Source: a virus. Taken from it: a stretch of 64,000 nucleotides of DNA. The notes below the pieces were generated by a model that was not told where the DNA came from, ran no database searches, and was given only the letters and a program-made list of their open reading frames with translations. Position numbers and translations under genes: made by a program. Numbering within the stretch: the first letter of the stretch is position 1; each line of letters begins with the position of its first letter. The stretch covers positions 32,001-96,000 of IMG/VR virus record IMGVR_UViG_3300037518_000322. One strand, given 5' to 3'. Shown here piece after piece: positions 1-64,000 of this stretch.

Positions 1-2
1 GC

Positions 3-1097
3 ATCGAGGTCACCCGGCACCCGGCACTTGACCTGTGGAACAAGCCCAACCCGTTCTTCTGCGGCTCAGCCTTCCGCGAGTCGGCGCAGCAGCACGAGGA
101 GCTCACCGGCGAGCAGTACTGGGTCCTGGTCAAGCGGGGCGGCCTGCCACTGGAAGCGTGGTTCGTACGCCCCGACCGGATGCGCCCGGTACCCCACCCC
201 GAGAAGTACCTCGCCGGATACATCTACACCTCCCCCGACGGGGAAGAGATCCCGCTCAGAGTCGACGAGGTCATCTTCCTCCGCCGCCCCCACCCCCTGG
301 ACCCCTACCGGGGCCTCGGCGCAGTGCAGTCGATCATGGGTGAACTCGACGCGACGTACCTCTCCACCGAGTGGAACCGCAACTTCTTCCTCAACTCCGC
401 CACACCCGGCGGAATCATCGAGGCCGAGCAGAACATCTCGGATGAGGACTTCGACCAGTTCCAGGCACGCTGGGCGGAAACCCACCGAGGCGTCGCCAAC
501 GCACACCGCGTCGCCATCCTCGAAGCCGGAATGAAGTGGGTCGACCGCCGCTACACCATGGACGAGATGCAGTTCGTGGAGATGAAGCAGGCATCCCGCG
601 AAGTCATCCGTGAAGCGTTCGGCTTCCCCAAGGCGATGCTCGGCGCCACCGACGACGTCAACAAGGCCAACGCCTACGCAGGCGAGGTCATGTTCGCCCG
701 GTGGATCACCCGGCCCCGCCTCATGCGCGTCAAGGAAGTCCTCAACACCGTCCTGCTCCCCATGTACGGAGCATCAGCCGCCGGACTCGAATTCGACTTC
801 GTCAACCCCGTCCCCGAGGACGACGAGATCGCCGCCCAGGTGCTCCTCAACAGGGCACAGGCAGTCAAGTTCCTCGCCGACACCGGCCTGTGGGAGCCCG
901 CCAGCATGCTCTCCGCCTGCGGCATGCCCGCCATGACCGAGCTGCCCGAGCCCCGCCAGATGGCAGCCATCACCGCACCGCCCAGACAGCAGGACGCCGA
1001 CGAGCCAGCGCCACGCAAGGAAGACGACGAGCCGGTGAAGAAGGTACCCGCGCCCGCCGAGAGCCCGGACGACTGGCTGCAAAGGATGCTCCTGTGA
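3..1097 (+). CDS. HK97-family portal protein (5' truncated by window edge)
   Basis: Frame is open from position 3 (IEVTRHPALDLWNKPNPF...EELTGEQYW). Motifs GLGAVQ, FFLNSATPGG and IREAFGFPKAMLG. Lies upstream of the protease and capsid genes. Confidence 0.92.
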   Translation: MEVTRHPALDLWNKPNPFFCGSAFRESAQQHEELTGEQYWVLVKRGGLPLEAWFVRPDRMRPVPHPEKYLAGYIYTSPDGEEIPLRVDEVIFLRRPHPLDPYRGLGAVQSIMGELDATYLSTEWNRNFFLNSATPGGIIEAEQNISDEDFDQFQARWAETHRGVANAHRVAILEAGMKWVDRRYTMDEMQFVEMKQASREVIREAFGFPKAMLGATDDVNKANAYAGEVMFARWITRPRLMRVKEVLNTVLLPMYGASAAGLEFDFVNPVPEDDEIAAQVLLNRAQAVKFLADTGLWEPASMLSACGMPAMTELPEPRQMAAITAPPRQQDADEPAPRKEDDEPVKKVPAPAESPDDWLQRMLL

Positions 1098-1369
1098 TCA
1101 CACACGGGCCTGGCCCCAGAAAGCTGAGCATCAGCAGCGACGGCATCGGCGGCACCGTCCACCTCGCCGACCAGGACATCAGCAGTGCACTGACGGGCGT
1201 CAGCCTGAAGCTCGGCGTGGGCGATATACCCACAGCCACCCTGGACGTCCTGCTCCTTGACCTGACCTCCGAGGTCGAGGCCGTGATCGAAATCCCCCCG
1301 GCCACACACGACCTGCTGGTCCAGCTCGGTTGGACACCACCCCTCGAAGTGAAGGAGGACAAGCGCTGA
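1094..1369 (+). CDS. hypothetical protein
   Basis: GTG overlaps the portal TGA (GTGA) and its TGA overlaps the protease ATG, i.e. translational coupling on both sides. Confidence 0.7.
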   Translation: MITHGPGPRKLSISSDGIGGTVHLADQDISSALTGVSLKLGVGDIPTATLDVLLLDLTSEVEAVIEIPPATHDLLVQLGWTPPLEVKEDKR

Positions 1370-2919
1370 TGTCCTGGATTGAGCTGGTGGCGCAGCGCCA
1401 CCCTCCGAAGGCTCCGCAGGGCATGAGCCCGCCGGAGAACGCCAAGGACTGGTTCCGTATGGAGGGTTCCGCCGAGGACCCGGACGCCACCGACGTCCTC
1501 ATCTACTCCAGCATCGGCGGCTGGTTCGGCATGTGGGCCGATGAGTTCGTGGACGAGCTGAAGGCAGTCACTACCTCGAAGATCAACCTCCGGCTCAACA
1601 GCCCTGGTGGATCGGTCTTCGACGGAATCGCCATTGCTAATGCAATCCGCTCGCACCCGGCCACGGTCACGGTGTATGTCGATTCCCTTGCAGCGTCTAT
1701 CGCTTCGGTCATCGCGATGTCAGGTGACCGGCTGGTCATGATGCCGCAATCGCAAATCATGGTCCACAACGCCTCGGGTGGCTGCTACGGCGACGCGACC
1801 GAGATGACCAAGATGGCCGATCTCCTCGACAAGCAGTCGAAAAACATAGCCCAGGCATACGCGCAGCACACCGGGCGCCCGCTCGCTGAGTGGATCGACT
1901 ACATGTCGAGTGAAACCTGGTTTACGGCTGAGGAAGCCGTGACCGTCGGACTGGCCGACGAAGCCATGCCAATGAAGCCGAAGAAGACCGACGCCGAACC
2001 GGTCCCTGCCGAGGCGCGCATGCACGCTGCCTGGGACCTGTCGATGTACCGCTACGCCGGACGCGAGCAGGCACCGGACCCGGCCGTCAAGAAGCCGGTG
2101 ACCGTGCGCCTCGAACTCGACGGCAAGGACATCACCGAACACCTGCGGCCCGGCCAGCAGATCACCGCCCAGGCGCTCAACGAGCACGTCCCGGACAACG
2201 CCACCGTTACACGTGTCATCGACTTCAAGGACGAGCTCAGCGAAGGCTTCGTCACCCAGTTCAAGGCCCTGGTCCGGGACGCCGTCCACGAGGAACTGGT
2301 CAGCGTCTTCGACTCCACCGCCCCCTCACACTCCACCGCCGTCGAGGACGGCACCTGGGACGCAGGGGCGAACGAGAAGCGACTGCCCTCACCGGTGCCG
2401 CTGGCCACGGTGAAGAAGATGTACACCTGGTGGGACGCCGACGCCGTCGAGGACGGCGCCGTACCCAAGACGTCAGCCAAGTTGCCTCACCACTTCGTCT
2501 CCGACGACGGCTCCCCCGGGGCTGCCTCCGTGGCGGGGGTCCGCAACGCGCTGGCGCGTCTGCCACAGACCCAGGGCCTCACCGACGCCGAACGCTCCGC
2601 CGCCGAAGCCCACCTGAACAAGCACCTGAACGCCTTCAAGGGCGACGAGGAAGACCACCTCGACGACGCCACCGCCCCACCGGGCGAGGAAGTCGAGGAC
2701 GCGGACAAGAAGAAGCTTCCTGCCTTCCTCCAGCCCGACGAGGACGACGACGACGAGGAAGAGGAAGAGGCGGAGGACGCCTCGACCGAAGAGCCCGAAG
2801 ACCGGGCCCCCGAGACCAACAACCAGGCCGATGACTGGACTTCAGCCATCGGCCTTCTTCATGCCCCCACGTCGCCCAGCGCGGATGACGTGTTCGTCAA
2901 CCTTCAGGAGGGTTGGTAA
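1369..2919 (+). CDS. ClpP-type head maturation protease with long acidic C-terminal (scaffold-like) extension
   Basis: Motifs LNSPGGSVFDG, LAASIASVIAMSG, IMVHNA and ETWFTAEEA. AAGGAGG RBS precedes ATG 1369. Confidence 0.92.
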   Translation: MSWIELVAQRHPPKAPQGMSPPENAKDWFRMEGSAEDPDATDVLIYSSIGGWFGMWADEFVDELKAVTTSKINLRLNSPGGSVFDGIAIANAIRSHPATVTVYVDSLAASIASVIAMSGDRLVMMPQSQIMVHNASGGCYGDATEMTKMADLLDKQSKNIAQAYAQHTGRPLAEWIDYMSSETWFTAEEAVTVGLADEAMPMKPKKTDAEPVPAEARMHAAWDLSMYRYAGREQAPDPAVKKPVTVRLELDGKDITEHLRPGQQITAQALNEHVPDNATVTRVIDFKDELSEGFVTQFKALVRDAVHEELVSVFDSTAPSHSTAVEDGTWDAGANEKRLPSPVPLATVKKMYTWWDADAVEDGAVPKTSAKLPHHFVSDDGSPGAASVAGVRNALARLPQTQGLTDAERSAAEAHLNKHLNAFKGDEEDHLDDATAPPGEEVEDADKKKLPAFLQPDEDDDDEEEEEAEDASTEEPEDRAPETNNQADDWTSAIGLLHAPTSPSADDVFVNLQEGW

Positions 2920-4274
2920 TGGCGACTCCCGTCATCCCGCGCAACGACAGTGAACTGGAGGAGATGTTCAACGACAGCACTGTCGTCAAGGACGTCTTCG
3001 CCAACCGTGGCAGCGCGCTCACGTTCGTCAAGGACTACGCGAACCAGTTCAACAAGACGTCCAACGGCGACCTCGACGCGCAGATCGACGCACGCGTCCA
3101 GGAAGGCGTCATCAAGTACCTCAAGGACTCCGGCAGCATCGACGCCAAGGGCGACGCCAAGCGCCTCAACCTGTCGCCGAAGGCCAACGGCGGACGCCTC
3201 GGTGACCGCTACAACCCGGACGCCCCCGGCGCCAAGCTCGACAACGAGTTCCATGACGTCCGCGACTTCATGAAGGCGATCTGGCACGGCTCGCGCACCG
3301 CCGAAGCGCAGGCCTCCCAGCACAAGATCCGCGACATCATGAACTCGTTCGGATCCAACGTGCCCGCAGACGGCGGCTTCCTCATCCCGGAGACCCTCCG
3401 CAGCGAGATGCTGCGGGTCTCCCTGGAGAAGGCTGTCGTCCGCTCGCGCGCCCGCGTCATCCCGATGGAGACCCTCACGGTCCCCTTCCCGATGATCGAC
3501 TCCACGTCGAACGCGTCGAACGTGTTCGGTGGCGTCGCCGCGTACTGGACCGAAGAGGCCGGATCCCTCACCGACTCCAGCCCCACCTTCGGCCGGATCA
3601 AGCTCGAAGCCAAGAAGCTCACGGCCTTCTCCGAAGTGCCCAACGAGCTCTTCGCCGACAGCCTCATCAGCCTCCAGATGCTCATCAACGAGATCTTCCC
3701 CGAGGCGCTGGCCTGGTTCGAAGACGTCGCCTTCATCACCGGATCCGGCGTGGGCGAGCCGCTCGGCTTCCTCAACGGCCCCGCCGTCGTCAACGTCACC
3801 AAGGAAACCGGCCAGGCCGCCGACACCATCGTCTGGGAAAACCTCGTCAAGGTCTACGCCCGCATGCTCCCGCAGTCTCTGAGCAGCGCGGTGTGGATCG
3901 CCAACATCGACACCTTCCCTGAGCTGGCGACCATGTCGCTGTCCGTCGGCACCGGCGGCTCCGCGATCTGGCTGTCCGACGGCGTCTCCGGACCGCCCAT
4001 GACGATTCTCGGCCGTCCCGTCATTTTCACTGAGAAGATGCCGACCCTCGGCGACGCGGGCGACATCATGCTGGTCGATCTCGGTCACTACCTCATCGGC
4101 GACCGCCAGACCATCCAGGCCGACACCTCGCCGCACTACCGGTTCCAGACGGACATGACCTCGCTGAGGTTCATCTCCCGCCTGGACGGCCGTCCGTGGC
4201 TCCAGAGTGCGATCACTCCTCAGACCGGCAGCAACACCCTGTCCCCGTTTGTCGGGATTGCCGCTCGCGCTTGA
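2919..4274 (+). CDS. HK97-fold major capsid protein
   Basis: Motifs DGGFLIPE, WTEEAG, KLEAKKL, ITGSGVGEPLG, ILGRPVIFTE and RLDG. ATG overlaps the protease TAA. Confidence 0.95.
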   Translation: MATPVIPRNDSELEEMFNDSTVVKDVFANRGSALTFVKDYANQFNKTSNGDLDAQIDARVQEGVIKYLKDSGSIDAKGDAKRLNLSPKANGGRLGDRYNPDAPGAKLDNEFHDVRDFMKAIWHGSRTAEAQASQHKIRDIMNSFGSNVPADGGFLIPETLRSEMLRVSLEKAVVRSRARVIPMETLTVPFPMIDSTSNASNVFGGVAAYWTEEAGSLTDSSPTFGRIKLEAKKLTAFSEVPNELFADSLISLQMLINEIFPEALAWFEDVAFITGSGVGEPLGFLNGPAVVNVTKETGQAADTIVWENLVKVYARMLPQSLSSAVWIANIDTFPELATMSLSVGTGGSAIWLSDGVSGPPMTILGRPVIFTEKMPTLGDAGDIMLVDLGHYLIGDRQTIQADTSPHYRFQTDMTSLRFISRLDGRPWLQSAITPQTGSNTLSPFVGIAARA

Positions 4275-4325
4275 TAGCTGAGTGTAGTCGGCTCGCGATA
4301 CACCACCAACACGTTCGATAAAACG

Positions 4326-4360
4326 AGGGCCCTGGAGACACCGTCTTCGAGGGTCTTTTT
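4326..4360 (+). terminator. intrinsic terminator after capsid gene
   Basis: GC-rich hairpin GAGGGCCCTGGAGAC/GTCTTCGAGGGTCT followed by TTTTT. Confidence 0.65.
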
Positions 4361-4474
4361 CATGCCGCTTTGCGTGCGGCTCGTACAGCCCTGGTGCGCA
4401 TTCACACCCAATCCAGGGCCGGGGACCGGCGGCATTAACACCCCGCCGGTCCCGGTACAGAAGGGAAACTCCCC

Positions 4475-4987
4475 ATGACCACTGATGCCCGTGCACTGGG
4501 CCGCTACTTCGACATCACTCCGGTGATCTCCCTCATCGACTTGAACTCCGGCAACATCACCGGCAAGCGGGTCCGGCTGCGTGATGCGCAGATCTGCACC
4601 TTCCTGATCGTGGCGGACGCCTCGTCGGATGGTGCCGACCTGAACATCGACCTCCAGGAGGCGAACGCTGCGACTGGTGGTACGTCGCAGGATCTGGACA
4701 TCATCACCGACTGGTTCCTCAAGGACGAGACCACCCTCGACGGTGACGAGACGTGGACCCGTGTCTCGCAGACTGCTGCGTCGGAGATCGCTGCTCGTGC
4801 CGATTCGGCCGAGGTGGAGAACCTGTGGGTGGTCGAGGTCCGTGCGGATCAGCTGTCGGATGGTTTCGAGTGGGTCTCGATCAACATCGCGGATGTCACC
4901 ACGGCGGCGAAGTCCGGCGGTGTGTACGCGATCCTGTCGGACCTGAAGGTCATGCGTAAGCCGGAGAACCTGGCTGCGCCTCAGTAA
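4475..4987 (+). CDS. putative virion (head decoration) protein
   Basis: Follows the capsid gene; RBS present; beta-rich sequence. Confidence 0.6.
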   Translation: MTTDARALGRYFDITPVISLIDLNSGNITGKRVRLRDAQICTFLIVADASSDGADLNIDLQEANAATGGTSQDLDIITDWFLKDETTLDGDETWTRVSQTAASEIAARADSAEVENLWVVEVRADQLSDGFEWVSINIADVTTAAKSGGVYAILSDLKVMRKPENLAAPQ

Positions 4988-5026
4988 GCCGTAGCGAGTC
5001 CTACTACGTCTTAAGGAGGCGTATTC

Positions 5027-5506
5027 ATGAGTTCGATCATTCAGGGCGCTGAGCTGCGGAGTCTGGTACTCGGGCGTTACGTTCAGGGCCAGACGTCCGA
5101 CTTCACCTCTGACGGTGATGCCACGTACCAGGTGTTCACCGTCGCGGGTGGCGAAGTCCTGATCACCGCGCTGTGGGGTCTGGTGACCACGGTCATCGCG
5201 GCAGGCAACGGCACCGTGGCGCTCCAGATGGACCCGACCACGGGCGACACCGACACGTGGATCGCGACCACCGACCTCGGTGGTACGGACACTCTTGCCG
5301 GTGACATTCTGGGTGTCGTCGACAACAACACCGCCACGCCGGACTTCTCCCCGAACCGGCAGCCGCTGATGAACTACATCGCCACCACGGGCGAGATCGA
5401 AGCGGTCGGCGCGTCAAGCGTGGACGGTGTCGTCGAGTGGTATTGCACGTATGTGCCGCTGACGCCTGGTGCCACGGTGGTGGCTGCTACCGGGGGCGCC
5501 GCCTGA
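5027..5506 (+). CDS. putative virion protein
   Basis: AAGGAGG RBS; T/G/D-rich beta composition; in the head module. Confidence 0.65.
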   Translation: MSSIIQGAELRSLVLGRYVQGQTSDFTSDGDATYQVFTVAGGEVLITALWGLVTTVIAAGNGTVALQMDPTTGDTDTWIATTDLGGTDTLAGDILGVVDNNTATPDFSPNRQPLMNYIATTGEIEAVGASSVDGVVEWYCTYVPLTPGATVVAATGGAA

Positions 5507-6285
5507 TGACCACTGACCGTTCGTCTGAGAGTGCGACGTTCGGTCCCTTGCAGGCACGTACCCGGGATGGTTCGCTGGCGGCGTTGTCCGCGATTCAGCA
5601 GGCCACCTCGGGTGCGGGCGTGGGGCTGGATGTCAGATCTGACAACGCTGATGCGGCGGCGGTCAAGGTCCGTGCGGCGGGTGATCTGCTGGATTTGCAG
5701 GATGCCAGTGGGGTCAGTCAGTTCACCGTCACCAATACGGGTGCCGTCACCGTGACGGGTGATCAGACGGTGACCGGTGACTACACCATCACGGGTGATC
5801 TCACCGTCAACGGCGGTGCGATCTTCAATGAGGCATCCGCCGATGAGGACTTCCGCGTGGAGTCCAACGGTGATGCCAACGCGATTTTTGTGGACGGCGG
5901 CAACGACCGGGTCGGCATCTTCACCGCCGCCCCCTCGACCGCGTTCGAGGTCACGGGTGCCACCACCATCACCGGTAATACCGACATCGCCGGGGAAGTC
6001 GACGTGACCACCGGTGATGTCTCCATCTCCACAGCCGGGAACGGTCTTCAGATCGCCGAGGGTGCGAATGCCCGTATGGGTACCGCGACCCTGTCGGGCG
6101 GGGCGGCGACGGTGACCAATACGTCTGTGACTGCCAACACCGTGATCTTCATTTCGCGTGCCACGACGGGTGGTACCGAGGGTCATCTGTCCACCGCCAT
6201 CGACCCGGGTACCGACTTCGATATCAACAGCTCGTCCGGTTCCGACACCAGCACGGTGAACTGGCTCCTGATCGAGCCTGCCTGA
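5506..6285 (+). CDS. fibre/spike-like virion protein
   Basis: ATG overlaps the upstream TGA. TVTGD repeats. N-terminal domain is paralogous to 8495..9352. Confidence 0.65.
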   Translation: MTTDRSSESATFGPLQARTRDGSLAALSAIQQATSGAGVGLDVRSDNADAAAVKVRAAGDLLDLQDASGVSQFTVTNTGAVTVTGDQTVTGDYTITGDLTVNGGAIFNEASADEDFRVESNGDANAIFVDGGNDRVGIFTAAPSTAFEVTGATTITGNTDIAGEVDVTTGDVSISTAGNGLQIAEGANARMGTATLSGGAATVTNTSVTANTVIFISRATTGGTEGHLSTAIDPGTDFDINSSSGSDTSTVNWLLIEPA

Positions 6286-6302
6286 CCCCGGATTGAGGAG
6301 TT

Positions 6303-7088
6303 ATGACTAACTACAACCGGGGTACCGAGGGTCGTCTGAACGACATCATGGAGGTCCTCGGTACCACCAAGGCGAGCCTGTGGCCGTTCTGGGAGTCCAC
6401 GGGGACTCTGGTCGCGGGCATCAGTGTCGGGGACCTGACTGCGGCGGAGTCGTCGGGTACGCCGGAAGCACTGGAGGACGACTTTTCGCCAGTGTTGCTG
6501 CCGGGCGGCCTGCACTCGTACCACTTCCATCCGACCGGTGATCACCACCTGGCCGGATCCGATTTGAACCGGTATTCCTTCGGTGACGGCACGGTGGACT
6601 CGGCGTTCTCTGTGGGGGCGTGGATTCGTCCGGCCGCCATTGCCACCAACGTGATCATGGGGAAGTACGACTCCGCCGGGAACTTGGAGGAGTGGCGTTT
6701 CTTCATCGACTCCAGCGGTCTGTTGTCACTGGAGTTGCATGACGCGTCGGCGTCCGCCACGGAGATCGCAGTGTCGGACAGTGCCCTCACCACTGCTCAG
6801 TTGGTTTTTGTCATCGCGACCTACGACGGTGACGAGGATGAACCGGTCGTCAACTTGTACATCGACGGGGCCCTGTCCAATGACGGGACGACGACGGAGT
6901 CCGGTTCGTATGTGGCGATGGAGAACACCGCTGCGCCGCTGACGGTCGGCTGCTCCGGCGTCACCGCCACACCGGTCGCCGAGTTCCACGGCCGCATCGC
7001 GCTCCCCTTCATCACCGGCAAAGAACTGTCGGCCGCCGATGTGTCGGAGCTGTACAGGCTCACCGCCCCGATGATCCGCGTTACCTGA
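6303..7088 (+). CDS. LamG/concanavalin-A-like domain virion protein
   Basis: Motifs FSVGAWIRP, ATYDG, LYIDG and ELSAADVSELY. Confidence 0.75.
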   Translation: MTNYNRGTEGRLNDIMEVLGTTKASLWPFWESTGTLVAGISVGDLTAAESSGTPEALEDDFSPVLLPGGLHSYHFHPTGDHHLAGSDLNRYSFGDGTVDSAFSVGAWIRPAAIATNVIMGKYDSAGNLEEWRFFIDSSGLLSLELHDASASATEIAVSDSALTTAQLVFVIATYDGDEDEPVVNLYIDGALSNDGTTTESGSYVAMENTAAPLTVGCSGVTATPVAEFHGRIALPFITGKELSAADVSELYRLTAPMIRVT

Positions 7089-7109
7089 ACCAGACGACGG
7101 GGAGAACCC

Positions 7110-7739
7110 ATGTCTTTGCGTACGTGCGCGGGGTGCACGACATCCTATGCGCCTGAGCTTTCGGCGTGCCCGCATTGCGGGGGTGTCCAGTACACCGAGG
7201 ACGGTGTGACGGTCTCCCGGCGGCTGCCGATGTTCGTCTCTGTCCGCTGCGACTGCGGGCGTGGGCCGTTCCAGGTCCGGCTGTCGGGTCCACTGCCCGG
7301 CCTGATTCAGCTTCCGAGTCTCTTCTGCGCCTCGTGTGGTAGCCGGGTGCAGGTCCCCTGGCCCCCTGTGGAGGATGACATGTCCCCGAAGATCACCGTC
7401 CATGGCGGTGCCACGAACGCTCGCGAGGCGGCCTCCTCCCCGGACGCGGTCGCGAGCAAGCCCCTGGCCGGAGCCGAGGCCGGTCAGGGGCGCCCAACTG
7501 CTGAGGCGGTTGTGCTTCCGGTGCAGGAGGCGGAGGTCGTTGAGGTTGTGCCGGAGGTTCCCTCCGATGTGCCTGCCGCCGAGGACGCCGCCCCATTGCC
7601 CGAACCCGAGCCGGTGATCGACCCGTATGCGGGCAAGACGCTGGCCGAGCTGCGTGATGCGGCTGATGCGCGGGGTGTTGCCTCGTACGGCAGTAAGGCG
7701 CAGATCGCTGAGCGGCTGCGGGCTGCTGACGCGCGCTGA
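7110..7739 (+). CDS. Zn-ribbon protein with C-terminal SAP/HeH-like motif
   Basis: CAGC, CPHC, CDC and CASC pairs; C-terminus TLAELRDAADARGVASYGSKAQIAERL. Confidence 0.6.
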   Translation: MSLRTCAGCTTSYAPELSACPHCGGVQYTEDGVTVSRRLPMFVSVRCDCGRGPFQVRLSGPLPGLIQLPSLFCASCGSRVQVPWPPVEDDMSPKITVHGGATNAREAASSPDAVASKPLAGAEAGQGRPTAEAVVLPVQEAEVVEVVPEVPSDVPAAEDAAPLPEPEPVIDPYAGKTLAELRDAADARGVASYGSKAQIAERLRAADAR

Positions 7740-7756
7740 TCGTCACGAAGGGGTAA

Positions 7757-8263
7757 GTGATGTCTGGACTCACGCCTCCGACGTATGCGTATGGCCGCAG
7801 TGATGTTCCGGGAGTCGTTGCGGCGAACGTGTTCATCTCGTTCTTCAACCCGGCGAACAGCGGGAAGATCATGCTGGCGATCCAGGGGATCGTCACCGCG
7901 TACAGCATCGGCTTGTCGGAAACTGCGGTGTCGATGCATGCCCGGTTCGTTTCCAGCGCGTCCGGTGGCACTCTGGTCGATCCGGATCTGATCTACCCGT
8001 TGCGCAGTGACTGGCCGAGTCCGTCGCTGGTGGTCCGGACGGGTAATCCGACGGTCTCCCTGACGCCGGACTACGGGACGCTCGCCAACTTTCCGCCCCC
8101 GATCTCGGACAAGATCGGGGCGGTGGCGGGAGGGGTGGCCACGACTCCGTCGGCGGGAGGCGTTCCGTACCTGCCGGGTGAGGGGTTCTGCTACCGGACA
8201 TCCGCCGGTAATACGAATCAGCGGTGGAATATACAGTTCATCTGGGTGGAGGTCGATGTCTGA
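7757..8263 (+). CDS. hypothetical virion-associated protein
   Basis: ORF in the structural operon, coupled to the next gene. Confidence 0.6.
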   Translation: MMSGLTPPTYAYGRSDVPGVVAANVFISFFNPANSGKIMLAIQGIVTAYSIGLSETAVSMHARFVSSASGGTLVDPDLIYPLRSDWPSPSLVVRTGNPTVSLTPDYGTLANFPPPISDKIGAVAGGVATTPSAGGVPYLPGEGFCYRTSAGNTNQRWNIQFIWVEVDV

Positions 8264-8442
8264 TGGCGTGGGAGCAGTTGCTCAGTATCAAGGCTGAGGC
8301 GTTGATGTATGTCCGCGAGGAGCGGACGCAGCCGCCGGTGGCGTGTCCGTATGACGGTGAGCCGTTGGATGCCGCGTCGAACGGTGTTCTGCATTGCCCT
8401 TGGGGGAATTACGAATTTCCCCGTGACCGGCGGATCATCTGA
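8263..8442 (+). CDS. small Zn-ribbon-like protein
   Basis: ATG overlaps the upstream TGA; CPYDG...HCPWG. Confidence 0.6.
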   Translation: MAWEQLLSIKAEALMYVREERTQPPVACPYDGEPLDAASNGVLHCPWGNYEFPRDRRII

Positions 8443-8446
8443 CCGT

Positions 8447-8474
8447 GGCCTTCATCTGATGGTGGAGGCCTTTC
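8447..8474 (+). terminator. intrinsic terminator-like hairpin
   Basis: GGCCTTCATC-TGAT-GGTGGAGGCC followed by TTTC. Confidence 0.55.
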
Positions 8475-8494
8475 TTCATGCTTGATTCCGGAGG

Positions 8495-9352
8495 ATGGTC
8501 ATGCCTGCTGTCAATGCTGTGACCAGTCTCCTGAACACCGATTCCACGCAGACGGCATTCACTGTGCGGAACAACCCGGTCGGCGGTTCGACGCCCTGTC
8601 ATGCGGCGCAGGTGACGCAGGCGGCGACGTCCGGCAATGGCGCCGGGCTGAATGTCGTGTCGAACAACACGAGCAGTCCGGCGATCCGGGCGCGGGCGGC
8701 AGGGCCACTGATCGAGCTGTACAACGCGTCGAACGCGGTGAAGTTCGAGGTGTCCAACACTGGTGCTGTCACCTTGTATGACGCGCTGACGCTGACCTCG
8801 CTGACTACGTCGGGGAACGCCACTGTCGGCGGGACGCTCGATGTGACAGGGGCGACGACTCTGAGCAGCACGCTTGATGTGACGGATGCGGCGACGCTGA
8901 GTTCGACGCTTGATGTCACGGGGGCGTCCACTCTCACCGGCGGCATCAGTGGGGATACCACGCTGACGGGTGACCTGACCCTGCAAGGCACGGACAAGGC
9001 ATACCGGTTCCGCCGCTCCGGCAGTGCGCTGGACCTGGACGCGACCGGTGTCGACCTGCTGATCTCCAACTTTTCCGGGACTGCGTTCAATGGCACGCAG
9101 CGGTCCTACTTTCGCCTCAGTGCGGATGCGCAGAATGTGCAGGTTGCGGGGAAGGTCGAGTTCGTTGACGCCCTGTATGGCACCACGGCGCATGTTCTGG
9201 ACGGTGATGCGGACACGGTCGGCTTCCACAGTGCGACTCCGGTGACTCAGCAGACGGTGACCGGCGTCCGTGACAGCAATACGGCGCTGGCTGGTCTGCT
9301 GGCGGCGCTGGACACGCTTGGTCTCATCGTCGACTCCACCACTGCGACCTAG
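8495..9352 (+). CDS. fibre-like virion protein with 12-aa repeats
   Basis: TLDVTGATTLSS-type tandem repeats; shares a domain with 5506..6285. Confidence 0.7.
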   Translation: MVMPAVNAVTSLLNTDSTQTAFTVRNNPVGGSTPCHAAQVTQAATSGNGAGLNVVSNNTSSPAIRARAAGPLIELYNASNAVKFEVSNTGAVTLYDALTLTSLTTSGNATVGGTLDVTGATTLSSTLDVTDAATLSSTLDVTGASTLTGGISGDTTLTGDLTLQGTDKAYRFRRSGSALDLDATGVDLLISNFSGTAFNGTQRSYFRLSADAQNVQVAGKVEFVDALYGTTAHVLDGDADTVGFHSATPVTQQTVTGVRDSNTALAGLLAALDTLGLIVDSTTAT

Positions 9353-9360
9353 GGGCTGTT

Positions 9361-9504
9361 GTGGATCTGGGGCTTGAGGACTTCAAGCAGCTGTTGTTCG
9401 ACCTGTATCTGGCGCAGCGGGAGAACGCCGAGCTGCGTGGGCTGCTCGCGCAGAAACGTGAAGAGACCGGTGAGCCGGGCGGGGAGGTGCTTGATGGCCA
9501 TTGA
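9361..9504 (+). CDS. small coiled-coil protein (possible fibre chaperone)
   Basis: 47-aa ORF MDLGLEDFKQLLFDLYLAQRENAELRG..., below the ORF-track cutoff; fills the gap between two genes. Confidence 0.5.
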   Translation: MDLGLEDFKQLLFDLYLAQRENAELRGLLAQKREETGEPGGEVLDGH

Positions 9505-10573
9505 CGTCCCTGTGTATACGACGAGAGAGACCATCAAGCGTGCGCTGGACCAGGGTGAGGTCGCACGGAACAACGTCAACATCGACCGGTGTATCGAGAC
9601 CGCGTCGCGTAACGCTGAGACGCTGTGTCATCGTCATGCCTTCTATCCGCAGGTGGACACGCGGAAGTTCGACTGGCCCAACGAGCAGGACGCGCTGTCG
9701 TGGCGGCTGTGGCTGGATGATCATCTTCTGATCTCTGTGACGTCGATGACGTCGGGCGGGGATGCGATTTCCACGTCGTCCATTTTTCTGGAGCCGAACC
9801 GGTCGGGTCCGCCTTTCAACCAGCTCCAGATATCCACCGCGTCGTCGGCGGCTTTCGGGATCGGGTCCACCCATCAGCAGGACATTTCGATCACCGGCCT
9901 GTGGGGCTGGAACGACGACCACACGACTGCTGGGGTGACGGTGGAGGCGCTCGACGCCTCGGAGACCGGCGTTGATGTGGACGCGGCGGCCTCCGCGCGT
10001 GTCGGTGTTGGCTCCATCCTGAAGATCGGTACCGAGCGGCTGCTGGTGACCGAGCGGGTCCAGCTCGATACCGGGGTGAACGTCGGTGGAGCGGGTCTGA
10101 CGAACGGTAAGGGTGACACCGCGTTGACGGTGGCGGATGGGACGGTGTTCGCGGTGGGTGAGGTGCTCCTCATCGACTCCGAGCGTGTCCTGGTCACTGA
10201 TATCGCGGGGAACACGCTGGTGATCGAGCGTGCCTTCGACGGCACCAACTCCGCTGCGCACACTACGAGTTCAGACATTTACGCGCCGCGCACCCTGACC
10301 GTCACGCGGGGCGCCTTGGGGTCCACGGCCGCCACGCATGACAACGGTGCGACGGTCTCGGTGTGGACGGTCCCGCCTGCTCTGCGGCAGCTTGTCACGT
10401 CCGAGGCGATCCATGAGCTGATGCAGGAGCAGACCGGCTGGTTCCGCACCATGTCGGCGTCGTCGATCTTCGGCGGCACAGCGAAGCGGGCTGCCACGAT
10501 CGATGCGATCGTCGATTACCGCGAGCAGGCGTACCGCACGCATGGGCGTAAGGCGCGGTCCCGGACTGTCTGA
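9494..10573 (+). CDS. head-tail connector/adaptor with inserted beta domains
   Basis: N-terminus YTTRETIKRAL...IETASRNAETLC; ITGLWGW; C-terminus VPPALRQ. GGAGG RBS. Confidence 0.7.
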   Translation: MAIDVPVYTTRETIKRALDQGEVARNNVNIDRCIETASRNAETLCHRHAFYPQVDTRKFDWPNEQDALSWRLWLDDHLLISVTSMTSGGDAISTSSIFLEPNRSGPPFNQLQISTASSAAFGIGSTHQQDISITGLWGWNDDHTTAGVTVEALDASETGVDVDAAASARVGVGSILKIGTERLLVTERVQLDTGVNVGGAGLTNGKGDTALTVADGTVFAVGEVLLIDSERVLVTDIAGNTLVIERAFDGTNSAAHTTSSDIYAPRTLTVTRGALGSTAATHDNGATVSVWTVPPALRQLVTSEAIHELMQEQTGWFRTMSASSIFGGTAKRAATIDAIVDYREQAYRTHGRKARSRTV

Positions 10574-10584
10574 GAGGGGCTCTC

Positions 10585-10995
10585 GTGGCGAGTGTCGGCT
10601 ACCACATCAGTTTCCGGTCCCGGGCGCAGGGGCCCATCTCGTCCGGTCGGATCCACAAGCATGTGCGGGACTACGAGAAGGATGTCGCACGCGAGTTGTC
10701 GGAGGAGGCCGAGGACACCTGGCTGAACCTCCTGGATGTGCGTCTGCGTCATCAGAGGCCGTACTACACGACGCAGATCGCTACCAGGAAGGTCGCCTGG
10801 AACCGGTACAAGATCCATGACAGCGGCGTGATTTACGGCCACTGGCTGGAAGGCACAGGGTCCCGGAACGCCCCCGTCACGGTCTTCCCTGGCTACTGGT
10901 CCATGCGGGACACCAAGGCCGAGATGAAGATCAAGCGTAGGCCCATCGCTGAAGAGATTCTCGTACAGCACCAGGCCCGGGGCCGTCTGATCTAG
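10585..10995 (+). CDS. neck/tail-completion protein (HK97 gp10-like)
   Basis: YGHWLEGTG motif; basic protein; position in the head-tail module. Confidence 0.6.
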   Translation: MASVGYHISFRSRAQGPISSGRIHKHVRDYEKDVARELSEEAEDTWLNLLDVRLRHQRPYYTTQIATRKVAWNRYKIHDSGVIYGHWLEGTGSRNAPVTVFPGYWSMRDTKAEMKIKRRPIAEEILVQHQARGRLI

Positions 10996-11004
10996 GAGGA
11001 ACCC

Positions 11005-11460
11005 GTGGCGCTCGACATCGACAGCATCCTCGACACCGTGGTCACTCATGCGCAGGCTACCGGCTGGTTCCAGACCGTCGAGGAGCATGAGTCGAAGATA
11101 CAGAACACCAACTCCATCACGGCTGGTGTGTGGATCGAGAGCATCGACCCCATCAAGAGTTCGGGTCTGGCCTCCGTCTCGGTTCGGCTGGAGCTGGAGA
11201 TGCGTATCTACGGCTCGACGATGACGGAGCCGTACGGTGACATCGACTCCAACCTGGCCAAGGCGGTCGATGCCTTGTTCGCCGCGTATCTCGGGGATTT
11301 CGACTTGGGCAGTGAGGCCCGGCACATCGACATTTTCGGTGCGCATGGGCGGGGGCTCGGGGTTCGCTCGGGTTATCTGAACATGGGTGGCCGTGAGCTG
11401 CGGGTCTTTCAGATCCGGCTGCCGATCATCCTTAACGACATTTGGGATGAAACCGCTTAA
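11005..11460 (+). CDS. putative tail terminator protein
   Basis: Position immediately before the tail tube genes; ~150 aa; AGGAGG RBS. Confidence 0.6.
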   Translation: MALDIDSILDTVVTHAQATGWFQTVEEHESKIQNTNSITAGVWIESIDPIKSSGLASVSVRLELEMRIYGSTMTEPYGDIDSNLAKAVDALFAAYLGDFDLGSEARHIDIFGAHGRGLGVRSGYLNMGGRELRVFQIRLPIILNDIWDETA

Positions 11461-11482
11461 GCCGTACATCTTAGCCATTTTG

Positions 11483-11508
11483 AGCCCCGTTTCCTCGGGG
11501 CTTTTTCT
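11483..11508 (+). terminator. intrinsic terminator-like hairpin
   Basis: AGCCCCG-TTTCCT-CGGGGCT followed by TTTT. Confidence 0.6.
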
Positions 11509-11531
11509 ATGCCCCCGAGGAGGAGGTCCCC

Positions 11532-12917
11532 GTGGCCAAGCAGTCCGGTTTGGGCGATAATTTCTATTTGGGGGGATTTGACCTTTCCGGTGACACCGCG
11601 TCCCTCGGTGAAATCGGCGGCGGCATCGCCGTCATCGAAACGACCGGCATCGACAAGTCCGCCTTCGAGCGTATTGGCGGCCAGCGGGACGGTCGTATCG
11701 AGTGGGTCTCCCACTTCAACCCCTCCACCGACCAGCAGCACGACACGTTGTCCACCCTGCCGACCACCGACCGGCACCTCATGTACTGCCGTGGCACGAC
11801 GCTCGGCAATGCGGCTGCCTGCCTGGTCGGCAAGCAGCTCAACTATGACCCCACCCGGGACACCGACGGCAAGCTGACCATCGCGGTGCGCGCTGAGGCC
11901 AACGGCTTCGGCCTGGAGTGGGGCAAGCAGCTCACCGCAGGCCAGCGCACCGACACCTCAGCCACCGAAGGCACCGCCGTGGAATTCGGGTACACCGGCG
12001 AGGACTTCCTCTTCCTGTCCGGCAGCTCCGGGGACTATGCCGATACCCCGGACGCCGCCGGGCTCGACATCACCGGTGACATCGACATCCGTGCCCGTAT
12101 CGCCATGGACGACTGGACCCCGGCGGCCGAGTCGACCGTCATCGCCAAGTACACCGCCACTGGCGACGAACGCTCCTACGCGCTCGCCATCACCACGGGC
12201 GGCAACCTCATCCTGCGGTGGTCGGAGGACGGCGCCGTCGAGCTGACGGAAACCTCGTCGGTGGCGACCGGGTTCACCGACGGGACCACGCACTGGGTCC
12301 GCGTGACGATGGACGTGGACAACGGCTCCTCCGACGCCGACATCATCTTCTACACCAGTGAAGACGGCTCCACCTGGACCCAGCTCGGCGCCACCCAGAA
12401 CAACGGCTCCACCACATCCATCTTCGCCTCCACCGCCGTCCTGGAAATCGGCGCCCAGAGCGTCGGCACCGTCAACCGTATGGCGGGCAAGTTCTTCGAG
12501 GGCAGCGTCCTGACCGGCATCGCCGGTACAGCGGTCGCAGCCCCCGACGCCGACCAGGCCACCGACGGCATCACTGATGCCACCCCGCTGACCTGGACCG
12601 TACAGGGCGACGCGTTCATCTCCAGCCACACCGTCTTCGGCGGGCAGGCCTACCTCCAGGTCTTCGACTTCACCGGCGACGACGTAACAGTCAAGCTCCA
12701 GCACAGCCACGACAACGGCGGGGAAGACGCATTCGCCGACATCACCGGCGGCGGCTTCACGGCCATCGGCTCAGCGCCAACGACGGAGCGGATCGCCACC
12801 GCCGCCACCCTGGAGATCAAGCGCTATGTGCGAGCGGTGACAGTGACAACAGGCGGCTTCACCAATCTCGTGTTCTCCGTGATGTTCACACAAAACATCA
12901 CATCGACCGTTTTCTGA
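11532..12917 (+). CDS. tail-tube-like protein with lectin (LamG-like) domain
   Basis: N-terminus MAKQSGL...TTGIDKSAFER is paralogous to 13491..13916. Internal domain is shared with 19068..22955. Confidence 0.7.
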   Translation: MAKQSGLGDNFYLGGFDLSGDTASLGEIGGGIAVIETTGIDKSAFERIGGQRDGRIEWVSHFNPSTDQQHDTLSTLPTTDRHLMYCRGTTLGNAAACLVGKQLNYDPTRDTDGKLTIAVRAEANGFGLEWGKQLTAGQRTDTSATEGTAVEFGYTGEDFLFLSGSSGDYADTPDAAGLDITGDIDIRARIAMDDWTPAAESTVIAKYTATGDERSYALAITTGGNLILRWSEDGAVELTETSSVATGFTDGTTHWVRVTMDVDNGSSDADIIFYTSEDGSTWTQLGATQNNGSTTSIFASTAVLEIGAQSVGTVNRMAGKFFEGSVLTGIAGTAVAAPDADQATDGITDATPLTWTVQGDAFISSHTVFGGQAYLQVFDFTGDDVTVKLQHSHDNGGEDAFADITGGGFTAIGSAPTTERIATAATLEIKRYVRAVTVTTGGFTNLVFSVMFTQNITSTVF

Positions 12918-12939
12918 CCAATAGTCCGGGGAGGACTTC

Positions 12940-13383
12940 ATGCGCCCGACGAACCGCATCGCCCCACTGGGGCAGGTCCAGGACTACCGCACGTTCCAGA
13001 TCCTCGCCCCCGCCTCGACGCACCGCCGGAAGGCTTCGTGCGCCGAGGTGAACTGCACGCAGTACCTGCACGGTTGGCGGGTCCGCGTGGACGGACTGGA
13101 CCCCCAGATGCTGCACACGGCGAAGACATCGGGCCGGAAGTACACCGAACTCCACGTCGCCGAGGGCGAGAACTGGCTCGTCTTCGAGGCGGGACAGAGC
13201 TGCTTCAAGATGTCCCAGCACAGTGTCCCGCTGGACAAACGGGAACTCTTCATCGCACGCGACGGCGACTTCCGGGGAAACCCGACCGGGAACATCCGCA
13301 AGCACACCCGGCCCGAATTCTGGGTTGAGGAGATGTCACTGAATTTGGACAAGGTCCGGGACCGGCAGCAGCGGCACGGATAA
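12940..13383 (+). CDS. hypothetical protein (Cys/His-containing)
   Basis: GGAGG RBS; ORF in the tail operon. Confidence 0.65.
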   Translation: MRPTNRIAPLGQVQDYRTFQILAPASTHRRKASCAEVNCTQYLHGWRVRVDGLDPQMLHTAKTSGRKYTELHVAEGENWLVFEAGQSCFKMSQHSVPLDKRELFIARDGDFRGNPTGNIRKHTRPEFWVEEMSLNLDKVRDRQQRHG

Positions 13384-13490
13384 CAAACAACGACCGCTCC
13401 ACACATTAGGCCCGTCGCTGGTTTGCGACGGGCCTTCTCTATGCCCGGAGAACGGTGCTGCCGCTCTCCTTTACTTAGGAGGGGATCCAA

Positions 13491-13916
13491 TTGGCCAAAG
13501 AGTCCGGACTCGCGTGGGACAAGCTCGAAGTGGACGACAGTGGCGGAACACTTCGGGACATTCGCAATGACACGACAAACCTGGAGTTCGCGACTCCGCG
13601 TGCAACCCAGGACACCACAGGTATCGACAAGTCGGCGATGGAGCGTCTGCTCCTGCTCGCCGACTTCACCATCACTATGAACGGCGTCTTCAACGATGAC
13701 GGTGATACATCGGCGCACAGCGTGTTCAAGACGATCCCGTCCTCTGATAACGCGCGTGAGATCAACATCCAGGTGTCGGATCAGATCCTTGGAGTGACGC
13801 CTGCGTTCACGATCCTGCTCACCGACTACCCGCTCTCCCGCTCGGACTCCGGTGAGCTCACCTGGGCTGTGCCTGGGAGCTTGGCTAGCGGCGACGTTCC
13901 CGCGTGGACAACCTGA
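13491..13916 (+). CDS. major tail (tube) protein
   Basis: TTG start with AGGAGG RBS; directly precedes the tail chaperone and tape measure; flanked by terminator hairpins. Confidence 0.75.
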   Translation: MAKESGLAWDKLEVDDSGGTLRDIRNDTTNLEFATPRATQDTTGIDKSAMERLLLLADFTITMNGVFNDDGDTSAHSVFKTIPSSDNAREINIQVSDQILGVTPAFTILLTDYPLSRSDSGELTWAVPGSLASGDVPAWTT

Positions 13917-13998
13917 GTCAGTCCGCACATTCAAGCACTTCGGCAGTCCATCGCAGGTGCGGTGGGCTTTTTTCATGCCCATTTCCGGGGAGGGCCTT

Positions 13999-14391
13999 AT
14001 GGCCGGTTTCAAGCGTAAGAAGAAGATCTACAAGCTGGACTTCGAGGGGACTGAGTATGACGGCCTGGAGGTGAAGGTCGGTGGTCTCACCACGGGTGAG
14101 TTCCTGGAGTTGATCGGTCTGTCGGCTCCGGGGACCGAGGAGTCGAATGAGACGGAGAAGATGATGCAGTTCTTCTCCGCGCATCTGGTCTCCTGGAATC
14201 TGGAGGATGAGAACGATGAGCCGGTTCCGGCGACGTTCGATGGTGTGAAGACGAATGAGCTGGCGATGAACCAGTTCATTGTCAGTTCGTGGATCAGTGC
14301 TTTGGCTGATGTGCCGGAGGCTACTGAAAAAAAGTCCTCCGGTGGCGAGACTCCCCTTATGGACTCGATTCCGACGGAAACATTGCTGTAA
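13999..14391 (+). CDS. tail assembly chaperone (gpG)
   Basis: HLVSWNLEDEND motif; lies between the tail tube and tape measure; slippery A AAA AAG at 14328-14334. Confidence 0.85.
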   Translation: MAGFKRKKKIYKLDFEGTEYDGLEVKVGGLTTGEFLELIGLSAPGTEESNETEKMMQFFSAHLVSWNLEDENDEPVPATFDGVKTNELAMNQFIVSSWISALADVPEATEKKSSGGETPLMDSIPTETLL

Positions 14392-14546
14392 AGCCGGGGG
14401 AGCTTGAGCGGGCGGAGACCGTCATCAAGCTCTGCAAGTTTTTCCACAAGCTGCCCAGTGAGATTCTGGCTGAGGATGCCGAGATTCTTCAGTTGCTGAA
14501 GATTTATCGTCTTGGGAATCCTGGGGAGGAGGATGGCGATGGCTGA
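14334..14546 (+). CDS. -1 frameshift extension of tail chaperone (gpGT)
   Basis: The -1 frame after A AAA AAG stays open for 70 codons (VLRWRDSPY...LCKFFHKLPSEILAED...) to TGA 14546. Confidence 0.8.
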   Translation, partial: VLRWRDSPYGLDSDGNIAVKPGELERAETVIKLCKFFHKLPSEILAEDAEILQLLKIYRLGNPGEEDGDG

Positions 14547-17500
14547 TGACATCACTCTGACTGTCCGGGTCCGGGATCTGACGCGTGGTCAGTTCGATGA
14601 TGTGCGTCGCCGTATGCGGGGCATGGATGGTGACATCCGTCGTCTGGGGCAGGCCAGTGGGCAGACGGGCGAGCGTTTTCAGCGGATGAGCCGTGACCTC
14701 CAGGGCGCCGCCGGTCGTCTGAGGCAGCTTCAGCGTGATGGGAATCTTGCGCGGAGCGAGATGGATTTCATGCGCAGGTCCATGGGGCTGCTGTCGCGTG
14801 ATCTGCGGCAGGCGGCGCGGGACGGGGATCTGACGGCGGATGAGTTCCGTGGTCTTCAGCGGGAGCTGGAGCGTACACGCCTGGACTTCGACCGCCTGGA
14901 CAACGAGATCCGTCGGCATGATGCGGTGGCCCAGCGATCCGCTCGTGCGCAGCGGGAGCGGTTGCGGGAGGAGGCGGCTGCCCGGAGGCGGGCGGAGCGG
15001 GAGGAGCAGGGGCGTCAGCGGGTGGCGAACGCTGCCCAGCGTGCTGCGCAGGCGCGGGCCCGTGAGGCTGTTGCTGCGGCGCGGCGGCGTGCTCGTGAGG
15101 AAGCGGCGGCGCTGCGTGAGGCGGGGAACATTCATGCGGCTGCGATCCGGCGTCGTCAGCAGATGGATGCTGCTGCTGCGCGGGATGAGCGTCGTCAGCA
15201 GATGGCCCGTGCGAATCGGTTCGTTGCGCAGCAGCGTCGTATTTCAAATGCGCACTCGGCTGCGATCCGCGAGGAGGCGCAGCGTAATCAGCGGGCTGAG
15301 GCCGAGCGGCGGCGGGCTGAGGCGGCAGCTTTGGCTGAGCGGCGGCGGGCTGCGGCTGCGGCTGCGGCGGATTTGCAGCGGCGGACGGGGGCGTTGGCCG
15401 GGCGTGGTGGTGATGATGCTGGTTTGACTCGGCGTTTTCGTGGTTTGAGTGATAGTAGTACGCAGCGGATGACGCGTGGTTTTACGCGGCTTGCTGGTGC
15501 GATGGATGGTGTGAGTGGGAGCACCGATCGGGCTCGCCGGAATGTGACTGCGCTGAATGATGACCTGGACACGATGTCTCGGGTGTTGCAGGGTGCGTTG
15601 CGGGATGGGCGGTTGTCGCGGCGTGAGTTCGATGCGTTGTCGAATGGTTTGCGTGATGTGGATCGTACGGCTCGGAACTTGGTCCGGTCGGGCGATTTGT
15701 CACGTTCTGCGTTTCGTGGGATGCGTGGTGAGGCTGAGACGCTGCGTGCGCGGCTGCGTCTGCTCGCCGGTGAGGGCACTCGTTTCGGCCGGTTGAACGA
15801 CCGGCTGTTTCTTCTTCAGCGGCGCATGACTGATGCGGGGGATGGGGCGGGGCGTCTGCGTCGCACGTTCGGGCATCTGGGTGGCGCTGGCATCCGTGGC
15901 CTGAGTCAGGGACTGCGTGGTGTGGGTGCGGCCCTCGCGCCGCTCAACAGCGGGTTCCAGGCGCTGCGCCGTGGTCTGCGGAATGGTCGTAACGGTGCGC
16001 AGATTCTTCTTGCTGTGCTTGTTCTGATCGGGCCGGTTGCGCAGCTTCTGGGTACGTTGCTGGTCACCGTTCTGGGTGGTGCGTTTTTGGCGCTGGGTGC
16101 GTTCGCTCTGCGGTCCGAGAGGACTGTGACGGATGCGTTCAACCGGATGAAGACGACGGTGGGTGCGTCTGTCCGGGAGGCTGCGCAGCCGCTCAAGGGT
16201 GCTCTGGTTCAGGGTATGGACCAGGTGAGTGCTGCGGTTTTGCGTATGCGGCCGGTGTTGGAGGCGGCTTTTGCTGCCACTGCGCCGTTGGTCAAGGATT
16301 TGGTGGGCTCGATCACCGATTTCGCGGCGGGTGCTCTGCCTGGTATGACGGCGAGTCTCCAGTCGGCTGGTCCGGTCATTCAGGGGTTCCGTGAGGGTAT
16401 GGAACTCATTGGTAAGGGCATCGGTGAGATGTTCACTGCCATGACTGCTGGTGGTGGTGCGGAGGGACTGCGTCAGTCTTTCAATAATATCAGCGGTGAG
16501 ATCCGTGAGGCTCTGGTCGACATCGGCGAGTTCATCAACGCCATGGGGCGGAGCCAGACTGCGGCACTTCTGGCGTCGGCTATTTTTGAGACGCTCAGTT
16601 CCATTCTGATCGTCCTTGAAGGTGCGTTCAAGCTCGTCGACAATACTCTTGGTCCTCTTCTTGGTCTTCTGGAGAAGACGGGAATTCTTGGTGGTGGGCT
16701 GGGGATTCTGGCGAAGGGCATGGAGGCCCTGGGCATCTCCAGCGTGGACACCGCCAGTGGCATGAAGGATCTGGAGGATTCCTTCGGCAGGGGCAGTAAG
16801 AGCGCCAAGCAGCTGAAGGTGGAGCTGGCGGATATCGACCGTGAGATTGCGAAGTTTGAGTCTATTCGCGATCAGGGTGTTGAGTTCAAGGCGGGTGATG
16901 ATCCTCTCCCTGGGCTTCTCCAGAAGCGTAAGGATCTGCTGCTGGCTATTGCGACAGCTGAGGGTGACGCCGCAGACAAGACGAATGAGCATGCGCAGTC
17001 TGTTCAGTCGCTGAAAGATGCTATGCGCGAGCTGAACGCGGACAACTTGTCCTTCTTCGATGCCCAGACCCGCGCCGGTGAAGCGGTCGACAAGATGACG
17101 GAGTCGTTCAAGGAGAACGGCGCCACTCTGGACGCGAGCACCGAGAAAGGTCAGAAGAACCGGGACAGTGTGTCGGGTGTCGCCAAGGCGCACAATGATC
17201 TGATTGAGTCTGCCGAAAAATCCGGCACTTCTCTGGAAAAGGTCAGTAAGCGGACTGGTGAGCTCCGTGAGCAGATGATCGCGAATGTCATGGAGACGGG
17301 GCGCGGCAGGGAAGCGGCTGAGGCGTATGTCAATGCTCTGATTGGTACTCCAGAGAGTGTCAAGACGTTCATTGACCTTCAGAAGGACGCGGCCCTGGAA
17401 GGCATGGCGGCGGTGAAGCAGGCGTTCGTTGACCAGCCGGGCAAGAAGACCATCACGGTCGACGCCATGAATGACCAGGCTCTAGAGGCGTTGCGTGCGG

Positions 17501-19044
17501 TGGGCTTCAAGGTCGAGCGGCTGCCGAACGGCAAGGTGAAGGTCACTACGTTCAACGCGGATGCTCTCTCCGACATCGCAGCTGTCAATCTCGCCATGAA
17601 CAATCTGGACGGCAAGACAGCGAACACGTACACGTACCATCACGTCCGGACTATCGGACTTGCGGCGGCGGCGGCGGGGATCGCGGCTCTGGGTAATCCG
17701 GCGTCGGCGCAGGCCCTTCTTGGCGGTGCTTCTGGTGGTTTGGCAGACAGCCTTCCCCGCAGGGGTTTCGCTGGTGGTGGGGCGACCGGTCGGGTACTGA
17801 ACGGCCCTGGGACGAAGACGTCTGACAGCTTGATCGCCCGTCTCTCGCGCGGCGAGTTCGTCATGCAGGCCAAAGCCGTCGACATGTACGGCCCGGACTT
17901 CATGCGTGCTGTCAACGCGGGGATTCTGGAATTTCCGGGGTTCGCCGGGGGTGGTGTGACGAAGAAGGAGAAGGCGGCCCGCAAGGCGGCGACGGGTGAG
18001 CTGACCGTCTCTCGCTTCGGGAAGATGGCTGGGTTCCAGGATCCGGAGATCCGCAACCAGTTGTCGAGCGACGCGAACGATTCCGTGATGGACCTGGTGA
18101 AGCACCTCAACAAGTGGCGCTCCATCATCAAGAAGACGACGCATGGGGGTCTTGAGCGGTTCCTGTTGCGGTCTCTGGACCGGGCGGGCCGGGCGTTGCT
18201 CAAGCAGGAGAAGTCTCTCCTCAAGGTCAACAAGTCGTTGGAGAAGGCCAAGGACAAGCTGAATGACCTCAAGTCGTCGGCGGCTCAGCTCAAGGAGAGC
18301 GTCAAGTCGGGGATCGTCGGCGAAGCGAATATCACCAGGGCTGCCACTGCTGAGGATTCGCGGGTCACGATCAACACCATCCTGAGCCAGATGACGGGCA
18401 GTTCGGCGAACTCGAAGCAGTTCGCTTCCATGCTCGGCCAGTTGAGGACGCGCGGCCTGTCCAGTGATCTGATCTCCCAGATCGGTGAGGCTGGGGTTTC
18501 CGGTGGCGGCATGGAGACTGCTGCTGCGATTCTCGGCGGCGGTAAGGCGGAGATCAAGCGGATCAACTCGTTGCAGGCGGAGATCCGGCGATTTGCGGGT
18601 CAGGCCGGTAAGACGACGGCGGATGCCATGTTCGCGTCCGGTATCAAGGCCGCTGACGGTCTCGTGAAGGGCCTGACGAAGAATAAGAAAAAGATCGAAG
18701 CCGCCATGGAGCGGATCGCCATAGGCATGGAGAGGGCGATCAAGAAGGCGCTGAAGATCAAGTCTCCGTCGCAGGTGATGGAGAAGGTCGGCTGGTTGAC
18801 GGCCGAGGGATTCGACGTCGGTGTCAAGAAGCATGGCCGTGCGGCACTGCCGTGGGAGTCGATGCTGACCACCGGGCCGTCTACCGCCACTGGTGGTGGG
18901 TCGGGCCGTGGAGCGTCCAGTCAGCCGATCGTCGTGAATCTCAGCATTGCCGGTCGTGACCTCGGTGAGATTGTCATCGATCCGCTGCGGCGGGCCATCA
19001 GTCACCGGGGCGGGAATGTTCAGGCGGCGCTCGGAAAGGCGTGA
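14539..19044 (+). CDS. tape measure protein
   Basis: ~1500 aa, Ala/Arg-rich helical; internal hydrophobic segment; GPGTKTSDSLIARLSRGEFV motif; LKIKSPS C-terminal motif. Confidence 0.93.
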   Translation: MADDITLTVRVRDLTRGQFDDVRRRMRGMDGDIRRLGQASGQTGERFQRMSRDLQGAAGRLRQLQRDGNLARSEMDFMRRSMGLLSRDLRQAARDGDLTADEFRGLQRELERTRLDFDRLDNEIRRHDAVAQRSARAQRERLREEAAARRRAEREEQGRQRVANAAQRAAQARAREAVAAARRRAREEAAALREAGNIHAAAIRRRQQMDAAAARDERRQQMARANRFVAQQRRISNAHSAAIREEAQRNQRAEAERRRAEAAALAERRRAAAAAAADLQRRTGALAGRGGDDAGLTRRFRGLSDSSTQRMTRGFTRLAGAMDGVSGSTDRARRNVTALNDDLDTMSRVLQGALRDGRLSRREFDALSNGLRDVDRTARNLVRSGDLSRSAFRGMRGEAETLRARLRLLAGEGTRFGRLNDRLFLLQRRMTDAGDGAGRLRRTFGHLGGAGIRGLSQGLRGVGAALAPLNSGFQALRRGLRNGRNGAQILLAVLVLIGPVAQLLGTLLVTVLGGAFLALGAFALRSERTVTDAFNRMKTTVGASVREAAQPLKGALVQGMDQVSAAVLRMRPVLEAAFAATAPLVKDLVGSITDFAAGALPGMTASLQSAGPVIQGFREGMELIGKGIGEMFTAMTAGGGAEGLRQSFNNISGEIREALVDIGEFINAMGRSQTAALLASAIFETLSSILIVLEGAFKLVDNTLGPLLGLLEKTGILGGGLGILAKGMEALGISSVDTASGMKDLEDSFGRGSKSAKQLKVELADIDREIAKFESIRDQGVEFKAGDDPLPGLLQKRKDLLLAIATAEGDAADKTNEHAQSVQSLKDAMRELNADNLSFFDAQTRAGEAVDKMTESFKENGATLDASTEKGQKNRDSVSGVAKAHNDLIESAEKSGTSLEKVSKRTGELREQMIANVMETGRGREAAEAYVNALIGTPESVKTFIDLQKDAALEGMAAVKQAFVDQPGKKTITVDAMNDQALEALRAVGFKVERLPNGKVKVTTFNADALSDIAAVNLAMNNLDGKTANTYTYHHVRTIGLAAAAAGIAALGNPASAQALLGGASGGLADSLPRRGFAGGGATGRVLNGPGTKTSDSLIARLSRGEFVMQAKAVDMYGPDFMRAVNAGILEFPGFAGGGVTKKEKAARKAATGELTVSRFGKMAGFQDPEIRNQLSSDANDSVMDLVKHLNKWRSIIKKTTHGGLERFLLRSLDRAGRALLKQEKSLLKVNKSLEKAKDKLNDLKSSAAQLKESVKSGIVGEANITRAATAEDSRVTINTILSQMTGSSANSKQFASMLGQLRTRGLSSDLISQIGEAGVSGGGMETAAAILGGGKAEIKRINSLQAEIRRFAGQAGKTTADAMFASGIKAADGLVKGLTKNKKKIEAAMERIAIGMERAIKKALKIKSPSQVMEKVGWLTAEGFDVGVKKHGRAALPWESMLTTGPSTATGGGSGRGASSQPIVVNLSIAGRDLGEIVIDPLRRAISHRGGNVQAALGKA

Positions 19045-19067
19045 TTCCATGATGGGGAGGCGGGGCT

Positions 19068-22000
19068 GTGGCGTTTCCTGAGAGCCCGTTGGCGATCCAG
19101 GTGGATATCAGTCTGGACGGTACCACCTGGACGGACATTACGTCGGATGTGCGGTCGGAGGATCAGATACGGATCAGCCGGGGCCGTTCCGACTGGGGGC
19201 AGCAGGTTGATGCGGGGCGCTGTACTTTCTCGCTGAGCAATACGGACGGGAAGTACAGCCCCCGCAACCCGGAGTCGACGTACTTCGGGCAGATCGGCCG
19301 CAACACACCTTGCCGCGTGTCGGTCAATACCGGGAGTGTGGCCCTGAGTCTCCCCGGGGACTCCGGTGACTACATCTCCACTCCAGATGATGCGTCGCTG
19401 GACATCACCGGGGATATCGATATCCGGTTCGATGCGACGCTGAACAACTGGATCCTCCCCGATTACCCGTCTGAGGGCGGTGTGGGTTTCGACCGTACGG
19501 AACTCGTCGGGAAGGGGTCGTCCGGGGAAGTCTCATGGATCCTGTACATCCGGCTCAGCAGGCCCTACCTGATCTGGTCGGAGGACGGCTCTGCGCTGAA
19601 ATTTGCGACGCCGACCGATCTCCCTCTGACGTCGAGTGGACGCCTTGCTCTACGGGCCACGCTCGATGTGGACAACGGCGCGAGCGGGCACGACATCACG
19701 TTCTACACGGCCGACAGTATTGATGGTCCGTGGATTCAGCTGGGTGAGGTGCTCACCGGATCGGGTACCACGTCCATCCACAGCGGTTCGGCTGATCTGC
19801 GTATCGGGAGTATTCCTGATTTTGACTTCGATGAGGCCATCGGCCGCGTCCACGCCGTGCAGGTTCTGTCCGGTATTGATGGCACCGCTGTGGCCAATCC
19901 CGATTTCACCGCGCAGTCTGACGGCGCGACCAGTTTCGATGACGATGCGGGTCTTACCTGGACGGTGGCGGGCAACGCGGAGATCACCAATCGCAAGGTG
20001 CGTTTTCTCGGTGAGATCGCCTCCTGGACTCCGCGCTGGGAGACCGGTGGGTTCGATGTGGTGACGGAGGTGGAGGCTGCCGGAGTTCTGCGTCGTCTGA
20101 GTCAGGGCGCGGTTCCGCTGAAGTCGCCGATGTACCGGGAGCTCACTGATCCCGGGCGCAGTTCCCGCATTGCCGGGTACTGGCCGATGGAGGACGGCGA
20201 GGACGCCACGGTCCTGGGATCCGCAATCGATGGGCATCCGTCCTTCGTGATTACGGGGACGGTGACGCCTGCCCAGTATGCGGACTGGGTCGGATCCGAC
20301 GCCCTGCCGACGGTGGGCACGGGGTCGATGAAAGTGTCGATTCCGTCGTTCTCTCTGAACGCCACCAATCCGGCGAACTACCTTTTCTTTTTCGCGAAGG
20401 TCCCGGCAGCGGGCGTGGTGTCGACGCAGCGGCTCGTTTCCCTGTCCACAACAGGAACGGCCCGCACCTGGTCACTTTTTGTCGACACGTCCGGGAACCT
20501 GGACTTGCGCGCTTATGACGCTGATGGCACGCAGCTCCATGCCTCAGGGTTCGGTTCGGACTCCATCAACGGACTGGAAAAAGTAGTCCTCCTGCGGCTC
20601 GTCACGGACGGCGCCGATGTCGATTATCTTGTCACTGTCGTAGACGTCGCCGATTCCCTGCCCACGGCCGTTCCCGATGATTCGCCTGAAGTTTTCGACT
20701 TCAGTGGCACTGTCACCTCGGAGACGATGGGAATCGCTTCTGCTATCCGTTTCGGTGAAGACGGTGCGATGAATGACACGGTCATCGGGCAGGTGACCCT
20801 GGGCAATTCGACACTGAGTTTCACAGGCACTGCGGCCCCGATTGTAGGCTGGAACGCCGAGGAGGCTGCCTCTCGCATTTCGAGGCTGGGGGACGAGGAG
20901 GAAATCCACTCCTACGCCACCGGCCCTGGAGATGAGCAGGCAGGCCCGCAGGCTCGTGGCACGGCGGCTGATCTGATGCAGACCGCCGCCGAGGTGGACG
21001 GCGGGATCCTTGCCGAGCAGCGTGACATCCTGGGGATCCGCTATGTCACGCGGGCCAGCCTGTACAACCAGCCTGCCGCGCTCGTCCTTGATTACACCGG
21101 CTCTGATGGGCTGGTGACCCCGCTCGATCCGGTTGATGACGATCAGAGCGTTACGAACGATGTCTCCGTCCAGCGCACGGACGGGGCCATCGCCCGGGTG
21201 GCGTTGGACTCCGGAGCCTTGTCCACGCAGATCCCTCCGGACGGGATCGGCCTGTATGACACCGCGCACACCCTCAACCTCCTGGACGACACGCAGCCGC
21301 TGAACCATGCGGGGTGGCGTCTGCACATCGGCACCTGGGACGAGACTCGTTTCCCTGAGGTGACGGTGAATCTGGCAGCCGCTCCTGCCTCGATCGAGGC
21401 TGCTGCCGCTGTTGACGTCGGCTCCCGCGTTCAGATCACCAACCCGCCCGTGTGGCTGCCGCCGGACACTTTGGATCTGCTCGTGCAGGGCTATTCGGAG
21501 GTGATGGACCAGTACCGGTGGGTCATTACCTACAACTGCACCCCGGCCGGTCCGTTCGATGTGGCGTGGGCCGGTGATGACGACACGGCGGAGCAGGAGC
21601 TGGAGTTTGCCTGGGCCGACACGGAAGGCGCCGAGCTGGCGGAGGCACTGTCGACGACGGAGACGGACGTCGACGTTCTCACCACGTCGGGGCCGACGTG
21701 GACCGACGATGTGGGTGATACCCCGTACGACCTGCGGGTGGGCGGCGAGGTCATGACCGTCACCGCGCCGCACGGTCTGGTCAACGACAACCCATTTTTT
21801 GACACCAGCGTGACCGGGTGGACTGCTGTCAACGGCACTGTCACCTTTTCCCAGGCCCAGGTCATACCTCACCCAGCCGCTACCGGGTCTGCGCTGGCCA
21901 CACCGACTGGAGGATCCGCCAACCGGATTCAGTCGTCCAATACCGCCGATGGTTCCATCACCGGGTCTGGGCGATACCAGGCGACAACGTGGGTGTATGT

Positions 22001-22955
22001 GCCGTCCGGCTGGAACGGTATTCAGGTCCAGGTCAACTGGCGTAACTCGGCGGGCAGTCTGCTGTCGACATCGAGCGGCACGGTGACCAGTATTGCGGCC
22101 GGAATATGGACGCTGATCACCGAGACATTCACGGCCAATGCCTCAGCGGTCCGGTGCAATGTAGTTGTTCAGCAGACGGGCACCCCTGCCTCGACGGATA
22201 TCTGGTATGCGTGGGGCGTCCGTGTGGTCCGCCTGAAAGCGTCGTCCGTGTACGACGAGTTCGGCCGGACTGCGACGGACAGTTGGGAGCTGGCGGACTC
22301 CGGGCAGACGTGGACGAACCAGGGTGCGGCGGCAGCGAATTTCGATGTCGCCAGTGGGGCTGGTACGCACACGCTGACGGCGGCCAACTCGGCGCACCGG
22401 TCGTCTGTAGCGGCGCCGTCCGCTGACTTTGACATCTATATGGATGTCGCGGCCAGCGCCCTGGCTACGGGCGGTCCGCTGTATGTGGGGCCGATGGCCC
22501 GCTACACGGATGTCGACAATTTGTATGTGGCGCGGGTGGCGTTCTCCACTTCGCAGACGGTGACGCTGGTCATTTTCAAGCGGGTCGCTGCCGCTCAGAC
22601 GAACTTGGTGTCGTTCACGACGCGGCTGACGCATGTCGCCGGAACGTCCTACCGGGTCAGGTTCCAGGGGTTTGGCACCGCGTTGAAGGCGAAGGTGTGG
22701 GAAGCGTCCGAGCTGGAGCCCGGTCCGTGGCAGGCCGAGGTCACCGATTCTTCGTTGACTGGTGCGGCGAGTCTGGGGTGCTGGTCGCTTCGTGACACCG
22801 CGAACACAAACACAAACCCGGTCATCTCGTTCGACAACTTCGATCTGACCAACCCGCAGACATACACGGTGACCCGCTCTCAGAACGGTGTCGTCAAAAC
22901 CCACAGTGCGGGCGCGGATGTTGTTCTTGCTTATCCCGCTTATGTGGGTCTCTAG
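19068..22955 (+). CDS. large multidomain tail tip/baseplate protein with lectin and carbohydrate-binding-like domains
   Basis: N-terminus WTDITSDVR...ISRGR...LSNTDGKYSP; LamG-like segments; CBM-like NPFFDTSVTGW. Confidence 0.8.
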   Translation: MAFPESPLAIQVDISLDGTTWTDITSDVRSEDQIRISRGRSDWGQQVDAGRCTFSLSNTDGKYSPRNPESTYFGQIGRNTPCRVSVNTGSVALSLPGDSGDYISTPDDASLDITGDIDIRFDATLNNWILPDYPSEGGVGFDRTELVGKGSSGEVSWILYIRLSRPYLIWSEDGSALKFATPTDLPLTSSGRLALRATLDVDNGASGHDITFYTADSIDGPWIQLGEVLTGSGTTSIHSGSADLRIGSIPDFDFDEAIGRVHAVQVLSGIDGTAVANPDFTAQSDGATSFDDDAGLTWTVAGNAEITNRKVRFLGEIASWTPRWETGGFDVVTEVEAAGVLRRLSQGAVPLKSPMYRELTDPGRSSRIAGYWPMEDGEDATVLGSAIDGHPSFVITGTVTPAQYADWVGSDALPTVGTGSMKVSIPSFSLNATNPANYLFFFAKVPAAGVVSTQRLVSLSTTGTARTWSLFVDTSGNLDLRAYDADGTQLHASGFGSDSINGLEKVVLLRLVTDGADVDYLVTVVDVADSLPTAVPDDSPEVFDFSGTVTSETMGIASAIRFGEDGAMNDTVIGQVTLGNSTLSFTGTAAPIVGWNAEEAASRISRLGDEEEIHSYATGPGDEQAGPQARGTAADLMQTAAEVDGGILAEQRDILGIRYVTRASLYNQPAALVLDYTGSDGLVTPLDPVDDDQSVTNDVSVQRTDGAIARVALDSGALSTQIPPDGIGLYDTAHTLNLLDDTQPLNHAGWRLHIGTWDETRFPEVTVNLAAAPASIEAAAAVDVGSRVQITNPPVWLPPDTLDLLVQGYSEVMDQYRWVITYNCTPAGPFDVAWAGDDDTAEQELEFAWADTEGAELAEALSTTETDVDVLTTSGPTWTDDVGDTPYDLRVGGEVMTVTAPHGLVNDNPFFDTSVTGWTAVNGTVTFSQAQVIPHPAATGSALATPTGGSANRIQSSNTADGSITGSGRYQATTWVYVPSGWNGIQVQVNWRNSAGSLLSTSSGTVTSIAAGIWTLITETFTANASAVRCNVVVQQTGTPASTDIWYAWGVRVVRLKASSVYDEFGRTATDSWELADSGQTWTNQGAAAANFDVASGAGTHTLTAANSAHRSSVAAPSADFDIYMDVAASALATGGPLYVGPMARYTDVDNLYVARVAFSTSQTVTLVIFKRVAAAQTNLVSFTTRLTHVAGTSYRVRFQGFGTALKAKVWEASELEPGPWQAEVTDSSLTGAASLGCWSLRDTANTNTNPVISFDNFDLTNPQTYTVTRSQNGVVKTHSAGADVVLAYPAYVGL

Positions 22956-22964
22956 GAGGCTGTT

Positions 22965-23453
22965 GTGGCTGTAACAGCATGGCGGGCGGGTGCACGTATT
23001 ACCGCCACCAGGCTTGGGGAGATGCTGCCCGTCTGGGCGGCGTGGACTCCAACCTGGACCAGTGCGTCCGGTACTGCGCCCGCCTACGGCAACGCGATCG
23101 TCGACTGTAAATTCGCACAGAGCGGCGACGTGGTCTTCTTCGAGATCGCGATCGTCTTCGGGTCCACCACCACATTCGGTGACGCGGGGGAGAACTGGAG
23201 CTTCAGTCTCCCGGTGACTGCTGCGGAAACACAGTCGATTGCAGGCATGGGCGAGATCCAGGACGGTGCGGCGACCGAGCGCTGGCCGGTCCGTGCACGT
23301 GTCGCCACCACCACAACTGTCGTGGTGGAGCTATCGGGCCGCAACTACAACGACACCGCCAACGTCAGCAGCGGCGTGGTCGACGCAACGACTCCGCATA
23401 CGTGGGCGTCAACGGACCGGATTCTGCTGCATGGCCACTACCAAGCCGCGTAA
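22965..23453 (+). CDS. minor tail/fibre protein
   Basis: WAAWTPTWT...FSLPV motifs typical of actinophage tail proteins. Confidence 0.7.
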   Translation: MAVTAWRAGARITATRLGEMLPVWAAWTPTWTSASGTAPAYGNAIVDCKFAQSGDVVFFEIAIVFGSTTTFGDAGENWSFSLPVTAAETQSIAGMGEIQDGAATERWPVRARVATTTTVVVELSGRNYNDTANVSSGVVDATTPHTWASTDRILLHGHYQAA

Positions 23454-23487
23454 TTAGCAAACACACACAGGGAAAGAGAGAGAGACG

Positions 23488-23706
23488 ATGACAGCAATAG
23501 TGAAGGGATACACCGTAGGTGTCGGCACCAGTGAAGAAGGTGCGGTATACCGCGTCCCCATGAGTGTTGGTGCGGTAGGCGGCGAGACAACCATATGGGC
23601 CGTTCACGATGTGCTGAAGGGCATTTGGGAAGACGCATTCCCAACGACCTTCGTGTCAGAGGTCATCCGGCACGAGGCCGAAGACGTCGTCCTGACGCAC
23701 CCGTAG
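23488..23706 (+). CDS. hypothetical protein
   Basis: ORF between the tail and lysis modules. Confidence 0.5.
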   Translation: MTAIVKGYTVGVGTSEEGAVYRVPMSVGAVGGETTIWAVHDVLKGIWEDAFPTTFVSEVIRHEAEDVVLTHP

Positions 23707-23785
23707 CCACCTCAGCAAGGCTTGTCCGCCTCGTGCCATGGTCCGGGGCTTTTCTCATGCCTGTAGAGCAGCAAGGGAGTTGCTG

Positions 23786-24724
23786 ATGGCCGTACCCCTA
23801 CCTGCGGACCGGCTACTCAGTGCACTGCGTGCTGAGGGCGTCGGTGTCCGCGAGTACAAGTCCTGGCGTACCCACAACCGTGACAGTGAGACGGGCCGGG
23901 CGTTCGGTCCGGTCAACGGTGTCATCATCCACCACACCGCAGGCAGCAACTCGCTGGCGCTCTGCTACAACGGCACCTCTTCGCTCCCGGGTCCGCTGTG
24001 CCATACCCACTTGTCGAAGGCGGGCGTGGCGACGATGGTCGGTCACGGCCGTACCAACCACGCGGGCAGCTTCGCGCAGAACGCTCACAACGCGGTCGTC
24101 GCCGAGACGCCCACACACCCCCGGCCGGACGCGTCCGAGCCGGTCGATGCGAACGACAAGTACTACGGCATCGAGATCGAGAACCTCGGCAACGGCCGCG
24201 ACCCCTACCCGGCCGTGCAGTACGACGCGGCGGTGCGTTGGGCGGCGGCGATCTGCCGGGCGCATGGCTGGACGGCGCACTCGGTGATCGGCCACAAGGA
24301 AGGCACCCGCCGCAAGATCGACCCCACGTTCAGCATGAACACCTTCCGTGCCGATGTCGCCGAGCGCCTGAAGCATCCGGCCTCGTGGAGTCCGGGCAAG
24401 GACGAGGAGGACCCCTTGAGCGGTATGACTGATAAGGACATCGCGAAGGCGGTGTGGCTGACCGACGGTGTTGTGGGTGTCCCCGCCGACTGGACGAAGC
24501 CGACCAACAGGGAATGGATGGCGGCTTCCATCGTCGTTGACACCGGCAAGCGCGTGCGTTCCATCGAGAAGCAGATGGCTGCACAGAATGCCACCATCAC
24601 CGAGCTCGTCAAGACGGTCGGCTCCCTGGCCACCGGCTCGGCGACGGTGGACACCGAAGAGCTGGTGGCGCGGATCCGCCAAGCGATCGAGTCGGTAACC
24701 GTACGTCTGGATGTGGAGGGCTGA
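23786..24724 (+). CDS. endolysin, N-acetylmuramoyl-L-alanine amidase (Amidase_2)
   Basis: Zn-amidase motifs IIHHTAG, NHAG, GIEIEN, IGHKE and KIDP. Confidence 0.92.
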   Translation: MAVPLPADRLLSALRAEGVGVREYKSWRTHNRDSETGRAFGPVNGVIIHHTAGSNSLALCYNGTSSLPGPLCHTHLSKAGVATMVGHGRTNHAGSFAQNAHNAVVAETPTHPRPDASEPVDANDKYYGIEIENLGNGRDPYPAVQYDAAVRWAAAICRAHGWTAHSVIGHKEGTRRKIDPTFSMNTFRADVAERLKHPASWSPGKDEEDPLSGMTDKDIAKAVWLTDGVVGVPADWTKPTNREWMAASIVVDTGKRVRSIEKQMAAQNATITELVKTVGSLATGSATVDTEELVARIRQAIESVTVRLDVEG

Positions 24725-24727
24725 GCT

Positions 24728-24940
24728 GTGTCTGTCTACTGGAAGGATCTTGCTGAGCGGGTCGTCTCGACGTATCTCCAGGCGTTCCTGGGTTCGGTCG
24801 TCGTGACGGAGATGACGGACAAGAGTATGTGGCTGGCCGCTGTGTCGGCGGGTGTTGCTGCTGCGGCGTCCCTGGTGAAGGGCCTGGCTGCCGGTCATGT
24901 GGGGCTGAGGGATTCGGCGAGCCTGTCGAAGGATGTCTGA
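24728..24940 (+). CDS. holin (r1t-like)
   Basis: WKDLAERVVSTYLQAFLG motif; two hydrophobic segments; follows the lysin. Confidence 0.8.
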   Translation: MSVYWKDLAERVVSTYLQAFLGSVVVTEMTDKSMWLAAVSAGVAAAASLVKGLAAGHVGLRDSASLSKDV

Positions 24941-25185
24941 TGAGCGCCCCGCCTCCCGAGACGGGGTGCACGCTCAACGACCTCCGGCTGGCGATGGAGG
25001 TCGGGTTCACCCGCATTGATGGGAAGCTCGACCACCTCACCGAACACCTCACCGACACCGACAAGGACGTGGAAGAGCTTCGCGCTCGACTCACGGCTGT
25101 CGAGCAGAAGGTGTGGAAGGCATCTGGGGCCGCCGCGCTTGTGGGCATGGCCGTCCCTTACGTTCTTCAGGTTGTGGGGAAGTGA
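24940..25185 (+). CDS. coiled-coil protein with C-terminal TM (lysis accessory)
   Basis: Coiled coil followed by a hydrophobic C-terminus; coupled to the holin. Confidence 0.65.
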   Translation: MSAPPPETGCTLNDLRLAMEVGFTRIDGKLDHLTEHLTDTDKDVEELRARLTAVEQKVWKASGAAALVGMAVPYVLQVVGK

Positions 25186-25189
25186 CACC

Positions 25190-25396
25190 ATGGAACCTTC
25201 GGACGTCATCTGGTCATCCGTGCTGGTGCTGGGCGCCGTCGTCGAGACGTGGGCACTACGCAACGGCAGGCCTGGAGACACCTTGAGCGAACGCATCCGG
25301 AAGTGGTTCCGCGTTGACACCATGACTGGCAAGGCTGTCTTCACTGTGGCTTGGGTGGGATTTAGCGCCTGGATGCTTTTTCATGTCGTGGGGTGA
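25190..25396 (+). CDS. small 2-TM membrane protein
   Basis: GDTLSERIRKW between two hydrophobic helices. Confidence 0.65.
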   Translation: MEPSDVIWSSVLVLGAVVETWALRNGRPGDTLSERIRKWFRVDTMTGKAVFTVAWVGFSAWMLFHVVG

Positions 25397-25492
25397 CGCT
25401 GCGTTTCCGTTTACACGTGTAACACTTTCGTCTCTCCTTCCGCTGGTCAAGGTGGGGCGTCAGCCCCGTATGACTACAACGGAGAGGTATCC

Positions 25493-25702
25493 ATGTTCAC
25501 GAAGCGGCTCTTTGCTGTCACCGCCCTGGCGGCATCTGCCCTGTTCGGTTTCTCTGGTGCGGCTGTGGCCACCGACCTGCCCAATGACAACTGGTCCTGT
25601 CAGAACCCGGCGGGCAACGAGGTCATGGGCGAGTGCAACGGCGTACCGCTGGACGTCGTCAACCCGGGCGGCAACACGCCTCCGGCGTGGCAGGGCAGGT
25701 AG
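25493..25702 (+). CDS. small secreted peptide
   Basis: GGAGAGG RBS; signal peptide ending AVA; mature part has 2 Cys. Confidence 0.65.
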   Translation: MFTKRLFAVTALAASALFGFSGAAVATDLPNDNWSCQNPAGNEVMGECNGVPLDVVNPGGNTPPAWQGR

Positions 25703-25782
25703 CCTCGCTGGGGCCTGGTTCAGCTCATGTAGACTGGACCGTCCACAACAGTTGAGGCGTGGCAGGTGCCCCCGGTTGTCGC

Positions 25783-26088
25783 TTATGCGGCGGCCGGGGG
25801 CGCTTTTTTCGTTGTGCCACCCATCTGCTCGTAGAGCTCGATGAAGTCGCTGGCCTCGTAGACGCGGGCGTAGCGGCCGGGGTGTCCCTGTGGTGAGGTG
25901 CGGCGCTTGCCGACGGGGGTGAGGTGGAAGCGGGCGAGGATGCGGAGCTTGGTCATGATGGCTTGGACGGGCAGGCTCTGTGGGTCGTTCGGCAGGGGGC
26001 CGAGGTAGTGGGCGGCGTCGGCGACGGTCCACAGGGTGTCGCCGTCCTCGATGACGGGCAGTTCTTGGGAGGTCCAGCCGCGTGTCAT
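25783..26088 (-). CDS. putative DNA-binding (HTH) protein
   Basis: LWTVADAAHYL...RVYEASDF; ATG coupled to the upstream stop. Confidence 0.55.
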   Translation of the reverse strand: MTRGWTSQELPVIEDGDTLWTVADAAHYLGPLPNDPQSLPVQAIMTKLRILARFHLTPVGKRRTSPQGHPGRYARVYEASDFIELYEQMGGTTKKAPPAAA

Positions 26089-26714
26089 GCTGCCGCCTCC
26101 ATTTCGTCCCAGCGGAAGGCGAGCTGGTCGTCGATGAGGGTGAACTGTACTGCCCAGCGGGGGCGTTGTCCGTCGTCTGTCTTGCAGTAGGGGTTGACGC
26201 AGACGGCCTGTCCCGTCGGGGGGTTCCACCGCATGGTGTCCCGCTTGCAGTAGGGGCAGCGGGCTTCGCCTTCGCCGGGCTGGCGTGGTAGGCGGTGGAG
26301 GCCGTTCTGGGGGTTGAAGACGGTGTCGGCGCGTCGGGTCCAGGTGGCGATGTAGCTGAGGACACCGAGGACGGTGACGGTGTCGCTGGTTGTGCACAGC
26401 TTGACGACGGAGTCGATGGCGTAGCGGGTGTTGGTGCTGGAGGATCCGCGTCGTTTCGGGTATCCGCCGGTGAGGCGTTCTTTGAGGTGGGATTCGAGGC
26501 GGCGTATCTCGGTATGGAATTCGAGTGTCAACTCGGCGGCGACGGAATTCCAGGGAATGGGTGTGGTGGAGCGGCGGTGTTGTGTGATGCGTTCTTGTCC
26601 ACTTGAGGTAGACTGCCGGTGTGGGATTTCGAGTTCGAGGGCGCAGTACAGGCGCCATGCGTGCTGGGCGCTGCCATTGAGGCGCGCGTGGAGGCTCCCC
26701 GGCTCATGGATCAC
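26085..26714 (-). CDS. Zn-ribbon protein, possible late transcription regulator
   Basis: CPYC...CVNPYC. The start is uncertain (26714 or 26747) and the regulator role is inferred from position only. Confidence 0.55.
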   Translation of the reverse strand: MIHEPGSLHARLNGSAQHAWRLYCALELEIPHRQSTSSGQERITQHRRSTTPIPWNSVAAELTLEFHTEIRRLESHLKERLTGGYPKRRGSSSTNTRYAIDSVVKLCTTSDTVTVLGVLSYIATWTRRADTVFNPQNGLHRLPRQPGEGEARCPYCKRDTMRWNPPTGQAVCVNPYCKTDDGQRPRWAVQFTLIDDQLAFRWDEMEAAA

Positions 26715-26745
26715 TTGGTGATTGTAACCACTAATTGAACAGCGC

Positions 26746-26785
26746 AAGCCCCCGCTTCCGTCTTTTGACGGGGCGGGGGCTTTTT
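26746..26785. terminator. intrinsic terminator hairpin
   Basis: AAGCCCCCGCTTCCGTC-TTTT-GACGGGGCGGGGGCTTTTT. Confidence 0.7.
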
Positions 26786-26804
26786 ACTGTCGTGTGTTGT
26801 TACG

Positions 26805-27203
26805 TCATATCGTGTTCTGGCCGCGTGAGATTTTTTCTGCTTTCACGAGGAGGTCGGTGAACTCTTTCTTCTTCCTGTCCTCTTCTTCGATGATGCGCTT
26901 GGTGGTCTCCTCGTTGCGGGCCAGGAGCGCGTCCTGGCTGGTCTCGCCTTCGCCGTCGCCTTCGACTTCCTCTATCCAGGTCTGGGTGACGTGGCGGATG
27001 ACGCGGCGCTTCTCCTCGGGGTACTCCTTCACGCGGTACGCTTGGGTGCGTGTGAGTCTGTCCCGGTCGTCGTCCATCCCGCCGAGGTGGATCCAGCGCC
27101 CTTCCTCGTCCTGGTACTGGATGTAGAAGGTGTCCTCCTGCTCGACCAGGGCGCCCGGCGGGAAATCCTGCTGCCTGACGGGCCAGTCGCTGGCATCTGA
27201 CAT
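26805..27203 (-). CDS. hypothetical protein
   Basis: MSDASDWPV... with upstream AGAGGGG RBS. Confidence 0.6.
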   Translation of the reverse strand: MSDASDWPVRQQDFPPGALVEQEDTFYIQYQDEEGRWIHLGGMDDDRDRLTRTQAYRVKEYPEEKRRVIRHVTQTWIEEVEGDGEGETSQDALLARNEETTKRIIEEEDRKKKEFTDLLVKAEKISRGQNTI

Positions 27204-27226
27204 GGGAACCTGAACCCCTCTGTGTC

Positions 27227-27502
27227 TCACTTCAAGGCTTCTACGGTCTCTGCGTCCTTCGTGGAGGCTTCCTCCCGCGCTTCGTCTGCCTGCCACATCC
27301 GGTAGTTCCGTATGCTGAAAACCACGTGCATCAGGTTTGTCGGGATGAAGCCGTACTGCTTCGTGATCACATTGTATGCAATGCATAGCAGTGAGCCGAA
27401 GATCGCCACTAGGAACGCGTTCTTCAGCTTCTTCCCCAGCATCCACTCACAGGCAAACGAGACTACTGTCAAAACCCAGGGTGCCCACTGAACGATCTCC
27501 AC
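27227..27502 (-). CDS. PnuC-like small membrane protein
   Basis: Three hydrophobic helices; WMLGKK...TKQYGF...RNYRMW pattern; GGAAGG RBS. Confidence 0.55.
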   Translation of the reverse strand: MEIVQWAPWVLTVVSFACEWMLGKKLKNAFLVAIFGSLLCIAYNVITKQYGFIPTNLMHVVFSIRNYRMWQADEAREEASTKDAETVEALK

Positions 27503-27527
27503 AAAAACCTTCCGTACCTGTACCGAG

Positions 27528-27602
27528 TAGGGAGCGTGGGACTCGAACCCACAAACCACGATTTTTGAGATCGTGAGCTTTACCAATTAGCGTTAGCTCC
27601 CC
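27528..27602 (-). tRNA. tRNA-Leu(CAA), short variable arm
   Basis: Cloverleaf GGGGAGC...ACGAT-CT-CAA-AA-ATCGT...GTGGG-TTCGAGT-CCCAC-GCTCCCT-A. Confidence 0.85.
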
Positions 27603-27676
27603 GCGACTGATCCCCACACCCCAGGCTCCATGGGGGGATCAGTCTTGGATCCGCATTCCCCAAAACGAAGATCCCG

Positions 27677-27749
27677 TGCACACGGAGGGATTTGAACCCC
27701 CAACATCCTGATCCTGAATCAGGCGCCTCTGCCATTGGGCCACGCGTGC
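27677..27749 (-). tRNA. tRNA-Leu(CAG), short variable arm
   Basis: Cloverleaf GCACGCG...CCTGA-TT-CAG-GA-TCAGG...GGGGG-TTCAAAT-CCCTC-CGTGTGC-A. Confidence 0.85.
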
Positions 27750-27800
27750 TCGTCCATCCGCAGGGCTTGACCGAACGGATAGACTCTCCACTTGAGGATC

Positions 27801-27830
27801 AATCTACTGATCCCCTATTCTCCCTGTCAA
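27801..27830 (-). promoter_or_regulatory. HrdB/sigma70-like promoter for the Leu tRNAs
   Basis: TTGACA-N18-TAGATT on the - strand. Confidence 0.6.
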
Positions 27831-27852
27831 CGCACCACAAAATGGTTTGTAT

Positions 27853-28122
27853 TCAGGTTATGAGCTCCGGTGGTTCCTCGCCGGACGTAAGCCGTCCGGC
27901 GAGGAACCTGTGCGGATCCTCCCCGCCTGCCACCGGAACTACCTCCGCAGACTGTGCGGCCTGGGACCGGTGAGCCGCCTTCCGCTCATCGAAGTCCCAG
28001 AACCCGTGCTCCTCGGTGATCCGGCGGGCGATCTCCCGCACGGCTCCCCGTCCTACACGGCACTGACCCCGTGTCAGCTGATCCGCCAGTCGGTCCACTT
28101 CTGTCCGCAGGTGTGCGTGCAT
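27853..28122 (-). CDS. hypothetical protein
   Basis: MHAHLRTEVDRL... preceded by GACAAGGAAGG. Confidence 0.55.
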   Translation of the reverse strand: MHAHLRTEVDRLADQLTRGQCRVGRGAVREIARRITEEHGFWDFDERKAAHRSQAAQSAEVVPVAGGEDPHRFLAGRLTSGEEPPELIT

Positions 28123-28181
28123 CCGTGTACCTTCCTTGTCGTTGCGGGCTGGGCATACCTGAACTGTCCGGCCCGTGTTCT

Positions 28182-29861
28182 TCAGTTGCCCTGGCTTACC
28201 TGCCAGGGCCAAGCGCCCCGTGATCCACCCTCCAGGAGAGGGATCATCTTGAACGCTTGATCCGTGAGGCCGCCGAGCGTGAAGCGGGCGTTGCTCCCGC
28301 TTGGCATGGCGGCTGCGGTGTACCCGGCGAAGTTCCACATGAACACCGGGACATTGAGGGGGATGAGTGCGTCCACGGACGTGTGCGTCACCTGACCCCA
28401 GCCGCCCGCCGTGTTCGAGGGCAGGTAGCCGGGCCTGGTCTGCTCGTCGGTGAGGATGATGACGCGGTCGTGGTTGCTGTAGTGCTTCCTGACCGCCGAG
28501 GGGATGTCCGTCCCCCAGTCCTTGCCGAAGGACTCGACGAGAGGCAGGACGCTGGTGCCCTTTCGGACCGGCATTTCCCGTGACCCTCTGTGGAACTCGA
28601 CAAGGGTCGGGTTCTTGGCGCGCACGGCCAGTGCGGCGCCGAAGACGGCCGCCTGGTCTGCACGGGAGATGTTGCTGATCTTGGGCCTGGGGAACAGGTG
28701 GTCGTACTCGGGGAACATCGACGGTGAGCGGTCGACCAGGATCAGCGTGCGGCCATCGAGGGACGGCACGTTGGCCAGCGAGTGGTTGAGTGCCTGCTCC
28801 AGTGGATACGCCCAGCGCAGCGACCCGGCGTCCTTCGTGGCGCGGTGCGCGGCGAGGAAGCGGAAGGGGAACTGCTTCGACTTGGCGATCTCGACAGGGT
28901 CGGTCAGCCGGTTGATGACCTGCTGGGCGACGGCGTCGGGGACACCGGCCTGGTCGAAGTTCCTCAGGTTGCGGAGCTGGGCCATCACGCCCATGGACGG
29001 GATCATCGCTTCCCAGACCCCGGTCTTGTGCACACCGAGGGAACCTGCCAGGGAAAGGGCGTCCTCCCACGTCATACCCGCGCTCTTCAGCGCAGTGGGA
29101 CTGCGCAGCAGCGAAGGGGCTTTGGCGACGTTCTTCCGGAAGCTGTAGTTCTCACTGATCATGGTCAGCGACTCGGGGATGCGCGCCTCGGCGGGGTGGT
29201 GACGGCGGTCGAGGGCGTACTGGAACAGGTCACCCTGCCACGGCTTGTCCAGGTCCGGCGCCGCGTGCACGATGTTGAGGACGTCGCCGAAGCGGTAGGC
29301 GTGGCTGTCTGTGTCGTACTTCAGCAGCGCCCGCGCGTTGTACAGGCGGCGTACGGCGTCGGCGACGCCACGCTTGACGGGCTTGGGGATCCTGCGTCCG
29401 TACAATGAGGTCCAGTAGGCGAGGATCTCGCCGGGCTCGTCGGCGCGCTGGCACACGAGGTTGATGATCTTCCGGTTGAAGCCGTTGTCCGACATCCCGG
29501 CGGCGAGGCGTTCGTGGACGAAGTCGACGGCGATCATGTGCGCGGCAGTGCGGATGCTGCCCGGACCGCGCAGCCACGTGGTGAACTCGACAGCCCACCG
29601 GGAGTCTTCGGCTGCGATCTGTCCGACGAGTTCACGCAGGCGGTCGTCGCGGTCGGCGCCCTTCTCGTAGAAGTCGTCCTTCCCGTCCTGGAGAGCGCCA
29701 GCGGCCCGGAGGTAGATCTCACCCTTTGCGGTACGTGTCCACCCGGACGCACCCTCGAACGTGCGGGTGTCCGGCGTCTTGGACACCGTGGCGATCGGGC
29801 TGGTTGCCTGCGCAACCGGCGGCTGTGCCCGGTGGCTGCGGCGGCTGTTGAATCGCGACAC
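28182..29861 (-). CDS. rsr: Ro60/Rsr TROVE-domain RNA-binding protein with vWA domain
   Basis: Motifs QRADEPGEILAY, LLKYD, MTWED, LRNLRN, QFPFRFLAA; vWA MIDAS DRSPSM, GTD and ILTDEQ; adjacent Y-RNA-like genes. Confidence 0.92.
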   Translation of the reverse strand: MSRFNSRRSHRAQPPVAQATSPIATVSKTPDTRTFEGASGWTRTAKGEIYLRAAGALQDGKDDFYEKGADRDDRLRELVGQIAAEDSRWAVEFTTWLRGPGSIRTAAHMIAVDFVHERLAAGMSDNGFNRKIINLVCQRADEPGEILAYWTSLYGRRIPKPVKRGVADAVRRLYNARALLKYDTDSHAYRFGDVLNIVHAAPDLDKPWQGDLFQYALDRRHHPAEARIPESLTMISENYSFRKNVAKAPSLLRSPTALKSAGMTWEDALSLAGSLGVHKTGVWEAMIPSMGVMAQLRNLRNFDQAGVPDAVAQQVINRLTDPVEIAKSKQFPFRFLAAHRATKDAGSLRWAYPLEQALNHSLANVPSLDGRTLILVDRSPSMFPEYDHLFPRPKISNISRADQAAVFGAALAVRAKNPTLVEFHRGSREMPVRKGTSVLPLVESFGKDWGTDIPSAVRKHYSNHDRVIILTDEQTRPGYLPSNTAGGWGQVTHTSVDALIPLNVPVFMWNFAGYTAAAMPSGSNARFTLGGLTDQAFKMIPLLEGGSRGAWPWQVSQGN

Positions 29862-29906
29862 GTTTGTCCTTCCTTGTCAGTTCGCACCAGCAGGACTGGT
29901 GGTCAG

Positions 29907-29995
29907 GGGAACTGGCGGGAATCGAACCCACTTCCCTTTGATGCCATCTTCGGGTATCACCAAGCCGCCGAGATGATCAGGTCTCGGCCAGTTCC
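29907..29995 (-). ncRNA. tRNA-like RNA with non-canonical D and anticodon arms
   Basis: Acceptor GGAACTG/CAGTTCC and T-arm GTGGG-TTCGATT-CCCGC, but a 6-bp D-like stem and an extended central stem. Confidence 0.55.
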
Positions 29996-30008
29996 ATGTC
30001 AGTTCCCG

Positions 30009-30082
30009 TGGGGCCTGAGGGATTTGAACCCCCGACCTCCTGGTTATCAGCCGGGCGCTCTACCAAGCTGAGCTAAGGCCCC
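30009..30082 (-). tRNA. tRNA-Ile(GAT)
   Basis: GGGGCCT-TAGCTCAGCTTGGTAGAGC-G-CCCGG-CT-GAT-AA-CCAGG...TTCAAAT...AGGCCCC-A; one mismatch in the anticodon stem. Confidence 0.88.
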
Positions 30083-30306
30083 GTGTGCTCTTTCCAGTCT
30101 TCGGCAAAGACTTGCCAGTGGGTCAGCTCGAACAGGGCCGGTGTTCCGTCGTTCAGTACGGCGACGAAATGCTGTCCGTACAGGCCGTCGGGGTCCGATA
30201 GCCGGATGTGGTGGTACTCGTGCGGGACGTGCGCAAACGTCCCCCACACACCGCGTTGTACTGCACCACCAGCCTTCATGATTCTGAAGGCTTCCCCGAA
30301 GTCCAT
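30073..30306 (-). CDS. DUF2829/Tad2-like small protein
   Basis: N-terminus MDFGEAFRIMKAGGAVQRGVW and C-terminus VFAEDW. Confidence 0.6.
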   Translation of the reverse strand: MDFGEAFRIMKAGGAVQRGVWGTFAHVPHEYHHIRLSDPDGLYGQHFVAVLNDGTPALFELTHWQVFAEDWKEHTGP

Positions 30307-30420
30307 CGTGTTCCTCTCGTTCAGTTTGTGCCCGGCCCGGGGTTCAACCCCAGCCGGAACCACGGCGTTTGCGCGGGCCAGGCATGACCCATCGTTGTAC
30401 AGGCGATGGGTGGTTCAACG

Positions 30421-30493
30421 TAGGGCCTGAGGGACTCGAACCCCCAACCAGCAGATCCGTAATCTGCTGCTCTGTCCTTTGAGCTAAGGCCCC
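30421..30493 (-). tRNA. tRNA-Arg(ACG)
   Basis: GGGGCCT...GCAGA-TT-ACG-GA-TCTGC...GGGGG-TTCGAGT-CCCTC-AGGCCCT-A. Confidence 0.9.
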
Positions 30494-30694
30494 TTGCCGT
30501 CGAGCCATGTCCTCCGCCTTCGCCGTCTCCGGGCGCGCGAGGCATCGACGTTCTCGGGGAGGTGGATTTTTCTGCCGGAGCAGCCCCGTACCTCTTTGTG
30601 TCCCATCCCGGGAGTGTCAGGACTCCCGGGTTTCCCACGCTGTCCCGAGCACTGGGTCATTGCGTGGACTGGCGGTGGGGCCGCCAGAACCGTG

Positions 30695-30799
30695 CACGCA
30701 GAGGTCGAGGTGGTAGTGGTTTCCGGTTGTTCAGACCGGGAGGTTCCTCCGGTGACGGAGGATGGTGAACGAAGTACCCACTGCCGTCGCACCTGCGTG
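30695..30799 (-). ncRNA. Y RNA-like (no tRNA domain)
   Basis: Terminal stem CACGCAGGTGCGAC...CTCGACCTCTGCGTG with Ro-binding-type bulge; internal GTACTTC. Confidence 0.7.
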
Positions 30800-30808
30800 A
30801 AGGTAAAG

Positions 30809-30939
30809 CTGTGCCTGAGGTCAAGGTCGATCACACCGTTTCGTACCAGCGCTCTACCAAGCTGAGCTACTGCGGCGGGATTTGAACCCGCGACCTCTGG
30901 TTCCCATTGAAGCAAGTGTGGTCTGCGCACCAGGCACAG
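30809..30939 (-). ncRNA. YrlA-like Y RNA with permuted tRNA-like domain
   Basis: Stem CTGTGCCTGGTGCGCAG...CTTGACCTCAGGCACAG encloses a T-arm (GCGGG-TTCAAAT-CCCGC) that precedes the D-arm (TAGCTCAGCTTGGTAGAGC). Confidence 0.85.
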
Positions 30940-30947
30940 TAAGTTAT

Positions 30948-31027
30948 GCGCGCCTGAGATCAAAGTTGGCGTTCCGGAGTGATTTCACCAAAAGAAGCAT
31001 CCGGGGTGCCATTCGCACCAGGCGCAC
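30948..31027 (-). ncRNA. Y RNA-like (short, no tRNA domain)
   Basis: Stem GTGCGCCTGGTGCGAA...TTTGATCTCAGGCGCGC; internal ATGCTTC. Confidence 0.75.
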
Positions 31028-31043
31028 GCTGCACGGGAGTTGT

Positions 31044-31131
31044 GGTGACCCTGCTTCCCCGCAGGGGGATGACTTCGTGTCCGTGGAACCTACCCATGCC
31101 TCAGATCCACTGCGTCGTCATCCGGATCACC
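31044..31131. ncRNA. unclassified multi-stem structured RNA
   Basis: Nested pairings GGTGA/TCACC, GGATGAC/GTCATCC, GTGGA/TCCAC and CCTGC/GCAGG within the RNA cluster. Confidence 0.4.
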
Positions 31132-31163
31132 GAATTTTTCAGCACTCTATTGAGTTGTTGAAG

Positions 31164-31235
31164 GGTGAAAGACGGGACTCGAACCCGCGCCATTCCCGGC
31201 GAAACCCGGGGCTCTGCCGCTGAGCTACATTCACC
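31164..31235 (-). ncRNA. tRNA-like RNA with aberrant 6-nt anticodon loop (pseudo-tRNA)
   Basis: Canonical D (GCTC-AGCGGCA-GAGC) and T (GCGGG-TTCGAGT-CCCGT) arms; anticodon arm CCCGG-GTTTCG-CCGGG. Confidence 0.65.
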
Positions 31236-31239
31236 AAGA

Positions 31240-31376
31240 CTGCCCGAGATCAAGTCGGAGACGGAAACAAGTTGCTCTACCAACTGAGCTACCGAGGAGT
31301 TCCCTCCCCAGGCGGGACTTGAACCCGCGACCAACCCATTAATAGTGGAAGTACCCGTTTCCTGCGCACCGGGCAG
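31240..31376 (-). ncRNA. YrlA-like Y RNA with permuted tRNA-like domain
   Basis: Stem CTGCCCGGTGCGCAG...CTTGATCTCGGGCAG; T-arm, then closed acceptor CTGGGGAG-GGAA-CTCCTCGG, then D-arm. Confidence 0.88.
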
Positions 31377-31463
31377 ATTGGGTGGCCGTCCATTTGCAGG
31401 TGGGCGGCCACCCTCGAATGTGCACCCACGCCAGCAAGCGCTCACTCGAAGTTGTGTGTTGAG

Positions 31464-31534
31464 CGGCAGAGATCTAAGTCGGCGTCGGATGGTTTTCTTT
31501 GAGAGAGAAGTATCCGAGGTCTTCGCACCTGCCG
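31464..31534 (-). ncRNA. Y RNA-like (short, no tRNA domain)
   Basis: Stem CGGCAGGTGCGAAG...CTTAGATCTCTGCCG; internal ATACTTC. Confidence 0.72.
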
Positions 31535-31547
31535 TTCGGGTGCGTTC

Positions 31548-31575
31548 ACACTATCACCACTTTGGGTGGCGTCAA
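31548..31575 (-). promoter_or_regulatory. HrdB/sigma70-like promoter of the Y RNA/Ro operon
   Basis: TTGACG-N16-TAGTGT just upstream of the first Y RNA. Confidence 0.6.
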
Positions 31576-31588
31576 CGCGTTTTTGACA

Positions 31589-31807
31589 TCAGTTGCGTGC
31601 CAGGGTTTCAGTTGGGTGAGTGGCGTCCGGATCTTCTGTGGTTCCGCGTGGGATGTACAGGGGGACGGGGACGGTGGATTCGGTGTCCTCGCGTACTTCT
31701 GTCATCTCCGGGTTTACGTTTTGCTTTCCTCTGTCCGAGGGGAGGATGCTGATGAGGAGGGTTGTGATCCAGAGTGCTGGGCCGGATCTTCGCCTGTGTT
31801 TGCCCAT
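31589..31807 (-). CDS. small protein with hydrophobic segment
   Basis: Preceded by two GACAAGGAA motifs. Confidence 0.5.
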   Translation of the reverse strand: MGKHRRRSGPALWITTLLISILPSDRGKQNVNPEMTEVREDTESTVPVPLYIPRGTTEDPDATHPTETLARN

Positions 31808-31875
31808 GCGTGGTTTTCCTTGTCACGCTTCCTTGTCGGGTTCTGCTGTGGAATTTACTTGCGGCGGTGCAACCT

Positions 31876-32229
31876 TTAGGCGGCTAGTGCGTCGTCTTCG
31901 CCGGTGTGCTGGGTCTGGGCGGTTGTGTCGTTCTTCTGGTGCAGTGGTCCGCCGTGGTGCCGCTGGTAGGTGGTGTACCATTCAACTACCTCGCGGTAGT
32001 TGAAAACAGGATTTCCTCGGCCGCCGTTGGCGCTGCCCTGCATGGCGGAGGTTTCTGGGAATCTGTTGTAGTGGCGGTTCGTCCACCACTTGTAGACGAG
32101 TTGCCGACTGATCGGACGCCGACGATCGGGGTAGCGCTTGTTGAGCAGTTTGGCTATCCCTGCGAACCCTCCGTGGGCTCTTTTCTTGTCGTCAACAACC
32201 GGTTCAGCCGGATGGTGGTTTCCGGTCAT
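31876..32229 (-). CDS. putative DNA-binding protein (AlpA/Xis-like HTH)
   Basis: GFAGIAKLL...ISRQLVYKW...FP...FNYREVVEW. Confidence 0.55.
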   Translation of the reverse strand: MTGNHHPAEPVVDDKKRAHGGFAGIAKLLNKRYPDRRRPISRQLVYKWWTNRHYNRFPETSAMQGSANGGRGNPVFNYREVVEWYTTYQRHHGGPLHQKNDTTAQTQHTGEDDALAA

Positions 32230-32649
32230 CCGTACCTCCCCGCGTTGTGCGGTGGGGGCGGGGGCCCGGATGTGAACCGGTGTCACCAAGACCTGAACCT
32301 GGTGGGGGTCGTTTTCCGCTCCCCCGCGCCGCTTACCGCTGTGCTGAACGTAGGCCAGAGGTCGCCTGTGTCATGTGACGGCACCTCTGCGGATTGATCA
32401 CTTTTTCGCAACGCCGCCGATTACGGATGTCGCAGGGCCTCGTACGGCGTGTCGGCCTCGACGTGCATGCGGTGGTCCGGGCATGCAGGCGTGGTGGGCT
32501 GCACGGCGTGTGGGGCACGGATCAGGCCCAGAGAGGTCATGCGTGCGACGTCCCGTCGTGTTGATCTTCAACGGTGGGGTTCACCCTACAGGGTGAAGAT
32601 GCCATGTGGAAGGAGTGAAACACCGGGTCAGGGCGTCACATTGTGTTGC

Positions 32650-33174
32650 TTAGAACGGGGGGAGACCGGGCGCGTTGGGGTCTGCTGCCGGGCCACCCAT
32701 GGGGGCTGCCATCGGGTCGGGTGCCGGGGCTGCGACGGGCGGGGCGGCGAGGGCCGACGGGCGCACCTTGATGTCTTCCATCTCTTCGTCGCTGGTCTTG
32801 TTCTTCTTCCGGCGGCCCACTGCGATCTGGCAGGTGCGGCCCTTGAGGGCGTCGCAGATCTGCTTGTCCTCGGGCTCGGCCTCGAAGAAGGCGTCGGTGA
32901 GTCCCATGGATGCCATGTCCTTGAACCACATGTCGACGAGTCCCGGGTACTCGCTGACGATGGTCATCCAGTTCTTGACCTTGCGTCCGGTGAGAGGGCC
33001 GGTGGTGATCTCGTACTCGACGATGAAGGACTTGCGGCCGGAGTTCTCGTTCACCTTGACGTCGGCGCCGATGACCTTGACGTCGTAGGTGCCGGTGGGG
33101 CAGAGCTCCAGTCCTGCGTCGCGGCGGGTTGCCAGCAGGTCACGGTAAAAGGCTTGTGCCACCTTAGTCACCAT
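32650..33174 (-). CDS. single-stranded DNA-binding protein (DUF669-like)
   Basis: PTGTYDVKV motif; Pro-rich tail ending PPF; next to the Sak4-like ATPase. Confidence 0.7.
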   Translation of the reverse strand: MVTKVAQAFYRDLLATRRDAGLELCPTGTYDVKVIGADVKVNENSGRKSFIVEYEITTGPLTGRKVKNWMTIVSEYPGLVDMWFKDMASMGLTDAFFEAEPEDKQICDALKGRTCQIAVGRRKKNKTSDEEMEDIKVRPSALAAPPVAAPAPDPMAAPMGGPAADPNAPGLPPF

Positions 33175-33652
33175 CCTTCCGGTTTCGCCTGGTTTGCCAG
33201 GCTTTGCGCGTGTTCTCGGATCGCTGCTCTGGAGTGAGCGAGGCGTTCCAACGCCTCGTAATCTCGCTCCGCTGTTCCCGTTGAGCCTCAGTCAACTTGC
33301 GCCCCACGTTTGCGGCGCGCAGTTTTTCGAACACGCCGTCGTAGGTGAAGTGACACGGTTGACACATCGGTTGGTAGTGTGCAAGGGGGTCGAACCCGTC
33401 GGTGTTGTGGATCTGCGCCCAGTGCGTGGCTTGACCACTGCACTCACAGCACTGGTAGTCGCTGGCTTTCCCCCGCAGATCCCAAACGCGTTGGTGACGC
33501 GCCTGATAGCCGGGTGGCCCGTCATGCTTCCCGCATGTGCAGTCCGGTTCGCACTTCCGCATCCGGTGTCGTGCACACTCGCACCCCGGCTGACAGAACA
33601 CGCCCCTGTGACGGCCGCATGTACAGCCCGTCGGGCACCTTGGACGACTCAC
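33164..33652 (-). CDS. HNH-like endonuclease with Cys/His repeats and NUMOD3-like tail
   Basis: Three CxxxCxCxxH repeats; HQRVWDLRGKA..C..C; MCQPCH; GRKLTEAQR. GTG is coupled to the upstream TGA. Confidence 0.65.
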   Translation of the reverse strand: MSRPRCPTGCTCGRHRGVFCQPGCECARHRMRKCEPDCTCGKHDGPPGYQARHQRVWDLRGKASDYQCCECSGQATHWAQIHNTDGFDPLAHYQPMCQPCHFTYDGVFEKLRAANVGRKLTEAQREQRSEITRRWNASLTPEQRSENTRKAWQTRRNRKDGD

Positions 33653-34377
33653 GCGGCAGACACCTCCCCACCCGCGCCATGGATCACGGAGAGCATGTCC
33701 GTGATGGAGGGGTTGTCGATGAAGTGGCCGAGCCTGCCGCCAACGCGTTCGCCGGTTGCGTAGCCGGGGGTGGGGCCGAGCAGGAGGCGGCGCACGATGG
33801 TGCCGTCTTCTCCTGGTACGGCTGCCAGGTAGCCGAGCAGATCCACCATGTAGGGGAGCGTCGTCTTCAGTGCGCCCTGGACGTGGGGCTGCCAGACGCT
33901 GTCCTGGCGCTGCTGTGCCATTGCGATCAGGAGCACGGCGTCCATGGGTTTGACGGCGTGGGTGGTCAGGTCGCGGAAGTTGCGGACCAGGAGGGATGCT
34001 TTGCGGAGCATCTCGCCCCAGTCGCGGAGTTCGAGGGGGTCGTCGCCCTTGAGGGAGTCGGCGAGGCGTTGCTGGACTTCGGAGATGGAGTCCATGACGA
34101 CGGAGCGGAATGGGTGCTGGCCGGTGTTGAGCCACTCGTATGCCTTGAGGACTGTGTTGTAGTCCCGGACGGTGACCAGGCAGGTGTCCCAGGTTCCGTC
34201 GCACTCGGGGATCTTCTGGGTGCGGGGGTCCCAGGCGATCTTCTTCGAGGGGGTGAAGCGTGAGCCCATCTCGGCGTCGAGGACGAGGCGCGGCGCGGGT
34301 GTGGTGTCTCCGAGTGTCGACTTGCCGCCCTTGGACGGGCCGTAGACGAGCATTGATATGCCCGGTGTGTCGGTCAC
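33649..34377 (-). CDS. Sak4-like AAA (AAA_24) ATPase
   Basis: YGPSKGGKST, LDAEMG, VVMDSISE, DWG. Confidence 0.8.
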   Translation of the reverse strand: MTDTPGISMLVYGPSKGGKSTLGDTTPAPRLVLDAEMGSRFTPSKKIAWDPRTQKIPECDGTWDTCLVTVRDYNTVLKAYEWLNTGQHPFRSVVMDSISEVQQRLADSLKGDDPLELRDWGEMLRKASLLVRNFRDLTTHAVKPMDAVLLIAMAQQRQDSVWQPHVQGALKTTLPYMVDLLGYLAAVPGEDGTIVRRLLLGPTPGYATGERVGGRLGHFIDNPSITDMLSVIHGAGGEVSAA

Positions 34378-35336
34378 GTGGTGCCCCCTTCCGGTGAGGA
34401 CACGCCGTGGGCTGCCTTCACCTGGTCGATCAGGGTGTTGGCGCGATACGCGTAGGGATCTGCGTTTCGTGTGAAGTTGGCGTCCATCGCGTCGTCGATG
34501 CGCGATCCGTCGTCGAACATGGGGCAGACCTTGGTGAAGGGGCAGTCCCAGGCGCAGCGGTCTGTGATGGGGTTGGGGTAGGCGACGAGTCGGTGGTCCA
34601 CGCCGGAGTCGAGCTGGCGGGTGACTCGTTCCATGTCGTCGAGGATGCCGGTGACACGCGTAATCATGTTGCTCTGCTCGGCCGCGTTGTAGCGGACGTG
34701 GACCTGCTCGTAGAACGGGCCGCTGGCGCGGGCGGTGCGCTTGGAGCGGAGCATCATGGTGTAGAGGGCGCCGTCCACGCGCATGCCGTTGGAGGAGATG
34801 GCCAGCAGGGCTGAGTAGATGCGCATCTGGGCGTCCAGCAGGATCATGTCGACCTTGCTGAGGGAGCCCACTGTTTTCCAGTCACGCAGCATGAGGGCGC
34901 CGTCGAGGCGTCGGCGGACGATCTGGTCGAGCTTGCCGTTGACGATGGCCATCTCGCCGTTGGTGAGCAGGATGGCTGTTTCCAGTTCCCGCTCGGTTGC
35001 GACGACTTCGTGTTCCTCGTCGAGTCCGTTCTCGGCGGCCCACTCCATGTAGCCGGACACCATGATGGTGGCCCAGTCCTGCTCTCCCGTGAGCTCTGGT
35101 ATGCGGTCGGGGCGTTTGTCCCGTTCGCTGTCGTAGATGGTGGCGAGGGCGTTGATGGGGTTGATGTCGTATCCGTAGTACGCCTCCATGGCGGCATGGA
35201 TACGGGTGCCCAGGAGCGCAACGCTGGTGACAGGTGCGTTCTCCGGACGTATGCCCCATTTGTAATGGTATGTCAACGCCCATTGGCGTCGGCATCTCTG
35301 GAATTTCGACAGCTCACTCGGGGAGACTCGCAGCAT
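34374..35336 (-). CDS. PD-(D/E)XK (Cas4/RecB-like) exonuclease
   Basis: SPS..F.RC, GTRIH, GKLD, DWKT, Q..Y, C..CPF...C. Confidence 0.85.
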   Translation of the reverse strand: MLRVSPSELSKFQRCRRQWALTYHYKWGIRPENAPVTSVALLGTRIHAAMEAYYGYDINPINALATIYDSERDKRPDRIPELTGEQDWATIMVSGYMEWAAENGLDEEHEVVATERELETAILLTNGEMAIVNGKLDQIVRRRLDGALMLRDWKTVGSLSKVDMILLDAQMRIYSALLAISSNGMRVDGALYTMMLRSKRTARASGPFYEQVHVRYNAAEQSNMITRVTGILDDMERVTRQLDSGVDHRLVAYPNPITDRCAWDCPFTKVCPMFDDGSRIDDAMDANFTRNADPYAYRANTLIDQVKAAHGVSSPEGGTT

Positions 35337-35494
35337 CAGGTCAGCGTCCCTCGGATGATCTCCGTGACGAGCACCTTGAGGAGCTCCATCGCCTGTTCAG
35401 GGGTGAATCCAGCGTTGATCCAGTTGAGATACATCTCGTGCTGGCCGACAGCGGCTTCCGCCATCGTGCCGAACGGGTCATCCGGCTGGTTCAC
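35336..35494 (-). CDS. small hypothetical protein
   Basis: HEMYLNWINAGFTPEQAMEL; coupled start and stop. Confidence 0.6.
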   Translation of the reverse strand: MNQPDDPFGTMAEAAVGQHEMYLNWINAGFTPEQAMELLKVLVTEIIRGTLT

Positions 35495-35727
35495 GCCGCC
35501 TCCCGCTGTGTGGGTATGTACGCGGCGTTGCCCTCGCCGTAGATGTGGGGGCCGTCGCATTCCCAGGAGTAGAAGTCGCTTTCGTCCACGGTGCTGCTGG
35601 CTGTTTTGTGGAGGATGAACTTTCCCCAGGAGACCCAGTGCGTTCCGGTGTTGATGCAGCGGACCGAGGTGGCTTCGCCGTAGATCTGGCAGCGGGGGTT
35701 CGCCGGTGGGTGCATGGAGGTGGTCAT
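35491..35727 (-). CDS. small Cys-containing hypothetical protein
   Basis: ATGA-coupled to the helicase. Confidence 0.55.
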   Translation of the reverse strand: MTTSMHPPANPRCQIYGEATSVRCINTGTHWVSWGKFILHKTASSTVDESDFYSWECDGPHIYGEGNAAYIPTQREAA

Positions 35728-37163
35728 GCGGCCTCCCCGAGGAGTCGGAGCAGGGTCTGTTCGTCCCGGACGATCTCTTCCATCCGCATTTCTTTGGTGG
35801 CGAGGATGTCCTGGGTGGCTTCTTCGACCGTTCCGGGGGTGATTTGCCGGATGATCTGTATCGCGTCGTGGCGTTCGGAGCCGATGCGGTAGATACGGTC
35901 TTCTGCCTGCTGCTGCTGGATGGAGCTGTATGAGGTCTGGAGGAAGACCATCCGCGACGCTCGGGTCAGGGTGAGGCCCTCGGCACCTGCCCCGAGCGTC
36001 AGCAGGATGGCGCGGAGCTTGCCGTTCTGGAATCGGTCGACGGCTTGTCCGCGCTCGTATCCCGACTGGGCCCCCGTCACGAGGCCGTGCGGGATGTTCA
36101 GGTTCGTCAGCTTCTCGGAGGCGAGTTCGATGAGCTGGCGGGAGACGGCGGCGACGACGAGGGGTTCGTCGGCGGTTTCTTCGAGGAGGTCGATGAGGTC
36201 GTCGACTTTGGGTGACGGGTTGGTCAGGCGGACGTTGCCCTGGTCGTCGACTTCGGCGGTGGCTGCGGCCAGTTGGTTGAGCCGCATGAGCTGTGCCAGC
36301 GGGTTGGGGGCGACGAGCAGTTCGCCGAGGTTGGCGATCATGTGCAGGCGCATCTGCTCGTACGCCTTCTTCAGCTTGGGCAGCATCGGCGTGTGGCGGA
36401 TGGCGGTGGGCAGCTTGTCGGGAAGCTGGGGCAGCGCTGCTTTCTTGGGGATGCGCCGCATGAGGGGGTCGACGATCTTGAAGAACTCGTCGTGGGTGGC
36501 GGGGTTGACGCCGTGGACGTCGAGGCCGCCGAAGAAGTTGACCGAGGTGTCAGCCCAGCGGTCGATGTACTTGGTCTTCGCTGGGAACCAGGTGGGTTCG
36601 ATGCCGTGGAGGAGGGACCAGAGGTCGCCGATGTCCTTGGCGATGGGGGTGCCGGTGGCGAGGAAGCGGAACTCGGCCTGGTGGAGGACTGCCCACAGTG
36701 CCCGGGTTTGCGCAGACTTCGCATCCTTGAGGCGATGTGCCTCGTCTGCTATGACGGTGCGGAAGCCCATCTCGTTGAGCTCTTTGGGTGCCCTGTCCTT
36801 CTCGCTCAGTGCGATGGTGCCGTACCCGGCGAGACGGGAGTGCAGGCGGATGGCCTCATAGTTGAGGACGAACACCTGGGCGTCGACGGCGAGTTGCTTG
36901 CGTCGCTTGGTGGCGGTGCCGTCGACTACCTGGACGGTCAGCTCGGGCGCCCACTGCGCGAGTTCGAAACTCCAGGTTGACGACTTCAGGGAGTTAGGGC
37001 AGACTACGAGCGCTGGGAAGGGGTTCTCCCCCGTTTCGGCGAGGACTTGCAGAGTCCGGATCAATTCCGCACTCTTCCCGAGCCCCGGAGGGTCGGCAAG
37101 GATCGCGCGGCGGTTTCGTACCAGGAACGCGACAGCGGGGCGCTGGAACGAGAACAGTCTCAC
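35724..37163 (-). CDS. SNF2-family DEAH helicase
   Basis: DPPGLGKS, DEAH, ATGTP, GAEGLTL, QAEDRIYRIG; GTG 37163 overlaps the upstream TGA. Confidence 0.9.
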   Translation of the reverse strand: MRLFSFQRPAVAFLVRNRRAILADPPGLGKSAELIRTLQVLAETGENPFPALVVCPNSLKSSTWSFELAQWAPELTVQVVDGTATKRRKQLAVDAQVFVLNYEAIRLHSRLAGYGTIALSEKDRAPKELNEMGFRTVIADEAHRLKDAKSAQTRALWAVLHQAEFRFLATGTPIAKDIGDLWSLLHGIEPTWFPAKTKYIDRWADTSVNFFGGLDVHGVNPATHDEFFKIVDPLMRRIPKKAALPQLPDKLPTAIRHTPMLPKLKKAYEQMRLHMIANLGELLVAPNPLAQLMRLNQLAAATAEVDDQGNVRLTNPSPKVDDLIDLLEETADEPLVVAAVSRQLIELASEKLTNLNIPHGLVTGAQSGYERGQAVDRFQNGKLRAILLTLGAGAEGLTLTRASRMVFLQTSYSSIQQQQAEDRIYRIGSERHDAIQIIRQITPGTVEEATQDILATKEMRMEEIVRDEQTLLRLLGEAA

Positions 37164-37489
37164 GCAGCGTCCTCCAGTCGCGTCTCGATACGGTCGATGA
37201 TCTGGGCGATGGGGTCGCTTGGGGGCAACTCCATCGCGTTCCGCAAGTCTGTGGCCGGTTTGATCCGGCTGTTGTAGATCTCCCAGGACCACTTCGTCAG
37301 CTCTACGCCCGTGAGAAGGTCGCTGCCGAAGAGTCCTCGGAGGGTTATGCATGTGGCCCACGAGAGTGGGGCCTTCCAGTATCCGGCGTCCTTGTCGTAT
37401 CGGGCGCCGGGTACTTGTTGGACGAGATGCCGTTCGTGGTACTGCGTCCGGACGGCGATGCGTCCATCCACGATCTCCGCGACCGGCAT
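37160..37489 (-). CDS. HARP-like stand-alone domain upstream of the SNF2 helicase
   Basis: QQVPGARYDKDAGYWKAP; GGAGG RBS. Confidence 0.55.
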   Translation of the reverse strand: MPVAEIVDGRIAVRTQYHERHLVQQVPGARYDKDAGYWKAPLSWATCITLRGLFGSDLLTGVELTKWSWEIYNSRIKPATDLRNAMELPPSDPIAQIIDRIETRLEDAA

Positions 37490-37560
37490 ACATCCTCCGC
37501 CGTATAACAGGCCGCGATCCGAACACGTTTCCGGGTTCAGGCGGCGATCGTACCATTCGA

Positions 37561-38019
37561 TCAGTAGCCAGCGGGCAGTCGTGTGCGGATGTTTCCAGGA
37601 ACTGGACGCTGCTTGATCAGGTGCCGGAACAGGTGAGCTGCCGCGTCGTTGGCGTGCTGCTGACCGGGGACGTACCAGCCGAGGCGCCGCAGGAAAACCA
37701 CCGAGCTCTTGAGCGAACGTGCCGATGACGGCTGGCCCTTGAGGACCGGCACGTCGTGCTTCTCGCACAGGCCCTCGATGATCGTGATGGCGCTGTTGCT
37801 GTGTTTCGCCTGCGTCCCCGGCTTTGCCCGTGAGGTCTGGATGTACAGCTCCCAGCCGACGGCCAGACGGCCTGCGTAACTGATGATCAGGCCCTGGACC
37901 ACGGCGCGGAGTTCGGTGTCCGTGTACTGGCCGGAGGCGAAGTGGTCGGCTTCGGTGTCGTACAGGGCGCCGCCGGTGGTCTTGCCCGGGTCGAACCAGG
38001 CGATGACCGTCCCGGTCAT
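37561..38019 (-). CDS. RuvC-like Holliday junction resolvase
   Basis: FDPGKTTG, VGWE, HANDAAAH. Confidence 0.7.
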   Translation of the reverse strand: MTGTVIAWFDPGKTTGGALYDTEADHFASGQYTDTELRAVVQGLIISYAGRLAVGWELYIQTSRAKPGTQAKHSNSAITIIEGLCEKHDVPVLKGQPSSARSLKSSVVFLRRLGWYVPGQQHANDAAAHLFRHLIKQRPVPGNIRTRLPAGY

Positions 38020-38333
38020 GGGTCCACGTCCTTGGGCCGCCGGACGAAGGGTGAATTCCTGCTCCGGTGCCAGCCGTTCTCCCACATCTCGCCGTACTTC
38101 TTGTTGTCCGCTTCGGCGAGTTCCTTGACGATCGGCGGTGCGGGCTCTCCGTTCACTACACGCTGGACTTCGCACGACGGATAGCGCCTGGCCCCTCGTG
38201 GGGTGCGATAGAACCCGATCACCCCTGACTGGGCCCAGCGGGCGACAGTCTGTGAGCAGACGTCGAAGATCTTCGCGACGTCGCTCGGGCTGTAGGTGTC
38301 CCCGTGGATCCACTCCTTCGGGACCTCAGTCAC
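38016..38333 (-). CDS. BldC-like MerR/Xis-type HTH regulator
   Basis: SPSDVAKIFDVCSQTVARWAQSG...RTPRGARRY..EV. Confidence 0.7.
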   Translation of the reverse strand: MTEVPKEWIHGDTYSPSDVAKIFDVCSQTVARWAQSGVIGFYRTPRGARRYPSCEVQRVVNGEPAPPIVKELAEADNKKYGEMWENGWHRSRNSPFVRRPKDVDP

Positions 38334-38694
38334 GCGTGCCTCCTTGTGCCATGGCGAGGGTGCGTGCGATGTCGGCGAGGGTCTTCGCCTGTTCGTCGAC
38401 CCGCTTGCGCTCGGCGTCGTAGTCGCGGCGCAGTGCACGAGTGTCCTCAGCGCCTTGGTAGTGGTGGACGAGGGCTTCGAGAAGGGCCCGGCCGCTGTCG
38501 TAGGGGAGCACCACCGTGGGCTTGTGGTGTGCTTCGTCCGCTGCGTAGTTGGCCTCGACGCCGATCTCTTCCCAGTGGAGGGCGTTGTTCTCGTGCGTGT
38601 AGTGCATGAGGCGTCTGCTGTCGTCGCGGTGGTCGACGATGAACACCTCGATGGCGTCACCCATGAACAACTGGCCGATGTGGGCGCGGATCAC
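38326..38694 (-). CDS. hypothetical protein
   Basis: Coupled ORF with C-terminal coiled coil. Confidence 0.6.
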   Translation of the reverse strand: MIRAHIGQLFMGDAIEVFIVDHRDDSRRLMHYTHENNALHWEEIGVEANYAADEAHHKPTVVLPYDSGRALLEALVHHYQGAEDTRALRRDYDAERKRVDEQAKTLADIARTLAMAQGGTRD

Positions 38695-38825
38695 GTGAGC
38701 CCCCTGATGATCGGTTCGGCGAACACCAATATGGCGCCCAGGATGGTGCCCAGTGCTATACCGAGTAGGCCAGCGATGAGGAGGGCGTCGATGGTCTTCT
38801 GGTGGTTGCGGTTCACTTCTGCCAC
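38691..38825 (-). CDS. small membrane protein
   Basis: Single hydrophobic helix; GGAGAG RBS. Confidence 0.45.
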   Translation of the reverse strand: MAEVNRNHQKTIDALLIAGLLGIALGTILGAILVFAEPIIRGLT

Positions 38826-41581
38826 CTCTCCGGCATGATCTTCCCTCCGGCGGTGAGGGGCACGCGGTATGACTTCGTGTCCGTCATGCACGCCTCGACT
38901 GTCTTCAAGACCTCTTCCGCCTGGTCGACGGGGGCTTCGAGGAGGATCTCGTCATGTACGGGCAGGACGAGCATGTCAATGAGTCCGGCGGCGTCCATGA
39001 CGACCAGGCGCTGCTTCAGGTACTCCGCAGCCGTCCCCTGGATCTTGGCGTTCGGCAGCTGGGTGTGCTCGCGTCCTTTGTCGGCGATCAGAGGACGTCC
39101 GAGCGGGGTGAAAGTGGTGGGCCGTTCGTACTGGCGGGCTTCCCGCACGATGCGGTCGCTCATGGTCTTCAGGCCCGGGAAACGCTTGTCGAAGGCTGCC
39201 TTGACCGGCGTCATCTGAGCTTCGGTGACACCGGCGGTCTGCGCCATCTTCTCTACACCGGCCCCGTAGATGCTGTTTCCGGTGAGGACAATGCGAGAGC
39301 CTCGTTCGTCGGGGACACGCATCGTCCATGTCCCCAGCTCTGTGGTAACGCACCATACGGGACCCTCGCCCACCGGCTCCTTGGTAATCCGCTGGCCGGT
39401 CAGGAACGGCCGGGTGCTGTAGACCTTGCCGACCATCTTCTTGCTCCACGCCGCAGTGGGTTGTTCCCACCGCTCCGTTGATACTTCACCTGCCATGTAG
39501 GTCAGCACGGAAACGAGCTCGATTTGCCACGACTTGGTCTTCGTGAACGGCTTGCCGTCGGCAAGCTGCATGGCGTTGAGCATGGCGCTCGCCTGACTGG
39601 AACTGAGCGACGCGGCGAAGATGGCAGCGTCGGGCCACGTGTCGTAGAAACTGCCTGCACGCCGGATCAGATCGCGTACCCAGGGTCCGTGCAAGTTCCA
39701 TACGACATAGTCCGGCTGGCTGTCCCTCATGTACCTCTTGTGTGGAACATCGTTCCTCACAAGGAGATCATCGATTACCGCAGCGTACTTCTTGACCGAC
39801 TGGCGGATCTCACCAGTGACCATCCGCTTGGTCCCACCCGCTTGAGACGGACCTCCCTCCACGTAGTTGACACGCAGAGATCCATCACTCAACAGCCAGC
39901 CGAGGATGGCGGCCTCATCATCATTGATTGGCACGCCGTGCGGCTGGTCGAAGGGCGCGGCCAGGATGATTCGGTGCTCCTTGGAGAGCTCTTCGGTGGT
40001 GCAGAACTCTTCAATGAGTGCCCTTGTGCCATCTTTCAGGTACCGGCGCTTCTCACTGAACCACCTGTGGTTTGGTGTTGTCACGTACGACTGATGTGCG
40101 TTGCCGACCTTAACTAGCTCGGCCGAAGGGTAGTGGTGAAGCTTGGTGATCTTCGTCCACACCGACCTTTTCTTGATCGGGTCGTACCCGATCGTCTCGT
40201 CCCCGGGCTCCACTTCGTCGCATCTGAGCCAGCCGCGTCGTGTGAGGATCTGGTACTCCAGGGGCACGCATCCGTACACGGTGTTCTTGGTGAGCTGTCG
40301 GCGGTGGTCGTCTTTGCTGATGGGTTCACCGAAGATCTGGCTGGCGACACCGCAGAAGAAGTCGCCGCCACCCTCGTCGGCTTTGCGGAAGGCCTCGATC
40401 AGGCCATCGTCTTGTGAGAAATGGGCGGCAAGTCTTGCCTCAACTTGGTCCAAGTCGCATGAAATCAAGACATACCCAGGACGGGGGATGAAGGAGCCTC
40501 GGATGACCTTGTCGTCACGGGGCAGCTGCTGGAGGGCGGGGTCAGAGACGGACATCCGGCCCGTCCTAGCCCCCATGACGTTGACGTTCGCACGGACGAC
40601 GTCGTTCGCATCGCGCAGCTCAAGGAACTTAGCTGAGTATCTGTCACGTATATCCTCAACATGCCGGACTGCGCGTATGTACTCGGCGAGTTGACGAACG
40701 GCGGTGTTCTCGCCGGAGGTGGCGTAGAACTTCAGGGCGTCCTTGTCGAACCGGGGAGCGCCCCGGTCGGTGAAGTGAACGACCTTCTGACCTGCCGCCT
40801 CCATAGCCTTGGCTATCTGCCCGGATGACTTAGGGCTGGTGATCTTGTGCGCCGACTTCAGCCAGTCGCGGATCTCTTTGGACTTGGTGTCGAAGTCGGC
40901 GATGGAGTCCTCGACATAGGGGACGTCGAGAAGCAAGCCCTTGCGCATCATGGCCGTGCAAATGCGGTTCGCAGCACGTTCCAGGCTGTAGGCCTCGGGG
41001 CAGGTGGCCTGAATGCGGGGGGTGAAGTGGCGTTCCAGGTGGGCGGTCTCTACTGGATCGAGACTCGCGTACAGCCAATAGGGCGCGTAGTCGATGGGGA
41101 CGGTGCCCCATGTCCAGCCGTTGTCCTTCATTCCCTCGTCGAGCGCCCGCTGTCCATAGGCGGCGGCGGGGTCGACGATCTTCGATGCGAGGGGCTTGAG
41201 GCCGTTGCTGCGGGTGGGGTCGTCCAGGCGCGCCATAGTGAGCGTGTCGTGCAGGCGTTCCCAGGGGAGTTCGTAGCCGGTGTGTTCGGCGATGAACTGC
41301 CAGTCGAAGATGCTGTTGTGGGCGACCCAGTCGCCGTCGTACTGGTGGAAGACTTCGAGGGCGAGGCCACCCCATTGTTCCCAGGGGATAGCCCAACCTT
41401 GGTTGAGGTCTCCGATCTGGATGAGGCGGAGCTTGTCGCGGTAGGCGCTGAGACCGGAGCTTTCCGTGTCGACAGCGAGGGGGCCTTCGCGGCGCTGGCT
41501 GAGCCAGGTCTTGAGCGCGACGGCGTCGCTGACGCTCTCCACGAGGTGGAGTTGTACGTCTGCGAGCGGTGATGTCGTCAC
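38813..41581 (-). CDS. DNA polymerase I (family A, 3'-5' exonuclease + polymerase) containing an intein
   Basis: DTESSGL, HN..FD, TGRMS, DLDQVEAR, KNTVYG|SIYG, IQGTAA, VHDE. Confidence 0.93.
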   Translation of the reverse strand: MTTSPLADVQLHLVESVSDAVALKTWLSQRREGPLAVDTESSGLSAYRDKLRLIQIGDLNQGWAIPWEQWGGLALEVFHQYDGDWVAHNSIFDWQFIAEHTGYELPWERLHDTLTMARLDDPTRSNGLKPLASKIVDPAAAYGQRALDEGMKDNGWTWGTVPIDYAPYWLYASLDPVETAHLERHFTPRIQATCPEAYSLERAANRICTAMMRKGLLLDVPYVEDSIADFDTKSKEIRDWLKSAHKITSPKSSGQIAKAMEAAGQKVVHFTDRGAPRFDKDALKFYATSGENTAVRQLAEYIRAVRHVEDIRDRYSAKFLELRDANDVVRANVNVMGARTGRMSVSDPALQQLPRDDKVIRGSFIPRPGYVLISCDLDQVEARLAAHFSQDDGLIEAFRKADEGGGDFFCGVASQIFGEPISKDDHRRQLTKNTVYGCVPLEYQILTRRGWLRCDEVEPGDETIGYDPIKKRSVWTKITKLHHYPSAELVKVGNAHQSYVTTPNHRWFSEKRRYLKDGTRALIEEFCTTEELSKEHRIILAAPFDQPHGVPINDDEAAILGWLLSDGSLRVNYVEGGPSQAGGTKRMVTGEIRQSVKKYAAVIDDLLVRNDVPHKRYMRDSQPDYVVWNLHGPWVRDLIRRAGSFYDTWPDAAIFAASLSSSQASAMLNAMQLADGKPFTKTKSWQIELVSVLTYMAGEVSTERWEQPTAAWSKKMVGKVYSTRPFLTGQRITKEPVGEGPVWCVTTELGTWTMRVPDERGSRIVLTGNSIYGAGVEKMAQTAGVTEAQMTPVKAAFDKRFPGLKTMSDRIVREARQYERPTTFTPLGRPLIADKGREHTQLPNAKIQGTAAEYLKQRLVVMDAAGLIDMLVLPVHDEILLEAPVDQAEEVLKTVEACMTDTKSYRVPLTAGGKIMPERWQK
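39275..40270 (-). mobile_element. intein with LAGLIDADG homing endonuclease in PolA motif B
   Basis: 332 aa; starts CVPLEYQIL; block B TPNHRW; ILGWLLSDGS and MQLADG; ends VWCVTT...TGN followed by Ser. Confidence 0.9.
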
Positions 41582-41694
41582 GCGTGCGGCCCCCTCGTGT
41601 TTTGTCCGAGGGGCACACGTTAAAGCCATCAAGGTTGACGGCGCAAGATTATCTCATGGGGAAGTTTTTGTGTCAACCCGAAGGGGACAACTTT

Positions 41695-42051
41695 TTACGC
41701 GGCGTCATCGAGGGCGGCGGGTGGGCCGGACTGTCCCAGCCACTTCAGCCAGGCCGCTTGTTCCTTCTCGGTGCATGCCGGGTAGGCCGTGTCGAGGCCG
41801 AGGATGATGAGCACACCCGGGTACTCGTCGTCCTCGCTCAGGAGACTGTCGTTGTCGCGCCGGTGGTTGGGATGATCACAGGATCCCGTCTTCGGTGTGG
41901 TGCACTCATGCTTGTTGCACCGGCGCCGTATCTTCATGGCGGCCATCCGCCGCTGGATGTCGTCGGCCTCGTCGTCGTCGATCGGCGCGGCGCGGCGGGG
42001 CCGGGCGGGAGGCCGGGACTGGGGGGTGTCGTAGTCGTTGTAAAAGTCCAC
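41695..42051 (-). CDS. hypothetical protein
   Basis: AAGGAA RBS; Cys/His cluster. Confidence 0.55.
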   Translation of the reverse strand: MDFYNDYDTPQSRPPARPRRAAPIDDDEADDIQRRMAAMKIRRRCNKHECTTPKTGSCDHPNHRRDNDSLLSEDDEYPGVLIILGLDTAYPACTEKEQAAWLKWLGQSGPPAALDDAA

Positions 42052-42060
42052 ATCGGTTCC

Positions 42061-42705
42061 TTATGTCATCTTTGCTGTCGTGTCGGCGATCCAACGGTAG
42101 AAGGCTAGTCGTTCGTCTTCCGGGATCCGGCCCCGCAGCCAGACATCGATGTTCTGCGGCCCGCCAGCGCCCCAGGCGGGCACCCTTCGGTCCGGAACCT
42201 TCCAGGCCTTCGCGATTTCCGGTTCCTCATGTGCGGCCTTACGGAGCAATTTCGCTGCCATTTCGCTGATTTCGCCATTGCGCTGGTACAGCTTGGCGAT
42301 GATGTCGGCAGGGTCAATGCATACGTAGAAGTGGGGGTCGTCTCTTTCTTCGGAAATCCGGTTGATATCATTCATACGTTCAAGTTCGGGCGGGTTGCAC
42401 CGTTCGCAGGGAAAAAGATTCCTCCACCGGTTATCACTCTGGCGCACGTCGCCCACGGTGGTGCGTTTATGGTGCGGCTTGGCGCATCGCGCGCTGGGGC
42501 GGTGGTAGACGTAGGACCGGGCGGTGATCTCCAGTCCGTAGCGGTACGGAGTGTCTGTGTCGATGATCCGGTACAGCGCCATGTCGGTCCAGCGCGGCTT
42601 GTCGTCCCGCCCCTCCATGAAGACGGCCAGGGCCTTCCCCTTGAGGGTCAGGGGACCCAGTCGGTCATGGACGGTGAATTCTTGGATTTCTCCCACGTGT
42701 ATCAC
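42061..42705 (-). CDS. hypothetical protein
   Basis: 214-aa ORF; PRWTDMALY; CERC. Confidence 0.65.
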   Translation of the reverse strand: MIHVGEIQEFTVHDRLGPLTLKGKALAVFMEGRDDKPRWTDMALYRIIDTDTPYRYGLEITARSYVYHRPSARCAKPHHKRTTVGDVRQSDNRWRNLFPCERCNPPELERMNDINRISEERDDPHFYVCIDPADIIAKLYQRNGEISEMAAKLLRKAAHEEPEIAKAWKVPDRRVPAWGAGGPQNIDVWLRGRIPEDERLAFYRWIADTTAKMT

Positions 42706-43176
42706 TCTCGCCGGACGCCGTTGACAACATCTGCACGTGCATGTGCATGTGCACCCTCAGTCATGTTCAAGACAGAGGGCTGATATGTCTCCGGGTGGGG
42801 GGTCCCAGGTGGCCGTAAGCGTGCGCGACCAGCCTTCCTTGTCTCGGCGAAAGAGTAACAGACGGGTGACGAACGTCCGCCCTGATGTGGTGCGGATCGC
42901 ACCGGCGATCAGGGCGGACGCAGCTTTCGGGCAGGTTAGTCCTTTTGGCCGATATCGAGTGGACGAATTCCCTTTGCACTCCCTAGGTCAATGTCCCACC
43001 GGCGGGGTGTATATCCGTCTTCCCACTCCACTTCCTGCCTGACGGTCGACTCGCTGTCACTCTCCGGGGCGGGCCGACGCTGCTGGGACATGCAGAAGCT
43101 TTCGTGTCCGCATCCGTCGCAGCAGGCTGCGCAGTCGCAGTTGGGCTTCCTGCGTGTATGACTCACGATGTGCTCC

Positions 43177-43617
43177 TCACAGGCTGTTCAGCCAGGTCCG
43201 GGCACGCGTGGTACGCCACACGTCGGGCTCGATGCCGTAGTCCTTCATGAGCTTCACGCAGTTCCACGTTCCGCGTGAGCGGGGGCTGGGGAAGGCCAGG
43301 CCGTGGATCCGTTCACGGGGAACGGTGTTCACCGCCTCGATGACCATGCCGTGGTTGCGGATGGGGCCTGCGGCGCTCCCGTGCTGGTCCCAGTCCGCAT
43401 CGAAGGCCTTGACCTCTATGTCGTGGACGGTCTGTGCCCAGTCGTCGGCGTACTGGTCGGCGCCGGTCATCTCGCCGGTGAGTCTGTCCCTGCACGCGCC
43501 GTGGAAGAGGATGAACCGGCCGTGCTTGACGTAGAGGGCGTTCAGGTTGCTGTGGACGATGCGGGGGTAGGGGTAGTCGCGTCCCCCGGTGACGATGACC
43601 AGATGCGCGGTGGTCAT
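43177..43617 (-). CDS. DUF2493/SLOG-family protein
   Basis: VTGGRDY, HGAC..GAD, AAGPIRN..M, SRGT. Confidence 0.8.
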   Translation of the reverse strand: MTTAHLVIVTGGRDYPYPRIVHSNLNALYVKHGRFILFHGACRDRLTGEMTGADQYADDWAQTVHDIEVKAFDADWDQHGSAAGPIRNHGMVIEAVNTVPRERIHGLAFPSPRSRGTWNCVKLMKDYGIEPDVWRTTRARTWLNSL

Positions 43618-43757
43618 GAGGCCTCACGCAGGCCGTTGAGGACACGGATCACTGTGTTTGTGTCGGCGTTGAACGTGTGGGGGACGATGGGGTACTCCAC
43701 CGTCATGTCGTCGTCGTCGGTGGAGTCATCGTCTGTCTGGTGCTGTTCGCTGGCCAT
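43614..43757 (-). CDS. small acidic protein
   Basis: 47 aa; GACAAGGAAGG upstream; ATGA-coupled. Confidence 0.5.
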   Translation of the reverse strand: MASEQHQTDDDSTDDDDMTVEYPIVPHTFNADTNTVIRVLNGLREAS

Positions 43758-43842
43758 AACAGGCCTTCCTTGTCGTGGATGGTACGAAGCGGCCGGGTCC
43801 TTCAGCGTACGAAGGTCCGGCCGCTTGTGCGCCCTCGCGGGC

Positions 43843-44091
43843 TCATGCCTCTGGCATGAAGGGGTCGTCGATGGGTATGCCGCCCTTCAGGACCAGAAGG
43901 GCGGATTCTTCTCTCTGTTCCCTCAAGTGCCGTCGTGCTGTGTGCAGATGCTGGAGCAGGTGGCGCGTGGTTTCACTGACACTCTGACCACCGGGTACGT
44001 CGCCGAGGACGTCGTCGATTCCCTCCTCGGTGAGCTCGACGAAGACGGTCCGCTGGCCGTGGATGCTGCTGACGCGTGGGGCTTCAGCCAT
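43843..44091 (-). CDS. hypothetical protein
   Basis: Overlaps the upstream gene end. Confidence 0.5.
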   Translation of the reverse strand: MAEAPRVSSIHGQRTVFVELTEEGIDDVLGDVPGGQSVSETTRHLLQHLHTARRHLREQREESALLVLKGGIPIDDPFMPEA

Positions 44092-44701
44092 CGGCGCTCT
44101 CGTCCATGCGCACCAGTGCGCTGTTCCTGATGTGCAACATCAATCCCGTTTCACTGGTGTAGCCCTGCCCAGTCTTGACGCACTCGGCATGCGCGGTGCA
44201 GGAATGGGTCAGGATCCCGTCCGGGTCCTCCCAAGTAATCTCCCAGGTCCTGGCCCCGTTGTGGCACTGGTCGGCGTGTCCGCTCCGCCCGCTGTAGTCG
44301 ATGCGACGAGGGCCGCCCTTTGACTGCGGGTGGGGCAGCGGGCAGACGATGTACTGCTTGGGTTTCTCCTTCTTCGCAGGTTCCTCGGCTGCTGGTGCCG
44401 TCTCGGGCCCCTCCGCCTTCGGACTCTCCAGCTCCTTCGGCTGCTTCTTAGCCGGGACCTTTGGTGGGGACTTCTTCCGCTTCTGCTCCGGCGGGAAAGA
44501 CACGGGTTCGATCGGCTGACCGCAGGCCTGAAGCATCTCCAGGAACTCCCCGTACGCCTTCAGGCAGCGTTCGCAGAACAGGTATTTCTTGGCAGGCTGC
44601 CCGTCAAATGCGATGACGTGCTCCCGGTATGCGAATGTCTCGGGAAGCTCCAGGTGTTCACACGGGTCGCACAGGTCCGTGACAACGACGCGGCGGCCCA
44701 T
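44084..44701 (-). CDS. Cys-rich protein, N-terminus weakly Lsr2-dimerisation-like
   Basis: MGRRVVVTDLCD...VIAFDG...Y; Lys/Pro linker; C-terminal C/H cluster. Confidence 0.5.
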   Translation of the reverse strand: MGRRVVVTDLCDPCEHLELPETFAYREHVIAFDGQPAKKYLFCERCLKAYGEFLEMLQACGQPIEPVSFPPEQKRKKSPPKVPAKKQPKELESPKAEGPETAPAAEEPAKKEKPKQYIVCPLPHPQSKGGPRRIDYSGRSGHADQCHNGARTWEITWEDPDGILTHSCTAHAECVKTGQGYTSETGLMLHIRNSALVRMDESADG

Positions 44702-45048
44702 CAGCGCCTCACCCTCTTCGCGATGTTGTTCTGGATCCTGTGCTTACGCAGGATCGCCCGGCCGTCACGGTCCATGCGGCCAGTCCCTCGTGGCAGCAGG
44801 TAGCCCTCGGGGTAGTCCGTGCACTTGACGTTCAGCGTGTAGCCGTCAGCGTCCACGAGCTCGGTCCGCTTGGTCTGGCATCGGCGGCACTTCTCCGTCT
44901 GGGAGAAGGTGCCATCTTCGTTCTCGACCGCGTGAGGGTAGCTCCAGTTGTGGCCCTTCACCCGGCAATCGACGTGCACGGCCTTGTTCTGGAACACCCA
45001 CTCTTCGACGTCTTCGGTCGCAGCGTGCTTGAAGCCGTTGGTGGTCAT
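44701..45048 (-). CDS. Zn-finger hypothetical protein
   Basis: CRVKGHNW, CRRC, YPEGYL. Confidence 0.6.
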   Translation of the reverse strand: MTTNGFKHAATEDVEEWVFQNKAVHVDCRVKGHNWSYPHAVENEDGTFSQTEKCRRCQTKRTELVDADGYTLNVKCTDYPEGYLLPRGTGRMDRDGRAILRKHRIQNNIAKRVRR

Positions 45049-45070
45049 GGTGATGTCCTCTGTTCTTGGG

Positions 45071-45508
45071 TCAGCTCAGTGAGGGCAGGAACTGCCAGCG
45101 TGGTTCTTCCTGGTGGGGCGTCAGGCCCAGCACGGCCAGGGCTTTTGTGAGGCGGGAGTCCCATTCGGGGTCTGCCTTCATCGGGCCTCCTGGTGTCATG
45201 CTGATGCTGTCGCCCCAACTGTCCGTGGATTGATAGCTTCCCTCTGCGACGAGGACGACGTATACATCGCTGGAGCCGGGGTGTGCGAGGTCGCCGTAGG
45301 TGTGGAAGGCGACGCCGTCCAGTGCCCCGTGGGCGCTGAGGTAGCCCATGGCGGCGGCGATGAATTCGCCACAGCTGCGGCGGTTCCCGACGTCGTAGTA
45401 CCAGTCGAGGCTGAGTGCGCCGAAGCGGTTGGCTTCCTTGACGTCCCAGCCGTCGGGGTTGCCGAGGTAGTAGCCGTAGGCCTTGGCTATTGTCGCAACT
45501 GGTCGCAA
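45071..45508 (-). CDS. hypothetical protein
   Basis: GGAGGGAG RBS; AYGYYLG...ALAVLGLTP. Confidence 0.6.
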   Translation of the reverse strand: MRPVATIAKAYGYYLGNPDGWDVKEANRFGALSLDWYYDVGNRRSCGEFIAAAMGYLSAHGALDGVAFHTYGDLAHPGSSDVYVVLVAEGSYQSTDSWGDSISMTPGGPMKADPEWDSRLTKALAVLGLTPHQEEPRWQFLPSLS

Positions 45509-45575
45509 TGCTGTCTCCCTCCACGCTGTGGGTGGTATGCAGCCTACCTTCGCATACCACCCACAGCAGCGGTGG

Positions 45576-45824
45576 TCAGCGGTGCAGCCGCAGTTCGAGT
45601 GCCTTGGCTGTTCCGGCTTTGTTGACGGTGTAGACGATGCAGCCGTCCGTGTGGGACTCGGCGAGGTATCCGTAGCGTGTGAGGCGGCGGCAGACCAGTT
45701 CAGTCAGGGCCCTGCTCTCGTAGAGCGCTTCGCCGTCCTTGGCGTTCCAGTGGAGTTTGCCCCGACGGGGCGCCGTGAGCTTCAGCAGTACTTCGGCTGC
45801 TGATGTGCTGAGCTTGCGGGTCAC
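45576..45824 (-). CDS. small winged-helix-like protein
   Basis: LTRYGYL...YTVNKAG pattern. Confidence 0.5.
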   Translation of the reverse strand: MTRKLSTSAAEVLLKLTAPRRGKLHWNAKDGEALYESRALTELVCRRLTRYGYLAESHTDGCIVYTVNKAGTAKALELRLHR

Positions 45825-45973
45825 CGTGCTGCCTCGCTGTAGTTCTTGCTGGAGTCGTAGAGGTCGGTGGCTGCGTCACGCAGAAGATGCGGCTGTGTGG
45901 TGGCATCGGACGCGGTGACGGGGATCAGTACTAACCCGCCGATGAGGGTGGCTAGTACGAGACTGATTCGCAT
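45821..45973 (-). CDS. small secreted/membrane peptide
   Basis: MRISLVLATLIGGLVLIPVTASDA; GACAAGGAAGG upstream. Confidence 0.5.
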   Translation of the reverse strand: MRISLVLATLIGGLVLIPVTASDATTQPHLLRDAATDLYDSSKNYSEAAR

Positions 45974-46073
45974 GACAGATTTCTGCCTTCCTTGTCAAGG
46001 GTGGAAATTAGCAGCGCTGAGGGGCCGCTCACAAGTGGCACGGCCCCTCAGCGCATCTATTTGCACACCAGCT

Positions 46074-46250
46074 TTAGCGGCGGGTGGCTGCCCTGTCCTG
46101 GCGGCGACGGCGTCCGGAAACGCCGATCATGGCGCACGCTCCTGCCATCAGCAGGAGGCCGGTGTAGAGCATCAGCTCTGAAGTGGTGCCCAGGCCGGTC
46201 GCCGCGAGAGCGGCGCCACCTACTCCGGCTCCGGGCATGTACGTGTTCAC
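46074..46250 (-). CDS. mini protein consisting of an LAxTG sortase-type sorting signal
   Basis: AAGGAG RBS; LAATG, then a TM helix, then RRRR. Confidence 0.55.
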   Translation of the reverse strand: MNTYMPGAGVGGAALAATGLGTTSELMLYTGLLLMAGACAMIGVSGRRRRQDRAATRR

Positions 46251-46276
46251 GGAAGTTGTTCTCCTTCTTCTTGGTG

Positions 46277-47470
46277 TTACTCGGTCCACGTCGCCGGTCG
46301 GCGTCGGGAGAGATAGGACTTGGCCACTGATGTGACCAGCCAGTACATGTGGACGAGGCTGAAGAGCAGCTCGGGGATGATCAGCAGCTGTACAACGACG
46401 GAGCGCCACCCCAGATGCCTGACCGTGAAGGCCCAGTACAACGGCCAGAACAGGACGAGTGTCAGGTAGGTGGCATTGAAGTCACTGCGGTTCCACGGGG
46501 CCGTGCTGGTGAACACCCAGGTCATCCCGTACATCAGCAGGGAGAGTTCGAGGATCAGGATGGCGAAGGACTGCCAGGTGTGCTTGGTGATCCCTCTGTC
46601 CCTGAGGATGTCGATGGCGCCTCTGGTCCATCGTTGGCGCTGGCGGACGAGATCCCTGAGGGTCGGCATGAGGTCGGTGTATGCGATGCACCACTGGTTT
46701 GCGGTGACGCTCCAGCCGCTCTCCTTGAGGGTCAGGGTGGTTTCGTAGTCTTCGACGAGGTTGCGATCGTTTTCCCAGAAGACGTCGCCGCGCCAGTCGA
46801 TGACGTCCTGGAGGGCGCTGGTCCGGTAGAAGGACCCGGCTCCGGACATGGTGTGCACGTTGCGGCGGATGCGTGCGTAGGCGTAGCGGCCGTATTCGAT
46901 GCGCTGCATGCCGTACAGGAACCGTCGCCAGAGGGACCGTGTGGGTATCTGCCGTCCCCGGCAGGCGGCAGATACGCCGCCCAGACGTGGGTTGTTGTTC
47001 AGGACGCGAACGGCGCGCATGATGAAGCTGGGGTGGAGTTCGGTGTCGGCGTCCATGACCATGAGGCGCCGTGCGGCTGCTTCCAGTCGCTTGCCAGTTA
47101 GCTGTTGTATGTAGCGAATGCCCGCGTTGAGGGCTCCCGCCTTCTTGTGCGGGTTGATGGGGAGGACCAGTACCTGGGTCGTGGGCACGTCCGGGCGCGC
47201 TGCGAAGTCGCGTGCGATCTCTTCGGTGCGGTCGGTCGAGTTGTTGACGACGACCAGGATCAGATCAGGCTTCTCGGTCTGCTGGGCTATGCTCCCGAGA
47301 CCGCTGAGCAGCCCCTCTTCTTCGTTGCGTGCAGGAACCAGAATGACTGTCCCGAAGACAGGGTCCACTGCTGTTGTGGAGCGTGCGCGTCTGCGTCGCA
47401 CACCATCCCCCTTGCGATGCGTGTTGCGGGGGCAGTCCTCTTGTGGTGGCCCCATACCAGTTTTTTTCAC
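46277..47470 (-). CDS. processive family 2 glycosyltransferase (PgaC/cellulose-synthase-like)
   Basis: PARNEE, KAGALN, DADT, VED, QRQRW; C-terminal TM helices. Confidence 0.88.
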   Translation of the reverse strand: MKKTGMGPPQEDCPRNTHRKGDGVRRRRARSTTAVDPVFGTVILVPARNEEEGLLSGLGSIAQQTEKPDLILVVVNNSTDRTEEIARDFAARPDVPTTQVLVLPINPHKKAGALNAGIRYIQQLTGKRLEAAARRLMVMDADTELHPSFIMRAVRVLNNNPRLGGVSAACRGRQIPTRSLWRRFLYGMQRIEYGRYAYARIRRNVHTMSGAGSFYRTSALQDVIDWRGDVFWENDRNLVEDYETTLTLKESGWSVTANQWCIAYTDLMPTLRDLVRQRQRWTRGAIDILRDRGITKHTWQSFAILILELSLLMYGMTWVFTSTAPWNRSDFNATYLTLVLFWPLYWAFTVRHLGWRSVVVQLLIIPELLFSLVHMYWLVTSVAKSYLSRRRPATWTE

Positions 47471-47602
47471 TGGTTCAACTTCCTTGTCGTGTGGTGATCC
47501 TAATGCACTACTGGCACAGGGTTGACGAACTGGTGAGTAGTCATGGATCTGTGACATGACGGAGCCCGGGACATCAAGCCCCGGGCCTTCAGGTTGCGTT
47601 GG

Positions 47603-48052
47603 TCAGGTGATGGCAGTTCCGCACTGGTCGCAGCGGTAGACGTAATCTGACAGCAGTTGGTCCCTGCCGACCTCGTCGCGTGCTGTGAGATCCTTCCCGC
47701 AGCTCAAGCAGTACCAGACGGATCCGGCCGTGTAGGCGACGAGGGTGTTGTCCGGTTTCGGCAGCTCGTGGCCATGCAGCAGTCGGTACATGGCGGCTAG
47801 GGTGGCTGCGCTGTGCGGGCCTCTTCGTTGCCATGCGGCGGAGAGCTGTTTCAGTTCGCGTACCAGTAGCCGCAGTTCTTGGGTTTCCTTGAGGTGCTGG
47901 CCGTCGGCTGCGTCGAGGTCGTGGAGTGCTCCCTTGTGGAAGATCTCCGCAAACTCCAGCTCCACACCGCGCACTACCCGTTCCGCTTCGAAGTGAGTGC
48001 CGCCGTGCATCATGCGGTAGGCGACGATGAGGGCGTCGCGGTCGTGGCTCAC
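47603..48052 (-). CDS. hypothetical protein with C-terminal Zn ribbon
   Basis: CLSC...CDQC; GTGA-coupled. Confidence 0.55.
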   Translation of the reverse strand: MSHDRDALIVAYRMMHGGTHFEAERVVRGVELEFAEIFHKGALHDLDAADGQHLKETQELRLLVRELKQLSAAWQRRGPHSAATLAAMYRLLHGHELPKPDNTLVAYTAGSVWYCLSCGKDLTARDEVGRDQLLSDYVYRCDQCGTAIT

Positions 48053-48306
48053 GATGCGTCTTGCCTGTGGGGCAGCGGCTTTGCGAAGCCCCACGTCTGC
48101 TCGATGATCTCGATGACATCCATCATCAGATAGGCGCCTTGCCTGTCTGATGCCTGCGCCTGGTCGCTGGTCATTGCGTCGAGGTCCCGCTGGTCGTACC
48201 ACTCCTTGGCCTTGACGAGCTTGCGCTGGAGTTCGTCGGGGAGGTGGTGGGTGGGTTCGTGGTCCACGGTGATGGTGTCCTTGTCTGGTGGGGTGAGGTG
48301 CGGCAA
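48049..48306 (-). CDS. hypothetical protein
   Basis: ORF in the leftward gene run. Confidence 0.45.
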   Translation of the reverse strand: MPHLTPPDKDTITVDHEPTHHLPDELQRKLVKAKEWYDQRDLDAMTSDQAQASDRQGAYLMMDVIEIIEQTWGFAKPLPHRQDAS

Positions 48307-48377
48307 CTTGACAGATGGCGCCCAATCCGGCCTTGGCGCCCTGCCGCGCCTCCTTACCGGCCGGTCGACCCCGGGGG

Positions 48378-48674
48378 TCAGGCGGCACGCGGGAGGGCTG
48401 CGACTTCGTAGCGTGCCGTTTCGTCGCGGCGGATGTTGCAGGCGTCGCAGTGGCAGCGCATGCGGTGGGTGCGGGCGTCGCGGCGTCGGGTGGCGGCGTA
48501 TGCCTCGATCTGGGCGGCGATGTTGATGTCGTCAGGTGGGAGTGGTTCGCCTTCTGCGCACACCGGGCTGGTGATTTTCGCTGTCCACCAGGCGTAGGCC
48601 GCGAGGAAAGCGGCGGGGTTGCTGCTGGGGCGTCTGGACGCTGTGTTTTTGGTGAGGGTGTGGAGATCGGGCAT
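48378..48674 (-). CDS. hypothetical protein (CHCDAC motif)
   Basis: GACAAGGAAGG upstream of ATG 48674. Confidence 0.5.
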   Translation of the reverse strand: MPDLHTLTKNTASRRPSSNPAAFLAAYAWWTAKITSPVCAEGEPLPPDDINIAAQIEAYAATRRRDARTHRMRCHCDACNIRRDETARYEVAALPRAA

Positions 48675-48764
48675 GGCTTTCGCCTTCCTTGTCTGCCAGT
48701 CTGTGTTCACCGGTATGCGTCAACCCTTGTCTGGACTGTATCCAGGGTTGGGTGCAGTCGTGCT

Positions 48765-49238
48765 TTAGATAACCTCCAGGTCATAGACGGTGACGGGGAC
48801 GCCCCGTTTGGTGAGTGTCTCGTTGATGATGGGCTCGACCTTGTCCCAGGTGCCACCGCCGAGGCCGCAGCCGATACGGGGCATGTGGACGGAGGCATTG
48901 AGCCGGGCCGCCGCATCCGCTACTTCTGTCAGCGCCTCAGTCAGCGCTACGTACTGCACGGCGCGTGGGGCGGACCTGTCATGGCGGACGCCGTGCTGGG
49001 CGATCATGTTGGCAACGTCGATGTCATGCCTGACGGTTACGAACTGGACCGCGCCGAGCCGGAAGTCTTTCTGTGTGTGGTCCCATGCGTGGTAGGCGAG
49101 CTTTGTGAGGGGCCATGCGCGGCCGAGGGCGACAACGAAGCCGCTGCCCCACTTGCCCTCGTCGTTGACGATGTGGGCGATCATCTTCAATCCGTCGCCG
49201 ACCGGCTGAGTGGCGTCGCCCTTGACGTAGGTGATCAT
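48765..49238 (-). CDS. macrodomain protein (Poa1p/TARG1-like ADP-ribose hydrolase)
   Basis: KGDAT, HIVND.GKWGSG, MPRIGCGLGGGTW. Confidence 0.88.
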   Translation of the reverse strand: MITYVKGDATQPVGDGLKMIAHIVNDEGKWGSGFVVALGRAWPLTKLAYHAWDHTQKDFRLGAVQFVTVRHDIDVANMIAQHGVRHDRSAPRAVQYVALTEALTEVADAAARLNASVHMPRIGCGLGGGTWDKVEPIINETLTKRGVPVTVYDLEVI

Positions 49239-49480
49239 GCGCTCTCTGCTCCTACCGGGACGGGAACGGCCTCTTCGGCGGGCAGCGGCTCTTGCCCGGG
49301 GATGTTGAGCCAGTCGCGTTCGGCGCTGGCGCTGGGGTAGTCGTCGTGTTCGTTGGCGAAGTCGTAGCTGTCCTTCTCGCCGTGGTCAACGGCGACCCAC
49401 TCGCTGGCAGTGACGACGAGGTAGGTGTCGGTGGGGTTTCCCCGTGCCCCGGGTATCAGGACGACGTAGGTGTCTCGCAT
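49235..49480 (-). CDS. hypothetical protein
   Basis: GAGGAG RBS; coupled to the macrodomain gene. Confidence 0.55.
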   Translation of the reverse strand: MRDTYVVLIPGARGNPTDTYLVVTASEWVAVDHGEKDSYDFANEHDDYPSASAERDWLNIPGQEPLPAEEAVPVPVGAESA

Positions 49481-49782
49481 GAGGGACCTCTCCTCTTGTC
49501 TCGTTCCGCGCGCACCTGGGCGGCCGGGTAGAGCGCCATGGGGCGTCTTGTTTCCGGGTGGTCGACGTAGGCGATGGACGCGATGCCCCACCTGGACATA
49601 GTGGTGCGTGCCGCCGCTGTGCTTTCGTATCCGAGGAAATCGGCCACCTGCTGCGCTGTCCATGCCTCGGGTGGTTCCTCGGTGAGCATCTCCGCGTAGG
49701 CGTCGATGTAGTCCATGATCTTGCTGGCCTCGTCGGCGGGGACGTGTTCTGTCAGCCGGTCCAGCAGTTCGTCGCGGGTCAT
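49456..49782 (-). CDS. HTH DNA-binding protein
   Basis: WTAQQVADFLG...ARTTMSRWG...ALYPAAQV. Confidence 0.6.
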   Translation of the reverse strand: MTRDELLDRLTEHVPADEASKIMDYIDAYAEMLTEEPPEAWTAQQVADFLGYESTAAARTTMSRWGIASIAYVDHPETRRPMALYPAAQVRAERDKRRGPSCETPTSS

Positions 49783-49954
49783 GCGGACATGATCCTTCCT
49801 TGTCATGGGTGGCGGGGCAGGCTGCGTGAGGCGTGCCCCGCCACCGTTGCGATCCCGTCCGTTGGCGCGGCCGGGATCGCTGGCTGCGCCGTTGTCTGGG
49901 GGCAAGGCGCAGCCATGGCCTGGACGATACCCTCCGTGCCGTTGGTGTATCTAC

Positions 49955-50230
49955 CTACGGCTTGGGCCGGTGTGGGCGGATTTTTTCGGCGGTCCAGCGG
50001 ATGATCCGTACGGTGTCGTAGAGGATCCTCCCTGCGGCTATGAGCATCATCAGCACGAAGAGTGCTGCGGCGGGCGCGACCAGGAGCGTGCCGGTCAGCC
50101 AGTCGGCGCGGGTTGATGCGTAGGGGGCTATCAGGATGGTGACGACGGCGTATTCGGCGATCCCCAGGAGGGTGAGGGACACGGCGGCGTAGGTGCAGCC
50201 GACGTCGTGGCGCCGTAGGTAGCCGGTCAC
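49955..50230 (-). CDS. 2-TM membrane protein
   Basis: Two hydrophobic helices. Confidence 0.5.
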   Translation of the reverse strand: MTGYLRRHDVGCTYAAVSLTLLGIAEYAVVTILIAPYASTRADWLTGTLLVAPAAALFVLMMLIAAGRILYDTVRIIRWTAEKIRPHRPKP

Positions 50231-50538
50231 TGACGGGTGGCCCGTTCCTGGCGCTGCTGGATCTCGTACTGGGTGAGGGCTGCGGCGTAGGCGTCGTAGC
50301 GGCGGCAGGTGCGTGTGTCGATGATGTCGCTGCGCCGGTACCAGCCGGTGACTCCCTGACGGGAGATGGCGTCTTTGGGTGCCCCTTCGGCGGCGGCGTC
50401 TGTGCACGCGATGATGATGCGCTCACGGCCGAAGCCGTTGTCCACCAGGTAGGCGACCATGTAGCGGTAGCCGAGGTGCTGTGTGGGGCTGGTGACGTGC
50501 TGCTCGCCGGTTCCGTAGGGAGCCTTGAACTTGGGCAT
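50227..50538 (-). CDS. hypothetical protein
   Basis: GACAAGGAAGG upstream. Confidence 0.55.
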   Translation of the reverse strand: MPKFKAPYGTGEQHVTSPTQHLGYRYMVAYLVDNGFGRERIIIACTDAAAEGAPKDAISRQGVTGWYRRSDIIDTRTCRRYDAYAAALTQYEIQQRQERATRQ

Positions 50539-50569
50539 GGGCTGTGCCCTTCCTTGTCGTGGGTGGTGC

Positions 50570-50893
50570 TCAGGCTTTCTGCTGGTTGGGGGCCGGGTGG
50601 TCGTTGCTGTCGATCTCGCGGACTTCGAAGACTGTGGTGCGTGGGGTGCAGACGCCGGTGGCTTCTTGTGCGTTGCGCAGGGTGGCACGGCCTTGGTTGC
50701 TGGCGTCGTCCATGGTGTCGGCGAACAGGCTCCAGTAGAGGTGGAGCTGGTGGTTGGCGAGGTCGAAGCGGCCCAGGGGGTCGCCGTCGATGGCGTCGGC
50801 GATGTCCCGTGCTTCGGCTTCGGTGATCCATCCGACGTCCTCGATGACGGCGGTGATGGCGTACTGGCGCTGGTCGAGCACGTTTCTGTTCAT
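50570..50893 (-). CDS. hypothetical protein
   Basis: AGGAG RBS. Confidence 0.55.
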   Translation of the reverse strand: MNRNVLDQRQYAITAVIEDVGWITEAEARDIADAIDGDPLGRFDLANHQLHLYWSLFADTMDDASNQGRATLRNAQEATGVCTPRTTVFEVREIDSNDHPAPNQQKA

Positions 50894-50903
50894 CCGGGTT
50901 CTC

Positions 50904-51638
50904 CTACATGCTGGGGTGGGCGGGTGTGAGGGTGAGGCGGTTGTCGCCGTCGGGCTTCTTCCAGCTCACGTGGTTGGAGTGGACGATGTAGGCGTTGGTG
51001 GTGTCTTCCTGGCCTTCGACGCAGATGAGTTCGCGGCTGCCCTTGAGCTGGCCGTGGTCGATCTGGGTGAAGTCGGGGAAGGCGCGTAGCAGGGGTGTGA
51101 TGTAGCGGGTGCCGAAGAGGTCGAAGATTTCGTAGCCCGGGGTGTTGTTGCGGTGGAGGGAGGCGAGTCGTTGGTAGCGTGCTCCGATGCCTTCGACGAT
51201 CATGCGGTAGGCGGGGTGGCCGAGGGTGGCGCCGAGGGTGGCGTTCTGGACGTTGCCTCTGCTGCCGGTCATGCCGATCAGGGTCTTGCCCTCGATGAGG
51301 GGGTCGATGGGCTTGGTGCACCGGGAGTCGGCGTCGGTGTAGATGCCGCCGTAGCGGGCGAGGAGTTCCAGGCGCAGGACGTCGGCCCGTGCGGCGATGG
51401 GCATGTCCGGGTTGTCGGCGAGGGCTTCGTAGACCCACTGGTTGTGCAGGGCGGGGAGGTTCTTGTCGGTCCAGAGCTGGACGTGGTAGTGGGGGTTGTG
51501 CACCTTCCAGGTGTGCAGGTTTTTCTGGTAGGGGAAGGGCTTCTTGCCGATCCAGATGACGTGGATCCGCTTGGGTATGCCTGTTGGCGGGGTGTCGGTG
51601 GTGGTGGGGCGGTGACGTCGGAGTTTGCCGAGGATCAC
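50904..51638 (-). CDS. family 32 (DXD, OCH1/SUR1-like) glycosyltransferase
   Basis: IPKRIHVIWIG, ADVLRLELL..YGGIYTDAD, FGTRYIT. Confidence 0.85.
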   Translation of the reverse strand: MILGKLRRHRPTTTDTPPTGIPKRIHVIWIGKKPFPYQKNLHTWKVHNPHYHVQLWTDKNLPALHNQWVYEALADNPDMPIAARADVLRLELLARYGGIYTDADSRCTKPIDPLIEGKTLIGMTGSRGNVQNATLGATLGHPAYRMIVEGIGARYQRLASLHRNNTPGYEIFDLFGTRYITPLLRAFPDFTQIDHGQLKGSRELICVEGQEDTTNAYIVHSNHVSWKKPDGDNRLTLTPAHPSM

Positions 51639-51667
51639 TGGTGTTCCTTGTCGTGGTGGTGTGTGGT

Positions 51668-51832
51668 TCAGGTGGTGAGGATCTGGGTGAGCATCCAGGC
51701 GCCCACGGCGAGGCCTGCTATCAGCACGCACAGCACGATGGCGGGTCGCTGCATGGGTGGGAGGCGGTGTTCGCCGAACCCGAAGTCGACCCGTACGTCG
51801 TCGTTGTACGGGTCTTGATCGTTGCCTGTCAC
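51668..51832 (-). CDS. small membrane protein
   Basis: C-terminal TM helix; GACAAGGAAG upstream. Confidence 0.45.
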   Translation of the reverse strand: MTGNDQDPYNDDVRVDFGFGEHRLPPMQRPAIVLCVLIAGLAVGAWMLTQILTT

Positions 51833-51851
51833 AGGCTTCCTTGTCGGTGTG

Positions 51852-52487
51852 TCAGCCCGTGTGGGCTGGGTCGTGCCCGAGGTCGAATCCCGCTTCTGAT
51901 TCGTCCGGATTTGGTGTGTAGTGCTCATCAAGGTCCAGTTGCTCAGCCTTGGCGTCCATCTCTGCCTGCTCTTGCAGGATTCGGTGCGGGAGCGAGTATC
52001 GCACCTTGATGGTCTCTCGGTCGTCTGTGTAGAAAGAAAGACCGAACTGTGTCCCAAGGTTCTTGGCGGCGCGGCAGAAGGCCACGCTGCGTGCGCCGTT
52101 CATGCAGTCGCTGTGCAGGTCCCAGAGGGACTTGGGGTTGTGAATCTCCCGCTGGGTGCCCCAGGCACCGGCACCGTCGAAGAACGTACGGACGGATCCG
52201 TCGGAGTTGCGGATGATGAGGCGCTGGCGGGCGCGGTAGGCGACGGCCATGTTGTTGTTCAGCTCGCGCCCCTGTCCGACCTCGGTGAGCTCCAGATCCT
52301 GCTCCCCCCAGCCGAACGGACCGAAGATCTCGATGAGCCGGGCCCGGATGTAGGTGTGGTGGAGGTTGATCTGCCGGTCATTGTCACGCTTGGTGATTGC
52401 TTCGATCAGATCGTCATTCTCAAACTGCTCGAAGGGCTTGAGCAGTTCTTCGTACTGTCGTTGGGTGAGCTTTCCAGGGTCATTCAT
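51852..52487 (-). CDS. Rad52/Rad22-family (Sak-like) single-strand annealing protein
   Basis: IRARLIEIFGPFGW, DGAG, ARSVAFCRAAKNLGTQFGLSFY. Confidence 0.8.
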   Translation of the reverse strand: MNDPGKLTQRQYEELLKPFEQFENDDLIEAITKRDNDRQINLHHTYIRARLIEIFGPFGWGEQDLELTEVGQGRELNNNMAVAYRARQRLIIRNSDGSVRTFFDGAGAWGTQREIHNPKSLWDLHSDCMNGARSVAFCRAAKNLGTQFGLSFYTDDRETIKVRYSLPHRILQEQAEMDAKAEQLDLDEHYTPNPDESEAGFDLGHDPAHTG

Positions 52488-52575
52488 GATTCCCCTGCTT
52501 CCTTGTCGTTGTGTGGTACGCGAAAGGGCGGCATCGGATTTCCATGCCGCCCTTTATTCACGCTGTGTGGCGTGT

Positions 52576-52821
52576 TTACTCCGGAGTGAAACGAAGCAGG
52601 ACGTCCTTCCCGTCCTGCGTCACCCTGGTTTCCGTGACGTAGCCGTGCTTGTTGCCCCATCCGCGCGCCAGGGTGCGGAAGTAGGACGGCTTCTTGTAGA
52701 AGTCGACACCGCCTTCCAGTTGCCACCACTTCCCGTTGGCCCATGTCTCCCACGGGTACGTCATGCGGTCTTCTTCTCGCGCTAGTGCCGCTACGAGATT
52801 GTCTGCAATCTGCTTCGCCAT
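52576..52821 (-). CDS. small hypothetical (possible DNA-binding) protein
   Basis: YPWETWANG..WQL..GVDF motif. Confidence 0.55.
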   Translation of the reverse strand: MAKQIADNLVAALAREEDRMTYPWETWANGKWWQLEGGVDFYKKPSYFRTLARGWGNKHGYVTETRVTQDGKDVLLRFTPE

Positions 52822-52894
52822 GCATGCAGTCTATAACTGACAAGTGAGTTAAACAACAATCGCGTGAAAGTCTCATCTAACGAGTTTGTCTCGT

Positions 52895-54304
52895 TTATCG
52901 ATGATAGTTGACAACGATGACGGCTTGCTTGGCTCGCGTGATGGACGTGTAGAGCCACTGTGCGTAGGACGGTGGGCCCTCGTCCATGACGATGACCTGG
53001 TCGAACTCGGAGCCTTGTGCCTTGTAGGCGGTGAGTGCGTAGGCGTAGTCCCACAGACGCGATCCCCGTGGGCGGTCCGGGGAGTTCTTCCACAGATCCT
53101 TCTCGGCGCCGAACTGCGCGCGGGCGACGCCTGCGACGAGAAGGCAGACGGGCTCGTTGGGGGTGGCCAGGACGTGGTCGTCGAGCTGGACGACGATGTC
53201 AATCATCGGCCCACCCCGGTCGGTGACCTTCAAGACGGTGCCGGTCATGCCGTTGTGCACCGTCAGGAAGTCTCTGGTGGCGCGGTAACCGCCCTCCCCG
53301 GGGGTGACGCGGACCGCCTCGTAGGAGCGGCCTCCGAGTGAGACGACCCGGTCCCCCTCGCGGGGTGGTCCTTCGCCATGTCCGGCCTGGTTCAGGCGGG
53401 CGCGCAGGCGGTTGGTGTGTGTGACGATGAGCCGCTCGGGTCCGGGGTCGAACCGCTGGAAGACGCCTCTCATGACAGGGTCGGAGAGGGGGTAGCGGAC
53501 GGCGTCGCCGTTTCCGTAGCGGGCCCGCCCCATGTGTCCGTTGCGGCGTACGTCGTGGGCGGCCTCGATGATGCCGGAGTCGGCGCCCTGGCGGTGGTTG
53601 TGGGTGAGCTCCACGTCGGGGTTCATGGTGAAGGGGTTCATCTGGGCTTTGACGGGCGGGAGCTGTCCGTGGTCGCCGACGAGGAGGACGGGGACGCCGA
53701 AGGAGCGGACGTCGGCGACCTGTTCCGGGGAGAGCATGGAGGACTCGTCGATGATGACCAGGCTGCGATGGCCGCCGAGGTATTCGCGGCGTTTGGGTTC
53801 GAGCTGTTCCCGGATCCGGCAGTCATGGGTCTTGCCCGCCGTGCACGGGTCGAAGTGTGCGGGGCACTCGCAGGCGTCGTCCTGGCCGCAGACGCACTTG
53901 TCGACGACGCGGCGGACCTTCCCGCCGGTGACGTCGCAGTGATGGGTGGCGTGCATGTGGTAGACGAGTGAGTGGTAGGTGCGTACCCGTGCGCTCTGGC
54001 CGCCGGTGAGTTTCTTGCGCAGGACGGCGGCGGCCTTGTGGGTGGGCGTGCCGAAGACGGCCCGGACGCCGAGCTGATCCTCCAGGGACTGCATGAGAGT
54101 GGTCTTGCCGCTGCCCGCCCAGCCTCCAAGGGAATAAATTGGTGCATTTCCGGCGCCGTGGGTGTGCGGCGTGGACGGGCAGCCGTTGAAGCCGTAGCCG
54201 GATGTGCCTCCGTTGCAGTGGATGAGGTGGGCGTCGGCGTCCTTGTACCAGTCGTCGATGCGGTCGAGGGCGTTGGACTGGTCGGTGCTGAGGCTGATGG
54301 TCAT
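52895..54304 (-). CDS. RecD/Dda-like SF1B helicase
   Basis: GWAGSGKTT, TPTHKAA, IIDESSM, GDHGQLPPV, YAYALTAYKAQGSE, LYTSITRA. Confidence 0.9.
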   Translation of the reverse strand: MTISLSTDQSNALDRIDDWYKDADAHLIHCNGGTSGYGFNGCPSTPHTHGAGNAPIYSLGGWAGSGKTTLMQSLEDQLGVRAVFGTPTHKAAAVLRKKLTGGQSARVRTYHSLVYHMHATHHCDVTGGKVRRVVDKCVCGQDDACECPAHFDPCTAGKTHDCRIREQLEPKRREYLGGHRSLVIIDESSMLSPEQVADVRSFGVPVLLVGDHGQLPPVKAQMNPFTMNPDVELTHNHRQGADSGIIEAAHDVRRNGHMGRARYGNGDAVRYPLSDPVMRGVFQRFDPGPERLIVTHTNRLRARLNQAGHGEGPPREGDRVVSLGGRSYEAVRVTPGEGGYRATRDFLTVHNGMTGTVLKVTDRGGPMIDIVVQLDDHVLATPNEPVCLLVAGVARAQFGAEKDLWKNSPDRPRGSRLWDYAYALTAYKAQGSEFDQVIVMDEGPPSYAQWLYTSITRAKQAVIVVNYHR

Positions 54305-54323
54305 AGTGGTGTGCCCCCGTCGG

Positions 54324-57300
54324 TCACTGTCGGTCTTCCTCGGATCTGTGTCGGGTGGGGTTGATGGTGGGGGTCAGGGTACGGAGGATCGAGTTGACGC
54401 TGCTGCGTACTTCGTCCGCATGCCGGGTGGGCCCCGTTCCGTTACGTGGCGGCGGGACCGACTCGACGATGGTCTTTGGCGGTTCGGGATCCGGGAAGGT
54501 CTGCTGCCCGGTGGGCTCGGGCTTCTTCTCGGACTCCTCCTTTGCTCGCTCCTGCTGGTCCCTCTCCGCGCGTATGTCGGGGTGGTCGGCGAGCAGGCCG
54601 ATGCCCCGGTAGATGGGTACGAGCTTGCCGTCGATGCGTTTCTTCTGGTCCTTGGCCTTGATGGTGGGGACCATGCCGAGGAGCTTGGTGGTGAAGGACT
54701 CCCGGGTGTCAGCCACTTGGCGGCCGTGGCTCCGGTTCCAGAGGGTCCACATCTCCCGAAGACGTTCTTTGGAGACCCACTTGTCGTCGCCGAGGACACA
54801 TGCTTCCGCGATGAAGCCCTTCTGGGGCGCGGAGCGGTCGCGCTGGGCACCAACGATCTCAGGCGTGGCACTGTTGACTGTGAAGTGACGCTGGACGGCG
54901 AGTCGATCCAGGCCGTCGAGCGCCCAGTTCAGGATGCCGGGGAGTTCAGTGGCGAGACGGTCGGCCAGTCCGGTGTCCTCGTTGTTCAGGTATGAGGTGA
55001 CGGTGGTGGCGACGAGCCATCGTGTGGGCAGCACGCCCGCGCTGTCCGCCCAGTTGGGGATGTCGTTGGTCAGGAGCATGAGGCGGGCGGGGATCTTTCC
55101 CTGCCATGGCCGCTGGTACTTGCGGTCGACCTGGATGGTGTCCTCACCGATGATCGACAGGAGCCGTTCGGTGATCACCTCCGTGCCCTTCTTCGGCAGT
55201 CGTGCGTCGCCGATGACGGCCAGTGTCTTGTCGGTGAGGGCCCACATGCCGAACTGCTCGGTGAGCGAGTTCAGGGTGGGACCGGCGCAGTTCAGCCAGC
55301 CCGCCATCATCTGGAGTATGCGGGCGATGGTGCCCTTGCCGGAACGTTCCGGGCCCTGGAGCATAAGGGCCTTCTGGAGGTCGGTGCGTCCGGACAGGAC
55401 GTAGCCGAACCACTCCTGGATCATGTCGATGGAGGTCGGGTCGTGTGCGAACGTCTCTTCGAGCCACGTGGCCCACTGGGGGCAGGTGGCCGTCCCGTCG
55501 TATCCGAACGGCACGCTGGAGAAGGTGAAGTACGCCGGGTCGGCGGGTGCGAGTTCGCGGCCGGTGACGCGGAGGAGGCCGTTGGTGCAGGAGATGGCCA
55601 GGTCGTGGACTCCCTCTCCTACCATGGTGTTCTGCTTTGTGTCGTCGCGGAGGTTGACGGCGGCACGTAGTGCCTTGTCGAGGTTGGTGATGCTGGAGTT
55701 CGCCGGGTTCCATGGTTCGTCGACGAGGTTGCCGTCGACCTTCTTGGTCATGTATGCGGCGTCCATCCGCTGGTACAGCCAGGATGTGACGTCGGCGTCG
55801 GACATGGTGCCCCAGCAGGATCCGTTCCATCTCACCCAGATGTCCTGCCAGCGCATGAGGGTGGGCTTGCCGCCGTGGAGGAAGAACGTGTCGCGTAGCT
55901 GGGTGGCCACGGTGTAGGGCTTCTTGTCGCTGGATGCTCGGAACTTCCCGACGATTTCGGGCAGGCGGGTGTCGGTGAGCGGGTCGGCCGGTTCGGGAAG
56001 CGGGTCAGAATCGTCTCGGTTTGCAGCGATCTCCACGGCAGGGGTCTCCTGCGACGCGGATTCCGGCTCGGACGTGGGTGTGGTGGTGTCCGGGTCGGTG
56101 ACGTGTCCGTCCTCGGTGGCCTCTCCTGCCCACATGTCGACCTGTTCGGCGCTCTGCTCGGCACGGAGCCTCACGGTCCATGTGTACGGCCGCTGGAGGC
56201 CCTGTGAGGCGCTGCGAACGGTGGCCGTGACTTCGGATTCGTCGAGGCCGGAGGTGAGGGCGGCGGCGGTGAACTCGCGCTCCACTTCGGCGGGGTCGAG
56301 CTGCCCGGCTCCGGCGTACTGGTAGCACATGTAGGCGAGCCGGTTGAGGGCGTTGTTCCGCTCGAATGTCGTGGCCCGCATCTCGTCGAGGAGCTGGTTC
56401 ATGCGGGCGCGGGCGTCGGAAGCGGGGGCGTGGTCGCTGACGTACGAGGAGCGTGTGGGGCGGGGCGGGGCGGGGCAGGTCTCTTCGAGCTCGTCCAGGG
56501 TGTAGCGGAGGCCGGTGGACATGAAGCCGGTGGCGCGGCGTTTGTTCCAGTCTTTTGCGTTGACGGTGCCGGGGATACGCAGGACGCGGGAGAGGTCGGA
56601 CACGCCGGTGCCGTAGCTGAAGCCCTGCTTCTCGGCGGCGATTTTGACCTGGGCCTGCCAGCGGCGGGAGAGGGCTGCGACCCTCATGCGGGTCGCAGGG
56701 TCCGTGACGTCGAGGGGGTCGGCCAGCTTGACGATGTGGTAGAGGCCGCCGCCGGAGTTCACCGTGATCGAGGCGGGCAGGAGTCCGGAGGCGTCGTAGA
56801 CCGCCTGTGCGGCAGCCGCATCACGGGGAAGGTTGCCACCCTTGTGACCGGTGGTGCCGAAGTCGAGGTCGGTCCATAGCCCGATGAAGTGGGAGGACAT
56901 GGCGGCGGTGCCACGATCCCCCCTGGAGGTGTCCGGCATGGTCGCCAGTGTGGTGATGCGGGCGTAAACGCCCTGCTGGCCTTCGAGGTTGCCGCTCACC
57001 TCGATGTGATCGATGGCCTGCTCGATACCGTCCGTGTCCGTGGAGAAAAACCGACCCGATCCCTTGCGGGGAGTGGTCCACATCTGAAGCAGACCGGGCA
57101 CACCGTTGTACATTTCGGTCAAATAGGAGCGGACCGTTTCCCGGTCGACGCTCCGGGCAGAGCTCTCCAGGCCTCGCCAGCCAGCTTTTGTACCGTTGGA
57201 GTTGACAACTCGGCTCGTCTCCGCCGAAGATGGTTCTCGTCGCGAGTTGACATCACGTGACGATGCAGAAGAAGCTGGCAGGTTTATCCTGCTAACATCA

Positions 57301-57368
57301 GAAACGTCGTCATACGTCGTCACGGACGATCTCCTTGCTGCTGGTGCTGTACTCCTTGCGGAGGCCAC
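54324..57368 (-). CDS. primase-helicase (RepB'-like primase + D5/P4 SF3 helicase); start uncertain
   Basis: WTDLD, SGGGLYH, DLSRVLRIPGT; GPERSGKGT; ELPGILNWAL. Confidence 0.85.
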   Translation of the reverse strand: MASARSTAPAARRSSVTTYDDVSDVSRINLPASSASSRDVNSRREPSSAETSRVVNSNGTKAGWRGLESSARSVDRETVRSYLTEMYNGVPGLLQMWTTPRKGSGRFFSTDTDGIEQAIDHIEVSGNLEGQQGVYARITTLATMPDTSRGDRGTAAMSSHFIGLWTDLDFGTTGHKGGNLPRDAAAAQAVYDASGLLPASITVNSGGGLYHIVKLADPLDVTDPATRMRVAALSRRWQAQVKIAAEKQGFSYGTGVSDLSRVLRIPGTVNAKDWNKRRATGFMSTGLRYTLDELEETCPAPPRPTRSSYVSDHAPASDARARMNQLLDEMRATTFERNNALNRLAYMCYQYAGAGQLDPAEVEREFTAAALTSGLDESEVTATVRSASQGLQRPYTWTVRLRAEQSAEQVDMWAGEATEDGHVTDPDTTTPTSEPESASQETPAVEIAANRDDSDPLPEPADPLTDTRLPEIVGKFRASSDKKPYTVATQLRDTFFLHGGKPTLMRWQDIWVRWNGSCWGTMSDADVTSWLYQRMDAAYMTKKVDGNLVDEPWNPANSSITNLDKALRAAVNLRDDTKQNTMVGEGVHDLAISCTNGLLRVTGRELAPADPAYFTFSSVPFGYDGTATCPQWATWLEETFAHDPTSIDMIQEWFGYVLSGRTDLQKALMLQGPERSGKGTIARILQMMAGWLNCAGPTLNSLTEQFGMWALTDKTLAVIGDARLPKKGTEVITERLLSIIGEDTIQVDRKYQRPWQGKIPARLMLLTNDIPNWADSAGVLPTRWLVATTVTSYLNNEDTGLADRLATELPGILNWALDGLDRLAVQRHFTVNSATPEIVGAQRDRSAPQKGFIAEACVLGDDKWVSKERLREMWTLWNRSHGRQVADTRESFTTKLLGMVPTIKAKDQKKRIDGKLVPIYRGIGLLADHPDIRAERDQQERAKEESEKKPEPTGQQTFPDPEPPKTIVESVPPPRNGTGPTRHADEVRSSVNSILRTLTPTINPTRHRSEEDRQ

Positions 57369-57601
57369 TGCTCGGAGCCGTCGAGTTCTCTGCTCCCGCC
57401 CTGCGGCGCGGGGCGGCAGGTGTGGAGAGGTGGTTCATCGAGCGGTACGTTGGTGGAGACAACGCGGGATCTTCTTTCTCCCAGGGGTGAGCCCGGTGCC
57501 TAGGAACACCGGAACTCGAATACTAACCCTTTGGGGACCTGCGTGTCAGGGGCGGTCAGGAGTCACAGACTCCCGGGCCGCCCCTAACGTTTGTCCGCCC
57601 G

Positions 57602-57940
57602 TCAGTTGTCCACGGGGCGCATCGGGATGGGCGCACCGGCAAGGAGTTCACGCTCGAACTCCTTGCCCAGGACCGTGGTCAGCAGGTACCGGCCCCCGTC
57701 ATCGCGGGCGTTGACCGTGCCCAGCCAGGGCTCCGGCCGGTGAAGGTCGGACTCCCCCTCGATGAGCGCCCTCAGGGCCTGCGAGGCCTGCCACAGGCCC
57801 GTCGTCAGCTCCCCCCTCCGGTAGTCGGCCGGGGTGCCCGGGTCGGCGTGCTTGTCCTCCCACCGCTCGACGGCGGCCAGGATCCGCTCCACCAGGAAGC
57901 GCATCGCCTTCATCTTGCGGCGCGGCATGTTCTTCTGCAT
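57602..57940 (-). CDS. hypothetical protein
   Basis: GACAAGGAAGG upstream. Confidence 0.55.
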   Translation of the reverse strand: MQKNMPRRKMKAMRFLVERILAAVERWEDKHADPGTPADYRRGELTTGLWQASQALRALIEGESDLHRPEPWLGTVNARDDGGRYLLTTVLGKEFERELLAGAPIPMRPVDN

Positions 57941-58015
57941 GGACGTAAACGTCCTTCCTTGTCGGTCGACGGCGCCCCCGTATCAGGGCGCCGTCTGGTT
58001 AAACTTGACTAGCCA

Positions 58016-58249
58016 TCACACCGTGCCGTCCATGAGCGGGGCTGCGGCACGCATGGCGGCCTTCAGCTCGCGGTTGCCTGCCAGCCTCATATCCAGGCCG
58101 TTGCCTGTGAGCCACCACCCGGGCGCGGTGCCCAGGTAGTGGCTGCGGTAGCGGTACTGGAGCCGGTAGGCAAGCACCGGCTCGGTCACCCACAGCATGC
58201 CCGGGACTTCGCAGTACCAGGCGTAGCCCCCGACACGCATCATGCTCAT
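58016..58249 (-). CDS. hypothetical protein
   Basis: AAGGAG RBS. Confidence 0.5.
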   Translation of the reverse strand: MSMMRVGGYAWYCEVPGMLWVTEPVLAYRLQYRYRSHYLGTAPGWWLTGNGLDMRLAGNRELKAAMRAAAPLMDGTV

Positions 58250-58264
58250 GCTTCTACTCCTTCC

Positions 58265-58684
58265 TCAGGGGTTGGGCATCTTGACCAGCGAGTCATCTGA
58301 CTTGCGGTGGTAGTGCTTGGTGCCCTTCTCGCAGGCTGGGCAGTCCGTGTAGCCATCCACCGACTTCGGGCTCATGATGTCGATCACGCCACCGTGCTCG
58401 ACCTCCTCGTAGGGGTCGACCTCGCGCACCGACCAGACGACACCCGGCCCGTGGACGTCCCGGCCCTTGCGCATCTGCTCCCAACGGGAGTACAGGTCAC
58501 CGGCCTTGGTGTGCAGGAGCATCTCGTCGTTGAAGTCGAGCAGCTCGTCCAGCTTCTTGCACTCATCGCCAGCCGAGTTCGTGGCCGTACCCATGGTGCT
58601 AAACCGACACGTCCATGTCTGCGGTGTACAGAGCAACTGGTGGATCTGCTGTCGAGGTGGGGTGATCACCTTCGGGACACTCAC
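58265..58684 (-). CDS. hypothetical protein coupled to parA (not ParB-like)
   Basis: GTGA overlap with the parA stop; no GxRR Arg patch; C-terminal CPAC..H.H. Confidence 0.6.
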   Translation of the reverse strand: MSVPKVITPPRQQIHQLLCTPQTWTCRFSTMGTATNSAGDECKKLDELLDFNDEMLLHTKAGDLYSRWEQMRKGRDVHGPGVVWSVREVDPYEEVEHGGVIDIMSPKSVDGYTDCPACEKGTKHYHRKSDDSLVKMPNP

Positions 58685-59493
58685 TTCGCGCCCCTCTCCG
58701 CCAGCTCCTTCGCGGCCTCCTTGTAGGCCAGGGCGCCGTTGTTGGACGGCTCGTAGGTGATGACCGTCTGCTGATGGCTGGGCGCCTCGCTCACCCGGAC
58801 CGACCGGGGGATCTGAGTCTTCAAGACCTGCTCCGGGAAGTACTTACGCACCTCGTCGGCGACCTGCTTGGACAGGCTGGTCGAGCCGTTGAACATGGTG
58901 AGCAGCACCGTGGAGATCCGCAGCCGGTCGTTCAGCTCCTCCTGGACCACCAGCTCGATGGTCTTCATGAGCTGCCCGACACCCTCCAGTGCGTAGTACT
59001 CGCACTGGATCGGGATGAGCACCTCGTCACCGGCGGTCATGGCGTTGATGGTGAGCAGGCCGAGCGAGGGCGGGCAGTCGATGAGGATGTAGTCGAATCC
59101 CATGCTGGACTGGCCGATCGCCCTGGCCAGGCGCCCCTCGCGGGACACCATGGACACCAGCTCGATCTCCGCACCGGCGAGATCGATCGTGGCGGGCGCG
59201 CAGTACAGGTTTGGGATCCTGGGGCACTTCTGGATGGCGTCGTCCAGCGGCTTGCTGTCGATCAGCACGTCGTAGATGGAGAGGATGCCCTCGCTGTGAT
59301 GGTCGATGCCCAGCGCAGTGGAGGCATTGCCCTGAGGATCGAGGTCGACCACCAGGACCCGGCTGCCGTGCAGAGCGAGGGAGGCGGCAAGGTTGACCGT
59401 GGTCGTGGTCTTGCCCACCCCGCCCTTCTGGTTGGCGACCACGATCACGCGGGTCTGGTCCGGGAGGGGGAAGCTGCTGATGCTGGTCGTCAT
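58681..59493 (-). CDS. parA: chromosomal-type ParA/Soj ATPase
   Basis: ANQKGGVGKTTT, DLDPQGNAS, LAGAEIEL, IDCPPSLGLLT, PIQCEYYALEG, IPRSVRVSEAPS. Confidence 0.93.
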   Translation of the reverse strand: MTTSISSFPLPDQTRVIVVANQKGGVGKTTTTVNLAASLALHGSRVLVVDLDPQGNASTALGIDHHSEGILSIYDVLIDSKPLDDAIQKCPRIPNLYCAPATIDLAGAEIELVSMVSREGRLARAIGQSSMGFDYILIDCPPSLGLLTINAMTAGDEVLIPIQCEYYALEGVGQLMKTIELVVQEELNDRLRISTVLLTMFNGSTSLSKQVADEVRKYFPEQVLKTQIPRSVRVSEAPSHQQTVITYEPSNNGALAYKEAAKELAERGAK

Positions 59494-59513
59494 CGTGTCT
59501 CCTTCGTGTGACG

Positions 59514-59675
59514 TCACTTGGTCGTGCCGGTGAGGAAGTTCCAGAACTCCTCGGGGTCTCCCTGGTCGCCTTCGTACTCGCGCCAGGCCACCCGGATGGT
59601 GGCCTGGAGCATGGCGACCTGGACAACCGGCATGTCGGCGGGCGGCTTGATGACGTTGGAGAGCGGTTCGTACAT
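59514..59675 (-). CDS. small hypothetical protein (may start at GTG 59720)
   Basis: GAAGG RBS before ATG 59675; the alternative GTGA-coupled start would include a parS site. Confidence 0.5.
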   Translation of the reverse strand: MYEPLSNVIKPPADMPVVQVAMLQATIRVAWREYEGDQGDPEEFWNFLTGTTK

Positions 59676-59716
59676 GGTCAACTGCCTTCGGTGCGTCGAT
59701 GTTTCACGTGGAACAT

Positions 59717-60031
59717 TCACCCGCCCTGGGCTTCGCGCGCCTGCTTACGCTCGGCGTAGATCTGTTGGGCGGTGGTGCTGCCTTGCACAAAGGTCTGCAA
59801 GTACTTCCGTGCTGCTGGCGTCTTGTAGTTCATCTGGTGGGTCTTGAAGATGTCGAGCGCCAACTCGACGGCCTCTGTGGACATCTCGGTGACCCACGAG
59901 TAATCCCGCCTGTGCACCTTGTGCAGTGCAACGACGAGGGACTTCAATTGCCGGTCCCGTACGGCCACGCCGGGGGCGGTCGCGTTGAGCAGCACTTGCA
60001 TCTGTCCGGGGGTCAGGTCGATCTCTTCCAT
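59717..60031 (-). CDS. hypothetical protein
   Basis: AAGGAG RBS; flanked by parS sites. Confidence 0.6.
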   Translation of the reverse strand: MEEIDLTPGQMQVLLNATAPGVAVRDRQLKSLVVALHKVHRRDYSWVTEMSTEAVELALDIFKTHQMNYKTPAARKYLQTFVQGSTTAQQIYAERKQAREAQGG

Positions 60032-60074
60032 GGGGTCTCCTTAGGTGGATGTTTCACGTGGAACATTGCGGGGG

Positions 60075-60350
60075 TCAGCCCTTTGGGCCGCTACGTGCAG
60101 CCTCGATCGTCCACTCATGTGCGAGCAGGGACCAGGCCGACTCGGTCGTGGTGTAAAAGGATCCGTCAGGGCCCTTGATCCTGCACGACAGCGGTCCGTC
60201 GTACGACATGGCGACGAGTCCTCGTGCCACAACGACGGGCAGGCCATCGTCCCCGCCGTCGGCGTCGTATCCCCACACTTTCACGGGCTGCGGCTTCGTC
60301 ACGTCACGCGCGATGCTGCGCTTGCGTGGGGTGCTCATGCTGTATGGCAT
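60075..60350 (-). CDS. hypothetical protein
   Basis: AAAGGA RBS; flanked by parS sites. Confidence 0.55.
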   Translation of the reverse strand: MPYSMSTPRKRSIARDVTKPQPVKVWGYDADGGDDGLPVVVARGLVAMSYDGPLSCRIKGPDGSFYTTTESAWSLLAHEWTIEAARSGPKG

Positions 60351-60405
60351 CTCGGGCTGTCCTTTCAGTGATGGTGGATGTTTCACGTGGAACATGTCGC
60401 CAGGG

Positions 60406-61599
60406 TCAGAAGTCCCAGCCATCCTCGCGGGACTGCTGGCGCTCCCGCTCTGCGATCTCACGGGACTTGGTGGTGCCGAGGTTGGCGCGGCGGATGTCCT
60501 TGTGACTGGACGGGTCGCCGTGCTGCGGGTCGACGGGGATGATCTGCGTGCCGGGCTCGTAGTCCACGTCGTCGAGCTTGTCGAGCTTGGTCCAGTATGG
60601 GTCGAGCCACTTCACATCCCACTTGGACTTGCGGGGCCCGAACCAGATCGTCTTGTAGTGGCCGCACCGTTGCTGTGGGTCCTGCTCGGCGCCGGTGGGG
60701 ATGGACACCCCGTCACGGATCCGGCCAGCCATCCGCTCCCGGCGGGCATGGAGCTTGGGCCCGATGCGCCAGCCGACCTGAATGTAGAACGGGTCACGGG
60801 AGGGAGCCTGACGCTGTTTCCCCCTGGCCGGTGCGGGCGGTGGTTCCTGGATGTCCGCGTTGCTACAGCACAGGTAGGTGAGCAGCGACAGTGCGCCGGG
60901 GATGACCTGCTTGATGATGCGTCGTTGCTGCTTGGACCCGTCGCTCACGCCATGGAACTCGTTGGTGTGTGCGATGACATCGTCGAAGGTGAAGGGGCCA
61001 GTCATGGATGGCAGTGGGAAGACCGGCGTGAGGACATCGTGATACGTGGGCGTCGCCGGGTTCGTGTCGATCCACGGAACGATGCATAGCCCCTCCGACC
61101 GTGGGTCTGTCGTCGGGCAGAAGGCCCTGCCGATGCGGCCGGTCAGGAAGATAGCCCTGACCAGTCCTTGATCTCCGTCCGAGAAGTTCATCGGCCATGC
61201 ACGCGGCAGGGGAATCATGGGGCTGATGTAGGGGAGCCGGGAGAACAGCTCGCCGGGCAGCTTCCCCTTCAGGTCCGTCCGGTACAGGCTGTTGGCCATC
61301 TCCAGGTGCACGTCGAAGGCCACCCGGCCCTGACGCCGCCACAGATCGATGACGGCGTGCGATGCCGCCCGGTCGAGCAGGGTGGTCAGCTTCTCCGTGC
61401 CGTACGTACGCTCGAAGGCCTTGTTCCAGGTCGGAGTAATGCCCCGCCGCATCCTGACCGCATTCCCGATGCCGTCGTGCGGCCACGTCTTCAAGTCGGC
61501 GGCCATCATGTTGTCGAGGTCGAGGATCCGCTCGACCGCGTCGTTCGTCCCCGAAGCACGCCGCATCCTCGGCGGCATGCCCTTGCTCTTCTTCCCCAT
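60406..61599 (-). CDS. AcrVA2/FinQ-like protein
   Basis: WR...F....L..T.L.G.LP..L..RLP; LSLLTYLC; VGWRIG; R.GHY..IWFGPR..KWL.P.W. Confidence 0.55.
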   Translation of the reverse strand: MGKKSKGMPPRMRRASGTNDAVERILDLDNMMAADLKTWPHDGIGNAVRMRRGITPTWNKAFERTYGTEKLTTLLDRAASHAVIDLWRRQGRVAFDVHLEMANSLYRTDLKGKLPGELFSRLPYISPMIPLPRAWPMNFSDGDQGLVRAIFLTGRIGRAFCPTTDPRSEGLCIVPWIDTNPATPTYHDVLTPVFPLPSMTGPFTFDDVIAHTNEFHGVSDGSKQQRRIIKQVIPGALSLLTYLCCSNADIQEPPPAPARGKQRQAPSRDPFYIQVGWRIGPKLHARRERMAGRIRDGVSIPTGAEQDPQQRCGHYKTIWFGPRKSKWDVKWLDPYWTKLDKLDDVDYEPGTQIIPVDPQHGDPSSHKDIRRANLGTTKSREIAERERQQSREDGWDF

Positions 61600-61601
61600 G
61601 A

Positions 61602-62093
61602 CTACTCCCCTGTCTCCCCTCTACCGGTCGATGTTTCACGTGGAACATTGACGACCGGACCGCCGTCGGGCACGACACGCACATCGAAGTTCCCGAAGGA
61701 GACGGTGTCGTTCTTGAATGCGGCAGTGAGCTGCGCCCGCACCCAGTCCACGGCTTCCTGAGCATCACGTGCCTGCACGGTGCGTTGAGCAGTGCGCAGT
61801 GCACCACTGTTCACCTGGTAGATCACGTCCACTTGGTGCGTGAACTTGTCCTCGACGGACGGCGATGTTTCACGTGGAACATCGACCGTCTCGTCCTTGA
61901 TGATGATCCGCTGCGTGCGCTGGCCGCTGGCGAACTGCGACGTGATGAGCAGGTCGCCGGTGTCCGGGTCGTTGTCGATGGACAGGATCTCACCGCCGGA
62001 GGTATCGGGGTGGGCGGACAGCTCCCGCCTGATCTTGTTCTGCATCTCGCGGAATGCGTCAACGCTCATGCGTAGCTCCTTGTAGCTGGTCAC
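61602..62093 (-). CDS. hypothetical protein containing two in-frame parS sites (VPRETS)
   Basis: ORF track; VPRETS occurs twice. Confidence 0.6.
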   Translation of the reverse strand: MTSYKELRMSVDAFREMQNKIRRELSAHPDTSGGEILSIDNDPDTGDLLITSQFASGQRTQRIIIKDETVDVPRETSPSVEDKFTHQVDVIYQVNSGALRTAQRTVQARDAQEAVDWVRAQLTAAFKNDTVSFGNFDVRVVPDGGPVVNVPRETSTGRGETGE

Positions 62094-62257
62094 TGGGTCT
62101 CCGATGTTTCACGTGGAACACCGCTGTCGCCTTCATCGTCTTCGTCGTCATCGAACCAGCTCGGCTCGGTCCCCCAAGCACCGCAGTACATGCAGCGGTA
62201 CTTGGGCTGGATGTGATGGTCCTCGGCCCCGACGTGACCCTCTCGTTCGCAGCTCAC
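62090..62257 (-). CDS. small Cys/His protein ending in VPRETS
   Basis: 55 aa VSCEREGH...CMYCG...GVPRETSETQ; GTGA-coupled at both ends. Confidence 0.55.
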   Translation of the reverse strand: MSCEREGHVGAEDHHIQPKYRCMYCGAWGTEPSWFDDDEDDEGDSGVPRETSETQ

Positions 62258-62457
62258 GTCTCGGCCTCGGTGGATGTTTCACGTGGAACATCGGTCTCGG
62301 TCTTCCGCATAACCCAGACCACGTGGCCACAGACCCCGCCGGTGAACAGGTAGGCGTGCCCCGGGGCGCACTCCTGGACGACGAGGTCTTCGGTCTCCCC
62401 ACAGTCATCGACCGGGCAGACGGTGTAACGCAGCTCGGGTGGGATCACATCACTCAT
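62254..62457 (-). CDS. small Zn-ribbon protein ending in VPRETS
   Basis: CPVDDC...CGH; coupled to both neighbours. Confidence 0.55.
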   Translation of the reverse strand: MSDVIPPELRYTVCPVDDCGETEDLVVQECAPGHAYLFTGGVCGHVVWVMRKTETDVPRETSTEAET

Positions 62458-62956
62458 CACTGGCCGCCGATGTTTCACGTGGAACATTGAGCAGCGGGAT
62501 CCCCCGCTCGGTGCGGAACTCGTCGATGGCCTTCTCGCAGCAGACGGGCTCACCGGCGATCGAGTGCGCGTCCTGGTTCACCAACGCGTCGGTGGCCTCG
62601 GTGGCGGTGAGCTCCTCCCACAGCAGGTAGCAGTGTGAGCAGGTGTGCTCCTCGTCGCAGACGATCTCGGCCTTGATGACGTTGCGATGACGGAGCATCC
62701 CCGTCCTGATGACCGCGCAAGCCTTGCGGTAGTCGCCCTCGATGTCGCGGCTGGCGAGGTGGTCGCCCATTGACACGAAGCCGAAGTCCCCGAGGCGACG
62801 TGGGTGAATGACCAGGTCGAACGTCGGGCCCCACAGGTTTCCCTCAAGGGGATCGCCCCATTGGTCCCTGAAGCCGAAGCTGGCGATGGACACATGGGTC
62901 TGCATGGGATTGAACGTGGCGACGACGCGCCAGTTGTCACGGGTGGTCTTCTTCAT
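62450..62956 (-). CDS. hypothetical protein ending in VPRETS
   Basis: GACAAGGAAG upstream; CSHC...CC. Confidence 0.6.
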   Translation of the reverse strand: MKKTTRDNWRVVATFNPMQTHVSIASFGFRDQWGDPLEGNLWGPTFDLVIHPRRLGDFGFVSMGDHLASRDIEGDYRKACAVIRTGMLRHRNVIKAEIVCDEEHTCSHCYLLWEELTATEATDALVNQDAHSIAGEPVCCEKAIDEFRTERGIPLLNVPRETSAASDE

Positions 62957-62991
62957 GGTGTGCTTCCTTGTCGATGTTTCACGTGGAACAT

Positions 62992-63369
62992 TCAGTCGTC
63001 CACGATCTTCAGCCAGTCGTTGATGAGCCGGTCCTCGAAGCCCGCCCGATCGCGCCGGGACTCCCGCGCGTCGCTCTCGCTGAAGGCCGCGACGACCTGC
63101 TTCAGGGCATCAAGCCCTCCGGGATGGATGTCGACGGTCTGGAAGAAGAGCTGCACCTGCGACCGGAGGGTCCGGAGATCCTTCAGCTCGGTCGGGTACT
63201 TCAGCTCGTCGAGTGCGGACCGGCGGCCGATGGCCTTGCCCATGGCGAAGATGCGGTCGAATTCTCCACGACACTCCTGCTCGGTGGCCTCCTCGTCGAG
63301 GATCAGCCTGCTGGCCTGGTCGTACAGATGCTCAGTCTTGAGGTAGTCGGGGACACTGTTGTCGGTCAT
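62992..63369 (-). CDS. hypothetical protein
   Basis: GACAAGGAA upstream; flanked by parS sites. Confidence 0.6.
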   Translation of the reverse strand: MTDNSVPDYLKTEHLYDQASRLILDEEATEQECRGEFDRIFAMGKAIGRRSALDELKYPTELKDLRTLRSQVQLFFQTVDIHPGGLDALKQVVAAFSESDARESRRDRAGFEDRLINDWLKIVDD

Positions 63370-63408
63370 GGGTTTCCTTGTCGGGTGATGTTTCACGTGG
63401 AACATTGC

Positions 63409-63654
63409 TCAGTCGTGCGGGCCGATGTAAGTCACGCTGGTGATGTCGTAGCCTTCGGTCTCGTCCTCCTGTGAGATGTTCACGGGGTCGTTGGCTTCCT
63501 TCGACAACTCGCTGTCGCTGTCCTGCATCTGCTGCTCGGCCCACTGCTGTAGGTCGCCGTCCAGGACGTCCTGTGGTACGTCCACCACGACGTTGATCCG
63601 TTCCGTGATGGTCTTCGTGTTTTCGCCCGTGATCTCGATCTCGGTGCGGGGCAT
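63409..63654 (-). CDS. acidic hypothetical protein
   Basis: AAGGAGG RBS; flanked by parS sites. Confidence 0.55.
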   Translation of the reverse strand: MPRTEIEITGENTKTITERINVVVDVPQDVLDGDLQQWAEQQMQDSDSELSKEANDPVNISQEDETEGYDITSVTYIGPHD

Positions 63655-63714
63655 TACTCCTCCTTCGGATGGCGATGTTTCACGTGGAACATAGTTCGAA
63701 CGGGTGTTCAATTC

Positions 63715-63912
63715 TCAGTCGCTGCGCTGTGCGCACTTCTCTTCGAGGAGCTGGGCCGTCAGGTCGACGTCGATGTCCACGCCCCCGTCCAACTGGCCGA
63801 TGTCCCTTTCGCGCATCTCGTCAGCGAACCAGTCGGCGCCGAAGTAGTCGATGCTGAAGCAGATGTCGTCCTTCTCCTTCTCGGTGGAGTCGTTCCAGGT
63901 GTACTCGATCAT
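63715..63912 (-). CDS. acidic hypothetical protein
   Basis: GAGGGG RBS; near the window edge. Confidence 0.5.
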   Translation of the reverse strand: MIEYTWNDSTEKEKDDICFSIDYFGADWFADEMRERDIGQLDGGVDIDVDLTAQLLEEKCAQRSD

Positions 63913-64000
63913 CCCCTCAGTGAGGGGGTCCGTCGTGGGCGTGGGTGTAGGGGTGGGGGGCTCGGGCGGCGGTGGAACCGACGCGGTGATGGTGACGGCC

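What the first reader, a model, noticed from the sequence alone, without database searches (positions are those of the whole stretch)
58681..63691. Phage carries 11 perfect host-type parS sites next to a chromosomal-type ParA, with no ParB in view: candidate host-ParB hijack/sponge system
Seen: 11 identical GA-TGTTTCACGTGGAACA copies in 4 kb, in one orientation, irregularly spaced (170-1253 bp), immediately upstream of parA. Neither gene flanking parA resembles ParB. Established: this 16-mer matches the chromosomal parS consensus bound by Spo0J/ParB in Firmicutes and Actinobacteria, where ParB-parS loads SMC and anchors or segregates oriC. Known phage and plasmid partition cassettes normally encode their own ParB and use a different centromere. 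Inference: the phage recruits HOST ParB, either to position or segregate its DNA along hyphae or into spores, or to titrate ParB/SMC away from the chromosome.
Basis: partly seen in the sequence, partly recalled or inferred. Interest (0 to 1): 0.93.

Follow-up and report, generated by a model that had tools for sequence, protein, structure and literature searches.

The report
Host centromere-site array on an actinophage
An uncultured 117-kb phage of actinobacteria carries 24 copies of the bacterial chromosome's centromere sequence (parS) at the junctions of its early genes, plus an altered copy of the host's ParA motor but no ParB, so it most likely makes the host's own ParB protein sit on phage DNA.

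Summary
The window has 11 exact copies of the 16-mer, all in one orientation (0.04 expected by chance). The whole 116,662-bp virus record has 23 exact copies plus one palindromic variant. On the gene strand the motif reads TGTTCCACGTGAAACA, which is letter for letter the Bacillus subtilis parS. Each copy sits between one gene's stop codon and the next gene's ribosome-binding site.

Three related 102-112-kb phages carry 15, 20 and 32 copies. None of the four encodes a ParB. Three encode a ParA that forms a single clade, about 70% identical to Streptomyces chromosomal ParA. In all three, the arginine needed for non-specific DNA binding by B. subtilis Soj (R189) is replaced.

Whole actinobacterial genomes hold at most about 13 such sites. 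No phage helix-turn-helix protein has a recognition helix as invariant as the site.

My best reading (0.6) is that host ParB loads on these sites. What follows from that (carriage or spore entrapment, ParB titration, gating of early genes) is inference.

The idea of a phage using host ParB is already known from phi29, which has five sites. The scale, the gene-junction placement and the altered ParA are new. Earlier agents of this scan reported the same array in two sister phages. I found no paper describing it.

The parts
59700..59715 (-). parS copy 1, upstream of the 55-aa gene and parA
   Evidence: Exact match. On the gene strand it reads TGTTCCACGTGAAACA and is followed by a Shine-Dalgarno (SD) sequence and ATG.
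60050..60065 (-). parS copy 2
   Evidence: It is followed by 'taaggagacccc' and ATG.
60379..60394 (-). parS copy 3
61632..61647 (-). parS copy 4, upstream of the 397-aa gene
61866..61881 (-). parS copy 5, inside a 163-aa open frame, where it is read as VPRETS
62105..62120 (-). parS copy 6
62275..62290 (-). parS copy 7
62471..62486 (-). parS copy 8
62975..62990 (-). parS copy 9
63389..63404 (-). parS copy 10
63676..63691 (-). parS copy 11. Thirteen more copies lie beyond the window, at record positions 105761-112396.
58684..59493 (-). parA: a Soj-type deviant Walker ATPase of 270 aa counted from the ATG that follows an SD. It is host-derived, lacks the N-terminal extension of host ParAs, and has Ser where BsSoj has R189.
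   Evidence: AAA_31 at E 2.9e-61. 66-71% identical to actinobacterial chromosomal ParA. Residue mapping. Forms a clade with the ParAs of G001 and G003.
59517..59675 (-). 53-aa acidic protein (55 aa if the upstream TTG start is used). It is found only in the three ParA-bearing phages and lies next to parA in two of them.
   Evidence: No family hit.
58265..58684 (-). 139-aa ORF that overlaps the parA stop codon, in the position where a ParB gene would normally sit. It has no known family and no homologue in the three relatives.
59717..63654 (-). String of small early genes (81-397 aa, almost all without a known family), each preceded by one parS copy.

Best explanation
The repeats are genuine parS sites. 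After the phage DNA enters an actinobacterial host (probably of the Streptomycetaceae), the host's own ParB most likely recognises each of the 24 sites, closes into CTP-bound clamps and spreads over the roughly 20 kb of early genes. The phage DNA would then carry a ParB complex as large as, or larger than, the one at the host's replication origin.

Shown:
- the sites are present and their sequence is that of parS;
- they are conserved in four related phages;
- none of the four encodes a ParB;
- the ParA is host-derived and altered.

Inferred: host ParB binds these sites.

Further inferred, in order of my preference:
(a) The complex couples the phage genome to the host segregation apparatus, so that it is carried along hyphae and into spores or daughter compartments, as phi29 does with Spo0J. 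The tyrosine recombinase and ParA found in three of the four phages fit a carried, non-lytic state.
(b) Because each site lies between a stop codon and the next ribosome-binding site, bound ParB also damps early-gene expression while ParB is plentiful and phage copies are few.
(c) At high phage copy number the sites drain ParB from the chromosome.

The phage ParA has lost a nucleoid-binding arginine. It more likely modulates ParB or host ParA than acts as a classical nucleoid-riding motor.
For: - The 16-mer is identical to the B. subtilis parS (PMC4333373, passage) and fits TGTTNCACGTGAAACA (PMC7022226, passage). The same review states that ParBs of several species bind both half-sites, GTTCCAC and GTTTCAC.
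- There are 91 sites in the four related phages G000-G003 (24, 32, 15, 20). Of these, 88 have the perfect core GTTCCACGTGAAAC and 3 have GTTTCACGTGAAAC, a change at the one degenerate position of the consensus. Only 2 other single-mismatch copies exist.
- The site is invariant although orthologous proteins of these phages are only 30-87% identical. This points to a conserved, host-encoded reader.
- No ParB was found. PF02195 gave a best E of 0.018, in a vWA-like ORF of G000, and nothing in G001-G003. PF17762 gave only sub-threshold hits. A profile built from 69 host ParBs, run against all six frames, gave best E-values of 0.26-0.9.
- The helix-turn-helix proteins shared by the phages (a 162-aa XRE-type protein and small GerE-type proteins) have variable recognition helices.
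- The C-type site is a natural chromosomal parS. It occurs in 155 of 401 Actinomycetes genomes, at most 5 times per genome and in both orientations. It makes up 7 of 13, 5 of 7 and 4 of 7 sites in the three Streptomycetaceae genomes whose prophage capsid proteins are closest to this phage's.
- ParA is 66-71% identical to chromosomal ParA.
- Precedent: phi29 (PMC2731898, passages).
- Precedent for ParB at intergenic parS repressing the adjacent genes: P. aeruginosa parS3 and parS4 (PMC7022226, passage).
Against: - No binding data exist.
- 85 of 88 C-type copies point the same way relative to the genes. A symmetric ParB dimer should not care about orientation.
- Conservation extends beyond the 14-16 bp that host sites conserve, to (cg)AT-core-AT(cg) (host flanks vary).
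- In most Streptomyces parAB neighbourhoods the T-type site dominates (11 of 11 sites in G006).
- G002 keeps the array without ParA, so ParA is not needed for whatever the array does.
- In all three phage ParAs the BsSoj R189 equivalent is S, A or S, whereas it is R in 77 of the 77 host ParAs in which the motif was found, out of 80 loci. This does not fit a standard partition motor.
- B. subtilis Spo0J loss did not change expression of genes next to parS (PMC7022226, passage). Gating of genes by ParB is therefore not a general property.
- G000 is estimated to be only 92% complete.
Confidence: 0.6

Rival explanations
1. The motif is the operator of an unidentified phage-encoded dimeric regulator. 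In this reading it is a 'stoperator'-like network that blocks transcription through the early genes, and it resembles parS either because it descends from a captured parS or because the regulator competes with ParB.
For: - The sites lie in short gene junctions, and 85 of 88 are in one orientation relative to transcription. This matches what I recall of mycobacteriophage L5 stoperators.
- Conservation spans an 18-22-bp palindrome, wider than host sites conserve.
- The phages encode several helix-turn-helix proteins: XRE, GerE and GntR types.
- Many early genes have no known family.
Against: - The only DNA-binding proteins I found shared by all four phages have variable recognition helices, while the site is identical in all four.
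- The match to parS is 16 of 16.
- The only recurrent variant falls at the consensus N position.
- Three reversed copies in G002 sit at gene junctions.
- Whatever else binds, host ParB would be expected to bind these sites too.
Confidence: 0.2
2. The motif acts in RNA or as a phage promoter. It would be either a start site or processing site repeated before each gene, or a hairpin with a conserved C-A mismatch read by an RNase or an RNA-binding protein.
For: - It is strand-specific, always lies in transcribed spacers just 5' of an SD sequence, and its one asymmetric base is invariant.
- The phage is rich in RNA-handling genes: TROVE/Ro60 and PNKP.
- The consensus scan found no sigma-70-like promoters and no minus-strand terminators within the array.
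Against: - The palindromic symmetry and the identity to parS would be coincidences.
- Some copies are followed directly by a terminator-like hairpin or by no gene at all (G001 46290; G000 105762 and 112382).
- Nothing is conserved upstream of the motif.
- No Rfam family matched.
- No T7-type RNA polymerase was found, although that search's control was silent.
- Three copies in G002 are antisense to their genes.
Confidence: 0.08
3. The repeats are mainly recombination 'boundary' sequences. Early-gene cassettes would be swapped between related phages at these sites, and protein binding would be secondary.
For: - Gene content between the sites is highly variable among the four phages, while the sites are identical.
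- Direct orientation would avoid inversions.
- The block of tightly overlapping genes at record 95.7-105.8 kb has no sites.
Against: - 14-18 bp is short for homologous exchange.
- This reading explains neither the palindrome nor the identity to parS.
- I made no test of exchange break-points.
Confidence: 0.05

Closest known systems
Host-type parS sites of Bacillus phages phi29 and Nf (Meijer et al. 2005, as summarised in PMC2731898; I read passages only)
   Same: A phage with no ParB of its own carries sites for the host's chromosomal ParB (Spo0J). The host forms spores, and the sites serve carriage of the phage genome (spore entrapment).
   Different: Phi29 has five sites in a 19-kb genome with terminal protein, and no ParA. 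This phage has 24 sites (15-32 in its relatives), packed at early-gene junctions and almost all in one orientation. Three of the four phages add a host-derived ParA. The host phylum is also different.
Chromosomal ParABS of Streptomyces and other Actinobacteria
   Same: The core site is the same (GTT[T/C]CACGTGAAAC). ParA is 66-71% identical. Sites come in clusters.
   Different: There is no ParB gene. ParA lacks the N-terminal extension and the BsSoj R189-equivalent arginine. The phage has more perfect sites than a whole chromosome: 5-11 per genome, up to 13.
KorB-OB operator network of IncP plasmid RK2 (described in PMC7022226; passage read)
   Same: Many identical palindromic ParB-family sites are spread over a mobile element's genes, so that partition and global gene control are linked.
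   Different: RK2 encodes its own KorB (a ParB) and IncC (a ParA) and uses its own site sequence.
Stoperators of cluster A mycobacteriophages such as L5
   Same: Two to three dozen identical short sites lie in short intergenic gaps and are oriented with transcription.
   Different: Stoperators are asymmetric sites of a phage repressor and occur across the whole genome. Here the site is a near-palindrome identical to parS, is confined to the early arms, and no cognate phage repressor was found.
parABS cassettes of extrachromosomal mycobacteriophage prophages (mentioned in PMC8612146; passage read)
   Same: An actinophage with a ParA and centromere sites. Three of the four phages here also carry a tyrosine recombinase.
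   Different: Those phages encode both ParA and ParB and use their own parS.

Membership tests
Chromosomal parS (ParB/Spo0J binding site) | A 16-bp palindrome matching TGTTNCACGTGAAACA | tested here: met
   23 of the 24 copies in G000 match the consensus 16 of 16 and equal the B. subtilis parS (PMC4333373 and PMC7022226, passages). The remaining copy is the perfect palindrome, which also fits the consensus.
Chromosomal parS (ParB/Spo0J binding site) | Bound by ParB, with CTP-dependent clamp loading | not testable with these tools
   This needs EMSA, ChIP or a cross-linking assay.
Chromosomal parS (ParB/Spo0J binding site) | The same variant is used as parS in actinobacterial chromosomes | tested here: met
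   The C-type core occurs in 155 of 401 Actinomycetes genomes, clustered. It lies beside T-type sites near parAB or mid-chromosome in G007, G009, G010, G493, G532 and G618.
Complete ParABS partition cassette | A cognate ParB (ParB_N plus HTH_ParB) is encoded on the same replicon | tested here: not met
   No hit over the cut-off in any of the four phage records.
Complete ParABS partition cassette | A phage protein carries the ParA-binding peptide [LFI]G[KR]G[LFI] (motif as defined in PMC12704722) | tested here: not met
   The motif occurs in only one frame that my GC-content filter rates as coding-like (a 184-aa ORF in G001). The other nine hits include the 1514-aa G000 ORF in the tail-gene region and frames that do not look coding. 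No hit lies in a gene shared by the four phages.
ParA/Soj (chromosomal, type Ib-like) | AAA_31/CbiA domain with deviant Walker A KGGxxK[ST], plus the Asp residues of Walker A' and B | tested here: met
   (E 2.9e-61). The sequence NQKGGVGKTT is present.
ParA/Soj (chromosomal, type Ib-like) | The basic patch for non-specific DNA binding (BsSoj R189, K201, R215, R218; PMC6393308, passage) | tested here: not met
   The R189 equivalent (TtSoj R182) is S, A and S in the three phage ParAs. The other three positions are kept. Host ParAs have R in 77 of the 77 cases where the motif was found, out of 80 loci.
phi29-type use of host ParB | Host-type parS on a phage that lacks its own ParB | tested here: met
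phi29-type use of host ParB | The phage genome is carried into spores in a ParB-dependent way | not testable with these tools
   The host itself is only inferred. ParA is closest to Streptomyces. The capsid protein is closest to that of Streptomyces phage Dagobah, at 51.5%.
Stoperator-type repressor network | Sites in short intergenic gaps, oriented with transcription | tested here: met
   85 of 88 C-type copies are in sense orientation. 70 of 91 are followed by an SD sequence and a start codon within 46 nt.
Stoperator-type repressor network | A cognate phage-encoded repressor | tested here: inconclusive
   The helix-turn-helix proteins present have variable recognition helices. Proteins of unknown fold are not excluded.

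The most novel reading that the evidence does not exclude
The phage uses the host's ParB clamp as a borrowed global repressor and dormancy switch. One parS stands before almost every early gene. High ParB (as in sporulating hyphae, or when phage copies are few) would keep the early programme shut and move the genome with the chromosomes into spores. Replication of the phage, helped by a ParA that no longer binds the nucleoid, would titrate ParB, switch the early genes on and at the same time disable host chromosome segregation.
Probability: 0.15. Interest if true: 0.9.

Novelty: new variant of a known kind. Interest (0 to 1): 0.68.

Why it matters
If host ParB does load here, these phages place more centromere sites on 20 kb of their DNA than the whole host chromosome carries. 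That would be the largest known case of a virus borrowing the bacterial segregation machinery, and the first in actinobacteria.

It offers a concrete route by which phages could persist in filamentous, spore-forming hosts. It also gives a natural test of whether ParB-CTP clamps can gate transcription. The ParA variant has lost a DNA-binding arginine in all three phages that carry it, which may expose ParA functions that do not need the nucleoid.

The array can be synthesised and tested in Streptomyces venezuelae or S. coelicolor without the uncultured phage itself.

Tried and rejected
- **Close relatives by protein.** The search for related loci in viral contigs, with the 397-aa array protein and with ParA, gave no confirmed relative. 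I found the relatives through the 19-mer DNA pattern instead.
- **Cultured relatives.** Megablast of the region against cultured phages hit only one unrelated 8-kb record, over parA. The portal/protease, primase and capsid searches show no close cultured relative. The best is Streptomyces phage Dagobah, capsid protein 51.5% identical.
- **The weak ParB_N hit in G000.** The hit at record 20761-20850 lies in a vWA-like 374-aa ORF, which I do not count as a ParB. At E up to 0.1, Pfam gave that ORF only faint WD40_Prp19 and VWA_2 matches.
- **HTH_ParB sub-threshold hits.** They fall on the XRE-type 162-aa protein. Its helix reads like the general XRE consensus (my recollection of that consensus) and varies between the phages.
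- **T7-type RNA polymerase.** PF00940 was not found, but the control genomes were silent too. This shows nothing either way.
- **Complex prediction, ParA with the 53-aa neighbour.** No verdict (score 0.01 against a mark of 0.32). This is no evidence either way.
- **The look-up of sequencing runs.** No RNA holder is listed, so RNA ends at the motif could not be examined. Read laying was not used. The one near-complete holder is a sediment metagenome that may be the source sample.
- **Joint capture of parA and its upstream parS.** I looked at whether the phage took parA together with the parS that lies about 95-110 nt upstream of the ParA core in Streptomyces. The flanks are only loosely alike, so I make no claim.
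- **ParA donor.** The ParA tree does not resolve the donor lineage (sister-group support 0.37).
- **Literature search.** It was useless, because 'para' matched 'parasite'.
- **Supplementary files** of papers were not opened.
- **Unpublished genomes.** The tally includes four unpublished genomes (G016, G024, G033, G313), each with one match. No conclusion rests on them.
- **Rows dropped.** In one search, 30 of 91 sites had no upstream ORF that met my filter and were left unclassified. In one search, one of the 91 contexts was too close to a contig end. In one search, ParBs were taken from 69 of the 80 loci, those long enough. The first tree used only 19 host ParAs because of a strict pattern, and one search used 79.

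Full report
**The observation.** One search finds 11 exact copies of TGTTTCACGTGGAACA on the + strand between 59700 and 63691, 170-1253 bp apart. Dinucleotide-preserving shuffles give a mean of 0.04 matches at up to two mismatches. The window is positions 32001-96000 of a 116,662-bp IMG/VR virus record, estimated 92% complete. The whole record has 23 exact copies and one copy of the perfect palindrome TGTTTCACGTGAAACA. All lie on one strand, in two clusters at record positions 91.7-95.7 kb and 105.8-112.4 kb. The genes in this arm lie on the minus strand. On the gene strand the motif therefore reads TGTTCCACGTGAAACA.

**Anatomy.** Printed in gene orientation, nearly every copy lies between the stop codon of one small gene and the Shine-Dalgarno (SD) sequence of the next.
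- Over the 91 sites of the four related phages, 70 have an SD sequence and a start codon 12-41 nt after the core.
- I could assign an upstream ORF for 61 sites. Of these ORFs, 40 stop just before the core (mostly TGA at -5 or -4), 6 use the TGA inside the core, and 15 read through it as VPRETS and stop 15-69 nt later. The other 30 sites were unclassified.
- Conservation covers (c/g)(g/a)AT-GTTCCACGTGAAAC-ATCG, an 18-22-bp near-palindrome with one asymmetric base pair. Nothing further upstream is conserved.
- A few copies are followed by a terminator-like hairpin or by no gene at all.
- In the window's array the consensus scan finds no sigma-70-like promoter and no minus-strand terminator. No Rfam family matches.

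**Is it parS?** The 16-mer is exactly the site in the B. subtilis parB gene (PMC4333373, passage). It is also used as the H. pylori parS oligonucleotide (PMC6393308, passage). The pan-bacterial consensus is TGTTNCACGTGAAACA, and ParBs of several species bind both half-sites, GTTCCAC and GTTTCAC (PMC7022226, passages).

I then compared the phage sites with host chromosomes.
- In 80 actinobacterial parAB neighbourhoods fetched with the phage ParA, 361 sites match GTTNCACGTGNAAC. The great majority are the T-type palindrome, and the flanks outside the 14-mer vary.
- Five whole genomes (Streptomyces, Terrabacter, Actinomadura, Arthrobacter, Kitasatospora) hold 5-11 perfect 14-mers each, of which 0-3 are C-type.
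- Among 401 Actinomycetes genomes, 155 have the C-type core, never more than 5 copies, in both orientations. Four unpublished genomes with one match each are in that tally, and nothing rests on them.
- In the three Streptomycetaceae genomes whose prophage capsid proteins are closest to this phage's (58-59% identical), the C-type makes up 7 of 13, 5 of 7 and 4 of 7 sites.

The phage's variant is therefore a natural actinobacterial parS. The phage carries roughly two to five times as many perfect sites as each of the whole chromosomes sampled.

**Relatives.** A scan of viral contigs with the 19-mer led to three records of similar size. A pattern search in them and my own scan give these counts:
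- G001 (104 kb): 32 sites.
- G002 (102 kb, direct terminal repeats): 15 sites. Two of them are the same site counted twice, because it lies inside the terminal repeat.
- G003 (111.5 kb, direct terminal repeats): 20 sites.

These phages are truly related to G000. Structural and replication proteins are 50-87% identical, while many of the small early genes are not shared.

Across all four genomes, a search allowing up to two mismatches to the 14-mer finds 88 perfect C-type cores and 3 T-type cores. It also finds two other single-mismatch copies (both in G000) and one double mismatch, where about 2 double mismatches are expected by chance. The site is thus under very strong constraint. Its one recurrent variant falls at the degenerate N of the parS consensus.

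Orientation is with the genes in 23 of 23, 32 of 32 and 20 of 20 C-type copies in G000, G001 and G003. In G002 it is 10 of 13, and the three reversed copies still sit at gene junctions.

**No ParB.**
- PF02195 gives only E 0.018 in G000, in a vWA-like ORF, and nothing in G001-G003.
- PF17762 gives only sub-threshold hits, on an XRE-type protein.
- A profile built from 69 Streptomycetaceae-type ParBs and searched against all six frames gives best E-values of 0.26-0.9.
- The ParA-binding peptide motif of ParBs (as defined in PMC12704722) occurs in only one coding-like frame, a 184-aa ORF of G001. No hit lies in a gene shared by the four phages.
- G001-G003 are rated 100% complete, so the absence is not an artefact of a truncated record.

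**Phage DNA-binding candidates.** G000 has four XRE-type proteins, two GntR-type and two GerE-type helix-turn-helix proteins. One 162-aa XRE protein is shared by all four phages, and GerE-type small proteins are found in all four. In both families the recognition helices differ markedly between the phages, while the DNA site is identical. This is an inference against a phage reader, not a proof. Many early proteins have no known family.

**ParA.** The gene at window 58684-59493 (-) matches AAA_31 at E 2.9e-61. It is 66-71% identical to chromosomal ParA of Streptomyces and other actinobacteria. G001 and G003 have orthologues (71% and 68% identical), and G002 has none. The three phage ParAs form one clade (support 0.999, with 79 host sequences), so there was a single capture. 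The donor lineage is not resolved.

Compared with host ParAs, the phage proteins lack the long N-terminal extension. They read FNGST, YNAAT and FNPSI where 77 of 77 host proteins read YD[GAS]RT (the motif was found in 77 of 80 loci). Alignment to T. thermophilus Soj places the lost arginine at TtSoj R182, which is BsSoj R189. This is one of the two arginines shown by mutagenesis to mediate DNA and nucleoid binding (PMC6393308, passage citing Hester and Lutkenhaus 2007). The other three residues of the basic patch and the ATPase motifs are kept. The phage ParA therefore probably still dimerises and meets ParB, but rides the nucleoid poorly or not at all.

**Genes that travel with ParA.** A conserved 53-aa acidic protein is present in G000, G001 and G003 only and lies beside parA in two of them. 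A tyrosine recombinase (PF00589, about 348 aa with a faint SAM-like N-domain) has the same distribution. This hints at a carried, non-lytic state in the three ParA-bearing phages. G002 has neither gene yet keeps the array, so the array has a role that needs no phage ParA.

**Host.** The evidence points to Streptomycetaceae or near relatives.
- ParA similarity is highest to Streptomyces.
- The closest capsid protein among cultured phages is that of Streptomyces phage Dagobah, at 51.5%.
- Capsid homologues at 48-59% identity occur in 12 of 401 Streptomycetaceae genomes.

This is an inference. The G+C content is 64%.

**Mechanism.** The most economical reading is that host ParB nucleates at each site and spreads over the early region. 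The known precedent is phi29, which has five parS sites, with host Spo0J involved in moving the phage genome into the prespore (PMC2731898, passages). Here the scale and the placement suggest more. A ParB complex larger than the chromosomal one could tether phage DNA to the segregation machinery of a hyphal, sporulating host. It could drain ParB from oriC once phage copies multiply. And because every site lies just ahead of a ribosome-binding site, it could damp early genes. ParB bound at the intergenic sites parS3 and parS4 of P. aeruginosa represses the adjacent genes. B. subtilis Spo0J does not have this effect (PMC7022226, passages).

The near-uniform orientation and the extended palindrome are not explained by ParB alone. 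They may reflect copy-and-paste spread of a stop-site-SD module, or a second reader. I hold 'host ParB binds' at about 0.6 and each downstream role at well under that.

**What is known and what is new.** I found no paper describing host-type parS arrays in actinophages (searches; listings and the passages named above were read; supplementary files were not seen). Earlier agents of this scan reported the same array in two sister phages (notes e1-5887422 and e1-6028981, which correspond to my G001 and G002) and smaller arrays in other phages (e1-6035837). I reproduced the counts for the two sister phages independently.

- the four-phage comparison of the site and of candidate readers;
- the finding that the site's one recurrent variant falls at the consensus N position;
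- the C-type-rich chromosomes of the likely host group;
- the single capture of ParA and the loss of its nucleoid-binding arginine in all three phages;
- the shared distribution of ParA, the recombinase and the 53-aa protein.

Noticed in passing
window 61602-62956 (-); also G001 25264-25914: Where the upstream gene does not stop before the site, the site is translated in one frame as VPRETS, so several small proteins end in ...(D/N)VPRETS plus a few residues. In G001 a single open frame of 217 codons runs through four sites.
   Followed up: partly
record 108640-108716 (outside the window; L210 14640-14716), G001 39178, G003 98758: One site is followed by a conserved stretch of about 50 nt containing a strong 10-bp hairpin. 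The hairpin keeps pairing through compensating changes in three phages. It may be a leader or attenuator of the next gene.
   Followed up: no
record 26019-27065 (-) (outside the window; L209 8022-9065): A tyrosine recombinase of about 348 aa is present in G000, G001 and G003 but not in G002. ParA and the 53-aa protein have the same distribution.
   Followed up: partly
window 59517-59675 (-): A conserved 53-aa acidic protein (core ...MP..VAMLQ.TI..AW..Y.GD....E.FWN.L.G) sits next to parA in G000 and G003. It has no known family, and the complex prediction with ParA gave no verdict.
   Followed up: partly
record 95.7-105.8 kb (window 63.7 kb onwards and beyond): Between the two site clusters the genes overlap by 4 nt (ATGA-type coupling) and carry no sites. 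The early arm therefore has two different styles of gene packing.
   Followed up: no
L128 5840-6130 and other Streptomyces parA loci: In Streptomyces a chromosomal parS lies about 95-110 nt upstream of the conserved ParA core, translated as DVSRET. This mirrors the DVPRETS site in front of the phage parA in G001 and G003. It could be a trace of joint capture, but the flanks are too divergent to tell.
   Followed up: partly
window 26000-32000 (-): Pfam finds a TROVE (Ro60) domain protein, a PNKP-type phosphatase, HU, an SNF2 helicase and glycosyltransferases in this arm. Other first-stage notes describe Y RNAs beside the Ro60 gene.
   Followed up: no
record 104640-104653 and 101844-101857 (outside the window): Two decayed copies of the site, each with one core mismatch. 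One is at a gene junction with an SD sequence and ATG. The other is just inside a gene's 5' end.
   Followed up: partly
G002 97661-98217: Two oppositely oriented sites in G002 carry longer palindromic flanks (gtgcat-core-atgcac), near the terminal repeat. This may be a control or origin region.
   Followed up: no
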